Shown here: positions 1 to 64,000 of the stretch, piece after piece
Layout of the letters: every line of letters begins with the position of its first letter
Numbering within the stretch: position 1 is the first letter of the stretch
Position numbers and translations under genes: made by a program
The notes under the pieces: generated by a model
Databases searched by the model: none
Seen by the model: the letters and a program-made list of their open reading frames with translations, nothing else
What the model was told of the DNA's origin: nothing
Sequence record: NC_054929.1
DNA length: 64,000 nt
Direction: 5' to 3' (one strand)
Source of the DNA: Escherichia phage PE37

Positions 1-39
1 TTGGTATTCACATTTATTACGAATATTTTTAAAAAAGTT

Positions 40-69
40 GTTTACAAGACTGTTCCTCTGTGGTATTAT
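40..69 (+). promoter_or_regulatory. T4-type early promoter (-35 GTTTAC, 18-bp spacer, -10 TATTAT)
   Basis: GTTTAC 40-45, TGgTATTAT 61-69; same architecture recurs ten times in window. Confidence 0.5.
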
Positions 70-97
70 TACCCTATCAACTACGGAGGAACAGAAA

Positions 98-211
98 ATG
101 AAAAAGATTGTTAAAGCTATATGGAATGTAGTTATAATACTAGTAGTTTTGAGTATATTCCCAATCGTTTTAATGATTGATGTATTAAACGCTTACTTTG
201 GATTTATGTGA
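98..211 (+). CDS. small hydrophobic peptide (37 aa)
   Basis: GGAGGA 85-90 then ATG 98; single predicted TM helix; below ORF-track size cutoff. Confidence 0.3.
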   Translation: MKKIVKAIWNVVIILVVLSIFPIVLMIDVLNAYFGFM

Positions 212-218
212 GGAAAAT

Positions 219-416
219 ATGAAGCGTAAACGCGGTGCTTTTACATTTATTGAATGGTTTTTCGATAATATTTTTCCGGCTTTATTCATTTTTATGCTGA
301 TTTTCGCCTTAGGTTCAGTTGTAGTTGGAATCTATTTGATGGCAGTAGTCGGAATGGATATTCATCAAAATGGTTTAAAATCCGTAGTTGAAACAATTTG
401 GAATGGTGTAAAATGA
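219..416 (+). CDS. hypothetical small membrane protein
   Basis: track ORF 198-416 begins at TTG; ATG 219 preceded by GAGGAAAAT; hydrophobic core. Confidence 0.45.
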   Translation: MKRKRGAFTFIEWFFDNIFPALFIFMLIFALGSVVVGIYLMAVVGMDIHQNGLKSVVETIWNGVK

Positions 417-523
417 TGAATTTGCTGAGCGGTTGGTTTTATATTCTTATGTTTTACATTGGTGCAAATTTTCCATATTGGATGGGATGGTCAACAACTG
501 CATTTGGATTTTATACTCCTTGA
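413..523 (+). CDS. small hydrophobic peptide (36 aa)
   Basis: ATGA overlap with upstream stop; aromatic/hydrophobic composition. Confidence 0.25.
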   Translation: MMNLLSGWFYILMFYIGANFPYWMGWSTTAFGFYTP

Positions 524-531
524 GGTGAATT

Positions 532-747
532 ATGAAAAGTTTTAAAGATGTAAAAGTTGGTGAAATTTTCTGTTTAGATAACGGTGATCAGTTAATTCGT
601 ATTTCACCTCTTAAGAGCACTAGCGAGAAACCGACAGTTAACGCTACTTTAGCAAATAACAGTAATGAACGTTTCTGTATTGAAAATGATACTGAAACTT
701 ATACCGTAGAAGAGTTTTGGGAATTGAGCGTCGACTGCGACGATTAA
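532..747 (+). CDS. hypothetical protein
   Basis: ORF with GAGGTGAA SD 7 nt upstream of ATG. Confidence 0.5.
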   Translation: MKSFKDVKVGEIFCLDNGDQLIRISPLKSTSEKPTVNATLANNSNERFCIENDTETYTVEEFWELSVDCDD

Positions 748-807
748 TTTAATGGCCGCGTGTATTCATGCGGACTTGGAGTAGAAAATAATTTAGAGGA
801 AATTAAT

Positions 808-1266
808 ATGAAATATATGACTGTTACTGATCTGAATAATGCAGGCGCTACTGTTATTGGTACAATCAAGGGCGGTGAGTGGTTTTTGGGAAATCCACAT
901 AAAGACATTTTATCTAAACCTGGATTTTACTTTTTAGTAAGTAAATTAGATGGTCGTCCATTTAGTAATCCATGTGTGTCTGCACGATTTTATGTAGGTA
1001 ATCAGCGTTCTAAGCAAGGATTCAGCGCAGTTCTAAGTCATATTCGTCAACGTCGGTCTCAGCTTGCACGTACTATTGCAAATAACAATGTTCCATACAC
1101 AGTATTTTATCTGCCTGCTTCTAAGATGAAACCTCTGACGACAGGATTTGGTAAAGGTCAGTTAGCTTTGGCGTTTACTCGTAATCATCATTCTGAGTAT
1201 CAAACACTTGAAGAAATGAACCGTATGTTGGCTGATAACTTTAAATTTGTTTTGCAGGCATATTAA
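808..1266 (+). CDS. ndd: nucleoid disruption protein Ndd
   Basis: 152 aa from ATG 808 with GAGGA SD (track start 760 is GTG); sequence and position upstream of stp match T4 Ndd. Confidence 0.75.
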
Positions 1267-1346
1267 TGAGTAATTTCCATAACGAACATGTGATGCAGTT
1301 CTATCGTAATAATCTTAAAACTAAAGGCGTCTTCGGACGCCAGTGA
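1266..1346 (+). CDS. stp: Stp peptide (26 aa), activator of host anticodon nuclease PrrC
   Basis: translates to [26 protein letters not shown], the T4 Stp sequence; TAATG overlap with ndd stop. Confidence 0.85.
1326..1341 (+). promoter_or_regulatory. GC hairpin with UUCG loop inside 3' end of stp
   Basis: GGCGTC-TTCG-GACGCC; no downstream T-run, so not a terminator; likely RNA stability or processing element. Confidence 0.4.
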
Positions 1347-1353
1347 GGAAAAT

Positions 1354-1512
1354 ATGAATATTGCAAAATTATTAGGAGTTATTTCATTTATTTGTTGGAT
1401 AGTAGCATGTGTTTTAACTATCTGTATTGATGCCAGCAGCGTGTTTTCGCAAGCTTTAGCCCAGGGTATGTGTGCATATTTAACATTTGTGTTGTTATCT
1501 ACTAATGATTAA
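1354..1512 (+). CDS. ac: small membrane protein, probable Ac (acridine sensitivity)
   Basis: 52-aa hydrophobic ORF after stp with GAGGAAAAT SD; position matches T4 ac. Confidence 0.55.
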   Translation: MNIAKLLGVISFICWIVACVLTICIDASSVFSQALAQGMCAYLTFVLLSTND

Positions 1513-1645
1513 GAAAATCTTGGGCTATTCATTAGCCCTTGCTACTTTATTAGTAGCACTATATTATGGAGTAATGTTCGGATTAATTCAAGTCGTGCTT
1601 TTCATTTCTGATGTTATTATGGCACTACATTCACTAGTATGGTAA
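1505..1645 (+). CDS. small membrane protein (46 aa, 52.1-like)
   Basis: hydrophobic ORF between ac and gene 52. Confidence 0.35.
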   Translation: MIKKILGYSLALATLLVALYYGVMFGLIQVVLFISDVIMALHSLVW

Positions 1646-1649
1646 ATTT

Positions 1650-2978
1650 ATGCAACTGAATAATCGCGATTTAAAAAGTATCATTGATAATGAAGCATTA
1701 GCTTATGCTATGTACACGGTTGAAAATCGTGCCATTCCAAATATGATTGACGGATTTAAGCCAGTTCAACGATTTGTTATTGCTCGAGCTCTTGATTTGG
1801 CACGAGGAAATAAAGATAAGTTTCACAAACTCGCTTCTATTGCAGGTGGTGTAGCGGACCTTGGATATCATCATGGCGAAAACTCTGCACAAGATGCGGG
1901 AGCTTTAATGGCTAACACTTGGAATAATAATTTTCCTCTGTTAGATGGTCAAGGAAACTTCGGTTCTCGTACCGTTCAAAAAGCAGCGGCAAGTCGTTAT
2001 ATTTTTGCTCGTGTAAGTAAAAATTTCTATAACGTGTATAAAGATACTGAATATGCTCCAGTACATCAAGATAAAGAACACATTCCGCCTGCTTTCTATT
2101 TGCCTATTATTCCTACTGTTCTTCTTAATGGTGTTTCCGGTATTGCAACTGGTTATGCAACTTACATTCTTCCTCATAGTGTTTCTTCTGTCAAGAAAGC
2201 TGTATTACAAGCTCTTCAAGGAAAGAAAGTAACTAAACCGAAGGTAGAATTCCCAGAATTTCGTGGCGAAGTCGTTGAAATTGATGGGCAATATGAAATT
2301 CGTGGAACATATAAGTTTACTTCACGAACTCAAATGCATATCACTGAGATTCCGTATAAGTATGATCGTGAAACTTATGTGAGTAAAATCTTAGACCCAC
2401 TTGAAGATAAAGGCTTCATTACATGGGATGATGCTTGTGGTGAGCATGGTTTTGGCTTTAAAGTTAAATTCCGTAAAGAATATTCTTTGAGCGATAATGA
2501 AGAAGAACGTCATGCAAAAATTATGAAAGACTTCGGGTTGATTGAGCGTCGTTCCCAGAATATTACCGTTATTAATGAGAAAGGAAAACTACAAGTTTAC
2601 GATAACGTAGTTGATTTAATCAAAGACTTCGTCGAAGTTCGTAAAACTTATGTCCAAAAACGAATTGATAATAAAATTAAAGAAACTGAGTCAGCTTTTC
2701 GTTTAGCTTTTGCCAAGGCACATTTCATTAAGAAAGTAATTTCAGGTGAAATCGTTGTGCAGGGTAAAACTCGTAAAGAACTGACCGAAGAACTTTCTAA
2801 AATTGATATGTATTCTTCTTATGTTGATAAACTAGTTGGAATGAATATTTTTCATATGACTTCCGATGAAGCGAAGAAACTTGCTGAAGAAGCTAAAGCT
2901 AAAAAAGAAGAAAACGAATATTGGAAAACTACTGATGTAGTTACAGAATACACCAAAGATTTAGAGGAAATCAAATGA
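1650..2978 (+). CDS. 52: DNA topoisomerase II medium subunit gp52
   Basis: 442 aa; type II topoisomerase A-subunit-like sequence; T4 gp52 length and position. Confidence 0.95.
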   Translation: MQLNNRDLKSIIDNEALAYAMYTVENRAIPNMIDGFKPVQRFVIARALDLARGNKDKFHKLASIAGGVADLGYHHGENSAQDAGALMANTWNNNFPLLDGQGNFGSRTVQKAAASRYIFARVSKNFYNVYKDTEYAPVHQDKEHIPPAFYLPIIPTVLLNGVSGIATGYATYILPHSVSSVKKAVLQALQGKKVTKPKVEFPEFRGEVVEIDGQYEIRGTYKFTSRTQMHITEIPYKYDRETYVSKILDPLEDKGFITWDDACGEHGFGFKVKFRKEYSLSDNEEERHAKIMKDFGLIERRSQNITVINEKGKLQVYDNVVDLIKDFVEVRKTYVQKRIDNKIKETESAFRLAFAKAHFIKKVISGEIVVQGKTRKELTEELSKIDMYSSYVDKLVGMNIFHMTSDEAKKLAEEAKAKKEENEYWKTTDVVTEYTKDLEEIK

Positions 2979-3124
2979 GTCCATTCATAGGTATTACAAG
3001 CGCTGCATTAGTATCCGGTAGCATTTTACTGGCGGGTTTAGGTGTTGTTCCAGCCGTAGCAGGAGGTCTTCTTGCGTTCGGCATTCAACGTGTTATCATG
3101 ACAGTTATCACAGTCATGCAGTAA
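2975..3124 (+). CDS. small hydrophobic peptide (49 aa)
   Basis: ATGA-coupled to gene 52; Gly/Ala-rich TM peptide; followed by terminator. Confidence 0.35.
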   Translation: MSPFIGITSAALVSGSILLAGLGVVPAVAGGLLAFGIQRVIMTVITVMQ

Positions 3125-3128
3125 TTTT

Positions 3129-3156
3129 AGGGAGAGCCTCGGCTCTCCCTTTTTTA
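3129..3156 (+). terminator. intrinsic terminator
   Basis: AGGGAGAGCC-TC-GGCTCTCCCT stem followed by TTTTT. Confidence 0.7.
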
Positions 3157-3181
3157 TTTCAAAAATTTTTTTCACAAAAAG

Positions 3182-3211
3182 GTTTACAACCAAAGCATAC
3201 TGTGGTACTAT
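3182..3211 (+). promoter_or_regulatory. early promoter upstream of motA
   Basis: GTTTAC 3182-3187, 18-bp spacer, TGGTACTAT 3203-3211. Confidence 0.6.
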
Positions 3212-3252
3212 ACAACTATCAACTACTGATACAGAATTACGGAGATTAGAAA

Positions 3253-3888
3253 ATGTCTAAAGTAACTTACATCATCAAAGCTTCTAACGATGTTCTGAAT
3301 GAAAAAACTGCTGCGATTTTAATTACTATTGCTAAGAAAGATTTCATTACAGCCGCAGAAGTTCGTGAGGTGCATCCAGATTTAGGTAACGCAGTAGTTA
3401 ATAGTAATATTGGGGTATTGATTAAAAAAGGCCTGGTGGAGAAATCTGGTGATGGATTAATCATTACTGGTGAAGCTCAGGATATTATTTCAAATGCAGC
3501 AACTTTATATGCACAGGAAAATGCTCCGGAACTGCTGAAAAAACGAGCAACTCGTAAAGCTCGCGAGATTACTTCCGATATGGAAGAAGATAAAGACCTC
3601 ATGTTAAAACTTTTAGATGAAAATGGATTTGTTCTTAAAAAGGTTGAAACTTATCGTAGTAATTATCTTGCCATTTTAGAAAAACGTACTTACGGAATTC
3701 GCAATTTTGAAATTAACAACAATGGAAATATGCGAATTTTTGGATACAAAATGATGGAACATCATATTCAGAAATTTACTGATATCGGAATGTCATGTAA
3801 AATCGCTAAAAACGGTAATGTGTATCTTGACATTAAACGCTCGGCAGAAAACATTGAAGCTGTAATCACTGTAGCATCTGAACTGTGA
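3253..3888 (+). CDS. motA: middle transcription activator MotA
   Basis: 211 aa; sequence matches T4 MotA. Confidence 0.9.
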   Translation: MSKVTYIIKASNDVLNEKTAAILITIAKKDFITAAEVREVHPDLGNAVVNSNIGVLIKKGLVEKSGDGLIITGEAQDIISNAATLYAQENAPELLKKRATRKAREITSDMEEDKDLMLKLLDENGFVLKKVETYRSNYLAILEKRTYGIRNFEINNNGNMRIFGYKMMEHHIQKFTDIGMSCKIAKNGNVYLDIKRSAENIEAVITVASEL

Positions 3889-3898
3889 GGAATAAATA

Positions 3899-4228
3899 AT
3901 GAACAAGTTAGAAATTGTCAATGAACTTCGTCGTTGTGCAGAACCTACTCAAGAGGGTTGGGATATTTGGTACCATGGAGCTTATCTTGGAACTATCGTA
4001 AAGATTAAGACTGGTAAATACATGATTATTCGTGAAAGTAAAGATGCTCCAGTAGGTATTCGTAATAATTTTATGGCAGCGATAAGTTCATTTACGGATG
4101 CAGCTTACGAAATTTACCTTGCTGATTATAAAGAATTCCAGGAATCTCAACCAGTTATTCGTTCAATTGGTGTTAACAAAGCTCAACAGAAAACTTTGTG
4201 GCAACGTATTAAAGGATGGTTTAAATGA
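3899..4228 (+). CDS. hypothetical protein (arn.4-like position)
   Basis: ORF with SD; synteny between motA and arn. Confidence 0.5.
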
Positions 4229-4686
4229 AAACTTTTAAAGAACGTTTAGCTCTGTTAGATAAAGCTTTGTTACGTGAGACTCCGGAAAGTCTGGCTGCTA
4301 AATTAGCTTCTTACGGCGGTGAATATACAGAACAAAATGTTTTAGATGAAGTTCCTGAAATCTGTTGGCAGACTGCATATTGGGATGAAAATCAAAAGTA
4401 TCAACGACGAATTGTCTGTGCAGCCAACCGTTTTAAATTAAAAGATGGACGAACTCTTATTATTCCAGGTGCTCGTCATTATTCTAAAGATATGGCAGAA
4501 GTTTTAGATGTAGTTAAACCTCAATTAGTTACTCAACAAGTTTGTGATGATGACCAAGGGTTTATTGACCAATATAGTAATTATTGGACACGTGAAGAAG
4601 CAATGATTATTGCAACTTACGCTGGACAAGTACGTATTGAACGTGGTGGTAGTGAAAAAGAACTTTACTCTGAGGACCTTTACTAA
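4225..4686 (+). CDS. hypothetical protein (arn.3-like position)
   Basis: ATGA-coupled ORF. Confidence 0.5.
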
Positions 4687-4982
4687 TGAATATTAAAAAG
4701 TTTCAAATCGATGGAATTATGAATCAAATCCAGGCGTTGGAATATGCCAATAAAATGATGTCAACTAATTGGGGAATTTATACCAATGAGCCGGCATTTA
4801 AATTTTGTGATATGGAATTTGCCAAAAAGCTTGTAGGAAAAGATTATGTATGTCCATTTAGTTCCCCAATAAATGGAATGCTAAAACCTGCTTTACGCGA
4901 TCTTTATATTGCGATGAACGAAGAAATGATAAAAGAATTAAAACGTCAACTGAAGGTGATTCAATTTGGCCAGGGAAATTAA
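4686..4982 (+). CDS. hypothetical protein (arn.2-like position)
   Basis: ATG overlapping upstream stop. Confidence 0.5.
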   Translation: MNIKKFQIDGIMNQIQALEYANKMMSTNWGIYTNEPAFKFCDMEFAKKLVGKDYVCPFSSPINGMLKPALRDLYIAMNEEMIKELKRQLKVIQFGQGN

Positions 4983-5184
4983 TTCAAAATCTGATTATTT
5001 TAATTCTCTCAATGATAAAGATAAAAATCTAATACGGCATTTTATTGTTGAGATGGGATATACGGATACACACGATTTAAGAGAACATATATTTGAATGT
5101 GGTGTAGCTAAAAAGTTTTCATTCACATGCAAATGTTTGAGAGAGGTAATTCAGCACTATGAACAATTTAGTCGCAAAACATAA
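4966..5184 (+). CDS. hypothetical protein, start uncertain
   Basis: track ORF begins at TTG; first in-frame ATG at 5053 gives only 43 aa. Confidence 0.25.
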   Translation: MAREINSKSDYFNSLNDKDKNLIRHFIVEMGYTDTHDLREHIFECGVAKKFSFTCKCLREVIQHYEQFSRKT

Positions 5185-5267
5185 TTTTAATAAAGCTTCT
5201 GTTCATAAGGATAAGAAGAAAGCGTTTAAAGAATCTAATCGCAAACAGAAACATAAGGGGAAGGTCT

Positions 5268-5546
5268 ATGATTATTGATTCTCAGTCTGTGGTTCAATAC
5301 ACAATCAAAATTGATATTCTAGAAAAGCTATATAAGTTTCTACCAAATTTATACCACTCAATTGTTAATGAATTAGTTGAAGAACTACATCTCGAGAATA
5401 ATGATTTCTTGATTGGAACTTATAAAGACCTCTCAAAAGCAGGATATTTTTACGTAATTCCAGCTCCAGGAAAAAGTATTGATGATGTATTAAAAACTAT
5501 AATGATTTATGTCCATGATTATGAAATTGAAGATTATTTCGAATGA
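5268..5546 (+). CDS. arn: anti-restriction nuclease Arn (McrBC inhibitor)
   Basis: 92 aa; sequence and position next to asiA match T4 Arn. Confidence 0.85.
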   Translation: MIIDSQSVVQYTIKIDILEKLYKFLPNLYHSIVNELVEELHLENNDFLIGTYKDLSKAGYFYVIPAPGKSIDDVLKTIMIYVHDYEIEDYFE

Positions 5547-5695
5547 GTCATAATCTTGAAAAGGTAATCGAGCATAATGTAGCTCAGGAACGTAAGTCGT
5601 TCAAGGAATTCGTAGAAAAAATTTTTGAAGAAAATAACACAGACCAGTTTACAAATCAAGTGTCTGATGATATTATAACAAAGTCAACTAATTGA
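5543..5695 (+). CDS. small ORF (50 aa)
   Basis: ATGA-coupled to arn; below track cutoff. Confidence 0.3.
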   Translation: MSHNLEKVIEHNVAQERKSFKEFVEKIFEENNTDQFTNQVSDDIITKSTN

Positions 5696-5707
5696 GTGGT
5701 ATAGTTA

Positions 5708-5980
5708 ATGAATAAAAATATTGATACAGTTCGTGAAATTATTACTGTTGCGTCTATTTTGATTAAATTTTCCAGAGAAGATATTGTTGAGAATCGTGCT
5801 AATTTTATTGCATTTCTGAATGAGATTGGAGTAACGCATGAAGGTAGAAAGTTAAATCAGAATTCATTCCGTAAAATTGTTTCTGAATTAACTCAAGAAG
5901 ATAAGAAAACCCTCATCGACGAATTCAACGAGGGTTTTGAGGGTGTATATCGATATCTAGAGATGTATACGAACAAATAA
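5708..5980 (+). CDS. asiA: anti-sigma70 factor AsiA
   Basis: 90 aa beginning MNKNIDTVREIITVASILIKF, identical in character to T4 AsiA. Confidence 0.95.
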   Translation: MNKNIDTVREIITVASILIKFSREDIVENRANFIAFLNEIGVTHEGRKLNQNSFRKIVSELTQEDKKTLIDEFNEGFEGVYRYLEMYTNK

Positions 5981-6637
5981 TTATTTAGCCCTTCCTAATA
6001 TTCTGGCCGCCTGAGCACATATTGATTCAAGGCGGTCATTACTTATATGATCATTTCTATACCAGTACATGGTTATCGTTCCAGCATAGATATTATCCAA
6101 ATTAAAATATGGACAACTGTACATGTAGTTTATTTCGGGAGTAGGCTTTTTAGTTGGTAAAAAAGCAAATTTTGAGTTGGAATAATAATGACGTCCATTT
6201 AAATGAACTGCATATTCATCCATAGTTTTATCAACAGGATATCCTCCAAGTGATTTTTCACTTATTGTTGAAGGTAATTTTCCTTCATATGCTATAATAT
6301 CGACAAAATAGTTTAAGTTTTTAGGGCGGAAAGAATACACCGCACTAAAGTCTGCCTCAGATGATATGTGAACTATCTGGAGTTGTTCCAGGGCGACAGA
6401 TTCAAAGCGTGCATTTCTTTCCTTTTCAATAATTTCACTGTATGTTTCATACTTTGATTGCTTATAGTACTCAAAGAAACTATCTCCCCTATACCAAACA
6501 ATCGCCATCATAAACAAAAGAATTACGACAGCTACCCGGGAAGCAAGAACTTTCCCGGTAGCGTTATCTTTGAACAAGCGATCTAGAACACCAAATAAAA
6601 TATCAGAGGGCGAAAATGATATTCTAGGTGCTGCCAT
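5981..6637 (-). CDS. t: holin T
   Basis: 218 aa with N-terminal TM segment; T4 holin length; stop abuts asiA stop. Confidence 0.92.
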   Translation of the reverse strand: MAAPRISFSPSDILFGVLDRLFKDNATGKVLASRVAVVILLFMMAIVWYRGDSFFEYYKQSKYETYSEIIEKERNARFESVALEQLQIVHISSEADFSAVYSFRPKNLNYFVDIIAYEGKLPSTISEKSLGGYPVDKTMDEYAVHLNGRHYYSNSKFAFLPTKKPTPEINYMYSCPYFNLDNIYAGTITMYWYRNDHISNDRLESICAQAARILGRAK

Positions 6638-6667
6638 AGACCCTCCTTTTAAGGATATTTATTCAAA

Positions 6668-10790
<4,123 letters not shown>

Positions 10791-10798
10791 AAGTCCTC

Positions 10799-11455
10799 TT
10801 AATAATAGCCGAAATCTTGAACAGAATCCTTAATAACAATTTGGTCAAATCGTGGAACATGCGAGGGTTGAGATGCAGGATTCTGTGAAAAAAGGTTTGG
10901 CGCAGTTAAATTTCCTGTCATAGTGTCTCCAGAGCGTAATACCCTAGAGTTTGCGTTTGCGGTAACAATATTTATTGCTCCATCAACATAATCTTTCCGC
11001 GTAAGGTCATAATTATTTACTGGTGATAACGAAGTTACACGGATTTGTGATGCTTCAATTACGCCCTTTGAGCTAATATCTCCATTTCGTGTGTTAATTA
11101 CTACAGTTCTACCTGCTGTTCCTTGTGATGATTTAAAACCAATACCATACCACGAAACAATATCCATATTTGTAGTATCATACGTGGCACTATCACCAGG
11201 ACCAGCAAAAATACCATTATCACCTGACCCTGCGCCAGGAACAGTCATTCCTTTATTAAAAATTACTTTATTTAAATATGTACCGCCATTAGCTTTAGAA
11301 ACGAAATCGTTATCAGCAGCTTGTGGTTTATTATATTCTGAATATATTTTAAATGATTTATAGAGTACATCGTCACCGGCTGGATTCAATGGAAAATTTC
11401 CTTGATGCCAAATGACAGAGCCTCCAGTTGTTGAACCTACTTTTAAATCAGCCAT
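10799..11455 (-). CDS. 36: long tail fibre distal connector gp36
   Basis: 218 aa; T4 gp36-like sequence and synteny. Confidence 0.9.
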   Translation of the reverse strand: MADLKVGSTTGGSVIWHQGNFPLNPAGDDVLYKSFKIYSEYNKPQAADNDFVSKANGGTYLNKVIFNKGMTVPGAGSGDNGIFAGPGDSATYDTTNMDIVSWYGIGFKSSQGTAGRTVVINTRNGDISSKGVIEASQIRVTSLSPVNNYDLTRKDYVDGAINIVTANANSRVLRSGDTMTGNLTAPNLFSQNPASQPSHVPRFDQIVIKDSVQDFGYY

Positions 11456-11478
11456 TGTATGCCCCTTTATTTTAATAG

Positions 11479-11486
11479 TATTTATA
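11479..11486 (-). promoter_or_regulatory. late promoter (TATAAATA) for gene 36
   Basis: plus strand TATTTATA = TATAAATA on minus strand, about 24 nt upstream of gene 36 ATG. Confidence 0.6.
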
Positions 11487-11513
11487 AAGAAAAAGGGAAC
11501 CCGAAGGCTCCCT
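11487..11513 (-). terminator. intrinsic terminator after gene 35
   Basis: minus-strand hairpin GGGAGCC-UUCG-GGUUCCC followed by UUUUUCUUU. Confidence 0.55.
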
Positions 11514-11517
11514 CAAT

Positions 11518-12633
11518 TTAAACTTCTCTAAATTCTTGTCCAAACACTTTACCAGTTTTAGACGATGCTTGCGTAGGAAGTACCATTATATCCGGAGGTG
11601 AAGCAGATTCACAGATATAATTAACTCGAATACCATTGACGCCAAACTCGGCAGGTTTTGAAATGCCGCCATTTCTTGACACTTCAGAAAAGCTTAAATT
11701 TCTCATACCGCCTTGACCCGCTTGTGCAGTTCTCTGTGCGTATATCGTAAATCCTACTGCATTTTCAGGAACAACTACATAATCTTCTTTTAATTCCCAA
11801 GACCCAGCTTGTCCGGTAAACTCAGCTTGTGTCGAGGAAATATATCCATTCGATGCATTATAAAAACGGATAGATATATTTGTAGTTCCAAGAGCGAGTA
11901 AATCTGCATCAGCATATAGTTGTGCTTTAAGATAAAGCACATCACCAGGAATTAAATTGTAGTCAGAAAGTTTACTTATCGCGGATGAAGTTGGTAGACG
12001 CGCAATTTCGTTATTAGTTCCACCAACCGCTGACATGAATTGCTCAACACTTTCATACGTTCTTCTTGGAAACCCGGTAGCTCCAACATCTTCTAAACTG
12101 TCAAATACAACATCTAAAATAGTTTGATAGTCATCTGTGCTTTTTCTGTTACTCAGTTTAACATGCTCTAGTGCAATAGCTCTTTTAGAAGAAGTGTAAA
12201 AGGCAGCATATGATACGTCAAATCTTGACAATAAAGAATCAGATGGAAAAGCAGATGTTCCTGCCGTTCTTAACCAAGATACTACTTCAGGAGGAAAATT
12301 AACCTTTCCGCTAGTTAATATAGCAACAAGTCTATTACTTGAAAAAGAATTCATGAAACTAACAAAAGCAGCTGATGTAGTATCATTTGAAGTCGAAAAA
12401 GCATATGACTTACTATCAACCAATGATCCTGTGGAAGGGTCAAAAACTCTTAAATGAAGACCTGCACTAAATGTTTGACTTCCTACAGGATTATCTTGAA
12501 ATTTAACATAAGGCCCTACGGTAGAAAGCGGGCAAGAACCCGCTATACTTATTTTATATCTTACTGAATTGCTTTCCGATAAAAATGGCGTTTGGACATA
12601 TCCTTGTCCAAACTCTGCCATAAATTTTTCCAT
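11518..12633 (-). CDS. 35: long tail fibre hinge connector gp35
   Basis: 371 aa; synteny and T4 gp35-like sequence. Confidence 0.9.
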   Translation of the reverse strand: MEKFMAEFGQGYVQTPFLSESNSVRYKISIAGSCPLSTVGPYVKFQDNPVGSQTFSAGLHLRVFDPSTGSLVDSKSYAFSTSNDTTSAAFVSFMNSFSSNRLVAILTSGKVNFPPEVVSWLRTAGTSAFPSDSLLSRFDVSYAAFYTSSKRAIALEHVKLSNRKSTDDYQTILDVVFDSLEDVGATGFPRRTYESVEQFMSAVGGTNNEIARLPTSSAISKLSDYNLIPGDVLYLKAQLYADADLLALGTTNISIRFYNASNGYISSTQAEFTGQAGSWELKEDYVVVPENAVGFTIYAQRTAQAGQGGMRNLSFSEVSRNGGISKPAEFGVNGIRVNYICESASPPDIMVLPTQASSKTGKVFGQEFREV

Positions 12634-12641
12634 AATACCTC

Positions 12642-15600
12642 TTATTCAACCCATTCAAATTTAACAGTTTTATTCACTGGGTCAGGAATAATGCGAACAT
12701 TACCAATTCGTAAGAAATCACGAATAGTAAGATTACCCATTGTAGCATTATCAGATGGTAAAGCACCAATATCAGATGGTTGAGGAGGGTTACCTCCATC
12801 AAATACCTGAACAAAACTTGACCAAGAATTTTTGGTTTTCTGCCATGTACGTGTCCATCGAGTGGTACGCGCTTCTGGCGTTGTTGGATAAGTAATCCAA
12901 TCTTGGTAAAGCGAATCAAGTGTGTTACCAAACTGAGTCAGTGTACCAGGAGATTTAACTTCTTCGCCACGTTCTAAATATGGAAGACCAGTCACTTCAT
13001 TAGTTTTTTCAACCATTTTAAAATAACCTGGGAACTGGTTATAAGTAGCTGAATCGTTAATATCAATTGACCAGAATCCTACAGTATCAGATGTTGGCGC
13101 ACGTGTATATAAGTCAGATGTTTTAGTACCTTGAGAACGAATTCTCGAGTTAACAGTCAAACCACCTGAATTTATAGTAGCACCTTTGGCAATGATTAAG
13201 CTTTCACCAATCGTTACTTGGCCAGATGCATTATTAATAGCTAATGGGCGTAATCCATTAAATCCACCAGTCTGATCACCCGATGCAGTAAGCATAAAAT
13301 TCGTTACTGATCCATCATTGCGAACAATAAAACCGTAATTTCCGTTAATAGCACGGAAAGCATTTGCGCTTCGAGAAATAATTTCACCAGTTGCAGTGAC
13401 TGAATTACCAAATGTTGCTACGCCATTTGCATTCAATGTTCCTGAAGCATTAACATTTATCGGTGTTACTGTACCGTTGATATTAAATGTTATATTTCCG
13501 GCTTTATTGCGCTGAGAATAAAAATGACTAGATGTTTCATCACTAACTTCAAATACGGTAGAACGTGTTGTATCTGATTCCCCACTAAATTGATTCCCCC
13601 ACACTTTGACATTCATCGTCTGCGCTGGGTTCGTTCCAGTTTGAGGTCCTTTCTCAAAAATCAATTGAGTTGCTGTTCCAGTATTAGAAATAGTTAGTGT
13701 ACTATTTGCTGAAACTGATCCACCAAATGTAGCAGTACTAGATGATACAAGAGGGGCACTCAGATTCGTTTGTTGAGTTAAGGTTAGTGAACCATTAACC
13801 GTCTGCGCAATATCCCTACGAATGAACTGGGATGAATCTAGACCATCCAATAAATTCGTGTCAGCAGCTTTTGCTTTTAATGGCAAATAATTTGCTAATA
13901 CACGGTTTAATTCGTATGGTGATACTGCATAGCTATTTTTCTCATATGATTCTAATGGCTGTGTTGAACCTACCGTATCATTACCAACGAATGTAATTGA
14001 ACCAGATGAAGTTTTAACAAAGCCTCTTACTGCAGTAGTTGCTGCCCAAGTAGGTTCGCTCTGCACGATCCATTTTAAATTTTTTGGAGATACAGCAGTA
14101 TTTGCTGATGTTCCAGTCACAGTTTCAGATTGAGTTGCAACTTTAATAACGCCTTCTTGTGCTTCGGTAGATTTAGTACCTAAAAGCTTTTTAGGAGTTA
14201 TTAAAACATTATCTAATGTTCCTGCAGCAGCTTCAACTTGTGTAGCCACACGAAGTGTACCACGCTGCGTCTCATTTGCTTCAAGAATATTAAGGGTATA
14301 ATGGTCCCAGAGAGTTCCTGATTCAACTAATCCAGATAGAGCAACAACAGAAGTACGATCAGTACTATTAAATCTAGTTTTAATTTTTAATGGTGTAGAG
14401 ATACGAGTATCGTCGACGCCTGCGTCGAATTCAACTTGTGTAGCAATTTCAGCTATACCACTTAAACTTTCAGTTGCTCTACGGTCATTTAAAGTTTTAG
14501 GAGTGACTGCACGAGTATAATCAGTTCCTGTATTAACTTCACTTTGCGTAGCAATTTCAATTAAACCAATTCTTCCATCAGTTGATGTCTTTTTATGTAA
14601 CGTTTCTGGAGTTACAACAGCATTTGCCCATCCTTCTTGACTTTGACCAGCAATTACTTCACTTTCAACTGCTAAAATTACTGCACCTTGCTGTGTTGGA
14701 GTAGCTTTATACTGATCCAAAGCTTTAGGTGAAACAACTAAATTATTGGTGTTTTTATTATAAACATTCGTACCATTTAATTCACGGCTAGAAGCTGGAG
14801 TAGCACCTGCAGTAGATACAAAAGTTACAATACCAGATAATGATTCAGAACCTTGGCGAGCTTGAAGCTTTTTAGGAGTGATGATTGTCGTATCATCAGT
14901 ACCTGTATTAGTTTCCTGTTGCGTAGCAATTTCAGCGACACCCCTACGAGTTTCTGTAGCAGTTCTTTCATTCAACTTTTTAGGAGTGATGATAAGGTCA
15001 TCTGCAAAAGAGAATGTGGTATCCTGGTTTACTTGCGCAGTTGTTGCTATTCTTGCAATACCTCTACGAGTTTCTGTAGCAGTACGATTAGCTAACGTTT
15101 CTGGAGTAATTGCCAGTTCTTTTTGCGGAGAATTTTCTAGATCAGCATTAGCTTGAGCCTGTGTAGCTAAAGCAATTACGCCTAATCTTGCTCTAGTAGA
15201 ATTATTTAAAGAGTCTACTCTTTCTACAGTTGGAACGTTTTGCTGTACAACCCAATATTTTCCATCGGAATCTTCGATATAAGCAAGCTGTAAAACTGGA
15301 ACATAATTGGTTTCGCCATTAAAAACTAATTCTTGAACAGTCACCCATTTAGTTTCAGGTGGGTATTCTGAACGTTTTGGAAATTGCAGCAATTGAACTG
15401 AAGAAGCAATTTTATCTTCACCGGCAGCTTTGATTTTAACTGTTTGTCCTTTTCTCATATAATTCATGGAAATCTTAACAGTATCACCGATAGAAATATC
15501 AGTTGGAAGCTGAAGTTCAATTGTTTGGGTTGTTCCATTATTCGCGCCAAATACCATGACTTCTTCATTTGGACGAATACTAGAATTAGTTGTTATAATA

Positions 15601-16511
15601 CGTAAACGTGCTTTACTATCCCCGTCAAACAATCTCCACAATTTTTCATTATCATCATACATTAAGAAACCATCAATCGATGTACGACCTTCAATGGAAT
15701 GAGTTCCAACTTCTTGTACAGAAGTAGTTTCATCATATGTGGTAACAATTGTGTGATAAAGTGGATTTAATTTATCTAAATCAACAAAATTAATAATATC
15801 CCCATGATTAGCAAATCTAGGAAGTTTAATATTAATTGCTGAAGCAGAAGTAAATCTACGCACGATAAAATCGTTTGATTGCGCTTGATAAAGACTTGCC
15901 GGTGTTACAACTGCCGCTTCTCTGCTATAATCAGCAACATACATTTGCCACAGACGATTACTAAAAATTAAAACTATCTGTGATTTTGGATGAGTCATTA
16001 GTACTGAGCGTACTTGTTGACCTCTAAAATTTACAATGCTTTGCACTGGAGCTGTAATTAAAACTTGGTTAACTCCAGGTTTTCCACCAATATCTTGAAG
16101 AACGATAGTATCTCCATCAATTGGAGAAGTTGGCAAAGTAAATGTGATATCATTTCCTGCTGCAGTGTTAACTGAAATTGATTCACCTGACTTTAATTGA
16201 TAAGGTCCTGACGAAACAGTTGTCCAGTTTGCATCAGTGCGTAACGCTCTCCATCGTACGCTATTAAAAGCTCCTGCTGGTTTTGGAATATCATTTATAG
16301 CAGCCCAAAAGCGGTTATCATAAATGATTACAAAATCTTTTAAATATCCACGAGTTGGATCATATTGTTGAACTGTGTTTTCTTGAATTAAGTAATCAAC
16401 GTTTACACCGTCAGTTCCTACGGTACGATCAGCTAAAGCTACGTTGATTATTTTATCACCACCTGCGTCCAGACCGTCTTCTGCTCTGAACTTTCTTTTA
16501 ATCTCGGCCAT
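12642..16511 (-). CDS. 34: long tail fibre proximal subunit gp34
   Basis: 1289 aa, exactly the T4 gp34 length; internal tandem fibre repeats. Confidence 0.95.
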   Translation of the reverse strand: MAEIKRKFRAEDGLDAGGDKIINVALADRTVGTDGVNVDYLIQENTVQQYDPTRGYLKDFVIIYDNRFWAAINDIPKPAGAFNSVRWRALRTDANWTTVSSGPYQLKSGESISVNTAAGNDITFTLPTSPIDGDTIVLQDIGGKPGVNQVLITAPVQSIVNFRGQQVRSVLMTHPKSQIVLIFSNRLWQMYVADYSREAAVVTPASLYQAQSNDFIVRRFTSASAINIKLPRFANHGDIINFVDLDKLNPLYHTIVTTYDETTSVQEVGTHSIEGRTSIDGFLMYDDNEKLWRLFDGDSKARLRIITTNSSIRPNEEVMVFGANNGTTQTIELQLPTDISIGDTVKISMNYMRKGQTVKIKAAGEDKIASSVQLLQFPKRSEYPPETKWVTVQELVFNGETNYVPVLQLAYIEDSDGKYWVVQQNVPTVERVDSLNNSTRARLGVIALATQAQANADLENSPQKELAITPETLANRTATETRRGIARIATTAQVNQDTTFSFADDLIITPKKLNERTATETRRGVAEIATQQETNTGTDDTTIITPKKLQARQGSESLSGIVTFVSTAGATPASSRELNGTNVYNKNTNNLVVSPKALDQYKATPTQQGAVILAVESEVIAGQSQEGWANAVVTPETLHKKTSTDGRIGLIEIATQSEVNTGTDYTRAVTPKTLNDRRATESLSGIAEIATQVEFDAGVDDTRISTPLKIKTRFNSTDRTSVVALSGLVESGTLWDHYTLNILEANETQRGTLRVATQVEAAAGTLDNVLITPKKLLGTKSTEAQEGVIKVATQSETVTGTSANTAVSPKNLKWIVQSEPTWAATTAVRGFVKTSSGSITFVGNDTVGSTQPLESYEKNSYAVSPYELNRVLANYLPLKAKAADTNLLDGLDSSQFIRRDIAQTVNGSLTLTQQTNLSAPLVSSSTATFGGSVSANSTLTISNTGTATQLIFEKGPQTGTNPAQTMNVKVWGNQFSGESDTTRSTVFEVSDETSSHFYSQRNKAGNITFNINGTVTPINVNASGTLNANGVATFGNSVTATGEIISRSANAFRAINGNYGFIVRNDGSVTNFMLTASGDQTGGFNGLRPLAINNASGQVTIGESLIIAKGATINSGGLTVNSRIRSQGTKTSDLYTRAPTSDTVGFWSIDINDSATYNQFPGYFKMVEKTNEVTGLPYLERGEEVKSPGTLTQFGNTLDSLYQDWITYPTTPEARTTRWTRTWQKTKNSWSSFVQVFDGGNPPQPSDIGALPSDNATMGNLTIRDFLRIGNVRIIPDPVNKTVKFEWVE
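14076..15191 (-). repeat. tandem ~40-aa tail-fibre repeat units within gp34
   Basis: recurring ITPxxL...RxATExxxG...IAT motif about 8 times (aa ~441-812), with partial nucleotide-level repeats, e.g. 14941-14965 versus 15057-15080. Confidence 0.6.
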
Positions 16512-16545
16512 TCTCCCGGGCTCCTATTGTGTTTTCAATAATAAG

Positions 16546-16553
16546 TATTTATA
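16546..16553 (-). promoter_or_regulatory. late promoter (TATAAATA) for gene 34
   Basis: TATAAATA on minus strand about 35 nt upstream of gene 34 ATG. Confidence 0.6.
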
Positions 16554-16556
16554 CTT

Positions 16557-16586
16557 GTTTACTTTAAGATTTGGATGGTATATAAT
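16557..16586 (+). promoter_or_regulatory. early promoter for rnh
   Basis: GTTTAC 16557-16562, 18-bp spacer, TATAAT 16581-16586; AGATTT/AAATCT inverted repeat brackets the -10. Confidence 0.5.
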
Positions 16587-16615
16587 AGAAATCTCACTAA
16601 TTGAACGAGGTTCAT

Positions 16616-17533
16616 ATGGATTTAGAAATGATGCTGGATGAAGATTACAAAGAAGGAATTTGCTTTATTGACTTTAGTCAAATTGCGCTTTCAACTGCTT
16701 TGGTAAACTTTCCAGATAAAGAAAAAATTAATTTATCAATGGTTCGTCATTTGATATTGAACTCAATTAAGTTTAATGTCAAAAAAGCAAAAACTCTTGG
16801 ATACACTAAAATTGTACTGTGTATTGATAATGCGAAATCTGGATATTGGCGTCGTGATTTCGCGTATTATTATAAGAAAAACCGTGGAAAAGCACGAGAA
16901 GAATCAACTTGGGACTGGGAAGGTTATTTTGAATCCAGCCATAAAGTTATAGATGAATTGAAAGCTTATATGCCATACATTGTTATGGATATCGATAAGT
17001 ATGAAGCAGATGACCACATTGCTGTTCTTGTTAAAAAGTTCTCTTTAGAAGGACACAAGATTTTAATCATTTCATCTGATGGTGACTTTACTCAACTTCA
17101 CAAATATCCAAATGTTAAGCAATGGTCACCGATGCACAAGAAATGGGTTAAAATTAAAAGCGGTTCTGCTGAAATTGACTGTATGACTAAAATCCTTAAA
17201 GGCGATAAAAAGGATAACGTTGCTTCAGTTAAAGTACGATCTGACTTTTGGTTTACCAAAGTTGAAGGTGAACGAACTCCTTCAATGAAAACTTCAATCG
17301 TTGAAGCTATTGCTAATGACCGTGAGCAAGCTAAGGTGCTTCTCACAGAATCTGAATATAATCGTTATAAAGAAAATTTAGTTCTAATTGATTTTGATTA
17401 TATTCCTGATAATATTGCTTCAAACATTGTGAATTACTATAATTCATATAAATTACCACCGCGTGGCAAAATTTATTCATATTTTGTAAAAGCGGGTCTT
17501 TCTAAATTAACTAATAGCATTAATGAATTTTGA
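16616..17533 (+). CDS. rnh: RNase H (5'-3' exonuclease, FEN family)
   Basis: 305 aa from ATG 16616 (track TTG at 16601); T4 RNase H length and sequence. Confidence 0.9.
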   Translation: MDLEMMLDEDYKEGICFIDFSQIALSTALVNFPDKEKINLSMVRHLILNSIKFNVKKAKTLGYTKIVLCIDNAKSGYWRRDFAYYYKKNRGKAREESTWDWEGYFESSHKVIDELKAYMPYIVMDIDKYEADDHIAVLVKKFSLEGHKILIISSDGDFTQLHKYPNVKQWSPMHKKWVKIKSGSAEIDCMTKILKGDKKDNVASVKVRSDFWFTKVEGERTPSMKTSIVEAIANDREQAKVLLTESEYNRYKENLVLIDFDYIPDNIASNIVNYYNSYKLPPRGKIYSYFVKAGLSKLTNSINEF

Positions 17534-17541
17534 GGTGAATA

Positions 17542-17811
17542 ATGGCTAAAAAAGAAATGGTTGAATTTGATGAAGCTATCCACGGCGAAGACTTGGCTAA
17601 ATTTATTAAAGAAGCATCTGATCATAAACTGAAAATTTCCGGTTATAATGAACTAATTAAAGATATTCGAATTCGTGCTAAAGATGAACTTGGCGTTGAT
17701 GGTAAGATGTTTAATCGTCTATTAGCTTTATATCATAAAGATAACCGTGATGTGTTTGAAGCTGAAACTGAAGAGGTAGTTGAACTTTATGACACAGTTT
17801 TCTCTAAATGA
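17542..17811 (+). CDS. dsbA: dsDNA-binding protein DsbA (late transcription)
   Basis: 89 aa; synteny between rnh and 33. Confidence 0.8.
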   Translation: MAKKEMVEFDEAIHGEDLAKFIKEASDHKLKISGYNELIKDIRIRAKDELGVDGKMFNRLLALYHKDNRDVFEAETEEVVELYDTVFSK

Positions 17812-18127
17812 TATTCGTCCGGTCGATGAGACCGGTCTTTCAGAAAAAGAACTTTCAATCAAGAAAGAAAAGGATGAAATAGCAAAGCTTCTTGATCGTC
17901 AAGAAAACGGATTTATTATTGAAAAAATGGTAGAAGAGTTTGGAATGAGTTATCTTGAAGCTACGACAGCATTCTTGGAAGAAAATTCTATTCCTGAAAC
18001 TCAATTTGCTAAATTTATTCCTTCGGGTATAATTGAAAAAATTCAGTCAGAAGCCATTGACGAAAATCTTTTACGTCCTTCTGTTGTTCGTTGTGAAAAA
18101 ACTAATACATTAGATTTTCTGCTATGA
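17789..18127 (+). CDS. 33: late transcription co-activator gp33
   Basis: 112 aa from ATG 17789 (track TTG at 17780); overlaps dsbA 3' end as in T4. Confidence 0.85.
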   Translation: MTQFSLNDIRPVDETGLSEKELSIKKEKDEIAKLLDRQENGFIIEKMVEEFGMSYLEATTAFLEENSIPETQFAKFIPSGIIEKIQSEAIDENLLRPSVVRCEKTNTLDFLL

Positions 18128-18777
18128 TTAAACTCCGCATGCCTGCTGGTGGTGAAAGATACATTGATGGTAAATCAGTTTATAAATTATACTTAATGAT
18201 AAAACAACATATGAATGGAAAATATGATGTTATTAAGTATAATTGGTGCATGCGGGTGTCTGATGCCGCTTATCAAAAGCGAAGGGATAAGTATTTTTTC
18301 CAGAAGTTATCAGAAAAATATAAATTAAAGGAACTTGCTTTAATCTTTATAAGTAATTTGGTTGCTAACCAAGATGCTTGGATTGGCGACATCTCTGACG
18401 CTGATGCACTTGTGTTTTATCGTGAATATATCGGACGCTTAAAGCAAATTAAATTTAAGTTTGAAGAAGATATTCGCAACATTTATTATTTTAGTAAAAA
18501 AGTTGAAGTTTCTGCTTTTAAAGAAATCTTTGAATATAATCCAAAAGTTCAATCAAGTTATATTTTTAAACTTCTGCAATCGAACATAATTTCGTTTGAG
18601 ACGTTTATCTTGCTTGATTCATTTTTAAATATAATTGATAAACATGATGAACAAACTGATAATTTAGTTTGGAACAATTATTCTATAAAGTTAAAAGCTT
18701 ATAGAAAAATTTTAAATATCGATTCACAGGAAGCTAAAAAAGTTTTTATTGAAACTGTGAAATCTTGTAAGTATTGA
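18124..18777 (+). CDS. 59: helicase loader gp59
   Basis: 217 aa; T4 gp59 length and sequence. Confidence 0.9.
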   Translation: MIKLRMPAGGERYIDGKSVYKLYLMIKQHMNGKYDVIKYNWCMRVSDAAYQKRRDKYFFQKLSEKYKLKELALIFISNLVANQDAWIGDISDADALVFYREYIGRLKQIKFKFEEDIRNIYYFSKKVEVSAFKEIFEYNPKVQSSYIFKLLQSNIISFETFILLDSFLNIIDKHDEQTDNLVWNNYSIKLKAYRKILNIDSQEAKKVFIETVKSCKY

Positions 18778-18778
18778 T

Positions 18779-19411
18779 ATGAATATAGTATATTGGTTTA
18801 CATTTGAAGACCGTGTCAAAAATAAGACTCCACCATACTACTATATCGGTAGTAAATTAAATTGCTCATTTGAGAACGGAATAATATATGACTCTTCCGG
18901 AAAGGAATACTGGAGCTCATGTAAACAAAAAAGATTTTTGAATGCGCTAATGCTTCAAAAACCGAGCGTTAAAATAATTCAAATTGATGATGACTTGGAT
19001 GTTATTGAAGCAGAACGAAAATACCAACTTGAAGTAAATGCCAGAGATAATCCAGACTATTTTAATCTGGTATATGCTGGTGGTGGATTTGGTGTGAGTG
19101 GTGAAACTCATCCAGCCAAAGACCCGGAAGTTAGAGAGCATATGAGATTGGCTAATTATATGAACCGTGACGATTTTAGACCTTGGAAAACATCACGAGC
19201 TAATATAGAGTCTTGGAAATTATCTCATATTGCTTACGAGAATTATGTGTTATTATTATCCTCTAATCTGTACGGTAAAACTCCTGGATGGCGAAGAGTT
19301 AAAGGTAATATAAATATAACTGATACAACTGCTAAATCGATGGTAAAGTATTTCAACTCAGGTTGGATACCTCTCGAAGACCCAGAGTATTGCAAATTAT
19401 GCCAGCTATGA
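18779..19411 (+). CDS. segG: GIY-YIG homing endonuclease, SegG-like
   Basis: N-terminal IVYWF...YYIGS motif plus downstream EAERKYQLEVN (catalytic Glu/Asn context as in I-TevI); free-standing between 59 and 32. Confidence 0.7.
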   Translation: MNIVYWFTFEDRVKNKTPPYYYIGSKLNCSFENGIIYDSSGKEYWSSCKQKRFLNALMLQKPSVKIIQIDDDLDVIEAERKYQLEVNARDNPDYFNLVYAGGGFGVSGETHPAKDPEVREHMRLANYMNRDDFRPWKTSRANIESWKLSHIAYENYVLLLSSNLYGKTPGWRRVKGNINITDTTAKSMVKYFNSGWIPLEDPEYCKLCQL

Positions 19412-19470
19412 GGTAAAGTGTCATAGCACCAACTGTTAATTAAATTAAGTTAAGTTAAAAAGGAAATAAA
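19405..19470 (+). promoter_or_regulatory. gene 32 translational operator (pseudoknot plus AU-rich gp32-binding leader)
   Basis: GCTATGAGGTAAAGTGTCATAGCACC hairpin/pseudoknot followed by AATTAAATTAAGTTAAGTTAAAAAGGAAATAAA before ATG. Confidence 0.65.
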
Positions 19471-20376
19471 ATGTTTAAACGTAAATCTACTGCTGAACTT
19501 GCTGCACAAATGGCTAAACTGAATGGCAATAAAGGTTTTTCTTCTGAAGATAAAGGCGAGTGGAAACTGAAACTCGATAATGCGGGTAACGGTCAAGCAG
19601 TAATTCGTTTTCTTCCGTCTAAAAATGATGAACAAGCACCATTCGCAATTCTTGTAAATCACGGTTTCAAGAAAAATGGTAAATGGTATATTGAAACATG
19701 TTCATCTACCCACGGTGATTACGATTCTTGCCCAGTATGTCAGTACATCAGTAAAAATGATTTGTACAACACTGACAATAAAGAGTACGGTCTTGTTAAA
19801 CGTAAAACTTCTTACTGGGCTAACATTCTTGTAGTAAAAGACCCAGCTGCTCCAGAAAATGAAGGTAAAGTATTTAAATACCGTTTCGGTAAGAAAATCT
19901 GGGATAAAATCAATGCAATGATTGCAGTTGATGTTGAAATGGGTGAAACTCCGGTTGATGTAACTTGTCCGTGGGAAGGTGCTAACTTTGTACTGAAAGT
20001 TAAACAAGTTTCTGGTTTTAGTAACTACGACGAATCTAAATTCCTGAATCAATCTGCGATTCCAAACATTGATGATGAATCTTTCCAGAAAGAACTGTTC
20101 GAACAAATGGTTGACCTTTCTGAAATGACTTCTAAAGATAAATTCAAATCGTTTGAAGAACTGAGCACTAAGTTCAGTCAAGTTATGGGAACTGCTGCTA
20201 TGGGTGGTGCCGCAGCAACTGCTGCTAAGAAAGCCGATAAAGTTGCTGATGATTTGGATGCATTCAATGTTGATGACTTCAAAACAAAAACTGAAGATGA
20301 TTTTATGAGCTCAAGCTCTGGCAGTTCATCTAGTGCTGATGACACGGACCTGGATGACCTTTTGAATGACCTTTAA
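19471..20376 (+). CDS. 32: single-stranded DNA-binding protein gp32
   Basis: 301 aa; begins [23 protein letters not shown]; acidic C-terminus. Confidence 0.95.
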
Positions 20377-20398
20377 TAGATTATATTACTAATTAATT

Positions 20399-20424
20399 GG
20401 GGACCCTAGAGGTCCCCTTTTTTA
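20399..20424 (+). terminator. intrinsic terminator after gene 32
   Basis: GGGGACC-CTAGA-GGTCCCC followed by TTTTTT. Confidence 0.7.
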
Positions 20425-20448
20425 TTTCAAAAATTTTTTCACAGAACG

Positions 20449-20478
20449 GTTTACATCCTTGTCCTTCCATGGTACTAT
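20449..20478 (+). promoter_or_regulatory. early promoter
   Basis: GTTTAC, 18-bp spacer, TGGTACTAT; shares an 18-mer with the motA promoter. Confidence 0.6.
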
Positions 20479-20521
20479 ACAACTATCAGCAATACTGCTG
20501 ACGATTAAAGAGGAAAACAAT

Positions 20522-20749
20522 ATGGCTAAAGTTGATATTGACATCGTTGATTTTGAATATATTGAAGAAATTATTCGTAATCGTTATCCTGAACTTAGTA
20601 TCACAAGTGTACAAGATTCTAAGTTTTGGAGCATTCAAATCGTTATTGAAGGTCCTTTAGAAGTTCTTGAGCGGTTTATGGCTAATGAATATTGTGATGG
20701 TATGGATGCTGAAGACACAGAATTTTACATGGGATTGATTGAACAATAA
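20522..20749 (+). CDS. hypothetical protein (75 aa)
   Basis: ATG 20522 with AAAGAGGAAAAC SD (track start is TTG at 20459). Confidence 0.5.
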
Positions 20750-20793
20750 TTATCAAGGGGCTATTACAGCCCCGTTAAAATGAGGAAATCAAA

Positions 20794-21180
20794 ATGGAAG
20801 TTGGAAAAACTTATATCATTAACCCTTTATTTAAAAATGACTTTGCTAACGAGTGCCGTTGCAATGTAATGATGCTAAATTTAATAGAGAAGCACGGACC
20901 TAGTTTTGTTGTAGATGAAATGGAAAGTGATGATTGTGCCGGTGAATGTGTGGTACATGTAACTATGGAAGATGGCACTGAATACATGGCGAGTGGCCCA
21001 CTTGAGACGTATTTTGAGATTTACTCTGAAGAATTCAAATACTTTACTGAGGTAACTTTAGAAAAGCCTCAATCCGCTAATGAAGGTATAGTTTCTGGCG
21101 TAACAAAAATTCACTGCATTGTTGACGAAAACAATGTAGATGAAATCATTGAACTTTTGCGAAAAACTTTCAAAAAGTAG
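20794..21180 (+). CDS. hypothetical acidic protein (128 aa)
   Basis: ORF with GAGGAAA SD. Confidence 0.5.
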   Translation: MEVGKTYIINPLFKNDFANECRCNVMMLNLIEKHGPSFVVDEMESDDCAGECVVHVTMEDGTEYMASGPLETYFEIYSEEFKYFTEVTLEKPQSANEGIVSGVTKIHCIVDENNVDEIIELLRKTFKK

Positions 21181-21209
21181 TTTACAGAAGGGTAGTAGTG
21201 TGATACTAT
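21180..21209 (+). promoter_or_regulatory. early promoter
   Basis: GTTTAC 21180-21185, 18-bp spacer, TGATACTAT; hairpin 21190-21214 encloses the -10. Confidence 0.5.
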
Positions 21210-21235
21210 TACCCTATCAACTTAAGGAGAATAAA

Positions 21236-21478
21236 ATGAGATTACAACGTCAGAGCATCAAAGATTCAGAAGTTAGAGGTAAATGGTATTTTAATATCAT
21301 CGGTAAAGATTCTGAACTTGTTGAAAAAGCTGAACATCTTTTACGTGACATGGGGTGGGAAGATGAATGCGATGGGTGTCCGCTTTATGAAGATGGAGAA
21401 AGCGCAGGATTCTGGATTTACCATTCTGATGTTGATCAGTTTAAAGCTGATTGGAAAATTGTGAAAAAGTCTGTTTGA
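21236..21478 (+). CDS. hypothetical protein (80 aa)
   Basis: ATG 21236 with AAGGAGA SD; track ORF 21140 start lies inside upstream gene. Confidence 0.5.
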   Translation: MRLQRQSIKDSEVRGKWYFNIIGKDSELVEKAEHLLRDMGWEDECDGCPLYEDGESAGFWIYHSDVDQFKADWKIVKKSV

Positions 21479-21488
21479 GGAAAATATT

Positions 21489-21848
21489 ATGTCTGACATT
21501 CATGTAGCTGGAATTGCTCGAGTAAGTATTCGTTGCCAACTTAAAACTGCGCCCGGGACGGCTTATATTAATTTATCACACGACCTATGTTCTAGTGAAA
21601 GACCATTAACTGGTGTAATTACGTTTTACGCTGGAGTTGGCGGAAACGAATTTACTGTAGGCGAATTTGTTGGCTGTAAATTAAAAGTTCAGAAGAATGT
21701 GTTAGAACTTTTTAGCGATCTTTATGGTGATAGTGATGAAGTTTTTGATGAAATCGCGCAAGCAGTTAACAAAGGAATGGTAACTTTAGTTAAAATGATT
21801 AACTCTATCGGATATGCTCCTGACCCTTTTCGATGGGAGATAATATAA
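21489..21848 (+). CDS. hypothetical protein (119 aa)
   Basis: ORF with GAGGAAAA SD. Confidence 0.5.
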   Translation: MSDIHVAGIARVSIRCQLKTAPGTAYINLSHDLCSSERPLTGVITFYAGVGGNEFTVGEFVGCKLKVQKNVLELFSDLYGDSDEVFDEIAQAVNKGMVTLVKMINSIGYAPDPFRWEII

Positions 21849-21940
21849 TTTTTGTATTTGAGTTTATGAATGATGAATTCTATTATGCAATGCTTTAAAA
21901 ATTGCATAGTCTTGATTTAAATGAATTTGAGGAAAATATA

Positions 21941-22860
<920 letters not shown>

Positions 22861-22879
22861 AATAACGCGCGGCGGAAAT

Positions 22880-23227
22880 ATGAATTTTAATTATTACCCT
22901 ATTCTATTAGAAAAAGATGAGAAACAGCCAAAGTGGCAGGGTCCTCAGTTTATTAAAGGTGTCTATCAATTAGTAGTTCCTAAAGACAAGATTTATAGCA
23001 GTTGTTTCACTGAATCCGCTTGTAGTATTTTCGGTAATAGTTCTCCGTATTGGAATTTTGACATAAAGCTGGATAGAAATATCGATATTTGGTTGAAAGC
23101 TATGGATATTGGTAATATCACGTTTGATGAGAATAATTATCATATTATTGGTCGCTTTTCCAAACGCGGTAAAGAATTATATTTCACGCCTGAAATTGAG
23201 AGAAAATTTGATGCTAAACTGTATTGA
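22880..23227 (+). CDS. hypothetical protein (115 aa) inserted between frd and td
   Basis: clean ORF; no nuclease or other motif recognised; frd and td overlap directly in T4 as I recall. Confidence 0.5.
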   Translation: MNFNYYPILLEKDEKQPKWQGPQFIKGVYQLVVPKDKIYSSCFTESACSIFGNSSPYWNFDIKLDRNIDIWLKAMDIGNITFDENNYHIIGRFSKRGKELYFTPEIERKFDAKLY

Positions 23228-23272
23228 TTATTTAGCTTCATAAAATGTATTATAATTTATATAAGGTACTAA

Positions 23273-24133
23273 ATGAAACAATACCAAGATTTAATTAAAG
23301 ACATTTTTGAAAATGGCTATGAAACCGATGACCGAACGGGCACAGGAACAATTGCTCTGTTCGGTACTAAATTGCGTTGGGATTTAACTAAAGGTTTTCC
23401 TGCAGTAACAACTAAAAAGCTCGCCTGGAATGCATGCATTGCTGAGCTAATATGGTTTTTATCAGGAAGCACAAATGTCAATGATTTGCGATTAATTCAA
23501 CATGATTCATTAATTCAAGGCAAAACAGTCTGGGATGAAAATTACGAAAATCAAGCAAAAGATTTAGGATATCATAGCGGTGAACTTGGTCCAATTTATG
23601 GAAAACAGTGGCGTGATTTTGGCGGTGTAGATCAAATTATAGAAGTTATTGATCGTATTAAAAAACTGCCAAATGATAGGCGTCAAATTGTTTCTGCGTG
23701 GAATCCAGCTGAACTTAAATATATGGCATTACCGCCTTGTCATATGTTCTATCAGTTTAATGTGCGTAATGGCTATTTAGATTTGCAGTGGTATCAACGT
23801 TCGGTAGATGTTTTCCTCGGTCTTCCATTTAATATTGCATCATATGCTACGTTAGTTCATATTGTAGCTAAGATGTGTAATCTTATTCCGGGAGATTTGA
23901 TATTTTCTGGTGGTAATACTCATATCTATATGAATCACGTAGAACAATGTAAAGAAATTTTATGTCGTGAACCTATGGATTTATGCGAATTACAATTAAA
24001 ATTTCCAGATGAATTTGATGAATGGAACACAGAATCGCAGGTATTTTGGTTGAGTCAATTTGCAAAGCCTCATAATTTTGTTCTTAACAACTATGAATCA
24101 CATCCTCCTATTAAAGGAAAGATGGCGGTGTAA
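23273..24133 (+). CDS. td: thymidylate synthase (uninterrupted, no intron)
   Basis: 286 aa continuous ORF; ThyA motifs including active-site PCH. Confidence 0.95.
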
Positions 24134-24153
24134 TTTTATTATTGCGAGGATAT

Positions 24154-24417
24154 ATGATTTTACGATTTAAAGATACTTCTGGTGTAGTTCTTTTTACACT
24201 TCCTAATCCAAGTGAGTTAGAAGTTCCAGGACCAAATCAGCCTATTATCATTTATGGCAAAAAATATTATACCCATAAAATGACTCGTGAGTATTTTGAT
24301 AATAAAATTTCCACAGTTAAAACTTCTTCTGACTGTTACTACGATATTACTGTTTTAACGGAAGAACAATATGAACACTTACAACCGCGCAGGCCGTATA
24401 TGCCGAGTAGTGAATAA
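24154..24417 (+). CDS. hypothetical protein (87 aa)
   Basis: ATG 24154 after GAGGA (track TTG at 24142). Confidence 0.45.
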
Positions 24418-24697
24418 ATATAAATCCGACTTTGATGTTAATATTCACCGTGGTACATTTTGGGGAAATTACGTCGGTAAAGATGCTGGCAGCCGGGAGG
24501 CTGCCATTGAATTATTCAAAAAAGATTTTATACGTCGAATTAAATCCGGAGAAATAACTAAAGCACATTTAGAGCCTTTACGTGGAATGAGGCTAGGATG
24601 CACATGTAAACCAAAGCCGTGTCATGGTGATATAATAGCTCATATAGTTAACCGATTGTTTAAAGACGATTTTCAAGTTGAGGACTTATGCAATTAA
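24371..24697 (+). CDS. hypothetical protein (108 aa) with [11 protein letters not shown] motif
   Basis: ORF overlapping upstream ORF by 47 nt in another frame; ATGA-type coupling into nrdA. Confidence 0.45.
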
Positions 24698-26952
24698 TTA
24701 ATGTTATCAAAAGTAGTGGTGTTTCTCAGAGCTTTGACCCACAAAAAATTATTAAAGTTTTATCTTGGGCAGCTGAAGGAACATCTGTAGATCCTTATGA
24801 ATTATATGAAAATATTAAATCATATCTCCGTGATGGAATGACAACTGATGATATTCAGACTATTGTCATTAAGGCCGCTGCGAATTCTATTTCGGTTGAA
24901 GAACCTGATTATCAATATGTAGCTGCACGCTGTTTAATGTTCGCTCTTCGTAAGCATGTTTATGGGCAGTATGAACCACGTTCATTTATTGACCATATTT
25001 CTTACTGTGTAAATGAAGGTAAATACGACCCTGAATTGTTGTCAAAATATTCAGCAGAAGAAATTACATTTTTAGAATCAAAAATTAAGCACGAGCGGGA
25101 TATGGAATTTACTTATTCCGGGGCGATGCAATTAAAAGAAAAATATCTCGTTAAAGACAAAACCACCGGTCAAATTTATGAAACTCCACAGTTTGCATTT
25201 ATGACTATTGGAATGGCATTGCATCAAGATGAACCTGTTGATAGATTAAAACATGTTATTCGTTTTTATGAAGCAGTATCCACTCGACAGATTTCACTGC
25301 CAACTCCTATTATGGCTGGTTGCCGTACTCCAACTCGGCAGTTTAGTTCATGCGTTGTTATTGAGGCAGGTGATTCATTAAAGTCTATCAATAAGGCTTC
25401 CGCTTCAATTGTTGAATATATCTCTAAACGCGCTGGAATTGGTATTAACGTTGGTATGATTCGTGCTGAAGGTTCTAAGATTGGCATGGGTGAAGTACGC
25501 CATACTGGTGTTATTCCTTTTTGGAAACATTTTCAGACTGCTGTTAAATCATGTTCACAGGGTGGAATTCGTGGCGGCGCTGCTACTGCTTATTATCCTA
25601 TTTGGCATTTGGAAGTTGAAAATCTTCTTGTTTTGAAAAATAACAAAGGCGTAGAAGAAAACCGCATTCGTCATATGGATTATGGTGTTCAACTGAATGA
25701 TTTGATGATGGAACGATTCGGAAAGAACGATTACATTACTTTGTTCAGTCCGCATGAAATGGGTGGAGAGCTTTATTATTCTTATTTTAAAGACCAAGAC
25801 CGTTTCCGTGAATTATACGAAGCAGCAGAAAAAGACCCTAATATTCGTAAAAAGCGCATTAAAGCCCGTGAACTATTTGAATTGCTCATGACTGAACGCT
25901 CAGGAACAGCAAGGATTTATGTACAGTTCATTGATAATACGAATAACTATACTCCGTTTATTCGTGAAAAGGCACCTATTCGTCAGAGTAACTTGTGCTG
26001 TGAAATTGCTATTCCAACGAATGACGTGAATAGTCCTGATGCTGAAATTGGATTGTGTACGTTATCTGCGTTTGTGTTGGATAACTTCGATTGGCAAGAC
26101 CAAGATAAAATTAATGAATTAGCAGAAGTTCAAGTTCGTGCTCTTGATAATCTTTTGGATTACCAAGGATATCCAGTTCCTGAAGCAGAAAAAGCTAAAA
26201 AGCGTCGTAACCTCGGTATAGGTGTTACTAACTATGCAGCTTGGCTGGCAAGTAACTTTGCTTCTTATGAAGATGCTAACGATTTAACACATGAACTATT
26301 TGAGAGATTACAGTATGGACTCATTAAAGCATCCATTAAGCTCGCCAAAGAAAAAGGACCTTGCGAATATTATTCAGACACTCGTTGGTCTCGAGGCGAA
26401 TTACCTATCGACTGGTACAATAAAAAGATTGACCAAATCGCAGCTCCAAAATACGTTTGTGACTGGTCGTCGCTGCGGGAAGACCTTAAGCTCTTTGGCA
26501 TCCGTAATAGCACACTATCAGCACTTATGCCATGTGAGTCATCTTCCCAAGTTTCTAACAGTACAAACGGTATCGAGCCTCCACGTGGACCAGTCTCTGT
26601 TAAAGAATCAAAAGAGGGCTCCTTTAATCAAGTCGTGCCCAATATTGAGCATAACATAGACCTCTATGATTATACATGGAAATTAGCTAAGAAAGGTAAT
26701 AAACCTTATCTTACGCAGGTAGCTATTATGCTGAAATGGGTTTGTCAATCAGCTTCGGCGAATACATATTATGACCCGCAGATTTTTCCAAAAGGAAAGG
26801 TTCCAATGTCAATAATGATTGATGACATGTTATACGGATGGTATTATGGCATTAAAAATTTCTATTATCATAATACCCGCGATGGTTCTGGTACTGATGA
26901 TTATGAAATAGAAACTCCAAAAGCTGAAGATTGTTCATCCTGTAAATTATGA
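24688..26952 (+). CDS. nrdA: aerobic ribonucleotide reductase large subunit
   Basis: 754 aa; class Ia RNR alpha sequence; T4 NrdA length. Confidence 0.95.
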   Translation: MQLINVIKSSGVSQSFDPQKIIKVLSWAAEGTSVDPYELYENIKSYLRDGMTTDDIQTIVIKAAANSISVEEPDYQYVAARCLMFALRKHVYGQYEPRSFIDHISYCVNEGKYDPELLSKYSAEEITFLESKIKHERDMEFTYSGAMQLKEKYLVKDKTTGQIYETPQFAFMTIGMALHQDEPVDRLKHVIRFYEAVSTRQISLPTPIMAGCRTPTRQFSSCVVIEAGDSLKSINKASASIVEYISKRAGIGINVGMIRAEGSKIGMGEVRHTGVIPFWKHFQTAVKSCSQGGIRGGAATAYYPIWHLEVENLLVLKNNKGVEENRIRHMDYGVQLNDLMMERFGKNDYITLFSPHEMGGELYYSYFKDQDRFRELYEAAEKDPNIRKKRIKARELFELLMTERSGTARIYVQFIDNTNNYTPFIREKAPIRQSNLCCEIAIPTNDVNSPDAEIGLCTLSAFVLDNFDWQDQDKINELAEVQVRALDNLLDYQGYPVPEAEKAKKRRNLGIGVTNYAAWLASNFASYEDANDLTHELFERLQYGLIKASIKLAKEKGPCEYYSDTRWSRGELPIDWYNKKIDQIAAPKYVCDWSSLREDLKLFGIRNSTLSALMPCESSSQVSNSTNGIEPPRGPVSVKESKEGSFNQVVPNIEHNIDLYDYTWKLAKKGNKPYLTQVAIMLKWVCQSASANTYYDPQIFPKGKVPMSIMIDDMLYGWYYGIKNFYYHNTRDGSGTDDYEIETPKAEDCSSCKL

Positions 26953-27003
26953 TATAATTTGACTCACGGACGAGTCACCAACTATTAACTAAGTGGAAAA
27001 TTT

Positions 27004-28182
27004 ATGAGCACAGTTTTTAATACAAATCCAGTTGATGTTTTAAAAGAACCTATGTTTTTTGGTTCAGGTCTTGGTATTGCGCGTTATGATATTCAACGTC
27101 ATAAAGTTTTTGAAGATTTAACCGAAAAGCAGTTGTCATTTTTCTGGCGTCCTGAAGAAGTAAACTTAATGATGGATGCTGCACAGTTTAATAAGCTTCC
27201 TCAGTACCAGCAAAATATTTTTACTAATAACCTGAAGTATCAATCACTTTTAGATAGCATTCAGGGCCGCGCGCCATCTGCCGTACTTATGTCATTAATT
27301 TCAGACCCAAGCCTTGATACATGGGTTGCTACATGGACTTTTAGTGAAACTATTCACAGTCGTTCATATACTCATATTATGCGAAATCTTTATACTGATC
27401 CGTCAAAGGTATTTGATGAAATTGTATTAGATGAAGCTATTATGAAACGTGCTGAATCCATTGGACGTTATTATGATGATGTTCTGATTAAAACTCGTTA
27501 TTGGGAAAACGCTAAAGCTGATATCGAATACCAAAAAGAAATTAATGCAGACGAAGACGTTATTGAAGATGCTATTGAGCATGAGACATATTGGAAGCAT
27601 GAGCTAATGAAATCTCTTTACCTCTGTTTGCATGTAATCAACGCATTGGAAGCTATTCGTTTTTATGTATCTTTCGCATGTACCTTTAACTTCCATAAGA
27701 ACATGGAAATCATGGAAGGTAATGCCAAGATTATGAAGTTCATTGCACGTGATGAGCAGCTTCATCTTAAAGGTACACAATATATTATTCGTCAACTTCA
27801 ATCTGGTACTGATGGCGATGAATGGGTTAAAATTGCTCAAGAGTGCGAGCAAGAAGCAGTTGATATTTTCATGGAAGTTAACCGCCAAGAAAAAGATTGG
27901 GCAGTTCATTTATTTAAAGATGGCGATGTTCCTGGATTAAATACAAATAGCATGTGGAGCTTTATTGATTACTTAACTGTATCTCGTATGAAACAGTGTG
28001 GTCTTCCATGCCCAATTACCGATGCTCCGGTTAAACATCCATATCCTTGGATTCGTGAATATCTTAATTCTGATAATGTTCAATCAGCGCCACAAGAAGT
28101 AGAACTGTCATCTTATCTTGTTGCACAGATTGATAATGATGTTGATGATAAAGTTATGATGAGTTTTAAAAAATACTTTTAA
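27004..28182 (+). CDS. nrdB: aerobic ribonucleotide reductase small subunit (uninterrupted)
   Basis: 392 aa continuous ORF; diiron-tyrosyl radical protein family. Confidence 0.95.
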   Translation: MSTVFNTNPVDVLKEPMFFGSGLGIARYDIQRHKVFEDLTEKQLSFFWRPEEVNLMMDAAQFNKLPQYQQNIFTNNLKYQSLLDSIQGRAPSAVLMSLISDPSLDTWVATWTFSETIHSRSYTHIMRNLYTDPSKVFDEIVLDEAIMKRAESIGRYYDDVLIKTRYWENAKADIEYQKEINADEDVIEDAIEHETYWKHELMKSLYLCLHVINALEAIRFYVSFACTFNFHKNMEIMEGNAKIMKFIARDEQLHLKGTQYIIRQLQSGTDGDEWVKIAQECEQEAVDIFMEVNRQEKDWAVHLFKDGDVPGLNTNSMWSFIDYLTVSRMKQCGLPCPITDAPVKHPYPWIREYLNSDNVQSAPQEVELSSYLVAQIDNDVDDKVMMSFKKYF

Positions 28183-28186
28183 GGAG

Positions 28187-28209
28187 TGGGCCGCAAGGCC
28201 CATTTTATT
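28187..28209 (+). terminator. GCAA-tetraloop hairpin plus U-tract between nrdB and denA (terminator or translational element)
   Basis: TGGGCC-GCAA-GGCCCA followed by TTTTATT immediately before denA ATG. Confidence 0.45.
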
Positions 28210-29797
<1,588 letters not shown>

Positions 29798-29800
29798 GCT

Positions 29801-29830
29801 GTTTACAAGTCCCTCATGTTGTGTTATAGT
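29801..29830 (+). promoter_or_regulatory. early promoter upstream of alc, with RBS-complementary arm in the spacer
   Basis: GTTTAC 29801-29806, 18-bp spacer, TATAGT 29825-29830; CCTCATGTT 29812-29820 is complementary to AACATGAGG 29845-29853, which covers the alc SD. Confidence 0.55.
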
Positions 29831-29861
29831 AATCTTACTGACATAACATGAGGACTTTATG

Positions 29862-30365
29862 ATGGATTTGCAGCTTATTACTACTGAAATGGTCGTTGAA
29901 GCATACGGTGATACTACAGATGGGATTTCTGTATTCAAAGGAAATCGTCGAGTTGGATATATCACCGATCTTAAGAAAGATTTAGCTAAGCAAGTCAAGC
30001 GGAAAACGACCATTAAAGAATATCGAAATCGTCGTCTTGAGCAAGCCCGTGATATGCTTCCTGATGCGGTTGAAGAGATGAAAGTCTTTTTAGAAAATCA
30101 ACTCGCTAAGTATGATTGTGAAGTGTTCATTAATCAGACTCAGCCTAATGTTCATATCAATAGCTGCAAATGCTATATCATCGTTAATCCTTTGACGGGA
30201 AAGCACCGTCTTGGAATTAGTAATCCAAATCGTAGTGCATCGGATATGGCAGAAGATGTTGAGGCATGCTTTAAAATTTCTAAATCTCCAGCTGAACATC
30301 ATATTTTAATTAACGGTCTTTCTCAAGACGATATTATAGAGGTTATTAAAACTTTATGCAATTAA
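29862..30365 (+). CDS. alc: Alc, inhibitor of host transcription on cytosine-containing DNA
   Basis: 167 aa from second ATG (better SD spacing); length and position match T4 Alc. Confidence 0.75.
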   Translation: MDLQLITTEMVVEAYGDTTDGISVFKGNRRVGYITDLKKDLAKQVKRKTTIKEYRNRRLEQARDMLPDAVEEMKVFLENQLAKYDCEVFINQTQPNVHINSCKCYIIVNPLTGKHRLGISNPNRSASDMAEDVEACFKISKSPAEHHILINGLSQDDIIEVIKTLCN

Positions 30366-30709
30366 GTAATACGACAGCAGGCTTGTTATTAATTGTAATT
30401 GCATTGGGCGGAACTTCTTTAATTTTAAAAAATAAAATTGAAAGATTAGAAACGTCTGTTGTAGAAATTACAAAAACTGCTAATGAAAATGCTTTAGCAT
30501 TAAATGATTTAAAAAATCAATATAATTATATTGATGCAATGAATAATAAAAATCGTGAATCAATTGCTGCAATTGAGCGTGAAAATGAAAAACTGCGCAA
30601 AGACGCAAAGAAGGCGGATGTGGTGGCTCATAAGCCAGGATTGGTTGAAAAACAAATTAACAACTCCTTCAACAAGTTCGCAGAAGACATCCAGGACCTT
30701 TCTAAATGA
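30356..30709 (+). CDS. i-spanin (inner membrane spanin subunit, pseT.3-like)
   Basis: N-terminal TM anchor then coiled-coil-rich periplasmic domain; adjacent to lipoprotein ORF. Confidence 0.65.
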   Translation: MQLSNTTAGLLLIVIALGGTSLILKNKIERLETSVVEITKTANENALALNDLKNQYNYIDAMNNKNRESIAAIERENEKLRKDAKKADVVAHKPGLVEKQINNSFNKFAEDIQDLSK

Positions 30710-31005
30710 TTAAACTATCAGCAGTAATATTATCTATTGGTCTTCTAGTTGGTTGTTCGACAAAGCCTCTAGAAGTAAAGAAAGAAACAGTTCATCCTAA
30801 TTGGCCTGTGCAAATAAAGTCATATGACGAAGCTAAACTATCTTGGCAAGTTAAAGTTATTGATGGTAAAGCTTGGGTCGGTATGCCATTTGAAGATTCT
30901 CAGGAATTTCGTATTTGGCTTAATGACGTAAAACGATATGTACACGACCAGAAAACTATGATATGTTATTATCGTCAAGAGCTAAAAGAGGATAAATGTA
31001 AATGA
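30706..31005 (+). CDS. o-spanin (outer membrane lipoprotein spanin subunit, pseT.2-like)
   Basis: signal peptide with lipobox LLVGC; ATGA-coupled to i-spanin. Confidence 0.7.
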   Translation: MIKLSAVILSIGLLVGCSTKPLEVKKETVHPNWPVQIKSYDEAKLSWQVKVIDGKAWVGMPFEDSQEFRIWLNDVKRYVHDQKTMICYYRQELKEDKCK

Positions 31006-31229
31006 TTTCATGGTATCAATTTGAACATCTAAAGGGATTAATTTATGAATCCGAGATGGCTGCAATGATTTATGGACGACAGATTCAACGATTAGAATCT
31101 TTACCTCCAACTAATGATGTTTTATTAGCTCAATCACGCGCTAATCTCAAAAATGAATATCAAAATAAGTGGGGTAAAGCATCTAAAGACCTGCATGATT
31201 ATATTCAATCATTAGTTGAGAAAAAATAA
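31002..31229 (+). CDS. hypothetical protein (75 aa)
   Basis: ATGA-coupled ORF. Confidence 0.5.
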   Translation: MISWYQFEHLKGLIYESEMAAMIYGRQIQRLESLPPTNDVLLAQSRANLKNEYQNKWGKASKDLHDYIQSLVEKK

Positions 31230-32454
<1,225 letters not shown>

Positions 32455-32455
<1 letters not shown>

Positions 32456-32652
32456 TGGCGTGGCACCATGAAACTTGGTCTATTGTTATTGTAAATAGTG
32501 GTTTAGTTGGTACTAGTAATGGGCAATTTTGTGTATTCACTAGTGAAATCAGAGCTTGGGAGGAATGCCTTAAATTAAGAGAAAAGAATCCTGATGTTGA
32601 ACTAACAGTAAAGAAAACTAAACTGCCTTTACCATGGAAAACTTATGAATAA
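32455..32652 (+). CDS. hypothetical protein (65 aa)
   Basis: ATG overlapping pseT stop; track start 32425 lies inside pseT. Confidence 0.4.
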
Positions 32653-32845
32653 CATAGAAAAGATTTATCGTCTTTGTGATAAAATTGAAAAAGAAAAGAA
32701 ATATCTATTTTGTTTATGGCCTATTGTTGATGGAAGAGTAGACTTAGATATTCTTGATTATGAAACAGAAGACTATGTAGATGGTTCAACTTTTGATAAT
32801 GCGTTGGATGTTATTAATTGGCTTGAAGAAAGTTATATGAGGTGA
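32645..32845 (+). CDS. hypothetical protein (66 aa)
   Basis: coupled small ORF. Confidence 0.45.
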   Translation: MNNIEKIYRLCDKIEKEKKYLFCLWPIVDGRVDLDILDYETEDYVDGSTFDNALDVINWLEESYMR

Positions 32846-33123
32846 ATATGTTTCCGACTTATTCTAAAATTGTAGAAGTAGTGTTTAGTCAAATTATCGC
32901 TAATAATATGTTTGAAAAGCTTGATAACGCAGCCGAGCTTCGAATTCATGCTCAAGTGACTCATGTATTGAACACTTTGCTTCCAGACCAGGTGGATTCT
33001 GTTGCCATTACGCTGTATCCAGGTTCCGCGCATATCATTGTCGTATTCGGTCTTGATGCTGAGTTAGTTATCAAAGGCGATATTCGTTTTGAATCGCAGA
33101 CAGCAGAATTCAAAGCAATTTAA
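32842..33123 (+). CDS. hypothetical protein (93 aa)
   Basis: ATGA-coupled ORF. Confidence 0.5.
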   Translation: MNMFPTYSKIVEVVFSQIIANNMFEKLDNAAELRIHAQVTHVLNTLLPDQVDSVAITLYPGSAHIIVVFGLDAELVIKGDIRFESQTAEFKAI

Positions 33124-33125
33124 TA

Positions 33126-33155
33126 GTTTACTTTACGGTAGAGTTGTGATATTAT
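33126..33155 (+). promoter_or_regulatory. early promoter
   Basis: GTTTAC 33126-33131, 18-bp spacer, TGATATTAT; GGTAGAG/CTCTACC inverted repeat brackets the -10. Confidence 0.5.
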
Positions 33156-33184
33156 AGCTCTACCAAACAAATGAGGAAAACAAA

Positions 33185-33424
33185 ATGCTGCTAAGTGAAA
33201 AACCGATTACTGTTAAAGAATTCCAAGAAAAAGTTAAGCTATTTGCACAGGAATTGGTAAATAAGGTTTCTGAACGATTTCCTGAAACATCGGTTCGTGT
33301 TATTACTGAAACTCCTCGTTCAGTATTAGTAATTGTGAATCCAGGTGATGGCGATCAAATATCGCATCTTAAATTAGATTTTGATGGATTAGTTGAAGCA
33401 CAAAGGGTGTATGGCGTACTATGA
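33185..33424 (+). CDS. hypothetical protein (79 aa)
   Basis: GAGGAAAA SD then ATG. Confidence 0.5.
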   Translation: MLLSEKPITVKEFQEKVKLFAQELVNKVSERFPETSVRVITETPRSVLVIVNPGDGDQISHLKLDFDGLVEAQRVYGVL

Positions 33425-33759
33425 TGAATTTAACTGATATAATTGATAATTGTCTTGAAAATGATACTGGCGATCATAGAGCGCTTGACTCTGAAACAGC
33501 ACAGTTCATTAGAATAACTTTAATGAATGACACTCTAGTAAATAGTATTCATCCTTCTGTATATGATGCTATTATTGTGACGAAGTATCCAGTTGAGCTT
33601 CACAAAAAGATGGTTGGCGCAATTTTTATTGATAAGAAAAACCGCTTTAAAGATGGGCAGAATATAATTAGTTCTGTTATTAAAAGTATAACTAAACTTC
33701 GTCACGAAATTTATCGTGTTGAAACTGCTAAATCTGCTTATCTGGTGATTATGAAATGA
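33421..33759 (+). CDS. hypothetical protein (112 aa)
   Basis: ATGA-coupled ORF. Confidence 0.5.
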   Translation: MMNLTDIIDNCLENDTGDHRALDSETAQFIRITLMNDTLVNSIHPSVYDAIIVTKYPVELHKKMVGAIFIDKKNRFKDGQNIISSVIKSITKLRHEIYRVETAKSAYLVIMK

Positions 33760-34337
33760 AAGCGAGTACAGTACTTCAAATTGCATATTTAGTATCGCAG
33801 GAATCAAAATGTTGCTCCTGGAAGGTAGGAGCAGTAATTGAAAAGAATGGACGTATTATTTCTACCGGATATAATGGTTCACCTGCTGGTGGGGTGAACT
33901 GTTGTGATTATGCTGCTGAGCAAGGTTGGTTGCTGAATAAGCCTAAACATACTATCATCCAAGGTCATAAGCCCGAATGTGTATCATTTGGTTCAACTGA
34001 TCGTTTTGTCTTGGCAAAAGAACACCGGAGCGCTCACTCTGAATGGTCGTCTAAAAATGAAATTCATGCTGAACTAAATGCGATTTTGTTTGCTGCGCGA
34101 AATGGTTCTTCAATTGAAGGTGCTACTATGTATGTAACACTTTCTCCTTGCCCAGATTGTGCAAAAGCGATAGCTCAATCTGGAATTAAAAAGCTGGTTT
34201 ATTGCGAAACATATGATAAAAATAAACCTGGCTGGGATGATATTCTGCGAAATGCAGGTATTGAAGTGTTTAATGTTCCTAAGAAAAACTTGAATAAGTT
34301 AAACTGGGAAAATATCAACGAATTCTGTGGTGAATAA
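33756..34337 (+). CDS. cd: dCMP deaminase
   Basis: 193 aa; zinc-binding HAE...PCxxC deaminase motifs; T4 Cd length. Confidence 0.95.
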   Translation: MKASTVLQIAYLVSQESKCCSWKVGAVIEKNGRIISTGYNGSPAGGVNCCDYAAEQGWLLNKPKHTIIQGHKPECVSFGSTDRFVLAKEHRSAHSEWSSKNEIHAELNAILFAARNGSSIEGATMYVTLSPCPDCAKAIAQSGIKKLVYCETYDKNKPGWDDILRNAGIEVFNVPKKNLNKLNWENINEFCGE

Positions 34338-34573
34338 TGAAATTTCGTTTGGTACAACTCACAGCAATTAGTTCTTATTCCAACGAGAATATTTCATTTG
34401 CTGTAGAGTATAAGAAGTATTTTTTCTCTAAATGGAAGCAGTATTATAAGTCAAACTGGGTTTGTATTGATAGACCGCATAGTTGGAAATCTGATTTAGA
34501 AAAATGCCAAAAATTGCTTTCCACTCTTAAAGAACGTGGAACAACCCATATTAAAACTGTAATAGGTAAATAA
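34337..34573 (+). CDS. hypothetical protein (78 aa)
   Basis: coupled ORF. Confidence 0.5.
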   Translation: MKFRLVQLTAISSYSNENISFAVEYKKYFFSKWKQYYKSNWVCIDRPHSWKSDLEKCQKLLSTLKERGTTHIKTVIGK

Positions 34574-34882
34574 ATGAAACTGACGACTGAACAAAAAGTA
34601 GCAATTCGTGAAATTTTGAAAACTAAATTGTCCATGGGTATTTCAAACGTGGTTTTTGAAAAGTCTGATGGTACTATTCGTACCATGAAAGGTACTCGTG
34701 ATGCAGACTTTATGCCAACCATGCAAACTGGTAAATTGACTGAATCTGCCCGGAAAGAATCTACTGATATGATTCCAGTATTTGATGTTGAGCTTGGCGA
34801 GTGGCGAGGTTTTTCTATTGACAAATTGATTTCCGTTAATGGTATGAAAGTTGAGCATTTACTCCAATTTATTGGTAAATAA
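34574..34882 (+). CDS. hypothetical protein (102 aa)
   Basis: ORF immediately after upstream stop. Confidence 0.5.
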   Translation: MKLTTEQKVAIREILKTKLSMGISNVVFEKSDGTIRTMKGTRDADFMPTMQTGKLTESARKESTDMIPVFDVELGEWRGFSIDKLISVNGMKVEHLLQFIGK

Positions 34883-34938
34883 ATGCTTTAAGAATTATTT
34901 GTTATTATTAATTCATCTGTTAACAAAAAGGAAAAACG

Positions 34939-35274
34939 ATGTCTGAAGTACAACAGCTACCAATTCGTGCTGTCGGTGAATATGTTATTTTAGTTTCTGA
35001 ACCCGCACAAGCCGGTGATGAAGAAGTTACAGAATCAGGACTTATTATCGGTAAACGTGTTCAAGGTGAAGTTCCTGAACTGTGTGTAGTTCACTCTGTC
35101 GGTCCTGATGTTCCTGAAGGTTTCTGCGAAGTTGGTGATTTGACTTCTCTTCCAGTTGGTCAAATTCGAAATGTTCCGCATCCTTTTGTAGCTCTGGGTC
35201 TTAAGCAGCCAAAAGAAATTAAACAAAAATTCGTTACTTGTCACTATAAAGCTATTCCGTGTCTTTATAAGTGA
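34939..35274 (+). CDS. 31: co-chaperonin gp31 (GroES analogue)
   Basis: 111 aa; T4 gp31 length and sequence. Confidence 0.95.
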
Positions 35275-35282
35275 TATAAATA
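35275..35282 (+). promoter_or_regulatory. late promoter TATAAATA directly after gene 31 stop
   Basis: exact TATAAATA; about 140 nt upstream of rIII. Confidence 0.45.
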
Positions 35283-35421
35283 ATAATATGAATTGGGTGT
35301 CGGAATAATAAGTTAACCGAACAATTCTATGTGGTAGTCTACAACTGAGAGATCTGTCGAAAGAAGATGAAATTCAGAAGAACGTGACTACCGAGTTTTA
35401 ATCTCTAACGAGAATTTTTAA

Positions 35422-35670
35422 ATGATTAAACAATTACAACACGCTCTTGAACTGCAACGAAACGCATGGAATAATGGTCACGAAAACTATGGCGCTTCTA
35501 TTGATGTTGAAGCCGAAGCTCTTGAAATCCTGCGTTATTTCAAACATCTGAATCCTGCTCAAACTGCATTAGCTGCTGAGCTTCAGGAAAAAGATGAACT
35601 TAAGTATGCTAAGCCTCTGGCTTCTGCTGCACGAAAAGCAGTTCGTCACTTTGTGGTAACACTGAAGTAA
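35422..35670 (+). CDS. rIII: lysis-inhibition accessory protein RIII
   Basis: 82 aa; sequence and length of T4 RIII. Confidence 0.9.
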   Translation: MIKQLQHALELQRNAWNNGHENYGASIDVEAEALEILRYFKHLNPAQTALAAELQEKDELKYAKPLASAARKAVRHFVVTLK

Positions 35671-35913
35671 TTTATTGGAGATTCACTGCCTTAGTGTGAG
35701 CTAAAATCGAGGAGCCATCGAACTGTCTGATTAATGATTTGCGAATCATTATAGTTTTAAGACCCCGGCAGTTTTATGGTGTACCTCTTGAATGTGAATG
35801 ATGACGGGTTTATGGTTATCCTGTCGTTAAATATCCAAAACCTATGTTCCCCTTGAGGGCTTGCGCAGGCAATGCCAATAAGTCCTGCATTTTCATTTAA
35901 AAGAGAATTTATA

Positions 35914-36090
35914 ATGGCAAAACAAGCTAAAGCAAAGAAAGCAGTTGAAAAGAAAGTTGGTGATTCTAAACGCGCTGGCTACAAGCGTGGGTCGAACTCT
36001 CGTATCAATCAAACTGTTGAGAAGATCATGCGCCGAGCACGTGCGGTTCTTCGAGATGATGCTTCTCGTTTTGGTAAGCAGAAAGCATAA
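35914..36090 (+). CDS. small highly basic protein (58 aa, Lys/Arg-rich)
   Basis: ATG 35914 (alternative upstream ATG at 35872); followed by strong terminator. Confidence 0.4.
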   Translation: MAKQAKAKKAVEKKVGDSKRAGYKRGSNSRINQTVEKIMRRARAVLRDDASRFGKQKA

Positions 36091-36094
36091 GTTA

Positions 36095-36120
36095 AGGACT
36101 CCTTCGGGAGTCCTTTTTTA
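36095..36120 (+). terminator. intrinsic terminator
   Basis: AGGACTCC-TTCG-GGAGTCCT followed by TTTTTT. Confidence 0.7.
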
Positions 36121-36143
36121 TTTTCCAAAGATTGCATAAAGTT

Positions 36144-36176
36144 GTTTACAGTATGGTTCCTTTGTGATAGTATTAT
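36144..36176 (+). promoter_or_regulatory. early promoter
   Basis: GTTTAC 36144-36149 and TGATAGTATTAT -10 region; imperfect inverted repeat spanning -10 and SD. Confidence 0.5.
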
Positions 36177-36200
36177 CTTACACAAACAAAGGAGAATAAA

Positions 36201-36533
36201 ATGAAAACGATTAATCTGAACGCTGCAGTTAAGACTAAATGCTTCAATGGTAAATATGATGAAACTATGTGGTTCTTAATGGCAGTTGAAGGTGATATTA
36301 TTGAAGTAGAAACAACAGAAGGTATGGGAACAGATTTCACCTTTACAATTCAAGTTCATAATTTCTTTACTGGTTGGATTTATGAATTGAATACAGTAAT
36401 CGTTGGAAAAATTGAACAAAATGAATTAGGCGAATGGTATTATGTTACAGCTCGCCAACGTGCCGAACGTTTGATTGAGAAGATGAAAAAAGTTGGTAAA
36501 CTTGACATGAAGCACTGGAAAGTAGTAAAATAA
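36201..36533 (+). CDS. hypothetical protein (110 aa)
   Basis: AAGGAGAA SD then ATG. Confidence 0.55.
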   Translation: MKTINLNAAVKTKCFNGKYDETMWFLMAVEGDIIEVETTEGMGTDFTFTIQVHNFFTGWIYELNTVIVGKIEQNELGEWYYVTARQRAERLIEKMKKVGKLDMKHWKVVK

Positions 36534-36535
36534 TT

Positions 36536-36564
36536 GTTTACTTTGGTACAGGATATGATATTAT
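36536..36564 (+). promoter_or_regulatory. early promoter
   Basis: GTTTAC 36536-36541, 17-bp spacer, TATTAT; perfect 8-bp inverted repeat GGTACAGG/CCTGTACC (36545-36552 / 36568-36575) brackets the -10. Confidence 0.55.
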
Positions 36565-36601
36565 ATACCTGTACCGCAATTAAACATCTCGGAGAATAAA
36601 A

Positions 36602-36967
36602 ATGAACTACATCAACTTTGAACGTAAATATGTTTCTAATGGTATTGCAGGTTCTATTGATACTATTTGCCTTTGGAAACATCAAAATGGATCAGTATGC
36701 GAAATTGAACAGTATATGACTCCTAACTACGTTTATATGCGATTTGAAAATGGCATCACGGTTTCAATCACAATGGAAGGTTCAAACTTCAAAATCGCTC
36801 TGGATGATGATTTTCGTCAACGCGATTTAGGGACCCATCCTTGCTGGAATGGCGCTAATCGTAAGCTTCTGGTTAAAACTTGGATTCGTCATATTTTGAG
36901 TAACAGAGCTAAACCTGAGCATCTTGAAGCAATCTTTGATGTAGTTCTCAACGAATTTGATATTTAA
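36602..36967 (+). CDS. hypothetical protein (121 aa)
   Basis: GGAGAATAAAA SD then ATG. Confidence 0.55.
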   Translation: MNYINFERKYVSNGIAGSIDTICLWKHQNGSVCEIEQYMTPNYVYMRFENGITVSITMEGSNFKIALDDDFRQRDLGTHPCWNGANRKLLVKTWIRHILSNRAKPEHLEAIFDVVLNEFDI

Positions 36968-36976
36968 AAATAAATG

Positions 36977-36992
36977 AGGGGCTTCGGCCCCT
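36977..36992 (+). promoter_or_regulatory. GC hairpin with UUCG loop upstream of next SD
   Basis: AGGGGC-TTCG-GCCCCT; no T-run; followed by GAGGA and ATG. Confidence 0.4.
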
Positions 36993-37008
36993 TACTGAGG
37001 AAAATACT

Positions 37009-37296
37009 ATGTTTATGACTACTTATTTTGATACCCGCAAAAATTTCTGTGAAGTTGTTTTCTCTAAGGCGCCTAAAGACCTTCCTGCTCATTTGCAACC
37101 TACCAGTGAATCGATTAAAAATTATGTTGATGTGGTTTGTCCTTTAGAATTCCGTACAGTAAATGGGCGTGATACTTTAGCTATCGCTAAACTTAATCGT
37201 GAAATTGACATTGACCCTTCAATTGCGCGTGAAATTAATATTTCTGATATTGGCGGCGGTAATGTTAAATCACACGGCTTTCAGATGAGGTTCTGA
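37009..37296 (+). CDS. hypothetical protein (95 aa)
   Basis: ORF with SD. Confidence 0.5.
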   Translation: MFMTTYFDTRKNFCEVVFSKAPKDLPAHLQPTSESIKNYVDVVCPLEFRTVNGRDTLAIAKLNREIDIDPSIAREINISDIGGGNVKSHGFQMRF

Positions 37297-37493
37297 TGAA
37301 ATTCTTTTTAGGTCAAACCGTTGAATTAAAGGGAGTTGGTATACCTGGATTAATTTCTAAGGTTCTACCTCCATTTAAATGGAGTGGTGTTCAAATAAAA
37401 GAGGCTTATATTGTTTCCTGGGTAGATGGAAATGAAGACCTTCGTATGGGTGATGAATTATCTCCTATTTACGGATTAAAGGAATTAGTATGA
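37296..37493 (+). CDS. hypothetical protein (65 aa)
   Basis: coupled ORF. Confidence 0.45.
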   Translation: MKFFLGQTVELKGVGIPGLISKVLPPFKWSGVQIKEAYIVSWVDGNEDLRMGDELSPIYGLKELV

Positions 37494-37696
37494 ATATAAT
37501 TAATAAGATTTTTGGAATTCAGTACATTAAGGTCACATATAAAGTAACAGATAAAAATCCATATACTGATGAACATGAAGAACCACAAGTTAAGTCTATT
37601 ATATTAGAAAAGGACCCTAACTGGCCAGTTGAATTTCGTCTTCCTTGCTATGGTCATTGGGCTGATGTTGAAATTATAAGCATTGAAAATGCCTGA
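37490..37696 (+). CDS. hypothetical protein (68 aa)
   Basis: ATGA-coupled ORF. Confidence 0.45.
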   Translation: MNIINKIFGIQYIKVTYKVTDKNPYTDEHEEPQVKSIILEKDPNWPVEFRLPCYGHWADVEIISIENA

Positions 37697-38147
37697 GTTA
37701 GAGATTAGAAGCAATTTTAGATGGCCATCATGTGCATTAAGTAATTTCGCCCAATGGCCTTTCGTTATGGATGGCATTCAATTTGGAGGTCTCGAAGGAT
37801 TCCTCCAAGGGTGTAAGGTGAAAAATGTTGAACAACAACGTCGTATATTTGGGTTATCCGGGCTTGCCGCCCAACAAGCTGGAAGGTCTTATGCTAGAGC
37901 TCAGGACCATGGGACCCTCTTTTGGCTCGGAGTTCCATTTTCAAGATACTCTCCAGCGTGGAAAGAATTATACACAAATGCATATTTTGAAGCAGCGATT
38001 CAAAACAAGGGCTTTCGTGATGCATTACAAGCCTCGAAAGGAAAAGTTTTGAAGCACAGCATGGCTAGTGGTCTAACAAAAGATGATACAATACTAACCG
38101 AAGCTGAATTTATTGATGTGTTAAACCTATTAAGAGACTCTCTATGA
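37689..38147 (+). CDS. NADAR / YbiA-family (DUF1768) protein, putative ADP-ribose N-glycosidase
   Basis: ALSNFAQWPFVMDG...GLEGFLQGCK aligns with the SNFAAWP...DG...E..FQ..K core of E. coli YbiA as recalled; C-terminal LKH matches YbiA LVEH; start at ATG 37689 (track TTG at 37683). Confidence 0.65.
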   Translation: MPELEIRSNFRWPSCALSNFAQWPFVMDGIQFGGLEGFLQGCKVKNVEQQRRIFGLSGLAAQQAGRSYARAQDHGTLFWLGVPFSRYSPAWKELYTNAYFEAAIQNKGFRDALQASKGKVLKHSMASGLTKDDTILTEAEFIDVLNLLRDSL

Positions 38148-38986
38148 AGCCTACTATTTTAACTGATATTGATGGAGTATGTTTAAGCTGGCAATCAGGC
38201 CTTCCTTATTTTGCTCAGAAATATAATCTTCCGTTGGAACATATTTTAAAAATGATCCAAGATGAAAAATTTATTTCTCCTGGTAAACTTTTTAATTGTG
38301 ATGAAGAACTTGGCGTTAAGCTAATTGAAAAATACAATCGTTCAGATTTTATTCGTTACTTGTCTCCATATAAAGATGCCCTGTGTGTAATTAACAAATT
38401 AAAAGAAGATTATAATTTTGTAGCTGTTACAGCGCTGGGTGATTCTATTGACGCTCTGTTGAATCGTCAATTTAATTTGAATGCTCTTTTTCCTGGTGCC
38501 TTCTCAGAAGTAATGATGTGTGGTCATGATTCTTCAAAAGAAGAGTTGTTCAAAAAGGCAAAAGAGAAATATAACGTAATTTGTTATATTGACGATCTCG
38601 CTCACCACTGCGATCATGCGAGTGAAATATTAAATGTTCCAGTTTATTGGATGGCTCGAGGAGAGCGTGACAGTATTCCAAAAACTGCACAGCGAGTTTA
38701 TACATGGAATGATGTAGAGAATAAGCTTTTTCCATCGAAGGAAAATAAAGAAAGTTTTGATAGTGAAAAAGCTATAAAAGATGTAATTGAAAAGATGATT
38801 AAAAACGATTCTTTTCGTTGGAATACTACCTGGAGAACTCCTGGATTAAATCCATACCATCCATATTATACACATCCATATCATGTGCATCCATTTCATA
38901 CATGGAACTATATTAAACCTGGTGGCATAGAGTATTTGTATAATAGACCTACTAGTGGTGATAATATTTTCCAAGGAGCATTCTAA
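38144..38986 (+). CDS. HAD-superfamily phosphatase (5'(3')-deoxyribonucleotidase-like) with His/Tyr/Pro-rich C-terminal tail
   Basis: motif I LTDIDGV, motif IV YIDDLAHH; C-terminal PYHPYYTHPYHVHPFHTW. Confidence 0.6.
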   Translation: MKPTILTDIDGVCLSWQSGLPYFAQKYNLPLEHILKMIQDEKFISPGKLFNCDEELGVKLIEKYNRSDFIRYLSPYKDALCVINKLKEDYNFVAVTALGDSIDALLNRQFNLNALFPGAFSEVMMCGHDSSKEELFKKAKEKYNVICYIDDLAHHCDHASEILNVPVYWMARGERDSIPKTAQRVYTWNDVENKLFPSKENKESFDSEKAIKDVIEKMIKNDSFRWNTTWRTPGLNPYHPYYTHPYHVHPFHTWNYIKPGGIEYLYNRPTSGDNIFQGAF

Positions 38987-39255
38987 TGTTTGTCGTTCAC
39001 ACTATTTATGAAAATGAAGGTAATACTACACGTGATTACGGTCACGTAAATCAATTTTTTAGATGCAATCCAGAATTTCGAGCTCAAAAAGACGAACGAA
39101 TTTTTAAAAAATGTGTAGAGCAAGGTTTCATTTACGTCAAGCACTGGATGCAAGGAAATAAAGTTAGAACAACGTACCACAGGTCTTTGACTGAGCTTAA
39201 TGATGAATTGATTTATAATAGAGCTGTAAACCAAACTCTAAAGGATGAACAATGA
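38986..39255 (+). CDS. hypothetical protein (89 aa)
   Basis: coupled ORF upstream of ligase. Confidence 0.5.
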   Translation: MFVVHTIYENEGNTTRDYGHVNQFFRCNPEFRAQKDERIFKKCVEQGFIYVKHWMQGNKVRTTYHRSLTELNDELIYNRAVNQTLKDEQ

Positions 39256-40718
39256 TTCTTAAAATTCTGAACGAAATAGCATCTATTGGTTCAACTAAGC
39301 AGAAGCAAGCAATTCTTGAAAAGAACAAAGATAATGAATTGCTTAAACGAGTATATCGTCTGACTTATTCTCGTGGGTTACAGTATTATATCAAGAAATG
39401 GCCTAAACCTGGTATTGCTACCCAGAGTTTTGGAATGCTGACCATTACCGATATGCTTGACTTCATTGAATTCACGTTAGCTACTCGGAAATTAACTGGC
39501 AATGCAGCAATTGAGGAATTAACTGGATATATCACCGATGGTAAAAAGGATGATGTTGAAGTTTTGCGTCGAGTTATGATGCGAGACCTTGAATGCGGTG
39601 CTTCAGTATCTATTGCAAACAAAGTTTGGCCAGGTTTAATTCCTGAACAACCTCAAATGCTGGCAAGTTCTTATGATGAAAAGGGCATTAGTAAGAATAT
39701 CAAATTTCCAGCCTTTGCACAGTTAAAAGCAGATGGAGCCCGGTGTTTTGCTGAAGTCCGAGGTGATGAATTAGATGATGTTCGTCTTTTATCACGAGCT
39801 GGTAATGAATATCTAGGATTAAACCTTCTCAAAGAAGAGTTAATCAAAATGACCGCTGAAGCTCGCCAGATTCATCCAGAAGGTGTGTTAATTGATGGCG
39901 AATTGGTAGTATACCATGAGCAAGTTGAAAAGGAGCCAGAAGGTCTAGATTTTCTTTTTGATGCTTATCCTGAAATTAGTAAAGCTAAAGAATTCGCTGA
40001 AGTAGCTGAATCACGTACTACTTCTAATGGAATAGCTAATAAATCTTTAAAGGGAACCATTTCTGAAAAAGAAGCACAATGCATGAAGTTTCAGGTCTGG
40101 GATTATGTTCCATTAGTAGAAATATACGGTCTTCCAGCATTTCGTTTGAAATATGATGTACGTTTTTCTAAACTAGAACAAATGACATCGGGATATGATA
40201 AAGTAATTTTAATTGAAAACCAGGTAGTAAATAACCTAGATGAAGCTAAGGTAATTTACAAAAAGTATATTGACCAAGGTCTTGAAGGTATTATTCTCAA
40301 AAATATCGATGGATTATGGGAAAATGCTCGTTCAAAAAATCTTTATAAATTTAAAGAAGTAATTGATGTTGATTTAAAAATTGTAGGAATTTATCCTCAC
40401 CGTAAAGACCCTACTAAAGCGGGTGGATTTATTCTTGAGTCAGAGTGTGGAAAAATTAAAGTAAATGCTGGTTCAGGCTTAAAAGATAAAGCCGGTGTAA
40501 AATCGCATGAACTTGACCGTACTCGCATTATGGAAAACCAAAATTATTATATTGGAAAAATTCTAGAGTGCGAATGCAACGGTTGGTTAAAATCTGATGG
40601 CCGCACTGATTACGTTAAATTATTTCTTCCAATTGCGATTCGTTTACGTGAAGATAAAACTAAAGCTAATACGTTCGAAGATGTATTTGGCGATTTTCAT
40701 GAGGTAACTGGTTTATGA
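39252..40718 (+). CDS. 30: ATP-dependent DNA ligase
   Basis: 488 aa; KADGARC adenylation motif; T4 ligase length and sequence. Confidence 0.95.
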   Translation: MILKILNEIASIGSTKQKQAILEKNKDNELLKRVYRLTYSRGLQYYIKKWPKPGIATQSFGMLTITDMLDFIEFTLATRKLTGNAAIEELTGYITDGKKDDVEVLRRVMMRDLECGASVSIANKVWPGLIPEQPQMLASSYDEKGISKNIKFPAFAQLKADGARCFAEVRGDELDDVRLLSRAGNEYLGLNLLKEELIKMTAEARQIHPEGVLIDGELVVYHEQVEKEPEGLDFLFDAYPEISKAKEFAEVAESRTTSNGIANKSLKGTISEKEAQCMKFQVWDYVPLVEIYGLPAFRLKYDVRFSKLEQMTSGYDKVILIENQVVNNLDEAKVIYKKYIDQGLEGIILKNIDGLWENARSKNLYKFKEVIDVDLKIVGIYPHRKDPTKAGGFILESECGKIKVNAGSGLKDKAGVKSHELDRTRIMENQNYYIGKILECECNGWLKSDGRTDYVKLFLPIAIRLREDKTKANTFEDVFGDFHEVTGL

Positions 40719-40903
40719 AAGCTTACTTAGAAACAATTGTCGTGGCTCAAAAAGAAGGTGGAGATGTTTCTACTTCTGTATCACAAATCATGATTGAATT
40801 TATAGATGCATATGCTTATAATAAATTCACAGAAACTTTTGATGCTTATGAAAAAGGTCCAAAGTTTGAAATATATCGTACTCTCTTACAAATAGATTAT
40901 TAA
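40715..40903 (+). CDS. hypothetical protein (62 aa)
   Basis: ATGA-coupled to ligase. Confidence 0.45.
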   Translation: MKAYLETIVVAQKEGGDVSTSVSQIMIEFIDAYAYNKFTETFDAYEKGPKFEIYRTLLQIDY

Positions 40904-40926
40904 AGGCCTTCGGGCCTTTAATTTTA
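40902..40926 (+). terminator. intrinsic terminator
   Basis: AAAGGCC-TTCG-GGCCTTT followed by AATTTTAT. Confidence 0.6.
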
Positions 40927-40932
40927 TAAATA
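40925..40932 (+). promoter_or_regulatory. late promoter (TATAAATA) for alt
   Basis: exact TATAAATA about 24 nt upstream of alt ATG; Alt is a virion-packaged late protein in T4. Confidence 0.6.
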
Positions 40933-40955
40933 GAATAAACACTAGAGAGGATATG

Positions 40956-43049
40956 ATGGAACTCATTACAGAATTATTTGACGAAGATACTACTCTTCCG
41001 ATTACAAACTTAAATCCAAAGAAGAAAATACCACAAATTTTTTCAGTTCACGTTGATGATGCAATTGAACAACCAGGCTTTCGTTTATGTACCTATACAT
41101 CTGGAGGTGATACTAATCGCGATTTAAAGATGGGAGATAAAATGATGCATATTGTTCCTTTTACATTAACTGCTAAAGGTTCAATTGCTAAATTAAAAGG
41201 TCTGGGTCCAAGCCCGATTAATTATATCAATTCAGTTTTTACTGTTGCAATGCAAACAATGCGTCAATATAAAATTGATGCCTGTATGCTTCGTATTCTT
41301 AAGTCTAAAACTGCTGGCCAAGCTCGACAAATTCAAGTTATTGCTGATAGACTTATCCGTAGTCGTTCAGGTGGTAGATACGTCCTTCTTAAGGAACTCT
41401 GGGATTACGATAAAAAGTATGCATATATTCTTATACATCGCAAAAATGTATCACTAGAAGACATTCCAGGAGTTCCGGAAATTAGTACCGAGCTCTTTAC
41501 TAAAGTTGAATCGAAGGTCGGTGATGTTTATATCAATAAAGATACTGGAGCTCAAGTAACTAAAAATGAGGCAATTGCAGCATCTATTGCGCAAGAAAAT
41601 GATAAACGTTCTGACCAAGCTGTAATCGTTAAAGTTAAAATTTCACGTAGAGCAATTGCGCAAAGTCAATCATTGGAATCTTCTAGATTTGAAAGTGAAT
41701 TATTCCAGAAGTATGAATCTACCGCAGCTAATTTCAATAAACCTGCTACCGCTCCTTTAATTCCCGAAGCAGAAGAAATGAAGCTTGGAATTAATTCGTT
41801 AGCTTCTAAAACTAAGGCAGCAAAAATTATTGCTGAAGGAACTGCGAATGAACTTCACTATGACTATAAATTCTTTTCAAAAAGTGAGGTTGATGAAGTT
41901 TCAGAAAAAATTAAAGATGTAATTTTTAACGCAATCAAAAATGAACCAACTACTTCAATAAAATGTTTAGAGAAATACGCAGCAGCTGTTAATAAATTCT
42001 TTGAAGAATATAAAGATAATTGGCTTGATAAACATAATAAAACTCGTAAAGGGCAACCAGATGAAGTCTGGGGAGAAATAACTAAAAATGCATGGAATAC
42101 AGCAAAAACTAAATTCCTCAAACGAATGATTTATAGCTTTTCTGGAATTGGTGCTGGTCCAATGATTGATATTACTATTGCCCGTGATGGTTCTAAATAT
42201 ACTCCATCACAAAAGCGAGGTATTAGAGAATATTGTGGTTCAGGATATACAGACATTAATAATCTTCTTTTAGGTCGTTACAATCCAGAACGATATGATG
42301 TAATGAGTGAAAAAGAAATTGAATCTGCTATAAATAACTTAGATTCAGCTTTTGAAAATGGTGACCGTATACCAGAAGGCATTACAGTTTATCGTGCTCA
42401 AAGTATGACTGCTCCTATATATGAAGCGTTAGTTAAAAATAAAGTGTTCTATTTCAGAAATTTTGTATCTACTTCTTTAACTCCTATTATTTTTGGACGT
42501 TTTGGAATCACACATGCTGGTATTGGTCTTTTAGAACCAGAAGCTCGCAATGAATTAACAGTTGATAAAAATGAAGAAGGAATAACTATTAATCCAAACG
42601 AAATAAGAGCGTATAAAGAAAATCCTGAATACGTTAAAGTTCAAATAGGATGGGCAATTGATGGAGCTCATAAAGTTAATGTTGTATATCCAGGAAGTCT
42701 TGGAATAGCAACAGAAGCTGAAGTTATTCTACCGCGTGGATTGATGGTCAAAGTTAATAAAATAACTGATGCTTCTAATAATGACGGAACAACATCTAAT
42801 AATACAAAACTCATTCAAGCTGAAGTTATGACCACGGAAGAGCTCACCGAATCGGTAATCTATGATGGAGACCATTTAATGGAAACTGGTGAATTGGTTG
42901 CAATGACAGGTGATACTGAAATAGAAGACAGAGTTGACTTTGCATCATTTGTTTCATCAAATGTTAAACAGAAAGTCGAATCATCTCTTGGAATTATTGC
43001 GTCTTGCATAGATATTACAAACATGCCTTACAAGTTCGTTCAAGGATAA
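40956..43049 (+). CDS. alt: ADP-ribosyltransferase Alt
   Basis: 697 aa from second ATG; N-terminus MELITELFDEDTTLPITNL matches T4 Alt; C-terminal ART signature YRAQS / FVSTSL / EAE. Confidence 0.9.
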   Translation: MELITELFDEDTTLPITNLNPKKKIPQIFSVHVDDAIEQPGFRLCTYTSGGDTNRDLKMGDKMMHIVPFTLTAKGSIAKLKGLGPSPINYINSVFTVAMQTMRQYKIDACMLRILKSKTAGQARQIQVIADRLIRSRSGGRYVLLKELWDYDKKYAYILIHRKNVSLEDIPGVPEISTELFTKVESKVGDVYINKDTGAQVTKNEAIAASIAQENDKRSDQAVIVKVKISRRAIAQSQSLESSRFESELFQKYESTAANFNKPATAPLIPEAEEMKLGINSLASKTKAAKIIAEGTANELHYDYKFFSKSEVDEVSEKIKDVIFNAIKNEPTTSIKCLEKYAAAVNKFFEEYKDNWLDKHNKTRKGQPDEVWGEITKNAWNTAKTKFLKRMIYSFSGIGAGPMIDITIARDGSKYTPSQKRGIREYCGSGYTDINNLLLGRYNPERYDVMSEKEIESAINNLDSAFENGDRIPEGITVYRAQSMTAPIYEALVKNKVFYFRNFVSTSLTPIIFGRFGITHAGIGLLEPEARNELTVDKNEEGITINPNEIRAYKENPEYVKVQIGWAIDGAHKVNVVYPGSLGIATEAEVILPRGLMVKVNKITDASNNDGTTSNNTKLIQAEVMTTEELTESVIYDGDHLMETGELVAMTGDTEIEDRVDFASFVSSNVKQKVESSLGIIASCIDITNMPYKFVQG

Positions 43050-43052
43050 ATC

Positions 43053-45110
43053 ATGGAACTTATTACAGAATTATTTGACGGCGCTTCGGCGCCGGTTGTT
43101 AACTTAAATCCTAAGCATAAAATACCACAAATTTTTGCTATTCAAGCCGGCGAAGAAAGCGTGCTTCCTGGATTTAGATTTTGTACATACACCTCTGGTG
43201 GTGATACGAATAAAAACGTTAAGCCAGGCGATAAAATGATGCATATCGTAATGATAGGTGTTAATGAGAAATTATCGTTAGTTAAGCTTAAAAACTTGGG
43301 TGGAAATCCAATTGGTGTCATTAATGCGGTTTTTGATACTGCTCTTCAAACAATGAAACAGTATAAAATTGATGCATGTTTATTCCGCGTACTAAAAAGT
43401 AAAACAAATGGCGCAGCTCGTCAAATGCAAGTTATTGCTGACCGTTTAGTACGTACTAAAGGAGCAGGTCGATATGTTCTTTTAAAGGAAATCTGGGATT
43501 ATGATAAAAAGTATGCATATATTATGGTTTACCGTAAAAATGCCAATTTAGAAGACATTCCAGGTGTACCTCCTATTTCAACTGAGTTATTCACAAAAGT
43601 TGAATCAAAGGTTGGTGATGTTTATGTAGACGTTAAAACAGGTAATGCTGTTCCTAAAGCTGTTGCTGTTGCCGCTTCTATTGCTTTAGAAAATGATAAG
43701 CGCACGGATCAAGCTGTTATTCAGAAAACTAAAATTAGTCGTCGATTAGCAGCACAAGCTCAATATTCTACTGTCGATGCTTCACTTCAGGGTGATAGCT
43801 TCGCCGCTAAGAAATATCAAGAGTTTGAATCTAAAGTTCCGGTATATAAAGCAGAAGGACCAATGAACTCTGGCGTTATTCAGATTGGTTCAAACTTCAG
43901 CAAAGGAGCTATCGGTGGTATGAGAAGTGCTTCTCGTTTTAAATCTAATGATTATGAACTAGAAAGTTTCCGAAATCATATTGCATTAGCCCATGCACGT
44001 TTACGCGATCCATCTATCAAGCTGCAGAGCGATACATCATATCAAGGTTCCCAGGAATATTTAAAGAATAAAGACTTCTTTAATTACAAAACTGATAAAA
44101 TTTTAAGCGATCTTGCTGATATTAATATTTCTAATAGTTTTGATGTTATTAAGAAAATTATCAATGATTTAGTTAAAGGTTCTAAAGCTACACCAGATGA
44201 AAAGACAGCTATTATTCAATTTGTAATGAATGGAATTTATAAATTAATTGATGAATCCGCTGCTCAGGCGTATGAATATGCAAGCACTGAAGTAACTCCA
44301 AAAGGATTAACTCAGGCTGAGTCCGATGTAATTGAAGATTATTGTGCAGATTCATATGTTGAAATGAACTCGTTCCTCTTGGGTAAACCAGATTCTACCC
44401 GTGAAGAATACATGGAACGAGCTATTAAACACATCGAGACAATGGATTCTGCCTTTGCCAAAGGATCAGTTCTTCCTCCAGGAACTACGCTTTATCGTGG
44501 ACAAGAAGTTACCTTTAAAACTTTACGTCATAATATTGAAAATAAAATGTTCTACTTCAAGAACTTCGTATCCACATCGCTTAAACCAAATATCTTCGGT
44601 GAGCATGGTAAAAACTATATGGCTCTAGATGATTCCGGTGCAGTATTTTCTGGTGAAGGAGAAGGTTCCGTTGATGCTGAAGATTTAATGCATATGGGTA
44701 GTCATTCTGCTTATGCGAATGAAGATGCTGAAACTAGCGTGGGTATGGTAATAAAAGGAGCTGAGCGAATTAAAGTTATCGTTCCAGGTCATTTATCAGG
44801 ATTTCCATCAGAAGCTGAAGTTATTCTACCGCGTGGAATTTTGCTGAAGATTAATAAAGTGAGTACTTACTTTATGAAAGAAACTGCTTATAACAAGTAT
44901 CTAATCGAAGGTACAATCGTTCCTCCTTCTGAACAATTAGAAGAATCAGTATATGATGGCGACCATCTAATGGAAACTGGTGAAGTTCGTCCAATGGCTG
45001 GATTTAATCAATTCCTTGTAGAAGAATCAAAAGAAGAGGAAAACGAAGTTTCTCAAATCTTAGCTTCTTTGGTTAACATCAACGGAATGTCTAAAAAGTT
45101 CAAGATGTAG
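43053..45110 (+). CDS. second Alt-like ADP-ribosyltransferase paralog
   Basis: 685 aa; N-terminal ~235 aa about two-thirds identical to Alt by eye; divergent middle; retains R (LYRGQ), STS (FVSTSL) and ExE (EAE) motifs; AAGGA SD 6 nt upstream. Confidence 0.8.
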   Translation: MELITELFDGASAPVVNLNPKHKIPQIFAIQAGEESVLPGFRFCTYTSGGDTNKNVKPGDKMMHIVMIGVNEKLSLVKLKNLGGNPIGVINAVFDTALQTMKQYKIDACLFRVLKSKTNGAARQMQVIADRLVRTKGAGRYVLLKEIWDYDKKYAYIMVYRKNANLEDIPGVPPISTELFTKVESKVGDVYVDVKTGNAVPKAVAVAASIALENDKRTDQAVIQKTKISRRLAAQAQYSTVDASLQGDSFAAKKYQEFESKVPVYKAEGPMNSGVIQIGSNFSKGAIGGMRSASRFKSNDYELESFRNHIALAHARLRDPSIKLQSDTSYQGSQEYLKNKDFFNYKTDKILSDLADINISNSFDVIKKIINDLVKGSKATPDEKTAIIQFVMNGIYKLIDESAAQAYEYASTEVTPKGLTQAESDVIEDYCADSYVEMNSFLLGKPDSTREEYMERAIKHIETMDSAFAKGSVLPPGTTLYRGQEVTFKTLRHNIENKMFYFKNFVSTSLKPNIFGEHGKNYMALDDSGAVFSGEGEGSVDAEDLMHMGSHSAYANEDAETSVGMVIKGAERIKVIVPGHLSGFPSEAEVILPRGILLKINKVSTYFMKETAYNKYLIEGTIVPPSEQLEESVYDGDHLMETGEVRPMAGFNQFLVEESKEEENEVSQILASLVNINGMSKKFKM

Positions 45111-45139
45111 TTTACAAGGCCCTCATGTTGTGTTATAGT
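45110..45139 (+). promoter_or_regulatory. early promoter with RBS-complementary arm in the spacer
   Basis: GTTTAC 45110-45115, 18-bp spacer, TATAGT 45134-45139; CCTCATGTTGTG 45121-45132 is the exact reverse complement of CACAACATGAGG 45151-45162, which covers the SD. Confidence 0.55.
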
Positions 45140-45170
45140 AGTCTTACTGACACAACATGAGGAACACAAA

Positions 45171-45461
45171 ATGAAATCTTCTTTGCGCTTTTTAGGTCAA
45201 GAACTCGTCGTTGAAGGCGTTATTCCCGCTGATAACGCTTTCAATGAAGCAGTTTACGATGAATTTATCAAAATTTTTGGAACAGATAAAAAGTTCGGAA
45301 TTTTTCCTTCTGAAAATTTTTCAAAGCCAGAACAGACTGAAAGTATTTTTCAGGGTGTAGTAACAGGTAAATTTGAGTCAGAAGCTCCGGTAAAAATTGA
45401 AGTTTATATTGAAGAAACCTCTGTTGCTTCAGTTGCTGCTTTTATTTCATTCCGTAAATAA
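45171..45461 (+). CDS. hypothetical protein (96 aa)
   Basis: GAGGA SD 45159-45163 then ATG 45171. Confidence 0.55.
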   Translation: MKSSLRFLGQELVVEGVIPADNAFNEAVYDEFIKIFGTDKKFGIFPSENFSKPEQTESIFQGVVTGKFESEAPVKIEVYIEETSVASVAAFISFRK

Positions 45462-45465
45462 AAAT

Positions 45466-45487
45466 ATGGGGACCGAAAGGTCCCCAT
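45466..45487. terminator. bidirectional terminator hairpin between convergent ORF 45171-45461 and gene 54
   Basis: ATGGGGACC-GAAA-GGTCCCCAT with T-rich flanks on both strands. Confidence 0.6.
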
Positions 45488-45489
45488 TG

Positions 45490-46455
45490 TTATATTGCTC
45501 CTAATATTTTACTTTGCGAATTGACAATTCCTGTCATAGTATTAATATTTGAAATGCTTCCTGCAGTTCCCCCTAATCTACTAAGTCGTGAAAGCGAATT
45601 AGATAGTCCAGTAACACCTCCACTATTTCCGAGAACGCTTTGAATACCATTTATAGTAGCAGATTCAAGCCATTCAAGGGCAGCTTGTCTATCAACTGCT
45701 CCAGCCTGCATGACTCTATAAGCGAAAGTAACATCAAATGTAGTTATTTGGTTATCTCCATCATATGATAACTCAGGAGCACTCACAGATATTGGAATAC
45801 AGCCAGTGAACATCACCGCAGTATGTGGTAATCCATTGCGAGAATGAAGATTGACCTGAATATCTGCCTCGACATCTTGCGGTAAAGCACGCAATCCAGT
45901 TACTGGGTCTTGAACAGCGTTAACCCAGTCTTGCATTGCACGATAGTTACAAGCTTCGGAATCCATTCTAAATGAAATAACCAAAGGGTCTAATTCTCTT
46001 CCAGTTATACGAATATTAGGAGAATTATAGTTCCAGTCAGTTTCATAGGATAATCTATTCTCTGGCATTTTTACAGAATATATCATCAATCCAGATGAGT
46101 TATATGCCATGTTAAAGAAGTCAATTAAATATGTACCAACTGTAAATGAGCCTAATAAACTTTGAACTGTACGTTGACTCATGGCACCAATAAGATATTT
46201 ACTAACCCCTGATTTTCTTATCAGTTTTTGTGTGCCAGCGGTAATTAGCGTGGTAATTCCCTGATTAATATCACCTTGAGTTAATCCCAACCAATCTGAA
46301 TTTAGACCCAAGTTATTATAAGCAAAGTTACTAATTGAGCTTATTAACGATGAGCTTTTAGTTGATGGAGTTGTAGCAAAAACACAGCTGAACATATTAT
46401 TACGTTGGAAGTCTGCGTTTATTGCTTGATTATTAAATTCCTCTAAAGAATACAT
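45490..46455 (-). CDS. 54: baseplate tail-tube initiator gp54
   Basis: 321 aa; synteny and length. Confidence 0.85.
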   Translation of the reverse strand: MYSLEEFNNQAINADFQRNNMFSCVFATTPSTKSSSLISSISNFAYNNLGLNSDWLGLTQGDINQGITTLITAGTQKLIRKSGVSKYLIGAMSQRTVQSLLGSFTVGTYLIDFFNMAYNSSGLMIYSVKMPENRLSYETDWNYNSPNIRITGRELDPLVISFRMDSEACNYRAMQDWVNAVQDPVTGLRALPQDVEADIQVNLHSRNGLPHTAVMFTGCIPISVSAPELSYDGDNQITTFDVTFAYRVMQAGAVDRQAALEWLESATINGIQSVLGNSGGVTGLSNSLSRLSRLGGTAGSISNINTMTGIVNSQSKILGAI

Positions 46456-47549
46456 TAGAAAGTCCCCGTATATAAAGAAGCACGGTTTAACGTAATAATC
46501 TCTCTCATAGTAATCTCGAGTGTAAAAGAACTTGGAAGGTTAGGAGCAATAGCTAATCCATTAAAGTTACCATTTGGTGTTTTATCAAATCTAATACTCT
46601 GTATTTGGCATGGACCGAATACTTCAGTCTTTCCATCAAATTTAGAAGTTGCACCAAAGTTTTTCACCATCCAAATTGTCGGGTTTGAAACTACAAGAAC
46701 GTTCGTTAAACTCGATGTCATTTTTTCAAATAACGTCTTGTTTTTAATCGCGTCTTCTGGCGTTAATGGTTCAATAAATGTAGAACGATACCACTCATCT
46801 AAATATCCTTTTATTTCAGCAGCATATTGAGATTTACCAGTTTCACCGTAAGAAAAATAGTTAAAATACTGATAGATATTAATAATAGCCATTAAATCTT
46901 CTGTTGAGCGTGGAGTCAAATCCCAGGTGAACACTTTTGTTCTATTTTCAGCACCGCCATACATACTTCTAGCTGTTGTATAGATCTGTTCATTATTATC
47001 AGCCATTATTCCTTGTGTTATACTTTCAAGCGCGCCAAATACTGCAGTTGAAGCCATATTACTTAATACGCCCGTAGCAGTTCCTCCGCCTTTTGTAATA
47101 AGACTATCTTGAACATCATTAAATCTATGTGATGACGTATCGACGTCAGATTTAGATCTAGGTAAAAGAATATTTGCAACAGGAACTTTACTTATTGTTC
47201 CTGAATTATTATCTGATATTAGTCCATTTGATAGTTTTGATACTGTATTACTGATAGTGTTTCTGGCTGTACGTAAAATACTCGAAGATGAAGAAGAGTA
47301 GTTAGATCTCATCGTTCTAAGACTTCCAGAATCCCTAGATGACATATTGTATGCAGTAAATAATAATCCATTCTTATATAGATCTGTTACCTGGAAGTCC
47401 CCTGTAGTGTCATTACCACTAGCACGCCCAGTTGGAAACTGGGCTGTGTATGTTTTAGTTCCTACTTCTGATTTAGTACTCTGTCCGGCTGAAATTGTTT
47501 CACCGGACTTTTTAATTAAATCAGCAGTTATTTCTTTAACAATTGCCAT
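46455..47549 (-). CDS. 48: baseplate tail-tube junction protein gp48
   Basis: 364 aa; synteny and length. Confidence 0.85.
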   Translation of the reverse strand: MAIVKEITADLIKKSGETISAGQSTKSEVGTKTYTAQFPTGRASGNDTTGDFQVTDLYKNGLLFTAYNMSSRDSGSLRTMRSNYSSSSSSILRTARNTISNTVSKLSNGLISDNNSGTISKVPVANILLPRSKSDVDTSSHRFNDVQDSLITKGGGTATGVLSNMASTAVFGALESITQGIMADNNEQIYTTARSMYGGAENRTKVFTWDLTPRSTEDLMAIINIYQYFNYFSYGETGKSQYAAEIKGYLDEWYRSTFIEPLTPEDAIKNKTLFEKMTSSLTNVLVVSNPTIWMVKNFGATSKFDGKTEVFGPCQIQSIRFDKTPNGNFNGLAIAPNLPSSFTLEITMREIITLNRASLYTGTF

Positions 47550-47557
47550 ATTATTCC

Positions 47558-49330
47558 TTAATTAACTCCCGTCGCGCCAAATACACCAGGAGCAGTTGTG
47601 CTTGTGACAGGTGTCATATTATGAACGACAGTATTTTTCTTAATAACATTATTAGTATTATTGATTGAAGGAGATGCTTGTTGAACAGGAGCTTGTTGTG
47701 CTTTGTTCTTTTCAATCACCTGGACCTGTTTTGCTTCTGGCGATTTAGCAGAAGTTTCAGGTTTTGCTTCAGGTTGATTTTTCTTGAGCTCTTGATAAGT
47801 GGCATCAATTTTAGCAAATCTAGAAGCAAGTTCTTTTTTAACTGCTGGTGAATTATTTAAATCCGGATCATTCATTCGTTTTTTAAGGTCTTCATGAGCA
47901 GCTTCAATTGATTTAACTGTCGAGTCTTTGCTCATATCAGCTGAATCAGCGTATTTTTCAAAACGAATCATCGCAGCACGAGCTTCATTAGCTTTCATTA
48001 AAGCATTTTTTCTTTCTTCCGGTGAAAGTTGTTTTAATTTTTCTTCTTCTGCTGCACGTTCTTCGTCAGTAGTCAATGCTTCTTTATTATCTACACCACG
48101 AATCCAGTTAGATGCACGAGTTTTCCAATTCGCAATTTTGTCTAATCCTTTTGCTAATGGGCCAAGATCATCATTCATTCGTTTATCTTGATAATTTGCT
48201 ACTTTTTCTTGGTCTTCTTTATTAAGAGATGCTCCAGTAGAATTTTGAAAATTTTCTAATGCTCTTCCTTCTACTTCATCAGCAGTATCCTTCATGCCAG
48301 GAATAACTCGAAGAATTGCTGCAGATAATTTAGCCATACCTAATTGAATAAGCTCTCCTAAATTATAAAGAACACTTCCAAGCCCTTCAACAATAGCTAC
48401 TGTTAATCCGCCCCAATCTCCAGCTTCCCAGAACTTTTTAATTTCATCAATAGATTCAAAGATGCTTTGTAATAAAGGACCCCAAGTTCCTGTTTCGCTT
48501 GAGAAAGTTTTAAAATCAGTGCTAAATAAATCCCAGGCTTTTGAAAATTTATCTGACCAGTATTTAAAATGAACCATCAGCAGGTCTATTCCAATAACAA
48601 CAGCCATTATCAATGCAACCATTTTAGCAGCTTCAATAGCAGCACTGACGGTATACTTAAATAGCATGCTAGATATTTTATCAGTAATTGAAATAGATTT
48701 CTTAAATCCGAAATCAACTGTCTTTGTTAATTTATCTAAAGCTTGAGATAATTTTAAGTTAAATGCGTCTCTTTTTTGCTTCTCTTCTGGAGACTCTTGT
48801 TTTGGTTCAATTGGCTGAGGAGTAGGGAAAAAATCAGCATCAGGATCATTATTAACCGCTTCAGGAGCCGGTAATAAAGGACCCACAGATTCAGCTGTAT
48901 CATCCTCGACGACTTTAACAGGAATAGCATTTTCGACTACTGCTAAACTCGTTCCAGTTTGCTGAATTCCAGCTGTCTGAATTTTTTGTTCCAGTAAACT
49001 TGTTAATTTATCTAATTTGCTTCCGAGCGATTCACCGATTTCTTTATTAATATTGTTTCCAATTTCAACAGTTTCAGCAATTAACTCAGAACCAGCAGTA
49101 GTATCACTCACTGCGCTTTCTACATTGTCAATTGCTCCAATTATTTCATTCGATTTTTCTTCAACAGTTTGAGCAATTAATTCAGACGCAGCTTGAGCAT
49201 CATCCAATTTCGTAGATATATCGTTAAGTCCAGATAAAGTGTTAGAAGCGGATTTAGCCGCTTCCTGTGTTGGTTTATTATCTGAAATAACTTTTCTACG
49301 CATCGTTTGCATTTCTTGTGGCTTTTTCAT
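47558..49330 (-). CDS. 29: tail length tape-measure / baseplate hub protein gp29
   Basis: 590 aa; synteny and length. Confidence 0.85.
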   Translation of the reverse strand: MKKPQEMQTMRRKVISDNKPTQEAAKSASNTLSGLNDISTKLDDAQAASELIAQTVEEKSNEIIGAIDNVESAVSDTTAGSELIAETVEIGNNINKEIGESLGSKLDKLTSLLEQKIQTAGIQQTGTSLAVVENAIPVKVVEDDTAESVGPLLPAPEAVNNDPDADFFPTPQPIEPKQESPEEKQKRDAFNLKLSQALDKLTKTVDFGFKKSISITDKISSMLFKYTVSAAIEAAKMVALIMAVVIGIDLLMVHFKYWSDKFSKAWDLFSTDFKTFSSETGTWGPLLQSIFESIDEIKKFWEAGDWGGLTVAIVEGLGSVLYNLGELIQLGMAKLSAAILRVIPGMKDTADEVEGRALENFQNSTGASLNKEDQEKVANYQDKRMNDDLGPLAKGLDKIANWKTRASNWIRGVDNKEALTTDEERAAEEEKLKQLSPEERKNALMKANEARAAMIRFEKYADSADMSKDSTVKSIEAAHEDLKKRMNDPDLNNSPAVKKELASRFAKIDATYQELKKNQPEAKPETSAKSPEAKQVQVIEKNKAQQAPVQQASPSINNTNNVIKKNTVVHNMTPVTSTTAPGVFGATGVN

Positions 49331-49860
49331 TCAAATAATCCAATAATATTGCCAATTCCGGTTATTGGACCATTAGGGCCAGGAATTGCTAAAGTTGTAG
49401 AAATATCATTTGCCCATTTTAAAACAAATGCTGGCATCTCAAGAAAATTAATTTCTTTAACTTCATCGTTGACCTTAAGCAAGCATTTAGATAACATATC
49501 GCTCACCGTTAAAAATTGTTCAAATTTTCCAGGAGGTCTAAAATAAAATGTATTTCCTTGGTATTGAAATTCTAATCTTTGGCACACATAAACATCATTA
49601 ATGTCATAAGTATAACCATCTATTTCTTTACGAGATTTAATCTTTCCATTAAATTCCAATAAATGAATAGAAACGAAATCAACTTCTGCCGGTGATAAAT
49701 TCGGACAAATAGAATCAATAAGAAGTTTTAAATTTTCATCAGGACCTTTAACATCTTTTAAAATGTTATAATGTTTAAGACCCATTTTAGGAATAGAAAC
49801 TTCTTTATTGCTTATTGGAAGAACTACTTTCTTCAGTGGTAGTATCAGATTTAAATTCAT
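49327..49860 (-). CDS. 28: baseplate hub distal subunit gp28
   Basis: 177 aa; synteny. Confidence 0.8.
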
Positions 49861-50980
49861 TTTTAACCTTAACTGGGTCTATTGTTTCCAGTTTCGTTGC
49901 ATTAGTGAACATATATAGATGTGTTACTGAATTATTATTGGATAATTCATGGATAACTTCATCAACGTAAAATTCTGTTTTAAATTGGTTTTTACTATCA
50001 TTAAAAATAATTTTAACGCCAGGAGTCAAGTTAAAATTACCGACAGTAGAACATTTAGCATAGCCATCATATTGTGCCATAGTTTGAAGACGAATAGCTT
50101 CTTCATATCCATTTCTATAAGTCATTTCAGAATAAGCACCTGACCTTGACACTACAATAGAGTTTTCACCCTTTCCTGTAGTAATCATTGGCAATGAAGA
50201 ATCCAAAAACGAATGCGCATAGATAGTAGCGTTTTTCATTGGGTCACGTTTGTGAGGATTCGATTTAGTCAACCAAACGAAATCATATGCCAATGGATAT
50301 TTTAATTCTTGGATGAATTGACCTATTAAAGATGGCTCACCGACAATCATTGGATATGGTTCTTGATTTATCATCATATCATAGTCCATCATGTTAACTC
50401 CCATGATGTCTTGCCACACAAATACAAATTTGTCACTTCCTACAGCTAGAGCAACTTCTCTAACATATGACAAATAGTTTTCAAATGTACTAGTCCACGG
50501 AATATCAGGAACATAAGCATTTATAGCATTTATTGCTGGAGTTAATAACGTGCGATCCTGATAAATGACACCAAGCATTTCCTTTATAGATTCACCTGCA
50601 TCAGAGAAAAACGGTCTGCCAAATTTAAGATTTTCTATAGAATGAATAGTTCCCAATTCAATAGCAATGATGTTATCACCCTTTGAATCTACTGACACGG
50701 AAAAATGCTTACATCCATAAATTCGTGTTTTAACATTATTAATATCGTTTGCATTAGCTACAGAAATCTGAATTATTTCATTTCCATCCATTTTTGTATG
50801 AATGTTTTTAGAATCATAAAATTGTAGCATTCCTTCATTTCGACCATAAAGAGAGTCACGCATAGTTAATGTGGTAATAGTAGCAGCTAATTCAACAAAT
50901 CTATTATTACTCCAAGCGTCATAACTCTCAAATAATTTAACGCTGAGATTTGGATATCCAGGACGTTGTAACATACTCAT
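49805..50980 (-). CDS. 27: baseplate hub subunit gp27
   Basis: 391 aa; synteny and length. Confidence 0.85.
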
Positions 50981-51729
50981 TGATGCTTATCCTTCTCAAT
51001 CAGTTTTAATACGAATCCGCGCTCGGCAGGAATCATTTTCATTATTGAATTTAAGCTATAATTACTTTTTACAAGCGTGTGATTAATTTGATAAAAAGTA
51101 AATATCTCATCTGGATTAACTAATAGCTTAAACACATCTACTATATCAGTGTATTTTTTAATGTACTTATCACAACACGACATGTGCAATGTTAAATTAA
51201 TAGGATTCATTGCATCGAGAATTTTTTCTAATGTTTCTATCTCGATGGCGTCAACAAGTTCTATTTGACTTGATTCACTAATTTCCTTCCAATCATACCA
51301 CATTTCATCTACTTGGACAGAATGAATATTTTCAGTAATCATCTTTGCTTTATTTTCATAAAACTCAGAAGGAAAATTTAATTTAATTTTAACATTAGCT
51401 ACATCAAAAATAGGTTCCTTTAATTCTTTTTGATATATTTCAAATGGAACTGTCTTTTCTTTTTTACATTTTGGACATATGAATGTGACTGGTACTTTAG
51501 TTTTACCTATTGACCCTACAAATACCTGCAAAAATATAAATGGTTGCCAAGTCTTTGGATAGTCTCCAAAATAATCAGCAATTAAATCAGCAATTACTTC
51601 TTTTTGTTCTTGTGGTGACCGATGTTCTATATCGTTTCGAACTAACAAAAAATCTCGATAATCTTCTACCGTAAATGGTTTAAAACGATGAACACCATCT
51701 GGTAATTTACAACGAATAATGTTTGCCAT
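50977..51729 (-). CDS. 51: baseplate hub assembly protein gp51
   Basis: 250 aa; synteny. Confidence 0.8.
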
Positions 51730-51746
51730 AGATGCTCCTTTTATTC

Positions 51747-51754
51747 TATTTATA
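51747..51754 (-). promoter_or_regulatory. late promoter (TATAAATA) for gene 51 operon
   Basis: TATAAATA on minus strand about 18 nt upstream of gene 51 ATG. Confidence 0.6.
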
Positions 51755-51758
51755 AATA
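51751..51758 (+). promoter_or_regulatory. late promoter (TATAAATA) for genes 26-25
   Basis: TATAAATA on plus strand 21 nt upstream of gene 26 ATG; overlaps the divergent gene 51 promoter. Confidence 0.6.
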
Positions 51759-51779
51759 TGATAAATAAAGGAGCTAAAT

Positions 51780-52406
51780 ATGTATGAATACAAATTTGAT
51801 GTGAGAGTTGGTTCTAAAATAATCAACTGTCGCGCATTTACTCTTAAAGAATATCTAGAACTTATTACTGCTAAAAAGAATGGTTCAGTAGAAGAGATTG
51901 TTAAAAAGCTAATCAAAGACTGTACAAATGCAAAAGATTTAAACCGCCAAGAATCAGAACTATTACTGATTCATTTATGGGCGCATTCTCTTGGAGAAGT
52001 TAATCATGAAAACTCCTGGAAGTGCACCTGTGGAACTGAAATACCAACCCATATAAATCTATTACATACACAAATAGATGCACCAGAAGACCTCTGGTAT
52101 ACACTGGGTGACATTAAAATTAAATTCCATTACCCTAAAATTTTTGATGATAAAAATATAGCCCACATGATAGTATCATGTATAGAAACGATTCATGCTA
52201 ACGGTGAAAGCATTCCAGTTGAAGACTTAAATGAAAAAGAATTGGAAGATTTATATTCTATCATCACAGAGTCAGATATTGTAGCTATAAAAGATATGCT
52301 TTTAAAGCCTACTGTTTATTTGGCTGTTCCAATTAAGTGTCCAGAGTGTGGAAAAACTCACGCTCATGTAATAAGAGGACTCAAAGAATTCTTTGAGTTA
52401 CTATAA
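51780..52406 (+). CDS. 26: baseplate hub subunit gp26
   Basis: 208 aa; synteny and length. Confidence 0.85.
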
Positions 52407-52804
52407 TGGCAAATATTAATAAGCTTTATTCTGATATTGACCCAGAGATGAAAATGGATTGGAACAAAGACGTTTCAAGATCACTTGGATTAAGGTCAAT
52501 TAAAAATAGTCTTTTAGGAATTATTACAACAAGAAAAGGTTCAAGACCGTTTGACCCTGAATTTGGATGCGATTTATCTGACCAACTTTTTGAGAATATG
52601 ACTCCTCTTACTGCTGACACAGTTGAGCGTAATATCGAAAGCGCAGTAAGAAACTATGAGCCACGTATTGATAAATTAGCAGTTAATGTAATACCGGTTT
52701 ATGATGATTATACTCTGATAGTAGAAATACGCTTTTCGGTCATCGATAACCCTGATGATATTGAGCAGATAAAACTACAACTGGCTTCCAGTAATAGAGT
52801 ATAA
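52406..52804 (+). CDS. 25: baseplate wedge subunit gp25
   Basis: 132 aa; synteny and length. Confidence 0.85.
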   Translation: MANINKLYSDIDPEMKMDWNKDVSRSLGLRSIKNSLLGIITTRKGSRPFDPEFGCDLSDQLFENMTPLTADTVERNIESAVRNYEPRIDKLAVNVIPVYDDYTLIVEIRFSVIDNPDDIEQIKLQLASSNRV

Positions 52805-52830
52805 TGCTTCACGTATAAACGTGGTATAAT
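52805..52830 (+). promoter_or_regulatory. MotA-dependent middle promoter for uvsY
   Basis: MotA box TGCTTCA 52805-52811, 13 bp, TATAAT 52825-52830. Confidence 0.65.
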
Positions 52831-52870
52831 GAATCTAAGTCCATCCAATAACAATTGAATAGAGAACAAT

Positions 52871-53284
52871 ATGAGATTAGAAGATCTTCAAGAAGAATTG
52901 AAGAAAGATGTGTTTATAGATTCGACTAAATTACAGTATGAAGCAGCTAATAATGTGATGTTATATAGTAAATGGCTTAATAAGCATTCAAGTATTAAAA
53001 AGGAAATGCTTAGAATTGAAGCACAGAAAAAAGTTGCTCTTAAAGCTAAATTAGACTACTACTCGGGACGAGGAGATGGTGATGAATTTAGTATGGATCG
53101 TTACGAGAAATCAGAAATGAAAACAGTTCTATCGGCTGATAAGGATGTTTTAAAGGTTGATACCTCGTTACAGTATTGGGGGATTTTATTAGATTTCTGT
53201 AGCGGAGCTCTTGATGCTATCAAATCACGAGGATTTGCTATTAAGCATATTCAAGACATGCGGGCATTTGAGGCTGGAAAATAA
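52871..53284 (+). CDS. uvsY: recombination mediator UvsY
   Basis: 137 aa; T4 UvsY length and sequence character. Confidence 0.9.
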   Translation: MRLEDLQEELKKDVFIDSTKLQYEAANNVMLYSKWLNKHSSIKKEMLRIEAQKKVALKAKLDYYSGRGDGDEFSMDRYEKSEMKTVLSADKDVLKVDTSLQYWGILLDFCSGALDAIKSRGFAIKHIQDMRAFEAGK

Positions 53285-53508
53285 TGAGATATAACATTGA
53301 TGACGCTTTTAATTATGAAGAAGAATTTGAAACGGAAATTCAATTCTTAATGAAAAAGCATAATCTTAAGCGTCAGGATATTCGTATCCTGGCCGACCAC
53401 CCGTGTGGTGAAGATGTCCTTTATATTAAAGGAAAATTTGCCGGATATCTTGATGAATATTTTTATTCTAAAGATATGGGCATTGATATGCATATGAGAG
53501 TTGTATAA
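53284..53508 (+). CDS. hypothetical protein (74 aa)
   Basis: ATGA-coupled ORF. Confidence 0.5.
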   Translation: MRYNIDDAFNYEEEFETEIQFLMKKHNLKRQDIRILADHPCGEDVLYIKGKFAGYLDEYFYSKDMGIDMHMRVV

Positions 53509-53536
53509 ATAGATATATAATTCAGAGGAGACAATC

Positions 53537-53704
53537 ATGTCAGATAAGATTTGTGTTGTCTGTAAAACTCCAATCGATTCTGCATTGGTTGTTGAAACAG
53601 ACAAAGGTCCTGTACATCCTGGGCCTTGCTATAATTACATTAAAGAACTACCAGTTTCAGAAAGTTCGGAAGAACAATTAAATGAAACACAACTTTTGCT
53701 ATAG
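53537..53704 (+). CDS. small Cys-containing protein (55 aa)
   Basis: GAGGAG SD 6 nt upstream of ATG; CVVCK...H...C possible zinc-binding; followed by hairpin and T-run. Confidence 0.45.
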   Translation: MSDKICVVCKTPIDSALVVETDKGPVHPGPCYNYIKELPVSESSEEQLNETQLLL

Positions 53705-53727
53705 TGTGACCTTTAGTCTATAGTTTT

Positions 53728-53756
53728 GGCCCTTCCTTTTTGGTTGGGCCTTTTTT
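53728..53756 (+). terminator. probable terminator
   Basis: GGCCC...GGGCC stem then TTTTTT. Confidence 0.4.
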
Positions 53757-53759
53757 AAT

Positions 53760-53990
53760 TTAAAAGCTTTCTTCTACTTCATCGTCTGAATCTTCTAATT
53801 CAGCTCTTTTTCCTGCCAAAGCATCTCTCACAGAGATGTCATCAGTATCTTTTAATTCAGTTTCTTTAACTCTTTTCTTATAATAAGCTTCAAGTTCTTC
53901 TAGACCTTCTAATGTTTGACATGATGCAATTTTACCCATAAATTCATCAATAGAAGCTTCATAAAGAAATTGTTTAAATTCTAGTAACAT
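53760..53990 (-). CDS. UvsW.1-like small acidic protein
   Basis: 76 aa from ATG 53990 with GGAG SD (track TTG at 54002); immediately downstream of uvsW. Confidence 0.6.
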   Translation of the reverse strand: MLLEFKQFLYEASIDEFMGKIASCQTLEGLEELEAYYKKRVKETELKDTDDISVRDALAGKRAELEDSDDEVEESF

Positions 53991-54001
53991 CTTTTTCTCC
54001 A

Positions 54002-54017
54002 AAGGGCCGAAGCCCTT
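54002..54017 (-). promoter_or_regulatory. intercistronic GC hairpin (UUCG loop) between uvsW stop and uvsW.1 SD
   Basis: minus-strand RNA AAGGGC-UUCG-GCCCUU then GGAG and AUG; same layout as the gene 37/38 junction. Confidence 0.5.
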
Positions 54018-55527
54018 ATAAATTAACTGTTTTCATTACGTAATTAAATTTTTCATCTGCGTAGCGCTGAATACGATCAATGCCGTGTTTTAAAAGATAG
54101 TTCAAATGAACGTATTTCTTTTTCGTATTAGCAGATTTTGGCTTGACGCCCGCGTCATCTATGAGGTCCCAGACTGTTGCGATTGTTTTAGAACCATGCT
54201 TACGTAATACACGACCGATTGTTTGTAATACAATGATTTTTGATTTAACACCGTGCGCTAAAACAACGTGATGCAGATTTTTAACTGAAATACCAGTAGA
54301 AAATACACCATAACTAGCTACTATAATTATTCCTTTACCGTTTTCAGCTAGGGTTTTCATTACGTTGCGTGTTTCGGTATCAACTTCCCCTGATACGTAA
54401 TAAACTTTATCGTATTCATTTTTAATTAAATCGAAAATAGCTTTACCGTGCGATACGTGTTTAAACATGACAAAAGCGTTTTCATCTTTTTGTGCAAGTT
54501 TAATAGCTAATTTAGCGATCCACTTATTTCTTTTACTGAGCCCAGTAATAATTTTTATTTCTTCTTGGTAAGTTTTTCCCTTTAATTTAGTAGTGAACTC
54601 ATCAGGATAGCGAAGAAAAATACTATTAATTTTTAACTCAGTTACTTGTCCATCTTCCATTAATTTAGAAGTCGTTACTGGCTTAAATATTTCACCAAAC
54701 ATTCCAACATACTGCATGATATTAGCTTTGCCATCGCGCAATGAACCGGACAAACCAAATTTAAACATACAGTTATTTAAACCTGATATGATAGATGAAA
54801 TACTTTTTCCTGTAGCAAGATGGCATTCATCATTCATCATCATTCCAAACTGTGAGAACCATTCTTTCGGTTGTTTTACTACAGTTTGCCATGTACCAAC
54901 AACGACTGGTGCATCATTTTTATATTTATCATCTTTTGATGCTCCACCACCGATTTTCTTTATCATTGCATGACTGAATAAACGATAGTCAACAAAGTCA
55001 TCAGCCATCTGAGTTGTCAGAGCAGTTGTTGGAACAATGATAAGAATTTTACCTTCATAATTTTCCAAATAATACCGCGCAAGCAAAGCTTGAATTAAAG
55101 ATTTACCAGCGGATGTTGGAAGATTAAGAATTCTACGACGATTAACTAATCCTTCGAACACTGCATCTTTTTGATACCAGTGTGGTTCAATTCTTTTATT
55201 TCCTGAATAGATTTCTAATTTAGAAAGCCATTCATCAAAATCTTTTCTTGATAATTCTTCTTTTTCGTTAATTTGTGGGTCAATCCAGGCTTTATAGCCA
55301 AAGTTATCACAGAACTTTTTAATTTGCCCGACTAAGCCGAATGGAAGAAGACGATTATAATCTAAAAGACGGATTCGTCCATCCCAGTTGCCATATCTGA
55401 AGCGAGGATTAAAACGATACCCATCAGCTTCAAAGCTAAAGAAATCACGGAGTTCATGAAATGTACTTTCTTCACAATCAATTCTCACGTGACTAAAATC
55501 ATAAAAATGTACTTTAATGTCAGTCAT
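54016..55527 (-). CDS. uvsW: DNA/RNA helicase UvsW
   Basis: 503 aa; SF2 helicase motifs; synteny. Confidence 0.9.
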   Translation of the reverse strand: MTDIKVHFYDFSHVRIDCEESTFHELRDFFSFEADGYRFNPRFRYGNWDGRIRLLDYNRLLPFGLVGQIKKFCDNFGYKAWIDPQINEKEELSRKDFDEWLSKLEIYSGNKRIEPHWYQKDAVFEGLVNRRRILNLPTSAGKSLIQALLARYYLENYEGKILIIVPTTALTTQMADDFVDYRLFSHAMIKKIGGGASKDDKYKNDAPVVVGTWQTVVKQPKEWFSQFGMMMNDECHLATGKSISSIISGLNNCMFKFGLSGSLRDGKANIMQYVGMFGEIFKPVTTSKLMEDGQVTELKINSIFLRYPDEFTTKLKGKTYQEEIKIITGLSKRNKWIAKLAIKLAQKDENAFVMFKHVSHGKAIFDLIKNEYDKVYYVSGEVDTETRNVMKTLAENGKGIIIVASYGVFSTGISVKNLHHVVLAHGVKSKIIVLQTIGRVLRKHGSKTIATVWDLIDDAGVKPKSANTKKKYVHLNYLLKHGIDRIQRYADEKFNYVMKTVNL

Positions 55528-55556
55528 GTCTAAATACCATGTAATAAATATATCTA

Positions 55557-55564
55557 TATTTATA
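55557..55564 (-). promoter_or_regulatory. late promoter (TATAAATA) for uvsW
   Basis: TATAAATA on minus strand about 30 nt upstream of uvsW ATG; uvsW is a late gene in T4. Confidence 0.6.
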
Positions 55565-55577
55565 CTGAGGAAATATT

Positions 55578-56258
55578 ATGATAGATAAAGATTATATTGC
55601 AGAGCTGAAGGCTCTTGATGATAACAAAGAAGCTAAAGCTAAATTAGCTGAATATGCTGAACAGTTTGGTATAAAGGTCAAAAAGAATAAATCTTTTGAT
55701 AATATCGTTGTTGATATTGAAGAAGCCCTCCAGAAGCTCGCTAGTGAACCTATGCCAGAGACTGATGGGTTATCTATTAAAGACTTAATTGATGCTGCTG
55801 ATGCCGCAGACGGATTAAAATATGACGATGAAGAAGTCAATCCAGAGGCAGCACTTCTGATTGATTCTCCGGTTAAATCTGACATTAAAATTGAAGTAGT
55901 AGAAACGGATAAAATTCCTGAAAATACCGATGTTTTGATTGAAGATACTCCTTTTGTTGAAGAAAAATTCGAGCAAGCTGTAGCTGAGATTATTGAATCT
56001 GAAAAGCCGTCTGTATTTACTCTTCCGGAAAACTTTAGTCCGAATCTTCAGCTGATTGGAAAAAATCCAGGATTCTGTACTGTTCCTTGGTGGATTTATC
56101 AGTGGATTGCTGAAACTCCGGATTGGAAATCTCACCCAACTAGTTTTGAACACGCGTCGGCACACCAAACTTTATTTAGCTTAATTTATTACATTAATCG
56201 CGACGGATCAGTTCTAATTCGTGAAACACGTAATTCTTCTTTCGTAACATTAAAATAA
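55578..56258 (+). CDS. inh: Inh, inhibitor of prohead protease
   Basis: 226 aa; acidic; synteny upstream of hoc. Confidence 0.75.
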   Translation: MIDKDYIAELKALDDNKEAKAKLAEYAEQFGIKVKKNKSFDNIVVDIEEALQKLASEPMPETDGLSIKDLIDAADAADGLKYDDEEVNPEAALLIDSPVKSDIKIEVVETDKIPENTDVLIEDTPFVEEKFEQAVAEIIESEKPSVFTLPENFSPNLQLIGKNPGFCTVPWWIYQWIAETPDWKSHPTSFEHASAHQTLFSLIYYINRDGSVLIRETRNSSFVTLK

Positions 56259-56267
56259 GGATAACTT

Positions 56268-57398
56268 ATGGCTTTTACAGTTGATATAACTCCTAAAACA
56301 CCTACTGGAGTTATAGATGAGACTAAGCAGTTTACTGCTACGCCCAGTGGTCAAACTGGAGATGGACCTATTACCTATGCTTGGACTGTTGATGATGCAC
56401 CGCAGGAAGAAACGTCTGCAACTTTTAGTTATGTACTAAAAGGTCCTGCTGGACAAAAGACTATTAAGGTAGTTGCAACAAATCCAGTTCCTGATTCTGA
56501 AGCTGAAACAGCTGAAATTAGTACAACTATCACAGTTCAAAATAAGACACAAACAACTACTTTAGCTGTAACTCCTGGTAGCCCTGATGCTGGAGTAATT
56601 GGAACCCCAGTTCAATTTACTGCTGCCTTAGCTTCTCAACCCGCTGGAGCGTCTGCTACGTATCAGTGGTATGTAGATGATTCACAAGTTGGTGGAGAAA
56701 CTAACTCTACATTTAGCTATACTCCAACTACAAGTGGAGTAAAAAGAATTAAATGCGTAGCTCAAGTAACAGCGACAGATTACGATACAAAAGAAGTTAC
56801 TTCTAATGAAGTATCATTAACAGTTAATAAGAAGACAATGAATCCACAGGTTACATTGACTCCTCCTTCTATTAACGTTCAGCAAGATGCTTCGGCTACA
56901 TTTACAGCTAATGTCACTGATGCTCCAGAAGAAGCGCAAATTGCGTATTCATGGAAGAAAGATTCTTCTCCTGTAGAAGGGTCAACTAATGTATATACCG
57001 TTGATACCTCATCTATTGGAAGTCAAACTATTGAAGTTACGGCAATTGTTACTGCTACTGACTATGATAGTAAAACTATTACAGCAGAAGGTCAAGTTCA
57101 AGTGACTGATAAAGTTGCTCCAGAGCCAGAAGGTGAATTGCCTTATGTTCATCCTCTTCCACATCGTACTTCAGCTTACATCTGGTGCGGTTGGTGGGTT
57201 ATGGATGAAATTCAAAAAATGACTGAAGAAGGTAAAGATTGGAAAACTGAAGATCCAGATAGTAAATACTACCTGCATCGTTACACTCTTCAGAAAATGA
57301 TGAAAGATTATCCAGAAGTTGATGTCCAAGAATCGCGTAATGGATACATCATTCATAAAACTGCTTTAGAAACTGGTATCATCTATACCTATCCATAA
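56268..57398 (+). CDS. hoc: highly immunogenic outer capsid protein Hoc
   Basis: 376 aa; three tandem Ig-like repeats plus C-terminal capsid-binding domain. Confidence 0.9.
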   Translation: MAFTVDITPKTPTGVIDETKQFTATPSGQTGDGPITYAWTVDDAPQEETSATFSYVLKGPAGQKTIKVVATNPVPDSEAETAEISTTITVQNKTQTTTLAVTPGSPDAGVIGTPVQFTAALASQPAGASATYQWYVDDSQVGGETNSTFSYTPTTSGVKRIKCVAQVTATDYDTKEVTSNEVSLTVNKKTMNPQVTLTPPSINVQQDASATFTANVTDAPEEAQIAYSWKKDSSPVEGSTNVYTVDTSSIGSQTIEVTAIVTATDYDSKTITAEGQVQVTDKVAPEPEGELPYVHPLPHRTSAYIWCGWWVMDEIQKMTEEGKDWKTEDPDSKYYLHRYTLQKMMKDYPEVDVQESRNGYIIHKTALETGIIYTYP

Positions 57399-57403
57399 TC
57401 ATA

Positions 57404-57430
57404 AGGGGCTTCGGCCCCTTTCTTCATTTT
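57404..57430 (+). terminator. intrinsic terminator after hoc
   Basis: AGGGGC-TTCG-GCCCCT followed by TTCTTCATTTT. Confidence 0.6.
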
Positions 57431-57487
57431 GAAAGCACACAAAACACACTCAGAAAATGATGTATATAATGGCACCAACTCGATAAC

Positions 57488-57703
57488 ATGAGATTGATTA
57501 TGAGAACTGAGGTTGTGGTGTTTACTCTTCATGAGTCTGGAAAGTCATTCATTGAAATTGCTCGTGAATTAAACTTACAGGCAAAAGAAGTGGCTGTATT
57601 ATGGGCTCGAGCTATGACTGCTAAGAATAAATTTGAAACTCGAGAAAAAGTTGTCTATAGAAAAAGACATATTAATAAAAAGGTGAAAAATGGAACAGTA
57701 TGA
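57488..57703 (+). CDS. hypothetical protein (71 aa), possible helix-turn-helix
   Basis: ORF with ATG; basic C-terminus. Confidence 0.45.
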   Translation: MRLIMRTEVVVFTLHESGKSFIEIARELNLQAKEVAVLWARAMTAKNKFETREKVVYRKRHINKKVKNGTV

Positions 57704-57968
57704 TCTTTATGAAAATGAATCTTTTGCTAATCAATTACGTGAAAAAGCACTTAAAAGTAAACAGTTTAAGCTAGAGTGTTTTATTAAAGATTTTTCGGAA
57801 CTTGCTAATAAAGCAGCTGAACAAGGTAAAACATATTTTAGTTATTATTGTACTGCTCGCGATAAATTGATTACTGAAGAAATTGGTGATTGGCTGAGAA
57901 AAGAAGGATTTAGCTTTAAAGTCAATAGTGATCAGCGTGATGGTGATTGGTTAGAAATTACATTTTGA
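57690..57968 (+). CDS. hypothetical protein (92 aa)
   Basis: coupled ORF upstream of rnlB. Confidence 0.5.
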   Translation: MEQYDLYENESFANQLREKALKSKQFKLECFIKDFSELANKAAEQGKTYFSYYCTARDKLITEEIGDWLRKEGFSFKVNSDQRDGDWLEITF

Positions 57969-57977
57969 GGATTAATT

Positions 57978-58982
57978 ATGTTTAAAAAGTATAGCAGTCT
58001 TGAAAATCATTACAATTCTAAATTCATTGAAAAACTTTACAGTTTAGGATTGACTGGTGGCGAATGGGTAGCTCGTGAAAAGATTCATGGCACAAATTTC
58101 TCGCTGATTATTGAGCGTGATAAAGTAACTTGTGCTAAACGCACTGGTCCTATTCTTCCTGCTGAAGATTTCTTTGGGTATGAAATTATTTTGAAGAATT
58201 ACGCTGATTCTATTAAAGCAGTACAAGATATTATGGAAACTTCGGCAGTTGTATCTTATCAAGTTTTCGGTGAATTCGCTGGACCTGGCATTCAGAAGAA
58301 TGTCGATTATGGTGATAAAGATTTTTATGTATTTGACATTATTGTTACTACCGAAAGTGGTGATGTAACTTATGTCGATGATTATATGATGGAATCATTT
58401 TGTAATACATTTAAATTTAAAATGGCTCCACTTTTGGGTCGTGGTAAATTTGAAGAACTTATTAAATTGCCAAATGATTTAGATTCTGTCGTCCAAGATT
58501 ATAATTTTACAGTAGACCATGCTGGATTAGTTGATGCAAATAAATGCGTTTGGAATGCTGAAGCAAAAGGCGAAGTATTTACCGCTGAAGGATATGTATT
58601 GAAACCTTGTTATCCTTCTTGGCTTCATAATGGAAATCGTGTAGCCATCAAATGCAAGAATTCCAAATTTAGTGAAAAGAAAAAGTCTGATAAGCCTATT
58701 AAAGCTAAAGTTGAACTATCAGAAGCTGATAACAAATTGGTGGGAATTTTAGCTTGCTACGTTACACTGAACCGAGTAAATAACGTTATTTCTAAAATTG
58801 GTGAAATTGGTCCGAAGGATTTTGGAAAGGTGATGGGACTAACTGTTCAAGATATTTTGGAAGAAACTTCTCGTGAAGGTATTACTTTAGCTCAAGCGGA
58901 TAATCCTTCTTTGATTAAGAAGGAATTAGTTAAAATGGTACAAGATGTACTTCGTCCGGCTTGGATTGAATTGGTAAGTTAA
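57978..58982 (+). CDS. rnlB: RNA ligase 2
   Basis: 334 aa; nucleotidyltransferase lysine motif KIHGTN; T4 Rnl2 length. Confidence 0.92.
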
Positions 58983-58988
58983 ATAAAA

Positions 58989-59016
58989 AGGGACCTTTCG
59001 GTCCCTTTGTTTTATT
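58989..59016. terminator. bidirectional terminator between convergent rnlB and gene 24
   Basis: AGGGACC-TTTC-GGTCCCT with T-runs on both strands. Confidence 0.6.
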
Positions 59017-60295
59017 CATCAACGATAATTTTTGGTAATTTAACACCTAATAAAACAGACAAATCTGAACGACCAGCCATTTTATCCATGTCTCCACCAT
59101 CAATTATTCTTGCTTCTTTTTCATCTTTTGCTACAGTGTAAGGATTTGCAGATAAAGCATATCTAACCAATAAACCGATAGATGGTTGTAAGCTTTCTGG
59201 ATCAACTACAACTTTAAATGCACCTACATGTTCAGGGTCATCTAAGTCAAGACCTTCTGTATACGGAGCATAGAAAATTGATCCAACAATTTCTTTTTCA
59301 CCGATATTTTCTACTACACCAACGATTACATAATCTAATGGACTGTTAGTATCGCAATAAAGCGGTAAACCATTAGCTAAGAACCCGTAGGCATTTTGTG
59401 AAAGATATTTGTCATCTTCTGGTTTATGTTTTAACCAACCTGATGCAGCAAGAATCGCAGCGGCACGAGCTGAAGCAACACAGAACGTTGCAGTATAAGT
59501 TGATTCTTTTTGGATATGCGAAACCATTTCACACACCATTCGGTATAATGAACGACCAGCTTCAGGTGCAGATGCATAACTCAAATCAATGAATCCGGTA
59601 TCAGTAATTCCTGTAACTTTATAGCGTTTTGATACTGTAATCAAAGACTGTAGAATATCTTTATTAATTTCATCTGCCATTTCAGTTGCAAGCAAATCTT
59701 CCAAGAAATTAGGAGCATCGAATCCATTTGCTTCTAAATCTTGTGCTAATTCAACTGTGATACCAGTTTTAAGTTTACGAGATTTAACCGCGGTTTGCCA
59801 TTTATTAATCTGGAATCTAGCATCAGCAATTTCGCTATCAGAGCTTTCAAATTTGCTCGTTGACGCTGCGTCAGAAAATAGACGAACCTTTAAAAGAACA
59901 ATTGCAATCTGAAGAGCTAATTCTAAATCGCTTTCTTCAATATCAGCAAATGGTGTATCTTCTAATACTTTATAAACGATATTATTATATTTGAATAAAT
60001 CGCCTTTATTGAGAGTTAATTTAGACTCTTCTGTTAATTCTGTGATTTGTTCTCGGTCTACATACCCAGCTTCGCCAGCGTAAGTAGCACCAGTTTTAAA
60101 CGTAAATTCATTATCTGGGTTAAGGTATTTGATACCATAAAAAGCAGCAACAGGTTGATTAGTTCTTTGCGTTGCTACAATGTCAGAATATATTAATTTA
60201 GTGGTAGCGCGAGTCAAAGCAACGAGATTTGGGCGACCGATTGAGTTGCTATTCGTTGTGGTTGATTCGCGCAGAAGTTCGTTGATTTTAGCCAT
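59012..60295 (-). CDS. 24: capsid vertex protein gp24
   Basis: 427 aa; paralog of gp23; synteny. Confidence 0.92.
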   Translation of the reverse strand: MAKINELLRESTTTNSNSIGRPNLVALTRATTKLIYSDIVATQRTNQPVAAFYGIKYLNPDNEFTFKTGATYAGEAGYVDREQITELTEESKLTLNKGDLFKYNNIVYKVLEDTPFADIEESDLELALQIAIVLLKVRLFSDAASTSKFESSDSEIADARFQINKWQTAVKSRKLKTGITVELAQDLEANGFDAPNFLEDLLATEMADEINKDILQSLITVSKRYKVTGITDTGFIDLSYASAPEAGRSLYRMVCEMVSHIQKESTYTATFCVASARAAAILAASGWLKHKPEDDKYLSQNAYGFLANGLPLYCDTNSPLDYVIVGVVENIGEKEIVGSIFYAPYTEGLDLDDPEHVGAFKVVVDPESLQPSIGLLVRYALSANPYTVAKDEKEARIIDGGDMDKMAGRSDLSVLLGVKLPKIIVDE

Positions 60296-60322
60296 TGCGC
60301 TTTCCTTTTGGTTTATATGATT

Positions 60323-60330
60323 TATTTATA
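60323..60330 (-). promoter_or_regulatory. late promoter (TATAAATA) for gene 24
   Basis: TATAAATA on minus strand about 28 nt upstream of gene 24 ATG. Confidence 0.6.
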
Positions 60331-60335
60331 CCATA

Positions 60336-60365
60336 AAAACAACTAAAGGGACCCGAAGGTCCCTT
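60336..60365 (-). terminator. terminator after gene 23
   Basis: minus-strand hairpin AGGGACC-UUCG-GGUCCCU followed by UUAGUUGUUUUU. Confidence 0.6.
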
Positions 60366-60378
60366 AAATCGTCAAAGA

Positions 60379-61944
60379 TTAGATACCTTTAACATATACA
60401 CGTCTAAAGTAAGCGTTTTTACCAAGGCTATTCAGAATAGAAGGCATACCGCTCTGGATGCGAGAAGCCGGAGCCTGAGCAGCGGATTCTGCAAATGGGT
60501 TGATACCGATACCGTAACGAGTTTTGAATCCCATTACCGGTTGGAAGTTCTTCGGATCGGAACCACGCAGCGGAGTCAGAGCTACATATGGAGCGTAGTA
60601 AATACCAGCATCCATTTCGTTCGGACCTTTATAACCTACAGTGAAATAATCCTGTTTAGCATACTGGTCGATATATACACGGTATTTACCACCCAGAACA
60701 CCAGCAAATACTGACTTGGTAGTATCAGTGTTAAAGCCGGTAGCCAGACCCTGTGCAGCATAAGAAATGCCGGTATCAACTGAAGCCAGAACGTTAACTA
60801 CGTTACGGGAAGCGATAATGAAGTTACCTTCACCACGACCGGTCTGACGAGCAATTTCAACTGCTTCTTTGTCAATCTGGAACAACAGAGCTTTAAAGGA
60901 TTCACCCGCCCAGCGAGCACCACGAATATCAATCGGATCCTGGAAGTCAAATACACCAGCTTTAGAACCCGGAGTCAGGGTCATACCAGATTTACCAACC
61001 TGAGCTGAGTAGTTAATCCAATCAACAACTTCACGGTTGATTTCCAGCATGATTTCGGTAGCCAGAATACCAGACAGTTCAGCATCAGCATCCATACCGT
61101 GAACAGCGCGGAGGTCTTGTGCTAATTCGATAGAGTAAGCAGCTTTCAGCTGACGAGATTTAGCTTCGATAACTTGTTTATCGATACGGAAGCCCATTTC
61201 ATTCCACGGGTTATCGGTAGAACCGTTAAAACCTTCCTGAAGTTCAGCGATAGAAGTAGCCATACCTTCAGCGATTTCTACCAGTACACCTGCTTCCATT
61301 TGTTTCTTAATTTCAGCATCTAATTTATCTGCATCAGTTGCGCTTGCACTAATTGTTACTTGAGCAGAAGCTTGCAGATACACAGTACCAGTGTCCTGGA
61401 AGAAGTGAGTATAGATATCACCTACTGTGGTTTGTGTGCTAGCAGCCAGAGCTGGGAATTTCTTAGCAGCACCCTGACCAGAGAACATTGCATCTGGACC
61501 ATACATTGGGTGGAATGCTTCTTTAGCGCCGGAAGCGATTGGATCTTTACCATATACTGCGCGCAGCGCGAATACCTGGCCAGTCGGGCTGTTCATCGGC
61601 TGAACACCGCAAATATCGAAAGCAATCAGGTTAGGAATAGCACGACGTACCATACCCATAACAGCTGGGCCAATCTGAGTTACTGCGCCAGAAGTCTGAC
61701 CCGCAGCGATGTTGGTAGCATTGTAACCGTGGTCACCACCGATTTCAGCTTCTGTTAAGAAAGAACCGAATGCCTGAGCAATTTTTTCGTCTTTATATTC
61801 CGGAGCTGTCTGGAAATCTTTTTCCTGGTTTTCAAAGATTTTAGCGATAATCGCTTGTTTGCTATTAGCAATTTCTGGTAAACCTTCACCTTCCAGTAAT
61901 GGCTTCCATTTGTTCAAAAGTTCAGCTTTAGTTTTGATAGTCAT
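60379..61944 (-). CDS. 23: major capsid protein gp23
   Basis: 521 aa; T4 gp23 length and sequence character. Confidence 0.95.
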   Translation of the reverse strand: MTIKTKAELLNKWKPLLEGEGLPEIANSKQAIIAKIFENQEKDFQTAPEYKDEKIAQAFGSFLTEAEIGGDHGYNATNIAAGQTSGAVTQIGPAVMGMVRRAIPNLIAFDICGVQPMNSPTGQVFALRAVYGKDPIASGAKEAFHPMYGPDAMFSGQGAAKKFPALAASTQTTVGDIYTHFFQDTGTVYLQASAQVTISASATDADKLDAEIKKQMEAGVLVEIAEGMATSIAELQEGFNGSTDNPWNEMGFRIDKQVIEAKSRQLKAAYSIELAQDLRAVHGMDADAELSGILATEIMLEINREVVDWINYSAQVGKSGMTLTPGSKAGVFDFQDPIDIRGARWAGESFKALLFQIDKEAVEIARQTGRGEGNFIIASRNVVNVLASVDTGISYAAQGLATGFNTDTTKSVFAGVLGGKYRVYIDQYAKQDYFTVGYKGPNEMDAGIYYAPYVALTPLRGSDPKNFQPVMGFKTRYGIGINPFAESAAQAPASRIQSGMPSILNSLGKNAYFRRVYVKGI

Positions 61945-61962
61945 TTGTGTTAACCTTTAAAA

Positions 61963-62772
61963 TTAGAAACGAGATGCGACTTTCGCATATACACTTACAA
62001 TATCTTCTGCACCTTGCGCAGATTTATCTTCTACAGCTTCAGTGACGAAATTCAGTCCGGCTGCTTCAGTATCAGGAGTATTTATATTCTCAGTAATAGT
62101 GCTTTCATCTTTATTAGATTTCTTCACCATTTCTACGATAGCACTCAATTTGCTTGAGAATGCATCTGAATAATCAATACCTTCGACCAGAGCAGAGACT
62201 TTTTCTTTTTGAGACTCAGTCAGATCTTTAGTACTTTCGCTCAATGCCACTTCACGCTGCACATAATTGATATATGCGTCACGCTTATTGAGTTCTTCGA
62301 ACAGACGAGCTGATTCTTCTTTATGTTCTTGCAGTTCTTCTTCCATTTCAGCTACAACATCAACTGATTCTTCTGGAACAACAACGTTGTGTTCAACGAA
62401 GAGCTCTTTCAATCCACCAAGCATGGATTCAAACAGTTCGGCTTTGATACCTTTATCTACTGCTAATTTATTTTCAGTGAGCCATTCTTTTGCAAGATGG
62501 TCAAGGAATTTAGAAGCTTGCTCAGCGATTTTCTTCTCAGCTTTTTCTTCTGCTTCTTCTTTATTTTTTTCTACTTCTTCTTCTGCTTTTTCAGCAATTT
62601 TAGCGATATGAGATTCAGCTAATTTAACGGCGTGCTGCTTGACGGTAGCTTCGAATACAGTGCCGAAAGTTTCTTTTGCTTCCGGAGAAATATTAACTGA
62701 TTCGAAAATACTATCAAGAGCAACGGAAGCATCAATTTTCTGCGCTTCGGCAATCAGTTGTTCTTTAAGCAT
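61963..62772 (-). CDS. 22: prohead scaffold core protein gp22
   Basis: 269 aa; Glu/Lys-rich coiled-coil scaffold; synteny. Confidence 0.92.
   Translation of the reverse strand: MLKEQLIAEAQKIDASVALDSIFESVNISPEAKETFGTVFEATVKQHAVKLAESHIAKIAEKAEEEVEKNKEEAEEKAEKKIAEQASKFLDHLAKEWLTENKLAVDKGIKAELFESMLGGLKELFVEHNVVVPEESVDVVAEMEEELQEHKEESARLFEELNKRDAYINYVQREVALSESTKDLTESQKEKVSALVEGIDYSDAFSSKLSAIVEMVKKSNKDESTITENINTPDTEAAGLNFVTEAVEDKSAQGAEDIVSVYAKVASRF
62079..62086 (-). promoter_or_regulatory. candidate late promoter (TATAAATA) for gene 23, within gene 22 coding sequence
   Basis: nearest TATAAATA upstream of gene 23, about 135 nt from its ATG. Confidence 0.45.
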
Positions 62773-62799
62773 TTTGTAGTCCTGTTGTTTAGATAATAA

Positions 62800-62807
62800 T
62801 ATTTATA
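62800..62807 (-). promoter_or_regulatory. late promoter (TATAAATA) for gene 22
   Basis: TATAAATA on minus strand about 28 nt upstream of gene 22 ATG; overlaps gene 21 stop. Confidence 0.6.
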
Positions 62808-63441
62808 ACGCTTTTTTCATGGCCTCTGCGAGAGCCATATAGGCGTCATCGGCACTTGTATCGGCTTCAGCCGTCTGTGATTCTGTAATTTCCTTAGGAG
62901 TTACCCATGCATCTGGAGCACTTGGACCCCATACTGCATCAACACCTACAGTTAATTTGAATCCTTCGTTTACGATACGATAACCTTTATTTGTGTCAGT
63001 CAATGAACCTAATCCACGAGAAGAAACTCCTGGAATCCATCCGGCACGAATATTAGCTGCTAATTTATCTCCAGGACCATGGTCACCTTCAATAACACGA
63101 GCTCGTCCGTATACGTCATTTCCTTTCCACCACATATCTTCTATAATGATAGCGGCTTGCATCGGGTCAACATTAGCGCGTGGAGGATGATTTAATTCTC
63201 CGAGAGCTTGTTTAGTTAAAACTTGCTCATTAATATAGTCTTTTACCGCTTTTTCTAATATACGTTTTGGATAAAGACGTTTATTTCTATTGACGACTTC
63301 TGCTTGCATGAATATTCCTTCGATGTATAAACCAGGTTTTAAACCTAAGTCTTTCCCATCATGGGATTCAAGCATTGGCACACCATCAATAATTTCGCCA
63401 GGTTGACCCCAAGTTTCAATTAGCAATTGGGGTTCATTCAT
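62803..63441 (-). CDS. 21: prohead core protease gp21
   Basis: 212 aa; synteny and length. Confidence 0.9.
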   Translation of the reverse strand: MNEPQLLIETWGQPGEIIDGVPMLESHDGKDLGLKPGLYIEGIFMQAEVVNRNKRLYPKRILEKAVKDYINEQVLTKQALGELNHPPRANVDPMQAAIIIEDMWWKGNDVYGRARVIEGDHGPGDKLAANIRAGWIPGVSSRGLGSLTDTNKGYRIVNEGFKLTVGVDAVWGPSAPDAWVTPKEITESQTAEADTSADDAYMALAEAMKKAL

Positions 63442-63866
63442 TAGCTTAATCCTAATGCTTTACGGCGTTTAAGAGCTTTTTTACGCTTACGCTGAGCACG
63501 AGATTGACCTGCTGGATTGGCAATCTTCGTTTTGGTAGCTTTACGAGCAATTTGTCTACGTTTTGCTTTAGACAACCCGGTAGTTTGAAATGCATTACGT
63601 TCGCGGGTTTTGCGATCTTTAGTGCGAGTAATTTCACCACGGGCAGAAACATGTTTAACAATAAATTCATTTAACGGCATATTTTCATTAATAGAAGCTA
63701 ATGCAACCGCTAAATCAGTTTCATCATCAAGCATATTCTCGATAATTTTATTTATATCGTCTTTATTTAAAGCAGAAGACAACTCGTCAAAGCGACCCTG
63801 TGCTTCAGGAATAAGTGCTTCGACATTCTCGAGAACTAATTCATGAGTTTCAGGGATTAGAATCAT
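63441..63866 (-). CDS. 68: prohead core protein gp68
   Basis: 141 aa; basic C-terminus; synteny. Confidence 0.8.
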
Positions 63867-64000
63867 TATTCATCATCCTCGTCTTCGTCAGAGTCTTTGT
63901 CTTTTTGTCGTCTTTATCATCATCGCTATCTTCGTCGTCATCCTCGTCATCAGGTTCTTCACCCTCGATTAAGAAATTACGAGCGATAGTGATTTTTTCT
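63850..64000 (-). CDS. 67: prohead core protein gp67 (3' part only; N-terminus beyond window end)
   Basis: open frame to window edge ending ...[33 protein letters not shown]; acidic; synteny. Confidence 0.45.

Follow-up and report, generated by a model that had tools for sequence, protein, structure and literature searches.

An RB32ORF229c-family gene between frd and td in Escherichia phage PE37, probably an old resident of T4-like phages that T4 has lost

The frd–td interval and its surroundings

The window analysed here, a 64,000-nt stretch of Escherichia phage PE37 (NC_054929.1), carries an ATG-initiated open reading frame (ORF) of 115 codons between the genes for dihydrofolate reductase (frd) and thymidylate synthase (td), as an earlier note on this DNA had described (Table 1). 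The frd region was 98.8% identical at the nucleotide level to the annotated frd–td regions of wV7, RB51, and others. The exact 115-aa protein is already present in GenBank (Escherichia phage PE37, ANH49638.1) and sits in a cluster of 154 Tequatrovirus proteins; the gene is annotated as 'RB32ORF229c hypothetical protein' in RB51 (ACP31150.1) and RB32, and as 'hypothetical protein' in T2 and T6. The protein matched the PHROG 1928 profile over residues 4–111 of 115 (E = 3.1e-36), a full-length match that places it in this family, which has neither a Pfam nor an NCBIfam model and whose PHROG function label is 'unknown'. Literature searches on the gene and on the frd–td gene pair returned no paper mentioning RB32ORF229c, and the frd–td locus is not mentioned in an accessory-gene screen (PMC12373910). 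The frd–td gene is an ordinary protein-coding gene that has been annotated before as uncharacterised.

Table 1. Coordinates of the features discussed; positions are those of the window unless another locus is named
Feature	Position	Strand	Description
segG	18779-19411		between gene 59 and gene 32; 210 aa, 99% identical to T4 SegG (209/210 residues)
frd.1	21140-21478		DUF5417
DUF7247 protein gene	21489-21848		PHROG 3566; between frd.1 and frd; function unknown
113-aa protein gene	21941-22282		PHROG 8592; between frd.1 and frd; function unknown
frd	22279..22860	+	dihydrofolate reductase, upstream neighbour; 193 aa; stop TGA 22858-22860; from the ORF listing
9-bp direct repeat TAAATGAAA, left copy	22854..22862	+	spans the frd stop codon
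G+C-rich spacer AATAACGCGCGGCGGAAAT	22861..22879	+	19 nt, between the frd stop and the 115-aa ORF
RB32ORF229c-family gene	22880..23227	+	PHROG 1928; ATG start, 115 codons; 13.7 kDa beta-rich protein
A+T-rich spacer	23228..23272	+	45 nt; promoter-like element and td Shine-Dalgarno
MotA-box-like AGCTTCA	23234-23240	+	in the 45-nt spacer
-10-like TATAAT or TAATTT	23251-23256 or 23253-23258	+	in the 45-nt spacer
td Shine-Dalgarno AAGG	23263-23266	+	
9-bp direct repeat TAAATGAAA, right copy	23270..23278	+	spans the td start codon
td	23273..24133	+	thymidylate synthase, downstream neighbour; 286 aa, single uninterrupted frame without intron
nrdA	24688-26952		
nrdB	27004-28182		392 codons, uninterrupted; 51 nt after nrdA
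gene B	ACG-C40 locus 758-964; two other loci 4670-4879, 3173-3379		68-aa PHROG 9550 occupant

Homologues of the 115-aa protein were found by tblastn in 562 of 50,697 phage records, all of them full length. Pairwise dN/dS values in unsaturated comparisons ranged from 0.035 to 0.13 (phage Lutter, 0.035; Mosigvirus SF, 0.072; two metagenomic copies of the family compared with each other, 0.127), pointing to strong purifying selection. Given these homologues and dN/dS values, the ORF is not a chance frame. The absence of a known domain and the weak Shine-Dalgarno sequence (GGCGGA) could be taken to mean a spurious ORF inside a non-coding spacer, but amino-acid conservation reaching down to ~30% identity, an excess of synonymous changes (dN/dS 0.04–0.13), and a confident AlphaFold2 (AF2) model leave this reading a negligible probability; we consider it refuted by the model, dN/dS, and conservation across 35 family members.

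The gene is flanked by two spacers of different character. The 19-nt upstream spacer contains the Shine-Dalgarno-like GGCGGA (22871–22876) and is missing from Mosigvirus SF and NHEP29 as well as from other genera, where the ORF start overlaps the frd stop. In Mosigvirus Shf125875 (locus 230–290), the annotated frd is ~12 codons longer at its 3′ end, reading through the homologue of this spacer to overlap the ORF start by 11 nt. The downstream spacer is A+T-rich and contains TATAAT, in agreement with the earlier note; REP1, SF, and NHEP29 lack ~30 nt of it, among them the promoter-like element. The Tequatrovirus allele therefore differs twice, by the 19-nt spacer upstream and by ~30 extra nucleotides downstream. 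The pattern GCTTYA-N10-13-TANNNT, which resembles a MotA-dependent middle promoter, had 22 matches in the whole window, mainly on the + strand, compared with 8.9 expected, and none of 100 shuffles reached 22; one match (23235–23258) lies 5′ of td. We take AGCTTCA followed by TATAAT or TAATTT (23234–23258) to fit the T4 middle-promoter consensus. A promoter is placed at the corresponding spot in the annotation of vB_EcoM_Lutter, and a putative td-proximal middle promoter in the 45-nt spacer is plausible. The late-promoter consensus TATAAATA was not found in the spacer, the only terminator-like hairpin in 20300–24800 followed gene 32 (none lay in either spacer), and the predicted RNA structures of the two spacers were not significant (z = −1.8 and +1.2).

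Regarding the surroundings, neither the group I intron nor the I-TevI gene, which interrupt td in T4, T6, Lutter, and others, is present in the td of the window. Because segG is present and td is uninterrupted, the phage carries SegG but not I-TevI; the window SegG gave no Pfam match at E ≤ 0.001. The window has two genes between frd.1 and frd, an interval in which the T4 annotation has none. The nrdA–nrdB interval of the window is also without the mobE, nrdB.1, and nrdB intron/I-TevIII of T4.

State of the junction across T4-like phages

The earlier note had stated that frd and td overlap directly in T4 and had regarded the intervening ORF as extra. The overlap is indeed found in NC_000866, where it spans 4 nt (ATGA), and the window exceeds T4 by 416 bp at this position. 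No member of the 115-aa family was recovered when the complete T4 genome was searched in six frames with the family profile (best E = 1.2). Comparison of the interval with T4, T2, T6, and RB genomes, which the earlier note had proposed, placed the gene in T2, T6, and many RB phages and confirmed its absence from T4.

Three states of the junction occur in Tequatrovirus-type records: it holds the 115-aa gene (hereafter A), an unrelated 68-aa gene (B), or nothing. State A was observed in ~361 records at ≥90% identity, corresponding to ~70% of Tequatrovirus-type records and including T2, T6, and many RB phages; T2, T6, RB3, RB5, RB6, RB68, wV7, AR1, and hundreds of newer isolates carry a copy at 95–99% identity. 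Gene B alone was present in ~135 records (~26%), e.g., ACG-C40, whereas the empty, T4-like state was limited to roughly 17–35 of ~513 records (~5%). The gene flagged as extra is accordingly the norm across T4-like phages, and T4, not PE37, is the exception. Gene B (MSNKLKVKDVP..., PHROG 9550) has homologues at 79% identity in Klebsiella T4-like phages and at ~42% in unrelated phages of ~150 kb.

Outside Tequatrovirus-type records, diverged homologues of A (30–47% identity) lie directly 3′ of frd in at least nine Tevenvirinae genera. The genera with a homologue just after frd include Jiaodavirus, Kanagawavirus, Moonvirus, Gelderlandvirus, Winklervirus, Karamvirus, and Tegunavirus, and the same arrangement was found in an unclassified Klebsiella phage and in two metagenomic T4-like contigs. 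The location right after frd and before td is thus shared by the window and the loci of the nine genera. Profile searches revealed two tandem family members at most diverged loci, A and a diverged paralogue, A′, each matching PHROG 1928, and at some loci gene B stands just before td as a third, unrelated gene. The common cross-genus order is frd-A-A′-(B)-td, each of these genes beginning with an ATG that overlaps the preceding gene's end or lies near it. Several junctions within the cassette are ATGA start/stop overlaps, and the rest are short overlaps of another kind. The start of A overlaps the frd stop in several genera, often as ATGA, and A is positioned for translational coupling to frd in most genera. 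In Enterobacter phage Entb_45 (locus 2002–2516), frd is annotated as two pseudogene fragments, and the downstream A, A′, and B are intact.

Recombination also moves the gene between phages. The Mosigvirus SF copy of the ORF shares 90% nucleotide identity with that of the window, compared with 62% for frd and 75% for td, and because the ORF is far more similar than its flanks, we read SF as one sign of lateral exchange. Another Mosigvirus, moskry, has an empty frd–td junction.

Resident gene or insertion

The earlier note interpreted the ORF as an insertion of mobile or hypervariable cargo. The part of this claim that stands is the variability: the junction is polymorphic, with three alleles, and SF bears the mark of lateral exchange. 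Insertion itself is opposed by synteny in at least nine genera, the apparent coupling to frd, purifying selection, and carriage by ~70% of Tequatrovirus-type records. The same note had named, as grounds for abandoning its view, the presence of this ORF at this position in most T-even genomes with a known function, and this holds for the position but not for a known function. On comparative grounds, the evidence favours the 115-aa gene being an old resident of the Tevenvirinae frd–td interval over an insertion.

The 9-bp direct repeat TAAATGAAA that flanks the gene might seem to speak for insertion. It occurs 11 times in the window compared with 3.6 expected and is therefore a generic 'TAA-ATG-AAA' gene-start context; moreover, a flanking repeat alone cannot tell the direction of an indel. 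Recombination between the ATGAA starts of A and td gives the T4 junction GTATATAAATGAAACAATA exactly, and this junction can be reproduced from either a window-type or an SF-type allele. The T4 state would most simply be explained if A and td, whose start contexts TAAATGAA[A] are near-identical, had undergone a precise deletion between these two contexts, an event that would also create the famous frd/td ATGA overlap of T4. Since TAAATGAAA is generic and the start-context recombination gives GTATATAAATGAAACAATA exactly, we infer that T4 is most likely a microhomology deletion derivative and not the ancestral state. Some Tequatrovirus phages would then have kept A (as the window, T2, T6, and most of the RB phages did) and others B, with T4 having kept neither. 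We consider it highly probable that the 115-aa gene is a real, conserved, resident gene which T4 deleted. This corrects a T4-centred view, in that the textbook frd/td overlap would be a rare, derived state (~5% of Tequatrovirus-type records), and the junction would offer a clean example of how recurring ATGA contexts allow the deletion of a whole gene with translational coupling left intact.

Two further ideas regarding the direction and the vehicle of the indel were considered. The mini-frame ATG-AAA-TAA at the frd stop could be viewed as a relic td start, implying insertion into a T4-like junction; this idea was dropped because in Mosigvirus Shf125875 the homologous stretch is read as part of frd, lengthening the protein at its C-terminus. 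PeSL cassettes are mobile regulatory elements of T4-type phages (PMC2839356, PMC4122927), and their hallmark, an early promoter and a stable stem-loop flanking an indel, was not found at frd–td.

Several BASEL-collection records label the gene 'putative homing endonuclease', which raises the possibility of a free-standing homing endonuclease, or a self-mobile cassette, that entered the frd–td interval and created a 9-bp target-site duplication. The site between two conserved genes, like those of seg and mob genes, the direct repeat on both sides, the BASEL label, and the RB51 note 'flanked by 9 bp repeat' are all in line with such an origin. The repeat is, however, the generic start context described above, and no terminal inverted repeats of note surround the gene. 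No family member matches GIY-YIG, HNH, LAGLIDADG, or any other Pfam nuclease family, and the earlier note's remark that these three motifs are lacking proved correct and extends to Pfam and NCBIfam domains of any kind. No acidic residue, His, or Cys is invariant in 35 members; the protein, at 115 aa, is about half the size of Seg and Mob proteins (210 aa for the window SegG); its AF2 model has no structural match to any nuclease; and members of the family are found at this position in distant genera too. A homing-endonuclease origin is therefore very improbable, and we reject it in view of the missing catalytic domain, catalytic residues, and nuclease fold. A transposon-like cassette was likewise rejected, as the flanking 9-mer is generic, terminal inverted repeats are not convincing, and no mobility enzyme is present. 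The 'putative homing endonuclease' label lacks support and should not be carried forward.

The predicted protein, its possible roles, and known systems

The 115-aa protein has a pI of 7.7 (family range 6.5–9.4) and contains 20 aromatic residues. Structure prediction and profile searches, as suggested in the earlier note, yielded a confident model and no functional lead. The AF2 model, built from a 14-sequence alignment (mean pLDDT 86.5, pTM 0.80), is a small beta-rich domain with strands at 6–12, 27–34, 38–40, 48–50, 62–64, 80–82, 86–96, and 99–104 and a helix at 68–76. Among 35 diverse A and A′ sequences, Q16, W19, G27, G91, K95, and G97 are invariant and Y29, F93, and F102 nearly so, and the family signature Q-x-x-W ... 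G-x-Y ... G-R-F-x-K-x-G, within a single domain of ~95–120 aa, is present in the window protein. The lack of any invariant D, E, H, or C in these 35 sequences speaks for a binding module rather than a metal-dependent enzyme.

In database searches, all family members that were checked or carried a name came from T4-like phages. The window protein had no Pfam match even at E ≤ 10, and 14 family members gave only four marginal and unrelated Pfam matches; NCBIfam and PADLOC (defence proteins) gave no match, and sequence searches of the PDB, with the single sequence and with a profile, returned nothing. A fold search of the AF2 model against solved structures found no significant match, the resemblance to OB folds being weak, and BFVD yielded only proteins from T4-like phages, all of them uncharacterised. 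When 1.84 billion representative proteins were searched exhaustively, ~21 real clusters were recovered, all of 95–116 aa and with no cellular homologues, all those checked or named being from T4-like phages. Likewise, the final profile search returned single-domain proteins only (113–119 aa, no fusions), the named ones belonging to T4-like phages. Two hits of the homologue search (P0029 and P0032) were discarded as repetitive false positives. A 195-aa prediction on a Klebsiella phage contig of 100,456 bp (P0014) joins an unrelated N-terminal part of 150 aa to the last ~45 residues of the family; this fusion is probably not real but the product of misassembly or faulty gene calling.

We propose that the 115-aa gene would be transcribed and translated with frd in an early/middle nucleotide-metabolism operon, and that its 13.7 kDa product may be a non-catalytic, beta-rich, possibly OB-like binding module, the gene being neither a nuclease nor a mobile element. 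Q16, W19, G27, G91, K95, and G97, together with Y29, F93, and F102, would form a ligand-binding face, whose putative ligand may be a nucleic acid or a partner protein, and the protein would serve the phage dNTP-synthesis/replication programme as a dispensable accessory. As a composite explanation, an old resident gene lost in T4 and encoding a non-catalytic binding protein that is expressed together with Frd and Td is the account we lean towards with modest confidence. Its functional component taken by itself, a putative non-catalytic binding protein made with Frd and Td, is a tentative suggestion that we hold as possible rather than probable.

A different role would be that of an accessory counter-defence or host-takeover protein, i.e., a small, early product that inactivates a host factor by binding it, such as a defence system sensing or depleting nucleotides, and that is kept or lost depending on the hosts met. 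Small early proteins of a comparable kind are common among the characterised T4 counter-defence proteins. The gene is dispensable, being absent from T4 and ~30% of Tequatrovirus-type records, its slot has three states, and the SF copy, far closer than its flanks, suggests lateral exchange; furthermore, the family comprises ~21 clusters of short proteins with no fusions and no cellular homologues, and its fold has no solved relative. On the other hand, the same position in at least nine genera on different hosts, combined with low dN/dS, is unlike a fast arms-race locus, the start of A overlaps the frd stop in several genera, the pI is neutral to basic and not acidic as in DNA-mimic anti-restriction proteins, and the literature searches gave no paper on the gene. 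We regard a counter-defence role as somewhat unlikely. Its specific form as a DNA-mimic anti-restriction protein of the Ocr/ArdA/Arn type, which requires a strongly acidic protein, was rejected on the basis of the pI values.

A still less probable and more speculative proposal is that the A/A′ pair represents an uncharacterised small beta-barrel (OB-like) fold family limited to T4-like phages and serving as an accessory of the thymidylate/folate module. If this were true, the proteins might bind Frd, Td, or their mRNA and thereby tune the dTMP supply, or alternatively might neutralise a host system attacking phage nucleotide pools, and the deletion in T4 would have hidden the function from sixty years of genetics. 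The family is a reasonable target for functional work, because it is conserved, under purifying selection, often duplicated, and confidently folded, with no solved structural relative; it is not an exceptional one, since T-even genomes contain many other conserved genes of this uncharacterised sort.

Compared with known systems, the gene shares with the T4 Seg (GIY-YIG) and Mob (HNH) endonuclease genes an intergenic location between conserved genes and a variable presence among T-even phages, whereas its product differs in having no catalytic motif, half the size, no conserved acidic residue or His, and no structural match. Among solved folds, the AF2 model weakly resembles OB-fold domains (HIN, RPA/Teb1, the RecO N-domain, and S1). 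An LSm-like family of T4 early proteins, GoF/MotB.1/Frd.2, has been described (PMC12152347), whose members are likewise small, uncharacterised, beta-rich, early Tevenvirinae proteins, and frd.2 lies just 1.7 kb upstream in the window. The AF2 model of the 115-aa protein has no N-terminal helix, and kinship with the neighbouring Frd.2 was rejected by profile–profile comparison (hhalign probability 0.3%). With RB32ORF229c and PHROG 1928, in contrast, there is no difference: the window protein is a member of this family and identical to the PE37 protein, the copies in T2, T6, RB phages, and wV7 are 96–99% identical to it, and the frd–td position and the flanking 9-bp repeat are the same in the window and in the known copies.

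What the first reader, a model, noticed from the sequence alone, without database searches (positions are those of the whole stretch)
28181..28212. denA start codon has no adjacent SD; a hairpin bridges a distant SD
The only SD-like sequence upstream of the denA ATG (28210) is AAGGAG at 28181-28186, 24 nt away and overlapping the nrdB stop. The intervening 16 nt form a stable GCAA-tetraloop hairpin (28187-28202), which would bring SD and AUG to a normal effective spacing. The hairpin plus following U-tract could double as a partial terminator for nrdB. I recall a similar split ribosome-binding site being described for other T4 genes.
Basis: partly seen in the sequence, partly recalled or inferred. 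Interest (0 to 1): 0.4.

Follow-up and report, generated by a model that had tools for sequence, protein, structure and literature searches.

The report
Hairpin-bridged ribosome binding site of denA
The endonuclease II gene (denA) of this T4-type phage starts 23 bases after its ribosome-docking sequence, and a small conserved RNA hairpin most likely folds that gap away, as already proven for T4 genes 38 and 25, so this is a third example of a known mechanism, not a new one.

Summary
The nrdB stop codon is TAA at 28180-82. AAGGAG lies at 28181-86, a 6-bp GCAA hairpin at 28187-28202, UUUUAUU follows, and the denA ATG is at 28210.

The hairpin is real. In 25 distinct nrdB/denA junctions from at least 10 named genera, 95% of pair cells are paired and 4 of 6 pairs show compensatory changes. 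In all 25, an AAGG(A)-type purine run overlaps the nrdB stop just before the stem (weakest, AAGAG, in L033/L034). No Shine-Dalgarno (SD) 4-mer follows the stem, and only 6-10 nt separate the stem from the ATG.

The design nearly copies the proven T4 gene 37/38 junction (UAAGGAG, 16-nt tetraloop hairpin, 6 nt, AUG). A scan of the whole T4 genome finds this layout at only three annotated starts: genes 38 and 25, both validated, and denA.

The best explanation (0.7) is a hairpin-bridged "split" ribosome binding site. A second role as a leaky terminator is plausible but untested. The GTG start in the T4 reference record is not conserved in relatives.

This is a new member of a known kind, of modest interest. 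I found no open-access paper that describes it for denA.

The parts
27004..28182 (+). nrdB coding sequence (ribonucleotide reductase small subunit, no intron here). Its stop codon TAA at 28180-28182 overlaps the SD.
   Evidence: ORF list. Annotated as NrdB in matching phage records.
28181..28186 (+). Shine-Dalgarno sequence AAGGAG for denA. It overlaps the last two bases of the nrdB stop codon and directly abuts the hairpin.
   Evidence: Sequence. Duplex with the 16S 3' tail has dG -8.0 kcal/mol. An AAGG(A)-type run (AAGAG in L033/L034) sits at this place in all 25 distinct junctions. X04140.1 annotates AGGA here as an RBS.
28187..28202 (+). 16-nt hairpin UGGGCC-GCAA-GGCCCA: 5' arm 28187-92, GNRA tetraloop 28193-96, 3' arm 28197-202. 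It is proposed to loop out the excess spacer.
   Evidence: dG -11.6 kcal/mol. Pair probability about 1.0. Covariation: 95.3% of cells paired, 4 of 6 pairs compensatory, 0 of 500 shuffles as good. RNAalifold predicts the same helix.
28195..28198 (+). AAGG inside the hairpin (loop plus 3' arm). This is a cryptic SD-like string and is judged non-functional.
   Evidence: Annotated as a second RBS in X04140.1. Sequestered in the helix. Absent in relatives with UUCG loops.
28203..28209 (+). U-rich 7-nt spacer UUUUAUU between the hairpin and the AUG. It is the effective SD-AUG spacer and could also serve as a terminator U tract.
   Evidence: Sequence. In relatives the spacer is 6-10 nt with a mean U fraction of 0.65.
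28210..28620 (+). denA coding sequence (endonuclease II, 136 aa, GIY-YIG) from the ATG at 28210-28212.
   Evidence: ORF. Relatives align from residue 1. The crystallised construct 2WSH is His-tag plus MKEIATEY.... The ATG start is used in X04140.1, ACG-C40, SV76 and G50.
28186..28188 (+). In-frame GTG, used as the denA start in the T4 reference record AF158101.6 (144 aa). Judged not to be the start.
   Evidence: An in-frame upstream start exists only in the T4 type, L011, L052 and L050. In the other lineages the intergenic length is 26, 28 or 32 nt, or no start codon is present. The GTG overlaps the SD, so it has no usable spacing.

Best explanation
The nrdB/denA junction is a hairpin-bridged ('split') ribosome binding site.

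The only strong anti-SD complement, AAGGAG, overlaps the nrdB stop codon and lies 23 nt before the denA AUG. That is too far for direct use. The intervening 16 nt fold into a very stable tetraloop hairpin. The folded RNA then presents SD and AUG about 7 nt apart, and a 30S subunit bound at the SD can place the AUG in the P site.

Shown here: the sequence anatomy, the stability of the helix, its evolutionary conservation with compensatory changes, the conserved position of the SD and the short SD-free spacer, and the match to two proven cases.

Inferred: that the hairpin forms on denA mRNA in vivo, that it raises denA translation, and that initiation is at the ATG.

Because the SD overlaps the nrdB stop codon, ribosomes finishing nrdB may also feed this site (coupling). 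That would be compatible with the model, not a rival to it.

Separately, I put about 0.4 on the same hairpin plus U run also terminating a fraction of nrdB transcripts.
For: 1. Anatomy and stability.

2. Conservation. 35 of 36 IMG/VR loci and 11 named GenBank phages keep the layout TAA-AAGG(A)-hairpin-6..10 nt-ATG. The named phages are Tequatrovirus F2, Kagamiyamavirus, Gelderlandvirus, Winklervirus, Gaprivervirus, Mosugukvirus, Kanagawavirus, Marfavirus, Moonvirus, Bragavirus and a Klebsiella phage. DenA identity falls to 60% across them.

3. Covariation. 95.3% of cells are paired, 4 of 6 pairs carry double changes (28 cells), 0 of 500 shuffles reach this, and sliding the 3' partners collapses the signal. 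RNAalifold predicts the same helix independently.

4. No SD 4-mer lies in the spacer of any of the 25 distinct junctions. The purine run after the stop is kept while the neighbouring stem bases vary.

5. Internal contrast. Other tetraloop hairpins in this window (before ac, 30.6, uvsW.1, alt and the T2-type gene 38) are followed by their own GAGG, GGAG or GGAGG and sit 11-33 nt before the ATG. In Krischvirus Phi1, denA has its own SD after a hairpin.

6. Same design as the proven cases. The T4 37/38 junction reads UAAGGAG-AGGGGCUUCGGCCCUU-CUAAAU-AUG. Gene 25 in this window reads AAGAGG-20-nt hairpin-7 nt-AUG. The review PMC3014915 states that for genes 38 and 25 the structure cuts the spacing from 22 to 5 nt and from 27 to 11 nt, and that destabilising mutations reduce initiation.

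7. Specificity. A scan of all 16,312 start-like codons of T4 gives 5 hits. Three are at annotated starts: gene 38, gene 25 and denA. In the window the count is 2 of 87 mapped starts, denA and gene 25.

8. No promoter-like element lies between the hairpin and the ATG, so denA must be read from transcripts that contain the hairpin. DenA protein is detected in T4 infection (PMC9697503 supplement).
Against: 1. There is no experiment on denA. All support is comparative or by analogy.

2. In the T4-type sequence the folding model extends the stem through GGAG:UUUU wobble pairs (pair probabilities 0.09-0.99 depending on context). The SD would then be partly masked.

3. The hairpin plus UUUUAUU looks like an intrinsic terminator. 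Several GenBank records annotate it as one. The spacer is U-rich in most relatives, unlike the A-rich spacers usual in this phage.

4. Some relatives have a weak SD. AAGGU or AAGGC give dG about -3.5 to -3.9, and L033/L034 give -1.7 unless stem bases are counted.

5. In a sample of IMG/VR sites with a UUCG hairpin, a short spacer and an ORF-opening ATG, 36 of 45 have no SD before the stem. AUGs just after hairpins can therefore be used, or be mis-called, without this device.

6. The T4 reference record starts denA at the GTG.

7. One relative (L029) and the Aeromonas phages have no hairpin and overlap the upstream stop with the ATG instead. The hairpin is therefore not indispensable.
Confidence: 0.7

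Rival explanations
1. The hairpin is only an intrinsic terminator or a 3'-end stabiliser for nrdB mRNA. The purine run before it is incidental. denA is translated on read-through transcripts by termination-reinitiation or by SD-independent (S1 and U-rich leader) initiation, without needing the folded bridge.
For: - A GC-rich stem is followed by UUUUAUU.
- At least 3 U among the first 4 spacer bases in 17 of 25 distinct relatives, with a mean U fraction of 0.65.
- Annotated as a terminator in SV76, G50 and others.
- A weak hairpin terminator has been shown experimentally in the same nrd region, inside mobE (PMC2790892).
- Many IMG/VR junctions with a hairpin, a short spacer and an ATG have no SD before the stem.
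- Direct stop/start overlap replaces the hairpin in L029 and in Aeromonas phages.
Against: - It does not explain why a purine-rich SD-type run directly abuts the stem in all 25 distinct junctions.
- It does not explain why this layout occurs in T4 only at denA and at the two proven split sites.
- Other hairpins in the window carry an SD after them.
- L033 and L034 keep the hairpin but have no U run (GUAAAGCU, AUAAAGCU).
- No promoter lies between the hairpin and the ATG, so an efficient terminator would silence denA.
- The tool's terminator scan found no site here, though for a technical reason.
Confidence: 0.17
2. The structure is a brake rather than a bridge. The extended helix (GGAG paired with UUUU on top of the 6-bp stem) hides the SD and keeps the toxic nuclease at a low level. 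Opening it, for example by ribosomes finishing nrdB, allows a little translation.
For: - The minimum-free-energy structure and the pair probabilities in the T4-type sequence pair 28183-86 with 28203-06.
- Structures that reduce initiation are known in T4 for e, I-TevI and others (PMC3014915).
- From general knowledge, EndoII cleaves cytosine-containing DNA, so low expression is plausible.
Against: - The extension consists of weak G-U and A-U pairs.
- It is not conserved. The mean pairing probability of the SD segment ranges from 0.20 to 0.93 among relatives, and most cannot form it.
- The covarying part is only the 6-bp core, which does not include the SD.
Confidence: 0.07
3. denA starts at the in-frame GUG at 28186, as in the T4 reference record, giving a 144-aa protein. 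The hairpin would then be coding sequence.
For: AF158101.6 annotates the 435-nt CDS. The frame from the GTG to the ATG is open in the T4 type.
Against: - The GUG overlaps the SD, so there is no spacing.
- The extension is not conserved. 18 of 25 distinct junctions have no in-frame upstream start, and intergenic lengths of 26, 28 and 32 nt break the frame.
- The region evolves as a paired RNA, not as codons.
- Relatives align from Met1 of the 136-aa form.
- X04140.1 and most records use the ATG.
- The crystallised enzyme begins MKEIATEY after its tag. Its E-to-A change is residue 118 when counted from the ATG.
Confidence: 0.03

Closest known systems
T4 gene 38 translation initiation region, at the gene 37/38 junction (split SD/AUG bridged by a hairpin; Nivinskas et al. 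1999 and earlier work from the Gold laboratory, as summarised in PMC3014915)
   Same: - The upstream stop UAA overlaps UAAGGAG.
- A 16-nt tetraloop hairpin follows immediately.
- A 6-7 nt spacer lies before the AUG, with 22 versus 23 nt of linear spacing.
- There is no SD next to the AUG.
   Different: - The loop is UUCG in gene 38 and GCAA here. Relatives of denA mostly have UUCG.
- The gene 38 spacer is not U-rich (CUAAAU).
- Gene 38 is a late gene, whereas denA is prereplicative.
- The mechanism has been tested for gene 38 and not for denA.
T4 gene 25 translation initiation region, at the gene 26/25 junction (Nivinskas 1999; Malys and Nivinskas 2009)
   Same: The SD (AAGAGG) abuts a hairpin and 7 nt follow before the AUG. 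It is detected by the same scan in this window, with ATG at 52406.
   Different: - The gene 25 hairpin is AU-rich and lies inside the gene 26 coding region. The gene 26 stop overlaps the gene 25 AUG.
- According to the review, the gene 25 structure is confined to close T-even phages.
- The denA arrangement spans at least 10 named genera.
Intrinsic (Rho-independent) terminators, for example the weak terminator mapped inside T4 mobE (PMC2790892)
   Same: A GC-rich stem with a 4-nt loop, followed by a short U run, in the same nrd gene cluster.
   Different: - Here the AUG of the next gene follows 7 nt after the stem, and an SD sits directly before the stem.
- No 3' ends have been mapped.
- In some relatives the U run is missing.
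Translational coupling by overlapping stop and start (ATGA or TAATG)
   Same: denA has no independent SD next to its AUG, and its upstream neighbour ends close by. L029 and Aeromonas phages 25 and Ah1 use a true overlap.
   Different: In the window, stop and start are 27 nt apart with a stable hairpin between them.
RegB endoribonuclease sites (GGAG in early T4 initiation regions)
   Same: An unpaired GGA/GGAG lies in an intergenic initiation region of a prereplicative gene.
   Different: The 3' context is a GC hairpin, not the A-rich consensus GGAGRAYARAA. GGAG itself is not conserved in relatives, which have GGAU, GGAA, GGAC or GGU.

Membership tests
Hairpin-bridged (split) ribosome binding site, as in T4 genes 38 and 25 | An SD complementary to the 16S rRNA 3' end lies too far from the start codon for direct use (more than about 15 nt) | tested here: met
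   AAGGAG at 28181-86, with 23 nt to the AUG. Duplex dG is -8.0 kcal/mol.
Hairpin-bridged (split) ribosome binding site, as in T4 genes 38 and 25 | No usable SD at the normal distance from the start codon | tested here: met
   The spacer is UUUUAUU. The only other SD-like 4-mer, AAGG at 28195-98, is inside the helix and is not conserved.
Hairpin-bridged (split) ribosome binding site, as in T4 genes 38 and 25 | A stable local hairpin fills the excess spacer and leaves about 5-11 nt of effective spacing | tested here: met
   16-nt hairpin with dG -11.6 and pair probability about 1.0, leaving 7 nt. The layout is the same as in genes 38 and 25.
Hairpin-bridged (split) ribosome binding site, as in T4 genes 38 and 25 | The structure and the split arrangement are conserved in relatives, with compensatory changes | tested here: met
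   25 distinct junctions, 95.3% of cells paired, 4 of 6 pairs compensatory. The positions of the SD and the short spacer are kept.
Hairpin-bridged (split) ribosome binding site, as in T4 genes 38 and 25 | Initiation takes place at the codon downstream of the hairpin | tested here: inconclusive
   The conserved ATG and N-terminus, the PDB construct and most annotations favour ATG 28210. The T4 reference record uses GTG 28186. No N-terminal protein data are available here.
Hairpin-bridged (split) ribosome binding site, as in T4 genes 38 and 25 | Stem-disrupting mutations lower translation and compensatory mutations restore it; the structure is seen by probing | not testable with these tools
   Needs reporter fusions, toeprinting, and DMS or SHAPE probing.
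Intrinsic transcription terminator | A GC-rich stem-loop immediately followed by a U tract | tested here: met
   6-bp stem with 5 GC pairs, followed by UUUUAUU. At least 3 U in the first 4 bases in 17 of 25 relatives, and absent in L033 and L034.
Intrinsic transcription terminator | RNA 3' ends map to the U tract, or termination is seen in vitro | not testable with these tools
   No 3'-end data were found in the open literature searched. The terminator labels in GenBank are predictions.
Stop/start overlap coupling (ATGA, TAATG) | The upstream stop and the downstream start overlap or touch | tested here: not met
   27 nt separate the stop from the ATG in the window. The feature is met only in L029 and in Aeromonas phages.
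Strong RegB/S1 cleavage site | GGAG followed by the A-rich consensus RAYARAA | tested here: not met
   The sequence is GGAGUGGGCCG, against the consensus quoted in PMC3014915.
Any Rfam family | Covariance-model score at or above the gathering threshold | tested here: not met
   The best match is L20_leader at 24.7 bits, against a threshold of 58.7.

The most novel reading that the evidence does not exclude
The unit 'stop codon overlapping UAAGGAG, tetraloop hairpin, 6-10 nt, AUG' may be a recurrent and possibly portable junction module of phage operons. It would not be a curiosity of two or three T4 genes. It could serve two purposes at once. It would mark or protect the 3' end of the upstream message (termination or stabilisation), and on read-through RNA it would form the bridge that lets the next cistron start.

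It occurs at nrdB/denA across at least 10 named genera and at gene 37/38. In IMG/VR it occurs at nine or more unrelated junctions, including capsid to tail tubular protein A in T7-like contigs.
Probability: 0.3. Interest if true: 0.5.

Novelty: new member of a known kind. Interest (0 to 1): 0.3.

Why it matters
- It adds a third, more widely conserved natural example to a mechanism known from two T4 genes. The helix covaries clearly, which gives a ready set of natural compensatory mutants for testing how a ribosome accommodates a hairpin between SD and AUG.
- It argues that the denA start in the T4 reference genome (GTG, 144 aa) should be the ATG (136 aa). That reference annotation is reused in omics studies.
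- It warns that gene finders and terminator predictors will mis-handle such junctions. They tend to choose wrong starts, label a 'terminator' where a ribosome site lies, or report no ribosome binding site.
- If the wider survey holds, split sites are a common design in phage operons and should be modelled in translation-rate predictors.

Tried and rejected
- **Mapping gene starts from phage ACG-C40 by coordinates.** This failed because the window is not colinear with that record. I mapped the starts by blastn instead.
- **The tool's terminator scan.** It gave no site here. This is a technical miss, not evidence.
- **Literature.** Searches for denA together with SD, hairpin or terminator found nothing specific. 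The key primary papers were not held: Nivinskas 1999, Malys 2009 and 2012, Miller 2003, Sjoberg 1986 and Tseng 1990. Prior description of denA in subscription literature therefore cannot be excluded.
- **T4 Term-seq or 3'-end data.** None was found.
- **T4 omics paper (PMC9697503).** It gives only temporal classes: nrdB RNA early, denA RNA middle, DenA protein detected. It has no per-base coverage.
- **Rfam.** No family matched.
- **RegB site.** Rejected on the 3' context.
- **AAGG at 28195-98 as the real SD.** Rejected because it is buried in the helix and not conserved.
- **GTG start.** Rejected on comparative grounds.
- **Masking of the SD by the wobble extension.** It is not conserved.
- **Search for micro-variation of the hairpin.** Among T4-type genomes this gave only 5 IMG/VR copies and near-identical GenBank copies. 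The one loop variant, GUAA, is still a GNRA loop.
Full report
**What is there**

The window is a Tequatrovirus (T4-type) genome segment. Over 27900-28500 it is 100% identical to phage ACG-C40 and 98.7% identical to T4. The T4 nrdB/denA junction itself is identical to the window's.

- nrdB (27004-28182) ends in TAA at 28180-82.
- AAGGAG occupies 28181-86.
- UGGGCC-GCAA-GGCCCA occupies 28187-28202.
- UUUUAUU follows, and the denA ATG is at 28210.
- The isolated hairpin has dG -11.6 kcal/mol. Its six pairs have probability about 1.0 in contexts of 81 to 241 nt.

Two details need adjusting.
- There are 23 intervening bases, not 24.
- AAGGAG is not quite the only SD-like string. AAGG at 28195-98 was annotated as a second possible ribosome site in the original 1986 record X04140.1. 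It sits in the loop and 3' arm of the hairpin.

**Is the hairpin real?**

I collected nrdB/denA junctions from IMG/VR (36 loci, DenA identity 60-99%) and from named GenBank phages.
- All but one IMG/VR locus, and every named phage in which denA follows nrdB, show the same layout. The stop TAA runs into AAGG(A/G). A tetraloop hairpin follows, mostly with a UUCG loop. Then 6-10 nt lead to the ATG.
- The stems differ: GGGAC/GUCCC, GGGAGAC/GUCUCCC, CAGGGC/GCCCUG, GAGGGC/GCCCUC and others.
- On a MAFFT alignment of the 25 distinct junctions, 95.3% of pair cells are standard pairs.
- Four of six pairs carry changes on both sides (28 cells), and no shuffle out of 500 reaches the observed score.
- Sliding the 3' partners by one column drops pairing to 63-69%.
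- RNAalifold predicts the same helix without being told.

The hairpin is a selected RNA structure.

**What is it for?**

Four comparative facts point to translation initiation.

1. A purine run of the AAGG(A) type, complementary to the 16S 3' end, directly precedes the stem in all 25 distinct junctions. The neighbouring stem bases vary freely. In L033 and L034 the run is only AAGAG and is weak unless stem bases are counted.
2. No junction has an SD-type 4-mer between the stem and the ATG. The 6-10 nt available are too few to hold an SD plus a spacer.
3. Elsewhere in this window, tetraloop hairpins that precede genes are followed by an ordinary GAGG, GGAG or GGAGG. This holds for ac, 30.6, uvsW.1, alt and the T2-type gene 38, and the ATG lies 11-33 nt after the stem. 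In Krischvirus Phi1, where denA is not next to nrdB, a hairpin is followed by GAGGAAAGGA and then the ATG.
4. The layout matches the two experimentally established T4 cases.
   - The review PMC3014915 states that for genes 38 and 25 an RNA structure between SD and AUG shortens the spacing from 22 to 5 nt and from 27 to 11 nt. It also states that destabilising mutations reduce initiation.
   - The T4 37/38 junction reads UAAGGAG-AGGGGCUUCGGCCCUU-CUAAAU-AUG.
   - The nrdB/denA junction reads UAAGGAG-UGGGCCGCAAGGCCCA-UUUUAUU-AUG.
   - Gene 25 in this window reads AAGAGG, a 20-nt hairpin, 7 nt, AUG.

**Specificity**

I wrote a simple scanner for the layout: an SD 4-mer, 0-3 nt, a Watson-Crick hairpin, 4-12 nt, a start codon.
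- It hits 2 of 87 mapped gene starts in the window, denA and gene 25.
- With hairpin dG <= -6 it finds the same two sites. Forty dinucleotide shuffles give a mean of 0.3 hits, and none as stable as the denA hairpin.
- Over the whole T4 genome (16,312 start-like codons on both strands) it gives five hits with dG <= -4 and an ORF of at least 25 codons. Three are annotated starts: gene 38, gene 25 and denA. The other two are not annotated starts.

So denA is the third T4 gene with this architecture, and the other two are the proven ones.

**Which start codon?**

The T4 reference record AF158101.6 begins denA at the in-frame GTG at 28186, giving 144 aa. That would put the hairpin inside the coding sequence. 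Several observations argue against this start.
- The GTG overlaps the SD.
- An in-frame upstream start is found only in the T4 type and three other lineages.
- Intergenic lengths of 26, 28 and 32 nt in other lineages break the frame.
- The segment evolves as paired RNA.
- Relatives align from Met1 of the 136-aa form.
- X04140.1, ACG-C40, SV76 and G50 use the ATG.
- The crystallised enzyme 2WSH is a tag plus MKEIATEY. Its E-to-A change is residue 118 when counted from the ATG. From memory, this agrees with the published mutant name E118A.

I take the ATG as the start. No protein N-terminal data were available.

**The terminator idea**

The hairpin plus UUUUAUU looks like an intrinsic terminator. 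Several GenBank records label it so.
- In favour: the spacer is U-rich in most relatives (mean U fraction 0.65, with at least 3 U in the first four bases in 17 of 25). SD-AUG spacers in this phage are normally A-rich. A weak hairpin terminator has been shown in the same gene cluster, inside mobE (PMC2790892).
- Against a purely terminator role: L033 and L034 keep the hairpin without a U run. No promoter-like element lies between the hairpin and the ATG, so a strong terminator would silence denA. DenA protein is made in infection.

I rate a leaky second function at about 0.4. It cannot be tested here.

**Other rivals**

- The folding model extends the stem in the T4-type sequence through GGAG:UUUU wobble pairs, which would partly hide the SD. 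Relatives mostly cannot form this extension. A conserved repressive role is therefore unlikely, though some damping in T4 itself is possible.
- The GGAG is not in the A-rich context of strong RegB sites.
- No Rfam family matches.
- Because the SD overlaps the nrdB stop, terminating ribosomes must cover the SD and probably open the base of the hairpin. Reinitiation after nrdB may add to de novo initiation. This is inference only.
- One relative (L029) and two Aeromonas phages have dropped the hairpin and overlap the upstream stop with the denA ATG. This fits the view that denA has no free-standing ribosome site of its own.

**Beyond T4-type phages**

The pattern TAAGGAG, 0-3 nt, GGGCUUCGGCCC, 6-10 nt, ATG occurs in 30 IMG/VR contigs.
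- In 29 of them the ATG opens an ORF of at least 54 codons, or one that runs off the contig end. In most, the TAA closes a long upstream ORF.
- At least nine unrelated junctions are represented. One precedes a tail protein (phrog_394; a weaker match, phrog_9239, is to tail tubular protein). Another precedes a 92-aa family of unknown function.
- In an unselected sample of sites with this hairpin and an ATG 3-12 nt after the stem, an SD-type 4-mer within 3 nt before the stem was present in 9 of 45 ORF-opening ATGs. It was present in 0 of 54 ATGs that open no ORF. Fisher p is 5e-4, or about 0.03 if the 9 are collapsed to four families.
- Most ORF-opening sites in that sample had no SD before the stem, so the device is one solution among several.

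This part is exploratory.

**Verdict**

Its secondary suggestion remains open.

The mechanism is already known, and denA appears to be a new member. I found no open-access paper that describes it for denA. The older subscription literature could not be read.

Interest is modest, at 0.3.

Noticed in passing
window 28186-28188 (GTG); T4 AF158101.6 137517-137951: The T4 reference genome annotates denA from an in-frame GTG that overlaps the SD (144 aa). The 1986 record, most other phage records and the crystal-structure construct use the ATG (136 aa). Comparison with relatives favours the ATG, so the reference annotation probably needs correcting.
   Followed up: yes
window 720-754 (+), ndd start: The ndd ATG at 752 has no adjacent SD. 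A hairpin CGUCG-ACUG-CGACG (729-742) ends 9 nt before it and is preceded by GGAAUUGAG. This could be a weaker, fourth split-site candidate. My scanner missed it because UGAG is not in its list of SD 4-mers.
   Followed up: no
window 52373-52408 (+), gene 26/25 junction: The known gene 25 split ribosome binding site is present in this window: AAGAGG, the 20-nt hairpin ACUCAAAGAAUUCUUUGAGU, 7 nt, AUG. It served as a positive control.
   Followed up: yes
window 7445-7481 (- strand), gene 37/38 junction: This phage carries the T2-type gene 38. Its junction keeps a UUCG hairpin (7474-7459) but has an ordinary GGAGG (7457-7453) 5 nt before the ATG (7447). T4's unrelated gene 38, by contrast, has the split site.
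   Followed up: partly
window 27004-28182: nrdB is a single uninterrupted 392-aa ORF here. T4 nrdB is split by the group I intron that carries I-TevIII.
   Followed up: no
whole window versus JN986846.1: The window is identical to phage ACG-C40 around nrdA-pseT (about 24-33 kb) but is not colinear with it elsewhere. There are many indels and 90-98% identity at other gene starts. The source is therefore a different, mosaic Tequatrovirus.
   Followed up: partly
L029 (IMGVR_UViG_2974786931_000001), about 1490-1503: One T4-like relative has lost the hairpin and SD altogether. The nrdB stop overlaps the denA start (TTATGA). Aeromonas phages 25 and Ah1 likewise overlap denA with a different upstream gene.
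   Followed up: partly
L066-L095 and L096-L214 (IMG/VR contigs): The cassette TAAGGAG, UUCG hairpin, 6-10 nt, ATG recurs at nine or more unrelated phage gene junctions. One precedes a tail protein (phrog_394; weaker hit to tail tubular protein). Another precedes a 92-aa family beginning MAYS..APKTLGNQLGRWA, which has no PHROG match.
   Followed up: partly
window 26500-30500: The consensus terminator scan reports no site at the nrdB/denA hairpin. It extends the stem through G-T pairs and so uses up the T run. Negative results from that scan near U-rich flanks are unreliable.
   Followed up: yes
L042 (Krischvirus Phi1) 345-400: Upstream of Phi1 denA, the preceding ORF ends TAATAAGGU directly before a GAAA-loop hairpin. 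This resembles the split layout, but the ATG lies 26 nt further on with its own GAGGAAAGGA. It could be a relic or an intermediate form.
   Followed up: no

Follow-up and report, generated by a model that had tools for sequence, protein, structure and literature searches.

Sense-strand hairpins built around the -10 element of T4-like early promoters and their possible role at cistron boundaries

The DNA analysed here is a stretch of 64,000 nucleotides from Escherichia phage PE37 (NC_054929.1), referred to as the window. It is a T4-like (Tequatrovirus) genome with the + strand as its early-transcription strand; the region around the repeats described below shows 96-99% identity to many Tequatrovirus genomes, e.g. 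EC121 and wV7, and gene order at the locus is collinear with pseT-cd-31-rIII-30.x-ligase of T4. In the window, GTTTAC-N15-19-TAnnnT has 13 matches on the + strand and one on the - strand, against a total expectation of 4.3. The strict form GTTTAC-N17/18-TGnTAnnnT occurs 31 times on the early strand of the T4 genome and 0 times on the opposite strand, and a promoter definition applied over all loci gave 501 early-strand sites vs 7 on the other strand. A search of the whole window against Rfam 15 at the gathering threshold returned 0 matches.

Four inverted repeats around the -10 elements of early promoters had been pointed out in a sequence-only reading of the window, and all four are present in the sequence exactly at the positions given there. 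Each lies within an early-type promoter of the form GTTTAC-N17/18-(TGn)TAnnnT, directly 5' of a Shine-Dalgarno (SD) sequence and an ATG. The four promoters precede orthologues of 30.7 (36536), cd.2 (33126), an frd.1-type ORF (21180) and rnh (16557). Hairpins are called bracket type below when the 3' arm begins 0-3 nt after the -10 and SD type when the 3' arm lies over the SD. The features, all on the + strand, are as follows.

36536 to 36564, + strand: early promoter 5' of the 30.7 orthologue, with -35 GTTTAC at 36536-36541, TG at 36556-36557 and -10 TATTAT at 36559-36564
36544 to 36576, + strand: bracket hairpin P1, GGTACAGG (36545-36552) pairing with CCTGTACC (36568-36575), predicted RNA helix 36544-36576
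33126 to 33155, + strand: early promoter 5' of the cd.2 orthologue, with -35 at 33126-33131 and -10 TATTAT at 33150-33155
33137 to 33164, + strand: bracket hairpin P2, GGTAGAG (33137-33143) pairing with CTCTACC (33158-33164)
21180 to 21209, + strand: early promoter 5' of the frd.1-type ORF, with -35 at 21180-21185 and -10 TACTAT at 21204-21209
21187 to 21218, + strand: bracket hairpin P3, GGGTAGTAG (21190-21198) pairing with CTATTACCC (21206-21214), one G·U pair
16557 to 16594, + strand: rnh promoter and its repeat, with -35 at 16557-16562, -10 TATAAT at 16581-16586 and AGATTT (16567-16572) opposite AAATCT (16589-16594), 6 bp

At the 30.7 promoter, which is the same promoter as the one with its -35 at 129918 in T4, the upstream ORF ends with a TAA stop at 36531-36533, and P1 is followed by the SD GGAG at 36591-36594 and the ATG at 36602. 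The RNA from the -35 to about +15 folds with -16.1 kcal/mol (z -5.6), and 0 of 200 shuffles folded as well. In relatives, the P1 stem is kept or lengthened with compensating changes, with a G·U variant in L007, and the stems of L030, L031, L040 and L041 at this site are unrelated to that of P1. The following bracket stems were found at the 30.7 site.

GGTACAGG(T)(T)/(A)(A)CCTGTACC: T4-type and several other lineages
GCTGATTGAGTGT/ACACTCAATCAGC: L030, L036-38
TTGGTGTAGGAGT/ACTCTTACACCAA: L031, L039
GGTGAGGGTCT/AGACTCTCACC: L040
TTTGTAGGAGAC/GTCTCCTACAAA: L041

Further lineages have a helix from the spacer to the SD in place of the bracket, and one lineage has neither. In the common register, 95% of the cells at the 30.7 site are canonical pairs vs 35-44% when the arms are slid by 1-3 nt. 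This register analysis was scripted, the MAFFT alignment of the 30.7-site promoters having placed a spacer-length gap inside the 5' arm.

The cd.2 promoter, which the T4 record names Pe133295 and places between cd.2 and cd.3, follows an upstream stop at 33121-33123, and P2 is followed by an SD at 33172-33176 and an ATG at 33185. Its RNA, taken over the same span, folds with -16.3 kcal/mol (z -4.9), with 0 of 200 shuffles as good. Relatives carry CGGTAGGAC/GTCCTACCG, GGTGGAGTT/AACTCTACC or CCGGAAGT/ACTTCCGG at this site with the register unchanged; 89% of the pairs are canonical in register vs 17-41% when slid, and several are altered on both sides.

The frd.1-type promoter overlaps the TAG stop of the upstream ORF (21178-21180), and its downstream ATG is at 21236. 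The P3 RNA folds with -15.9 kcal/mol (z -4.1), again with 0 of 200 shuffles as good. That the loop of each repeat is the -10 region is only partly right for P3, as its 3' arm starts inside the -10 hexamer and takes in the last 4 nt of it. The GGGTAGTAG/CTATTACCC stem is common to the window and T4, and the orthologous frd.1-type promoter of L139, L141 and L143-147 has the compensated stem AGGCTATGG/CTATAGCCT, likewise with one G·U pair.

The repeat at the rnh promoter behaves differently from these three. Its RNA folds with -3.1 kcal/mol (z +0.6), 151 of 200 shuffles were as good, and 6-bp AT-rich stems arise by chance in 4-9% of promoters in the controls. The close relative L125 breaks the repeat with an A·C mismatch, the more distant L126, L127 and L129 are without it, and stems at the rnh site are weak or inconsistent. 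We judge this repeat to be a chance match that lies outside the hairpin class. The rnh promoter was also considered as a control free of read-through, but it may itself receive read-through, because the T4 record has a minus-strand primer RNA inside gene 34. Of the four palindromes proposed from sequence, those at 30.7, cd.2 and frd.1 thus go beyond chance and the one at rnh stays at chance level.

The extent to which such palindromes exceed chance was measured with an exact-stem test in which the -35/-10 spacer was matched against the 14 nt that follow the -10. The controls were partner swaps (a spacer combined with the downstream sequence of another promoter), shuffles and reversed partners. 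In T4, stems of at least 7 bp were present at 7 of the 31 strict promoters vs 1.5% in swaps, 1.2% in shuffles and 3% with reversed partners (binomial p = 3e-7), and stems of 8 bp or more at 5 of the 31 vs 0.1%, 0.3% and 0%, respectively (p = 4e-8). The window alone gave stems of at least 7 bp at 2 of 10 promoters vs 1.1% (p = 0.005).

The comparison was extended with five viral-contig scans, using Cd, RegB, DexA, RNase H and Frd as queries, which supplied loci from T4-like phages. T4, the window and the loci supplied by the first three scans (117 loci, altogether 2.3 Mb) contained 422 unique promoters, which were grouped into 239 families; the RNase H and Frd loci were used for orthologue checks and for the late- and middle-promoter control. 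Across these 239 families, which represent related phages and therefore give partly dependent counts, a helix score of at least 8 was reached by 26% vs 1.9% of swap controls and a score of at least 10 by 16% vs 0.5% (p about 1e-50). The expectation that palindromes around the -10 would be more frequent than in controls was therefore borne out both in T4 and across the families. The same architecture was also looked for at other promoter classes, where enrichment at a score of at least 8 was weak (6% vs 2.4% at late promoters of the same loci and 13% vs 2.8% at middle promoters). About half of the promoter-bearing junctions are without significant structure, so the hairpin is an optional feature of such junctions. 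Chance palindromes in AT-rich sequence account well for the rnh repeat with its 6-bp AT-rich stem, z of +0.6 and lack of conservation, but as an explanation of P1-P3 and of the class they are scarcely credible, being rejected by the swap and shuffle controls, by the fold z-scores and by the covariation described below.

Helices with the 5' arm in the spacer were found in 45 bracket families, 28 SD-type families and 7 families of neither type. Among the 45 bracket families, 31 share one register: an 18-nt spacer, a 5' arm reaching to -17 and a 3' arm beginning at -6, with the extended -10, nTGnTAnnnT, left as the loop. The register is equivalent in three more, which have 17-nt spacers. Bracket stems are 7-13 bp long (median 10), and the 3' arm ends at a median of 10 nt past the -10, i.e. 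at about +3/+4, leaving 7 nt to the SD; at P1, P2 and P3 it ends 8-15 nt before the SD. The arms thereby occupy the two promoter segments that are free of promoter constraint, from about -26 to -17 in the spacer and from about -6 to +4 in the discriminator and start-site region. The constant position of the hairpin is explained by the arms filling only these unconstrained segments. With the start site placed from spacing about 7 nt after the -10, the promoter's own transcript would miss the entire 5' arm together with most of the 3' arm. Since transcription starts downstream of the 5' arm, the hairpin is expected to form only in RNA that reads through from an upstream promoter.

Two further features of the folds were examined and discarded. 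Longer folds at two sites had suggested pairing of the -35 hexamer with the tail past the 3' arm, and a mean of 0.93 -35 nucleotides was paired there vs 1.34 with swapped tails and 1.94 with shuffled tails. Selection for a self-pairing loop, in which the extended -10 pairs with the -10 hexamer, was likewise rejected, the closure energy being -9.35 kcal/mol for bracket and -9.32 kcal/mol for hairpin-less promoters (p = 0.54); the tetraloop-like closure seen in folds is generic to TGTGnTAnnAT. SD-covering hairpins are also present in the window, at the early promoters at 40, 29801, 36144 and 45110.

Pairing was examined by counting changes in a gap-free positional alignment of the 31 bracket families. 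All 12 of the 12 pairs were changed on both sides, giving 107 such cells vs 36.8 in shuffles, and 0 of 500 shuffles reached 107. The covariation score of these families was 0.75 in register vs 0.10-0.19 in slid registers. As the alignment set was chosen for having the helix, these values demonstrate that many sequences make the same pairs rather than that the helix exists; its existence is shown by the swap controls on unselected families. The observation that the stems differ in sequence and keep their position relative to the -10, from which selection on structure had been argued, is thus confirmed by the single register of 31 of the 45 families and by the compensated stems at 30.7, cd.2 and frd.1.

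The mismatches within the stems bear on which molecule folds. With each mismatch scored once per family and position, the non-Watson-Crick positions inside bracket helices comprised 14 G·U, 0 A·C and 2 others. Transitions in a neutral palindrome produce G·T and A·C at equal rates, and the asymmetry departs from this 1:1 expectation with p = 6e-5. In the spurious helices of the swap control, G·T accounts for 62% of the G·T and A·C mismatches taken together and for 25% of mismatches of every kind, and the observed count has p = 0.001 and 3e-7 against these two proportions. Folding is also more favourable for sense than for antisense RNA (paired Wilcoxon p = 0.002-0.008). Because an A·C in the sense strand is a G·U in the antisense strand, and A·C is absent, pairing has been selected in the sense strand only. 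A structure is therefore selected, specifically in the sense strand and at a fixed position, and we regard it as very probable that this is a sense-strand hairpin, most likely in read-through RNA. The G·U-only wobble and the positions of the arms favour read-through RNA, and we infer that the folding molecule is RNA. A hairpin in the non-template DNA strand would be a less likely alternative, single-stranded DNA also tolerating G·T wobble.

The same data bear on whether the repeats act in duplex DNA, as a cruciform, a palindromic protein site or a modulator of promoter melting. Such a function would agree with the centring of the repeat on the promoter and with its constant placement relative to the -10, but this placement is explained by the confinement of the arms to unconstrained segments. 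Additionally, the stem sequences are unrelated, so they offer no common binding site, and loops of 10-15 nt disfavour the extrusion of a cruciform. A cruciform or a dimeric site also needs two-strand symmetry, whereas G·T mismatches are confined to the sense strand (14 vs 0). We consider a duplex-DNA function very improbable. Among the roles listed in the sequence-only reading, a DNA cruciform or protein-binding palindrome is accordingly disfavoured and modulation of promoter melting found no support. The role it suggested in read-through RNA fits, as regards an RNA feature, with a 5' arm upstream of the start site and with wobbles that are G·U and never A·C.

Elements of this kind have been described before. 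The promoter-early stem-loop (PeSL), an early promoter combined with a stem-loop, was defined in phi1/RB49 (Arbiol et al. 2010, PMC2839356), where the stem-loops lie mostly between the -35 and -10 or overlap the -10, G-T pairs were noted, and one stem-loop lowered lacZ expression as much as rrnB T1. The authors proposed terminator/attenuator and recombination roles and cited analogous, AT-richer promoter/stem-loop elements at the internal-protein loci of T-even phages (Repoila et al. 1994; cited in PMC2839356). PeSLs were later extended to PST/T4 and nt-1/KVP40 (Comeau et al. 2014, PMC4122927), with the stems of PST/T4 described as 'just upstream' of the promoter.

The window elements resemble PeSLs in several respects. 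The intergenic cassette has the same succession of upstream stop, AT-rich region, early promoter, stem-loop, SD and ATG, with P1-P3 lying between the stops and ATGs given above; a strong sigma70-type early promoter is present at all four sites; a stable stem-loop in or over the promoter (about -16 kcal/mol) is present at three of the four, the rnh site being the exception; and indels beside the cassettes may be a further resemblance. The promoters of T4 ipI, ipII and ipIII (-35 at 73939, 65799 and 66498) are also among the strongest bracket hairpins found here. There are differences as well. The phi1/RB49 stems are G/C tracts, one of which acts as a strong terminator, whereas the window stems are of mixed sequence and without a U-tract, and the 'just upstream' wording of 2014 for PST/T4 suits the window terminators at 20399 and 36094 rather than the -10 brackets. 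Structurally, P1-P3 are PeSLs of the subclass that overlaps the -10. In the text of the two PeSL papers (PMC2839356, PMC4122927) we did not find the single register, the G·U asymmetry, the missing U-tracts and terminator exclusivity, or the stop-codon adjacency, and hairpins at early promoters are unmentioned in the general T4 reviews on transcription and mRNA decay that were consulted and in Nolan et al. 2006. Accounts of this hairpin layer of T4 early-gene organization come only from the PeSL papers, where the stress lay on recombination.

Clues to function come from the sequence around the hairpins. A U-tract after the stem is absent from the bracket families, whose A-rich tails contain on average 1.4 T in 9 nt; those of the three hairpins are GCAATTAAAC, AAACAAATGA and TATCAACTTA. 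A terminator scan of the window flagged none of the four repeat sites and found textbook terminators at 20399-20417 and 36094-36115, each just 5' of another early promoter. The missing U-tract and the result of the scan rule out the canonical intrinsic (Rho-independent) terminator as a class for these elements, and canonical intrinsic termination at the hairpins appears unlikely from their sequence. A different arrangement is seen in promoter-coupled bacterial terminators, in which a stem-loop lies at the -35, the spacer contains a T-tract and RNA 3' ends fall about 10 bp before the start site (Fletcher et al. 2026 preprint, 10.64898/2026.08.19.745784). They share with the window elements a termination-type hairpin and the promoter of an adjacent tandem unit in the same short intergenic DNA, and they are enriched where space is limited. 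However, in the window elements the -10 lies between the arms, the helix extends to about +4 and the spacer holds the 5' arm with no T-tract, and P1-P3 were not assigned to this class on account of this geometry.

Canonical terminators and embedded hairpins tend to exclude each other. A canonical terminator within 110 nt upstream was found in 1 of 45 bracket and 1 of 28 SD-type families vs 34 of 159 hairpin-less families (Fisher p = 0.0014 for bracket and 0.03 for SD type, a relation confounded with intergenic length). The distance from the co-directional upstream stop to the -35 has a median of 2 nt (10 nt or less in about 80%) vs 23 nt at hairpin-less promoters, and a hairpin is present at 44% of tight junctions vs 15% of loose terminator-less ones (p = 5e-4). 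The upstream stop, abutting the -35, would leave no other room, and the hairpin would for this reason be placed inside the promoter.

These properties recall other intercistronic hairpins. REP elements and the processed 3' hairpins of phage T7 early RNA are stabilizer hairpins between cistrons that stand separate from promoters. Like the window elements, they are hairpins without a U-tract that follow a cistron in polycistronic RNA and are potential barriers to 3'-exonucleases; in contrast to the window elements, which are known from sequence alone, they lie apart from promoters. We propose that P1-P3 are promoter-embedded intercistronic RNA hairpins, the Tequatrovirus form of PeSL, that mark, in read-through RNA, where the upstream cistron ends. 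We regard this statement as a whole, including its functional part, as evenly balanced between right and wrong. The 5' arm would be placed in the unconstrained spacer and the 3' arm in the discriminator and start-site region, leaving the extended -10 nTGnTAnnnT as the loop, and the hairpin would form solely in transcripts entering from an upstream early or middle promoter. In such read-through RNA it would directly follow the upstream stop codon and so form the boundary of that cistron. It would stand in for a terminator hairpin by setting or protecting the 3' end of the upstream message, possibly as a 3'-exonuclease barrier and/or an attenuator that is independent of a U-tract. The non-canonical tails, the terminator exclusivity, the stop adjacency and the exchange of hairpin types make a boundary hairpin the simplest account, and a boundary function is what we infer from them. 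A literature search for T4 RNA 3'-end mapping found no paper. A specific link to RegB processing was considered and rejected, since the downstream SD shows no enrichment of GGAG, the site of RegB (42% vs 55%).

The hairpins may alternatively act on translation of the downstream gene. Predicted SD accessibility changes from the own transcript to the read-through transcript from 0.60 to 0.49 for bracket families, from 0.55 to 0.06 for SD-type families and from 0.59 to 0.32 for families without a hairpin. In read-through RNA it is predicted to be higher for bracket families than without a hairpin (p = 6e-5), and shuffling the 3' arm in silico lowers the bracket value to 0.38. A spacer arm could thus control translational traffic by deciding whether the downstream gene is translated from read-through mRNA, with the bracket keeping the SD open or blocking re-initiating ribosomes and the spacer-to-SD helix closing the SD. 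These accessibilities would agree with it, as would the short distance between the stop and the -35, which brings a terminating ribosome to the 5' arm. The logic of a promoter inside a hairpin is, moreover, established for the T4 late genes e, soc, 49 and I-TevI (PMC3014915, PMC2988022). Nevertheless, the bracket effect is modest and purely predicted, stems of 10-13 bp are needless for merely avoiding SD complementarity, and orthologous genes switch hairpin type, which is easier to understand if both types do one job. We consider such control unlikely to be what the brackets are for.

The late-gene precedent itself covers e, soc, 49, I-TevI, segB and mobE, described as 'all late genes' (PMC3014915, PMC2988022). 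As at P1-P3, the promoter there lies within the 5' half of the hairpin, the own transcript is without the 5' arm, and only the longer read-through RNA folds. The difference is that the late-gene 3' arm covers the SD/AUG at late promoters, whereas P1-P3 belong to early promoters and leave the SD uncovered. Sequestration of the ribosome-binding site in the manner of e, soc and I-TevI was therefore rejected for P1-P3, with 3' arms that end well before the SD (8-15 nt, as given above) and the small predicted loss of accessibility of the brackets. Under the boundary reading, the accessibility of the bracket SD may be a side effect, in that the hairpin would tie up pyrimidine-rich promoter RNA and keep it from pairing with the ribosome-binding site that serves the next gene. 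A broader and rather doubtful reading would treat the spacer as a programmable RNA arm that pairs either with the start-site region, leaving the ribosome-binding site open, or with the SD, closing it, so that a promoter would encode for each gene whether expression comes solely from its own immediate-early promoter or from longer transcripts too, as well as where upstream messages end. It may further be speculated that the embedded extended -10 acts as a sigma70-dependent pause, or that collision with promoter-bound polymerase occurs, replacing the U-tract and making the hairpins U-tract-independent attenuators.

Gene content also varies beside the hairpins. Insertions or swaps of genes adjoin the cd.2 and frd.1 cassettes, an observation on two cassettes, both hairpin-bearing: L006 has an additional ORF between the cd.2 promoter cassette and cd.2, and the ORFs that follow the GGGTAGTAG cassette differ in the window and in T4, L138 and L140. 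The PeSL shuffling hypothesis would explain this by a recombination linker at the DNA level, in which the stem-loop promotes cassette exchange between promoters and RNA structure is incidental, and PeSL-flanked indels and mini-circles have been reported (PMC2839356, PMC4122927). However, homologous exchange needs shared sequence and the stems are the most variable part of the cassette, while the -35, -10 and start-site consensus could provide homology without any palindrome. Mismatches that are G·U only, together with compensatory changes, also indicate selection for pairing in one strand. We therefore regard a recombination linker as quite improbable.

These hairpins form a layer of T4 early-gene organization that is real and widespread and has been described only in part; as elements, they are not of a new kind. 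If the reading of P1-P3 as cistron boundaries or insulators is true, it would show how a compact genome with tandem strong promoters separates its messages without giving up space to terminators, and it would explain promoter spacers that are conserved or co-vary. For phage engineering, the spacers of T4-like promoters should not be counted as neutral. The arms can be mutated, first to disrupt and then to compensate, with the promoter consensus left intact, which makes the arms well suited to clean mutational tests. At least 14 of the 33 early promoters of T4 carry a selected hairpin with the spacer as 5' arm, seven of bracket type and seven covering the SD, and the T4 frd.1 promoter would add an eighth bracket by its RNA fold.

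Complementarity between the promoter spacer and the downstream Shine-Dalgarno sequence was identified at four further early promoters of the window, with stems of 8-13 bp.

Predicted spacer-Shine-Dalgarno hairpins at early promoters (window coordinates)
Promoter with -35 at 40: arms 50-61/83-94
Promoter with -35 at 29801: arms 29812-29824/29841-29853
Promoter with -35 at 36144: arms 36158-36165/36186-36193
Promoter with -35 at 45110: arms 45121-45133/45150-45162

Because the spacer is complementary to the Shine-Dalgarno sequence, the ribosome-binding site is predicted to be hidden in read-through RNA. Across the 28 promoter families with this hairpin type, predicted Shine-Dalgarno accessibility fell from 0.55 in the promoter's own transcript to 0.06 in read-through RNA. 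The T4 reviews consulted describe such promoter-in-hairpin logic for late genes only (PMC3014915, PMC2988022). A third arrangement was also observed, a small hairpin (examples: CCACAaggaTGTGG; CACCAcggaTGGTG) with both arms inside the spacer and the 3' arm overlapping the TG of the extended -10, at the T4 promoters -35@50973 and -35@2458 (L003 and L002) and at the cd.2-site promoters of three comparison loci (L010-L012).

Two early promoters of the window, 20449 and 36144, are each preceded by a textbook intrinsic terminator about 30 nt upstream.

Intrinsic terminators (window coordinates)
20399-20417: GGGGACC..GGTCCCC followed by T6, upstream of promoter 20449
36094-36115: AAGGACTCC..GGAGTCCTT followed by T4, upstream of promoter 36144

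Neither promoter carries a bracket hairpin, in which the extended -10 forms the loop, and this fits the near-exclusivity of terminators and brackets across families. In L131, from a distant relative, the rnh promoter (some 100 nt before position 10001) contains a different 6-bp bracket, ACTCAG/CTGAGT, which leaves a small doubt over full dismissal of the rnh site in the window.

The td (23273-24133, 286 codons) and nrdB (28637-29797, 386 codons) ORFs are apparently uninterrupted, and the whole window gave no Rfam match, either to group I introns or to any other family; together these results suggest that this phage lacks the T4 td and nrdB introns.

The cassettes at 29801-29853 and 45110-45162, spaced by about 15 kb, comprise a near-identical promoter and Shine-Dalgarno hairpin sharing GTTTACaag(t/g)ccctcatgttgtgtTATAGT, with T4 counterparts at -35@136336 and -35@123093. 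This dispersed repeat could support recombination. Gene content varies beside two other cassettes. In L006 (8913-9432, compared with window 33185), from a close relative with a 100% identical Cd protein, an additional ORF, roughly 170 codons long, is inserted between the cd.2 promoter/hairpin/Shine-Dalgarno cassette and cd.2, and the left junction of this insertion falls in the 5' UTR, directly past the Shine-Dalgarno sequence. At the frd.1-type site (window 21180-21240), the GGGTAGTAG/CTATTACCC promoter cassette is followed by an MRLQRQ-type ORF in this phage but by an MFAPYI-type ORF in T4 (-35@146143, L001), L138 and L140. The MRLQRQ ORF of L139 and L141 follows the AGGCTATGG cassette. This pattern looks like cassette-to-cassette exchange or deletion inside the conserved 'tatcaac' start-site region.

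Follow-up and report, generated by a model that had tools for sequence, protein, structure and literature searches.

A full-length adfN allele beside a ligase-linked HAD phosphatase gene in the early region of a T4-like phage

Resistance of T-even phages to the bacterial DarTG1 system was mapped to gene 30.3, since renamed adfN (Johannesman et al., Nat Commun 2025, PMC11825919). Deletion and complementation in T4 showed that adfN is necessary and sufficient during infection (PMC11825919), and the gene is dispensable in the absence of DarTG1. Purified T4 gp30.3 strips ADP-ribose from guanine, but not from thymine, in DNA in vitro (Toxins 2024, PMC11125620), and does so on its own (PMC11825919, PMC11125620). 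Substitutions E36A and K43A impair T4 AdfN in vivo, E36A also serving as the inactive control in vitro, and phage RB69 is sensitive to DarTG1 because a frameshift deletes the last 15 residues of its AdfN, a truncation that lowers activity; RB69 is rescued by AdfN supplied in trans (PMC11825919). In a T4 transposon screen, adfN insertions were lost under DarTG1 (HIDEN-SEQ preprint 2025, bioRxiv 10.1101/2025.11.20.689424), gene 30.3 reaching a log2 fold change of -7.25 (padj 0) in the DarTG1 sheet of the supplementary table; this screen used one DarTG1 system, plasmid-borne, in LB. Uninfected cells are not protected from DarT1 by T4 gp30.3 (PMC11125620), and since AdfN is not an antitoxin outside T-even infection an additional phage factor has been proposed (PMC11825919, PMC11125620).

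Phage gp30.3 proteins are NADAR enzymes of the His type, the same position being occupied by Glu in YbiA-type and by Asp in DarT1-linked members (PMC11543638, PMC11125620). DarG1, the NADAR antitoxin associated with DarT1 (E. coli C7; Geobacter lovleyi, PDB 8bat), shares with AdfN the fold and the hydrolysis of guanine-N-ADP-ribose on DNA, but carries an N-terminal extension, has Asp at the position of AdfN His123 and acts as an antitoxin in uninfected cells, which T4 AdfN does not. The housekeeping NADAR and N-glycosidase YbiA of E. coli (2b3w) is the best structural neighbor of AdfN and also hydrolyzes guanine-ADPr in vitro (PMC11125620), although the two are only 18% identical and the last strand bears Glu in YbiA and His in AdfN. 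Gene ybiA belongs to a LexA-controlled operon, is linked to swarming and has no known role in phage counter-defence, and YbiA-type NADARs of bacteria and plants are involved in the detoxification of riboflavin intermediates (PMC11125620).

The DNA analyzed here, hereafter the window, is a stretch of 64,000 nucleotides of Escherichia phage PE37 (NC_054929.1), a T4-like myovirus (Tequatrovirus). The 2 kb around adfN and 30.2 were 97–98% identical to many Tequatrovirus genomes, Escherichia phage AndreasVesalius being the closest (98.1%). The order of ORFs is that of the T4 map (cd, 31, rIII, 30.9 to 30.1, 30 encoding DNA ligase, alt.1, alt), on the opposite strand, and the locus is the 30.3–30.2 segment within a T4-like early gene run (Table 1). 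Both ORFs singled out in the preliminary description, which had been made from the letters alone, are real, and the motifs and the ATGA overlap quoted there are present. All gene junctions from 30.6 to alt.1 overlap by 1–8 nt, four of the seven through ATGA. Scans for promoters and terminators between 35.2 and 41.2 kb gave counts not above those of shuffled sequence. The two downstream genes that had been described as Alt-type ADP-ribosyltransferases were found as tandem full-length paralogues 3' of the ligase gene (40953–43049 and 43053–45110, + strand), sharing 70% and 41% identity with T4 Alt; in T4, by contrast, alt is single, and alt.-1 and alt.-2 are relics of an old duplication. The vicinity of alt to the NADAR and HAD genes reflects the conserved gene order of the T4 early region.

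Table 1. Coordinates of the features of the 30.4–30.2 segment in the window
Feature	Position	Strand	Basis or conservation
Gene 30.4 of T4, 68 aa, 5' of adfN; 8-nt overlap with the adfN start (ATGCCTGA)	37490..37696	+	phrog_2042
adfN (T4 gene 30.3), 152-aa phage His-type NADAR, DNA ADP-ribosylglycohydrolase by its T4 orthologue	37689..38147	+	PF08010, T4 identity, AF2 fold
E36 codon GAA, catalytic glutamate of AdfN	37794..37796	+	invariant in 39 homologues
K43 codon AAG, catalytic lysine of AdfN	37815..37817	+	>=90% conserved in 39 homologues
H123 codon CAC, last-strand His marking the phage gp30.3 NADAR subfamily	38055..38057	+	invariant in 39 homologues
C-terminal AdfN helix: final 15 residues, coded up to 38144, and stop; absent from the inactive RB69 allele	38103..38147	+	T4/RB69 alignment
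ATGA stop/start overlap of adfN and 30.2	38144..38147	+	sequence; 1-8 nt overlaps of like kind from 30.6 to alt.1
Gene 30.2 of T4, 280-aa HAD-superfamily phosphatase; core ~aa 1-200, C1 helical cap ~aa 15-85, disordered P/Y/H-rich C-terminal tail	38144..38986	+	
HAD motif I, D8-I-D10-G-V (nucleophile Asp, general acid/base Asp)	38165..38179	+	D8, D10, G11 invariant in 39 homologues
HAD motif II, T96	38429..38431	+	>=90% conserved, remainder Ser
HAD motif III, K132	38537..38539	+	invariant in 39 homologues
HAD motif IV, D150-D151 (GAC GAT; Mg2+ ligands)	38591..38596	+	>=90% conserved

The window AdfN was identical to T4 gp30.3 at 149 of 152 positions (98%), with equal length, the same syntenic place between 30.4 and 30.2 and the same residues E36, K43 and H123. 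Three substitutions, S2P, R74H and I125M, set it apart from the T4 protein, as do its origin in another Tequatrovirus and the two full-length alt paralogues of that phage; RB69 has P2 and M125 too, and at position 125 Met is also the consensus of the family. The assignment of this ORF to the NADARs in the preliminary description stood, by a somewhat different route from the one foreseen. The Pfam family PF08010 (Phage_30_3) matched the window protein with E=5e-70 (234 bits, cutoff 36) and also matched 39 of 39 aligned homologues, whereas PF08719 (NADAR), the family that had been expected, gave no match at E<=1 on the window protein and appeared additionally in 4 of the 39 (best 1.5e-7). Because PF08719 was silent on the window protein, the link to NADAR was made via PF08010, the members of the family, its profile and its fold. 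A search of the PDB with the AdfN family profile returned E. coli YbiA as the sole match (E=9e-4), with an alignment spanning the LSNF...EGFLQ..K segment, and the catalytic Glu and Lys of the E-G-F-x-Q-x-x-K segment are present in the window protein; single-sequence PDB searches produced only noise. The AlphaFold2 model of AdfN (pLDDT 93.6, pTM 0.89) had as its top three Foldseek matches YbiA 2b3w (E=6.5e-5, TM 0.66), PnNADAR 8bau from Phytophthora and GlNADAR 8bat, the Geobacter protein of DarG1 type, which are the only NADAR structures in the PDB, all other matches having a probability of 0.03 or less. None of the PADLOC defence-system models matched AdfN, and NCBIfam and PADLOC were uninformative for both proteins.

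From the 98% identity, the full length and the retention of E36, K43 and H123 we infer that the window AdfN is an active guanine-ADP-ribose glycohydrolase like that of T4. The RB69 gene is annotated at 137 aa, 15 aa short, and the alignment with T4 and RB69 showed the window allele to be full length. As shown for T4, host DarT1 would use NAD+ to ADP-ribosylate guanines in the phage DNA and thereby block replication, and AdfN would cleave the N-glycosidic bond between guanine and ribose, which frees ADP-ribose, regenerates the base and lets replication proceed. The preliminary description had proposed precisely such a phage-encoded eraser of guanine ADP-ribosylation as a counter-defence, and this reading of the raw sequence, a phage enzyme removing ADP-ribose from DNA against a toxin-antitoxin defence, matched a real mechanism, carried out by the T4 orthologue. 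The novelty claimed for it did not survive: T4 gp30.3 has been published as AdfN in that role (PMC11825919, PMC11125620). The mechanism itself was published in 2023–2025, and the finding adds one further natural full-length adfN allele.

The product of 30.2, which had been described as a HAD phosphatase, is indeed a phosphatase of HAD fold, having the full set of four catalytic motifs together with a C1 cap. It was identical to the T4 protein (278 aa) at 265 of 280 positions, the differences lying mostly in the C-terminal tail. In an alignment of 39 homologues, reaching down to 34% identity, the cap region was strongly conserved, and the predicted structure showed a Rossmannoid HAD core with a helical cap; DxD/T/K/DD motifs, core and cap are all common to gp30.2 and the C1-cap phosphatases of HAD subfamily I. 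No curated profile of Pfam or NCBIfam matched the window gp30.2 above threshold, PHROG 420 being its only profile match. Weak matches to PF00702 were found in 8 of the 39 relatives, exceeding the cutoff (27.9 against 26.4 bits) solely in the distant relative P0300. A 5'-nucleotidase fold had been expected, and sequence signals pointing that way recurred but stayed weak: the 5'(3')-deoxyribonucleotidases cdN and mdN (PF06941; 2jao, 2i7d, 1mh9, 3bwv) were among the top Foldseek matches and cdN was the best PDB profile match (E=0.057), but the family stayed below the gathering score of NT5C (PF06941), matched by 6 of the 39 members with a best E of 1.2e-4 and by P0300 with 18.3 bits where the cutoff is 24.8. 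The DxD motif together with the C1 cap points to a Mg2+-dependent phosphatase acting most plausibly on a small phosphomonoester, with a nucleotide as the best guess. By the mechanism of the family, D8 would form the phospho-aspartyl intermediate and D10 act as acid/base, while T96 and K132 would hold the phosphate and D150/D151 the Mg2+. Among 1.8 billion cluster representatives, a profile search retrieved 1,435 relatives of gp30.2, which thus belongs to a large and widespread ligase-linked HAD family with about 1,400 phage records found here. The literature search found no paper containing 'gp30.2' and nothing relevant on a HAD phosphatase in phage counter-defence.

The tail of gp30.2 (38816–38986, + strand, aa ~225–280) is predicted to be disordered and is rich in P, Y, H, T and N (NPYHPYYTHPYHVHPFHTWNY); compared with T4 it has His at Asn or Gln positions of the T4 protein and an insertion of 2 aa. 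About half of the homologues are tailless, and many of the tailed ones carry near the C-terminus the motif G-I-E-Y-L-x-x-[QR]-P-T, which may be a docking motif. Among extended members, a metagenomic protein of 591 aa (P0253) has its gp30.2-family HAD domain at aa 386–586; the domain N-terminal to it is a match to phrog_24943 'DNA polymerase' with a GDLD motif, which hints at a nucleotidyltransferase of Pol-beta type. It was the sole Rosetta-stone fusion of the HAD family, all remaining extensions being without a recognizable domain, and as a single case it could be an artefact of gene calling.

The preliminary description had gone on to couple the two enzymes, proposing that the phosphatase processes a product of the NADAR. 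To place this in a wider context, 80 viral loci fetched via gp30.2 homologues and 80 fetched via NADAR were surveyed over flanks of 6 kb. DNA ligase was present in the flank of 75 of the 80 gp30.2 loci, nearly always directly downstream, and missing from the flank of four, whereas a gp30.3-type NADAR lay within 6 kb in 36 and was absent from that distance in 44. Conversely, about 23 of the 80 NADAR loci had a HAD gene within 6 kb. At least seven of the sampled contigs contained both genes tens of kb apart (~55–60 kb in complete genomes), including Aeromonas phage 44RR2.8t and a Klebsiella phage record, in which NADAR is ~60 kb away from 30.2. In 44RR2.8t the NADAR gene (L163:2974-3423, record 65473-65922) sits in the tRNA gene cluster beside vs.6, ~60 kb away from both 30.2 and the ligase gene, and in one Klebsiella phage record the feature at the corresponding position bears the label 'anti-CBASS protein acb1', which is probably wrong. 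In tblastn searches the two genes were found in 1,438 and 1,509 phage records; both occur almost universally in the same groups of phages, and their counts per host genus are closely alike. Co-occurrence in genomes is therefore indistinguishable from shared ancestry and uninformative on function. A distant group showed the inverted order PhoH-ligase-HAD, and on distant T4-like contigs (L156:3750-6588 and L152:2539-8662) the gp30.2-type HAD gene was found amid genes for PhoH, DNA ligase, a PD-(D/E)XK nuclease and gp59. Since the L156 ligase gene lies directly upstream instead of downstream, the adjacency of HAD and ligase survives rearrangement, and this adjacency, held even when the order is inverted, constitutes a small residual lead.

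These data are best explained by 30.3 being adfN, the anti-DarTG1 eraser, and 30.2 encoding a separate HAD phosphatase that is not a required partner of AdfN, a reading to which we assign a probability of about 0.88. The opposite view, in which NADAR and HAD act together as a counter-defence module of two enzymes, with the phosphatase processing ribose-phosphate or supplying the T-even factor of AdfN, draws on the adjacency and overlap of the genes, on their adjacency at 40–50% identity in RB43/RB16-like and Aeh1-like phages as well as in Tequatrovirus and Mosigvirus, and on the finding that AdfN works fully only in T-even infection (PMC11825919, PMC11125620). It is highly improbable. Overlaps run through the genes from 30.6 to alt.1, so the ATGA junction is generic to the gene run and not specific to this pair; AdfN suffices in vitro and restores guanine without any phosphate chemistry; and 44 of the 80 HAD loci lack a nearby NADAR, with at least seven contigs separating the two genes widely. 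In the HIDEN-SEQ screen, moreover, insertions at 71 sites of T4 30.2 were neutral under DarTG1 (mean counts 271.5 vs 249.8, log2FC -0.12, p=0.61, padj 1), against -7.25 for 30.3, and genes 30.1, nudE, pseT, alt, modA, modB and adfA (61.2) were neutral too (bioRxiv 10.1101/2025.11.20.689424). Gene 30.2 had been weighed as the missing co-factor of AdfN because RB69, which AdfN in trans rescues, keeps an intact 30.2; the neutral insertions in the DarTG1 sheet led to its rejection. Functional coupling of NADAR and HAD is thus not supported, and for DarTG1 it is contradicted; a dispensable or redundant clean-up of released ADP-ribose by gp30.2 may occur, though nothing supports it. The adjacency of 30.2 and adfN reflects inherited T4 gene order, 30.2 being tied to ligase and not to NADAR.

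Whether that tie is functional is a matter on which we remain doubtful. Service of gp30.2 in ligase and nick metabolism, by clearing PPi or AMP as product or inhibitor or by healing 3'-phosphate ends, would suit the ligase genes found beside nearly all of its homologues and is rather unlikely: T4-type genomes hold gene order for unrelated genes as well, four of the 80 HAD loci have no ligase in the flank, T4 already possesses PseT, and 30.2 is non-essential (on K-12) while ligase is essential. Going by the cap types of HAD enzymes, a C1 cap such as that of gp30.2 also speaks against a DNA end as substrate. As to AdfN, a comparative-genomics survey suggested that phage NADARs act preferentially on soluble ADPr derivatives and pointed to co-expression of NADAR and ART in T4-like phages (PMC9503650), and the failure of AdfN to act as an antitoxin in uninfected cells (PMC11125620, PMC11825919) fits the idea that soluble ADP-ribose immune-signalling derivatives, or adducts made by Alt, ModA and ModB, are its main natural substrates rather than DarT1 lesions. 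We regard this as distinctly improbable in the face of the genetics and biochemistry that directly identify DarT1-modified DNA as a substrate; adfN can be spared when DarTG1 is absent, alt, modA and modB tolerate insertions when it is present, and Alt is annotated as targeting proteins, namely RNA polymerase.

With AdfN as the eraser and gp30.2 apart from it, the proposed additional T-even factor has few candidates. Besides adfN, gene 30.4 was the sole significant gene in the HIDEN-SEQ DarTG1 data (log2FC -1.79, padj 0.014), and goes unmentioned in the main text of the preprint (bioRxiv 10.1101/2025.11.20.689424). The same data rule out as a helper every non-essential, non-redundant T4 gene except 30.4, so that 30.4, an essential gene or redundancy remain, the genetics arguing against 30.2. 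Among the loci sampled by tblastn, homologues of 30.4 occurred only beside adfN, in loci of Tequatrovirus and Mosigvirus type. No Shine-Dalgarno sequence was seen before the adfN ATG, and this, together with the 8-nt overlap with 30.4, offers a simple explanation, namely that insertions in 30.4 lower the translation of adfN; the depletion of 30.4 is probably a polar or translational-coupling effect. That gp30.4 is instead a T-even helper stabilizing or localizing AdfN, with gp30.2 as a ligase-linked nucleotide phosphatase, appears improbable.

Two further observations concern the adfN gene. An internal ORF in the +1 frame (37825–38052, + strand, 75 codons) corresponds to T4 30.3', annotated as 'internal translation in a different reading frame'. 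Of 15 homologous genes, reaching down to 84% protein identity, 13 are free of stops in this frame; internal stops occur in RB69 and in one Mosigvirus-type locus (L011), and the ATG of the frame is replaced in eight of the homologous genes. Many shortened adfN products other than that of RB69 were also found in public data, with lengths of 126, 109, 107, 91 and 89 aa and several of them from complete phage genomes; given their number, loss-of-function alleles of adfN may be common in nature.

Follow-up and report, generated by a model that had tools for sequence, protein, structure and literature searches.

[quoted passage not shown] The first, ORF1 (40956–43049 on the + strand; 697 aa), is alt, and the second, ORF2 (43053–45110, +; 685 aa), is alt.-2, an old paralog of alt. 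BLASTP aligned the two products at 42% identity over 718 columns (E = 4e-161), the identity being 68% (161/237) in residues 1–238, 24% in the middle region (residues 239–430), 37% in the ADP-ribosyltransferase (ART) region (residues 431–640), and 38% in the C-terminal tail. The original prediction had judged by eye that the N-terminal ~235 aa were two-thirds identical—which estimate proved right—and had described a pair of complete Alt-family paralogs, both with the catalytic motifs preserved, a description confirmed by the PF03496 matches and the R / STS / ExE signature in both proteins. The 674-position phrog_802 profile was covered from position 2 to 674 by residues 1–696 of ORF1 (7.4e-273) and by residues 1–685 of ORF2 (1.1e-255). 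A longer call of ORF1 is possible (40953–43049; 698 aa, N-terminus MMELITE); however, the GAGAGG at 40945–40950 has a spacing of 5 nt to the ATG at 40956 and of just 2 nt to that at 40953, and the annotated alt starts of RB32, T2, and T4 agree with the former, for which reasons we preferred ATG 40956. The position of the pair, between gene 30/alt.1 and alt.-3/gene 54, is conserved in the T4-like phages that we compared.

An alt gene followed by a full-length alt.-2 is the usual state of most T4-like coliphages, and the pair, being already annotated, is not new. The same pair occurs at 97% DNA identity in RB32, RB14, RB33, RB51, and RB68; the RB32 annotation names alt plus alt.-2, T2 also has the pair, and RefSeq designates both products as "Alt-like RNA polymerase ADP-ribosyltransferase." Full-length ORF2 orthologs at an identity of at least 80% were present in ~401 records, which figure, as with the other record counts given here, takes in GenBank/RefSeq duplicates and laboratory variants. 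The alt.-2 products of RB32, RB14, and RB51 (e.g., YP_803136) and the T2 product labelled 'alt.-1' (AYD82791) are ORF2 orthologs of 685 aa with 98–99.6% protein identity, encoded, as in the window, between alt and alt.-3. ORF2 shows no substantive difference from these orthologs and represents a further allele of that gene. The alt/alt.-2 paralogy is mentioned in papers of 2006 and 2026; in the literature we found neither an experimental characterization of the RB32, RB14, RB51, or T2 orthologs nor virion proteomics or biochemistry on Alt.-2.

A single late-promoter motif lies upstream of the two genes. Following alt.1, a G+C-rich hairpin (AAAGGCC-TTCG-GGCCTTT, 40899–40922), which the G50 and G4498 annotations list as a terminator and which is identical in 8 phages, closes the upstream early/middle transcription unit. 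Directly after that hairpin, 24 nt 5' of the alt start, comes the T4 late-promoter consensus TATAAATA (40925–40932, +), which site is identical in 8 phages including T4, as the original prediction of one such motif upstream of the pair would have it. In the AT-rich 64,000-nt window the octamer is not enriched (14 matches versus 9.2 expected); because that count is not significant alone, the assignment of TATAAATA as a promoter depends on its position and conservation. The alt stop codon (TAA, 43047–43049) is separated by a gap of 3 nt from the ORF2 ATG (43053), whose Shine–Dalgarno AAGGA (43042–43046, +) lies within the last alt codons in a junction identical in 7 phages including T4; and a hairpin scan of the region found no terminator-like site between the two genes. 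The tight abutment of the genes previously noted stands, whereas the translational coupling claimed along with it would be a prediction from sequence and not an observation. Downstream, alt.-2 and alt.-3 are separated by a stable RNA hairpin (45121–45162, +; −25.1 kcal/mol, z = −4.09), whose 3' arm includes the alt.-3 ribosome-binding site (GAGG); a sigma-70-like promoter (TTTACA-17-TATAGT, 45111–45139) is embedded in that structure. The last gene is alt.-3 (45171–45461, +; 96 aa, DUF5498; PF17602, E = 3e-62), followed by a bidirectional terminator hairpin (45466–45487) between alt.-3 (+) and gene 54 (−), also annotated in G50 and G4498, with which the alt late transcription unit ends.

The alt gene (40956–43049, +) encodes an Alt ADP-ribosyltransferase of the head-packaged family with a T2/RB32-type effector allele. 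Its product comprises an N-domain (residues 1–238), a variable helical middle (239–430), the ART (~431–632), and a predicted C-terminal propeptide (633–697) that begins after LTE-632, which motif, together with ITE-6, is a predicted target of gp21. The catalytic motifs are YRAQ at 479 (R480), STS at 505–507, and EAE at 587–589, and the protein scored 128 bits against Pfam PF03496 (ADPrib_exo_Tox; gathering threshold 23.4). The ortholog in T4 (Alt, NP_049811) is identical at 237 of 238 N-domain residues (~100%) and at 96% of the C-tail, with the promoter, the gp21 sites, and the R-STS-ExE motifs being the same; the effector allele, however, is different (the middle regions being 36% and the ARTs 66% identical). 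By comparison, the effector part of T2 alt is 98.7% identical to that of ORF1, and this allele was present at an identity of at least 90% in ~317 records.

The intact second paralog, alt.-2 (43053–45110, +), is organized likewise. An N-terminal alpha/beta domain (aa 1–238; 43053–43766, +), which includes the ITE-6 motif and is presumed to be a head-core targeting and retention module, was modelled with a pLDDT of 83.7 and shows the strongest constraint of any region of ORF2 (omega = 0.018). An all-helical middle in the model (aa 239–470; 43767–44462, +) is the most divergent part, with 45% identity to JS98 altb and an omega of 0.057. The ART catalytic core (aa 471–631; 44463–44945, +; PF03496, E = 5.9e-20) contains YRGQ at 481 (R482, 44496–44498), STS at 507–509 (44571–44579), and F584-x-x-E587-A-E589, with the ExE at 44811–44819, and stops at LEE-631, where gp21 is predicted to cut. 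The predicted C-terminal propeptide (aa 632–685; 44946–45107, +) consists of a disordered linker and then a short helix, and holds a conserved YDGDHLMETGE block (omega = 0.020); in a 21-sequence alignment, E631, Y634, D635, G636, D637, E641, G643, and E644 of this C-terminal region were invariant. The model as a whole was of moderate confidence (pLDDT 71.8): residues 629–664 scored below 50, the region of the C-terminal gp21 motif thus being predicted as disordered, and the stretch linking STS to ExE was not modelled. In a Foldseek search, the model matched the toxins Vis, Certhrax, VIP2, C3, CDTa, and iota at E values of 7e-8 to 1e-4; the probability was 1.00 for Vis (4xzk, E = 6.6e-8), VIP2, C3bot, CDTa, and iota Ia, and TM-scores, normalized to target length, were ~0.6 for the single-domain toxins.

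These features make it very improbable that Alt.-2 is a pseudo-enzyme kept as a structural protein of the prohead core. Alt has indeed been described as important in the head core irrespective of its catalytic activity (PMC11404850), and the PF03496 score is lower for ORF2 than for ORF1 (71.9 versus 128 bits, both above the gathering threshold of 23.4); however, R482, S507, S509, E587, and E589 are invariant in the 21-sequence alignment, the ART core is under constraint (omega = 0.049), and the ART fold was recovered in the model. In T4 Alt, mutation of the ExE glutamate renders the enzyme catalytically inactive (PMC11404850).

The short T4 genes alt.-1 (NP_049810; phrog_23015) and alt.-2 (NP_049809; phrog_15247) align to residues 1–118 of ORF2 and are pseudogene remnants of an ORF2-type gene. 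T4 DNA matches the window at 43004–43400 (95% identity) and then at 45091–45506, the deletion ends being the left (43392–43400, +) and right (45091–45099, +) copies of the 9-bp direct repeat CTAAAAAGT. T4 alt.-2 was destroyed by a frameshift, from the loss of 1 nt in an A-run, and by a microhomology-mediated deletion of 1,699 bp between the repeats; the T4 state is accordingly derived. The window retains both CTAAAAAGT copies with the 1,699 bp between them and an uninterrupted ORF2 of 685 aa, whereas the T4-type junction is found in 91/496 records. The T4 record presents them as duplicating only "the first part of gene alt," which description the comparison with ORF2 does not support. The possibility had been raised at the outset that ORF2 was simply the intact form of such alt.-x fragments with a target already established; the first part is what we found, but no report of a target of Alt.-2 appeared in the literature. 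Since T4 and ~90 other records are without the gene and fully viable, Alt.-2 is dispensable on laboratory hosts.

The substitution pattern among 6 phages (dN/dS 0.021–0.061 at dS 0.11–0.27, the pairs not being phylogenetically independent) and the constraint on every domain (omega 0.018–0.057) indicate that ORF2 is functional and maintained by strong purifying selection in most Tequatrovirus genomes. The Dhakavirus JS98 carries the same tandem pair, alta/altb, at the same position. With respect to the effector parts, alta pairs with ORF1 (48% overall, ART 61%) and altb with ORF2 (48% overall, ART 56%, and the middle as given above), whereas the ART cross-pairs between the two lineages reach only 34–35%, a pattern that places the duplication before the Tequatrovirus/Dhakavirus split. 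The N-domains, by contrast, group by genome (65–68% within a genome versus 46–47% between orthologs), in concerted evolution, and the N-terminal propeptide of JS98 reads L-N-E instead of the I-T-E of the window ORFs. Phage SCS4 naturally carries one hybrid gene only, to which Alt contributes residues 1 to ~157 and Alt.-2 everything from residue 158 onward; the N-domains are therefore functionally exchangeable, and the Alt.-2 effector can stand alone.

Whether Alt.-2 enters the virion has to be judged in the light of what is established for T4 Alt, which is present in the prohead core at ~40 copies and ejected into the host (PMC9026906), and which gp21 cleaves at ITE-6 and LTE-619 (PMC5694885). 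ORF1 and ORF2 each have ITE-6, and their C-terminal counterparts of LTE-619 are LTE-632 and LEE-631, respectively; E6 and E631 are invariant in the 21-sequence alignment, although so short a motif (L/I-x-E) could be kept for other reasons. The preservation of both sites in both proteins makes packaging and injection likely. If, alternatively, Alt.-2 were expressed late and left unpackaged, the cell in which it is made would be its site of action, just as it is for the early enzymes ModA and ModB. The classical lists of T-even virion proteins name, to our knowledge, only Alt, and for Alt.-2 packaging is deduced from the sequence; but such a cytoplasmic role would hardly account for an N-domain constrained more strongly than the rest of the protein and 68% identical to that of packaged Alt, for the conservation of both gp21 motifs in ORF2, for the evolution of the ORF2 N-domain in concert with the Alt N-domain within each genome, or for the joining in SCS4 of an Alt N-terminal region to an Alt.-2 effector, so that we consider it highly unlikely. 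The earlier proposal that both proteins are virion-packaged is thus plausible and, in view of the gp21 motifs and the SCS4 swap, better supported than before, while retaining the status of a prediction.

It had been argued that the divergent middle region of ORF2 pointed to a substrate other than RNA polymerase alpha, which argument carries little weight: this region is the least conserved part across the whole Alt family, and the window and T4 Alt orthologs themselves are only 36% identical there despite N-domains of ~100%. The substrates of Alt.-2 and Alt may nonetheless differ. If, on the contrary, Alt.-2 were a redundant back-up, it would be packaged, active, and directed at the same targets as Alt—Arg265 of RNA polymerase alpha, among others—in order to provide dosage or robustness. 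The two proteins have the same architecture, the same kind of N-domain, and the same cleavage motifs and catalytic triad; T4 lost alt.-2 without an obvious defect, and SCS4 lost the Alt effector instead, as if either sufficed. We nevertheless regard that explanation as unlikely because the ART cores are just 37% identical and the middles 24%; because the lineages have been distinct since before the Tequatrovirus/Dhakavirus split, with an ART identity of 56% between ORF2 and altb against 34–35% for the cross-pairs; because each gene is under strong purifying selection, which would not be expected for one that was purely redundant; and because the residue three positions before the ExE differs, being F584 in ORF2, Ile in ORF1, and Pro in T4 Alt.

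It is possible, though less likely than not, that Alt.-2 constitutes a second injected effector whose host targets are its own and differ from RNA polymerase alpha. The MazF toxin is reported to be modified by T4 Alt; by analogy, host defence or toxin proteins would be one candidate class for any targets that Alt.-2 has of its own. Such an effector would matter on wild E. coli and be dispensable on laboratory strains, which would account both for the strong purifying selection on the gene in most natural T-even phages and for its deletion in T4 and ~90 related records. The N-domain might then be a general head-delivery module, whose effector "warheads" are exchanged by recombination. Hints of effector exchange were observed in the Alt effector alleles, in the SCS4 chimera, and in relatives that share only the N-domain and have non-ART C-termini.

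For the intact two-gene locus that we favor, we propose the following sequence of events. Late transcription of the pair would depend on the single promoter TATAAATA at 40925, and ORF2, which begins 3 nt past the alt stop, would be translated with an AAGGA ribosome-binding site of its own. Each protein would comprise four parts—a conserved N-terminal alpha/beta domain (~230 aa), then a variable helical region, an ART of the C3/VIP2-like R-S-ExE type, and a C-terminal propeptide—of which the N-domain, possibly with the terminal propeptides, would carry the protein into the prohead core. There, gp21 would trim both ends, after ITE-6 in both proteins and after LTE-632 in ORF1 or LEE-631 in ORF2, to leave mature enzymes of ~625 aa, which, once ejected with the DNA, would ADP-ribosylate arginines of host proteins using NAD+. 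Given an ART-core identity of only 37% and the difference in the loop just before the ExE, the sets of host proteins that Alt and Alt.-2 would modify most likely overlap without coinciding.

With respect to other ARTs, ModA and ModB of T4 have been placed together with Alt in the R-S-E-type clade (PMC5512222); BLASTP, however, detected no significant similarity between them and ORF1 or ORF2 (best E = 0.46 or worse, with no hit of E below 0.03), and, unlike these latter, they are ~200 aa long, have no N-domain, and are expressed early and unpackaged, so that an assignment of ORF1 and ORF2 to the ModA/ModB family was ruled out. The C3, VIP2, iota, CDTa, and Vis toxins (R-S-E clade, PF03496) have in common with the Alt proteins the catalytic fold, the R, the S-T-S, and the E-x-E, at a sequence identity of only 13–20%; those toxins, though, are secreted rather than virion-delivered and have no phage head-targeting N-domain, whereas the Alt proteins contain, between STS and ExE, a long insert that is absent from the model. 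With T4 Alt, finally, ORF2 shares the same four-part architecture at 41% identity, but differs from it in the aromatic residue three positions before the ExE and belongs to a separate paralog lineage.

The window is a segment of a T-even (Tequatrovirus) genome in which gene 30, encoding DNA ligase (39252-40718), and alt.1 (40715-40903) are followed on the same plus strand by ORF1, which is alt, by ORF2 (43053-45110; 685 aa), and by alt.-3, a DUF5498 gene (45171-45461), with genes 54 and 48 lying downstream of alt.-3 on the minus strand. The ORF listing starts ORF1 at 40953 (698 aa), but we preferred the ATG at 40956 (697 aa) because that codon is better spaced after the GAGAGG ribosome-binding site and because relatives are annotated with the same start. 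The two products are 42% identical over their full lengths (E = 4e-161), the identity amounting to 68% over ORF1 residues 1-238, 24% over 239-430, 37% over 431-640, and 38% in the C-terminal tail; both scored above the threshold of the Pfam family ADPrib_exo_Tox and both matched the phrog_802 profile along their whole length. Furthermore, the ADP-ribosyltransferase (ART) motifs are present in each: R480, Ser-Thr-Ser 505-507, and Glu-Ala-Glu 587-589 in ORF1; R482, Ser-Thr-Ser 507-509, and Glu-Ala-Glu 587-589 in ORF2. The alignment, the Pfam scores, and the motifs therefore confirm, in every sequence detail, the original prediction of two tandem Alt-type paralogs, and the basic reading of the pair as ADP-ribosyltransferases is sound. 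Elsewhere in the window we found no tRNA genes, and the minus-strand region 5981-16511, a G+C-richer stretch (0.40-0.415), resembles a tail-fibre block, as judged only by ORF sizes and layout; a 263-aa ORF after a 1103-aa ORF there would presumably suggest an adhesin of the T2/T6 gp38 type rather than the shorter T4-type chaperone.

In T4, two short ORFs, alt.-1 (61 aa) and alt.-2 (67 aa), lie directly behind alt (682 aa); their products aligned almost perfectly to ORF2 residues 1-118, and the PHROG families built from those fragments were matched by ORF2 at 2e-40 and 3e-38, versus 1e-21 and 2e-19 for ORF1. The T4 DNA matches window positions 43004-43400 (95.5%), with the match resuming at 45091-45506 (93.8%), so that two lesions can be specified: the loss of one base from an A-run, creating the alt.-1/alt.-2 split, and a deletion of 1,699 bp between two copies of the 9-bp direct repeat CTAAAAAGT (window 43392-43400 and 45091-45099). 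A 120-nt query spanning the T4 junction was covered in one piece in 91 of the 496 matching records, the query splitting into two halves in the remainder, as it does in the window. The fragment alignment, the two lesions, and the junction count together show that T4 represents a derived, minority state and the window the intact form of alt.-2. The description of the remnant (4051-4170 of the T4 alt region) in the T4 record as a "duplication of the first part of gene alt" is accordingly misleading, because that remnant arose by the 1,699-bp deletion and the 1-nt loss. The original prediction had allowed that the second copy might be simply the intact form of the alt.-x fragments, with a target already known; the first half of that proposition is borne out by the alignment and the lesions, whereas for the second half we found no Alt.-2 target reported in the literature.

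The intact arrangement is widespread. In 343 phage records a 4.8-kb query of the locus found a counterpart for 80% or more of its length, and RB32, RB14, RB33, RB51, and RB68 rank among the best of these (ca. 97% identical); in RB32 alt and alt.-2 are each annotated as "Alt-like RNA polymerase ADP-ribosyltransferase", and T2 likewise carries both genes. Full-length ORF2 orthologs of at least 80% identity were detected by tblastn in some 401 records, nearly all at 95-99.6%.

Could ORF2 nevertheless be a decaying duplicate or a pseudo-enzyme? Among six phages (that of the window, RB32, G50, G4498, PP01, and T2) its pairwise dN/dS by the Nei-Gojobori method was 0.021-0.061 at a dS of 0.11-0.27, in the same range as that of alt (0.012-0.055), with values per part of 0.018 for the N-domain, 0.057 for the helical middle, 0.049 for the ART core, and 0.020 for the C-terminal tail. 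A 21-sequence family alignment shows no variation at the catalytic residues R482, S507, S509, E587, and E589. Since the ORF2 sequence matched none of the PDB chains at E values up to 1, structure prediction and Foldseek were needed to place the ART domain: the AlphaFold2 model (pLDDT 71.8) consists of an alpha/beta N-domain (ca. 12-220), an all-helical region (ca. 230-470), and an ART fold (ca. 475-625), and matched the Vis toxin, Certhrax, VIP2, C3, CDTa, and iota Ia. The activity of T4 Alt, moreover, requires the ExE glutamate (PMC11404850); in NP_049811, as translated here, those glutamates are residues 574 and 576, while the published mutant is named E577A, which mismatch we assumed to be an offset in numbering. 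Purifying selection, the invariant catalytic residues, the fold, and the essential ExE of T4 Alt thus make decay or loss of enzymatic function unlikely, and ORF2 is apparently a functional ART in most relatives.

With respect to expression, a hairpin after alt.1 (40899-40922) is followed directly by the T4 late-promoter octamer TATAAATA (40925-40932), and the block comprising hairpin, promoter, and Shine-Dalgarno sequence is identical in eight phages, T4 among them; window-wide the octamer is not enriched, with 14 matches observed versus 9.2 expected. The alt stop and the ORF2 start are separated by 3 nt and closely preceded by AAGGA; all the phages checked are identical across this junction. 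No terminator-like site was found between alt and alt.-2, and a bidirectional terminator lies at 45466-45487. The simplest reading would be a single late transcript spanning alt, alt.-2, and alt.-3, with translational coupling of ORF2 to alt as a possibility. A second exact TATAAATA on the plus strand inside alt (42329-42336), about 720 nt upstream of ORF2, may have arisen by chance or may serve as an internal late promoter, giving ORF2 a transcript of its own.

The interval between ORF2 and alt.-3 (45111-45170) contains a stable hairpin (arms at ca. 45121-45134 and 45149-45162; -25.1 kcal/mol, z = -4.09) predicted to sequester the alt.-3 Shine-Dalgarno sequence (GAGG), and a sigma-70-like promoter (TTTACA-17-TATAGT with an upstream TG, 45111-45139) is situated inside that hairpin. 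In a transcript begun at this promoter the 5' arm would be missing and the alt.-3 ribosome-binding site accessible; read-through from the alt late promoter would leave the same site occluded. Promoter-dependent unmasking of ribosome-binding sites is known in T4, which scheme the present arrangement, by analogy, appears to resemble.

T4 Alt is a protein of the prohead core, present in about 40 copies and ejected with the DNA (PMC9026906), and is trimmed by gp21 at ITE-6 and LTE-619, with the removal of 63 C-terminal residues (PMC5694885). Both ORF1 and ORF2 begin with MELITE, and the C-terminal site corresponds to LTE-632 in the former and LEE-631 in the latter, with a conserved S-V-(I)-YDGDHLMETGE block after each; neither E6 nor E631 varies in the 21-sequence family alignment, disorder is predicted around the C-terminal site in the ORF2 model, and the alta and altb products of the Dhakavirus JS98 likewise retain L-x-E at both positions. 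From these sequence features we infer that Alt.-2 is packaged and cleaved, and this presumably active ART is probably injected.

The packaging of Alt.-2 receives further support from phage vB_EcoM_SCS4 (ON506924), in which one gene (positions 2601-4661 of the SCS4 locus) occupies the space between alt.1 and alt.-3. The encoded protein matches ORF1 at 100% identity as far as about residue 157 and ORF2 at ca. 100% from residue 158 to the end, the crossover falling within the stretch WDYDKKYAYI common to both paralogs. This gene is the product of unequal recombination between the tandem copies, and shows that the N-domains of Alt and Alt.-2 are interchangeable and that the Alt.-2 effector alone can suffice for a phage. 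Five records fell within the 90-95% identity band of SCS4 in the ORF2 tblastn search, and these may be of the same type.

The Alt family has only 111 members at E ≤ 0.001 among 1.84 billion representative proteins, many of which match as two stretches, the N-domain and the ART, with the middle unmatched. In the precomputed annotations of nearly all the full-length homologs (P0001-P0120) a second Pfam family appears, PF26846, which presumably covers the N-terminal domain. Five metagenomic proteins (P0199, P0217, P0228, P0220, and P0175) matched only the Alt N-domain, aligning to phrog_802 positions ca. 5 to ca. 140-220, and have other C-termini, none giving a match in a Pfam search; by eye, the R/STS/ExE motifs were not seen in P0217 (541 aa), and P0228 (1142 aa) seemingly contains two ART-like segments. 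The Alt N-domain may be a reusable head-delivery module.

To trace the history of the pair we compared it with that of JS98, with segments defined by ORF2 numbering in a five-sequence alignment, so that the ORF1-ORF2 values differ slightly from the pairwise ones. For the N-domain, middle, and ART, respectively, identities were 47, 36, and 61% between ORF1 and alta, and 46, 45, and 56% between ORF2 and altb; the cross-pairs ORF1-altb and ORF2-alta gave 42-43, 11-21, and 34-35%. Within one genome, the corresponding figures were 68, 14, and 35% for ORF1-ORF2, and 65, 21, and 37% for alta-altb. Because the effector parts (the middle plus the ART) are orthologous by position, the duplication predates the Tequatrovirus/Dhakavirus split. 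The N-domains (window 40956-41669 and 43053-43766), in contrast, group by genome, at 65-68% within versus 46-47% between orthologs across genera, which pattern is the opposite of that of the ART domains, where orthologs are closer than paralogs, and indicates either that the two N-domains of a phage evolve in concert or that they are co-adapted to its head core. A recent conversion between the N-domains of the window was rejected because their DNA identity is only 58-80%; the genus-level pattern still suggests concerted evolution of an older date, or co-adaptation.

Alt itself is a mosaic. Compared with T4 Alt, the window protein is identical at 237 of 238 N-domain positions and at 96% of the tail, though at only 36% of the middle and 66% of the ART, the differing segment (ORF1 residues 239-632) corresponding to 41670-42851; the pattern suggests that a cassette has been exchanged between conserved flanks. 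Two main effector alleles occur in the database, the T2/RB32 type of the window, to which some 317 records are at least 90% identical, and the T4 type, which shares about 48% identity with the former; either combines freely with an intact alt.-2, as does the T4 type in G4498. An origin of T4 Alt by recombination between Alt and Alt.-2 was rejected, in that T4 Alt is no nearer to ORF2 than ORF1 is (ART 42 versus 37%; middle 11 versus 24%).

These comparisons bear on the substrate. The original prediction took the divergent middle of the second copy as a sign of a different substrate, which argument is weak because Alt orthologs diverge equally there. More relevant are the 37% identity of the ART cores, the long conservation of the paralog lineages, and the residue at position -3 relative to the first glutamate of ExE, which is F584 in ORF2, isoleucine in ORF1, and proline in T4 Alt. 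The C3 and iota toxins have the loop consensus aromatic-x-x-(Q/E)-x-E, and the F584 of ORF2 is, as in those toxins, aromatic. On these grounds, non-identical target sets for Alt and Alt.-2 would be the more likely outcome. The comparison with T4 ModA and ModB that the original prediction had proposed gave no significant BLASTP match for either ORF.

As to what was already known, Nolan et al. (2006) listed the T4 alt.-1 and alt.-2 as paralogous duplications of alt and noted a full-length alt duplicate in phage 44RR (PMC1524935). The genes, their paralogy, and the speculation on divergent targets can already be found in databases and in the literature (PMC1524935; PMC13600099). Our literature search for functional or proteomic studies of Alt.-2 returned none, only passing mentions in those two papers; an article on injected anti-restriction proteins (PMC12373910) does not treat Alt, and another (PMC9958956) does not mention it. 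The practical value of the locus lies in a conserved ART of most T4 relatives that is absent from T4 and apparently never characterised in the literature found. The ADP-ribosyltransferases of T4 are an active topic, as exemplified by RNAylation by ModB and by engineered Alt and ModA mutants, and almost all such work has been done on T4, a phage without an intact alt.-2. Alt and alt.-2 are a known and widely annotated gene pair and no new kind of system; it is the model phage T4 that is atypical, the extra ART being present in about four-fifths of its sequenced relatives, including the classical phage T2.
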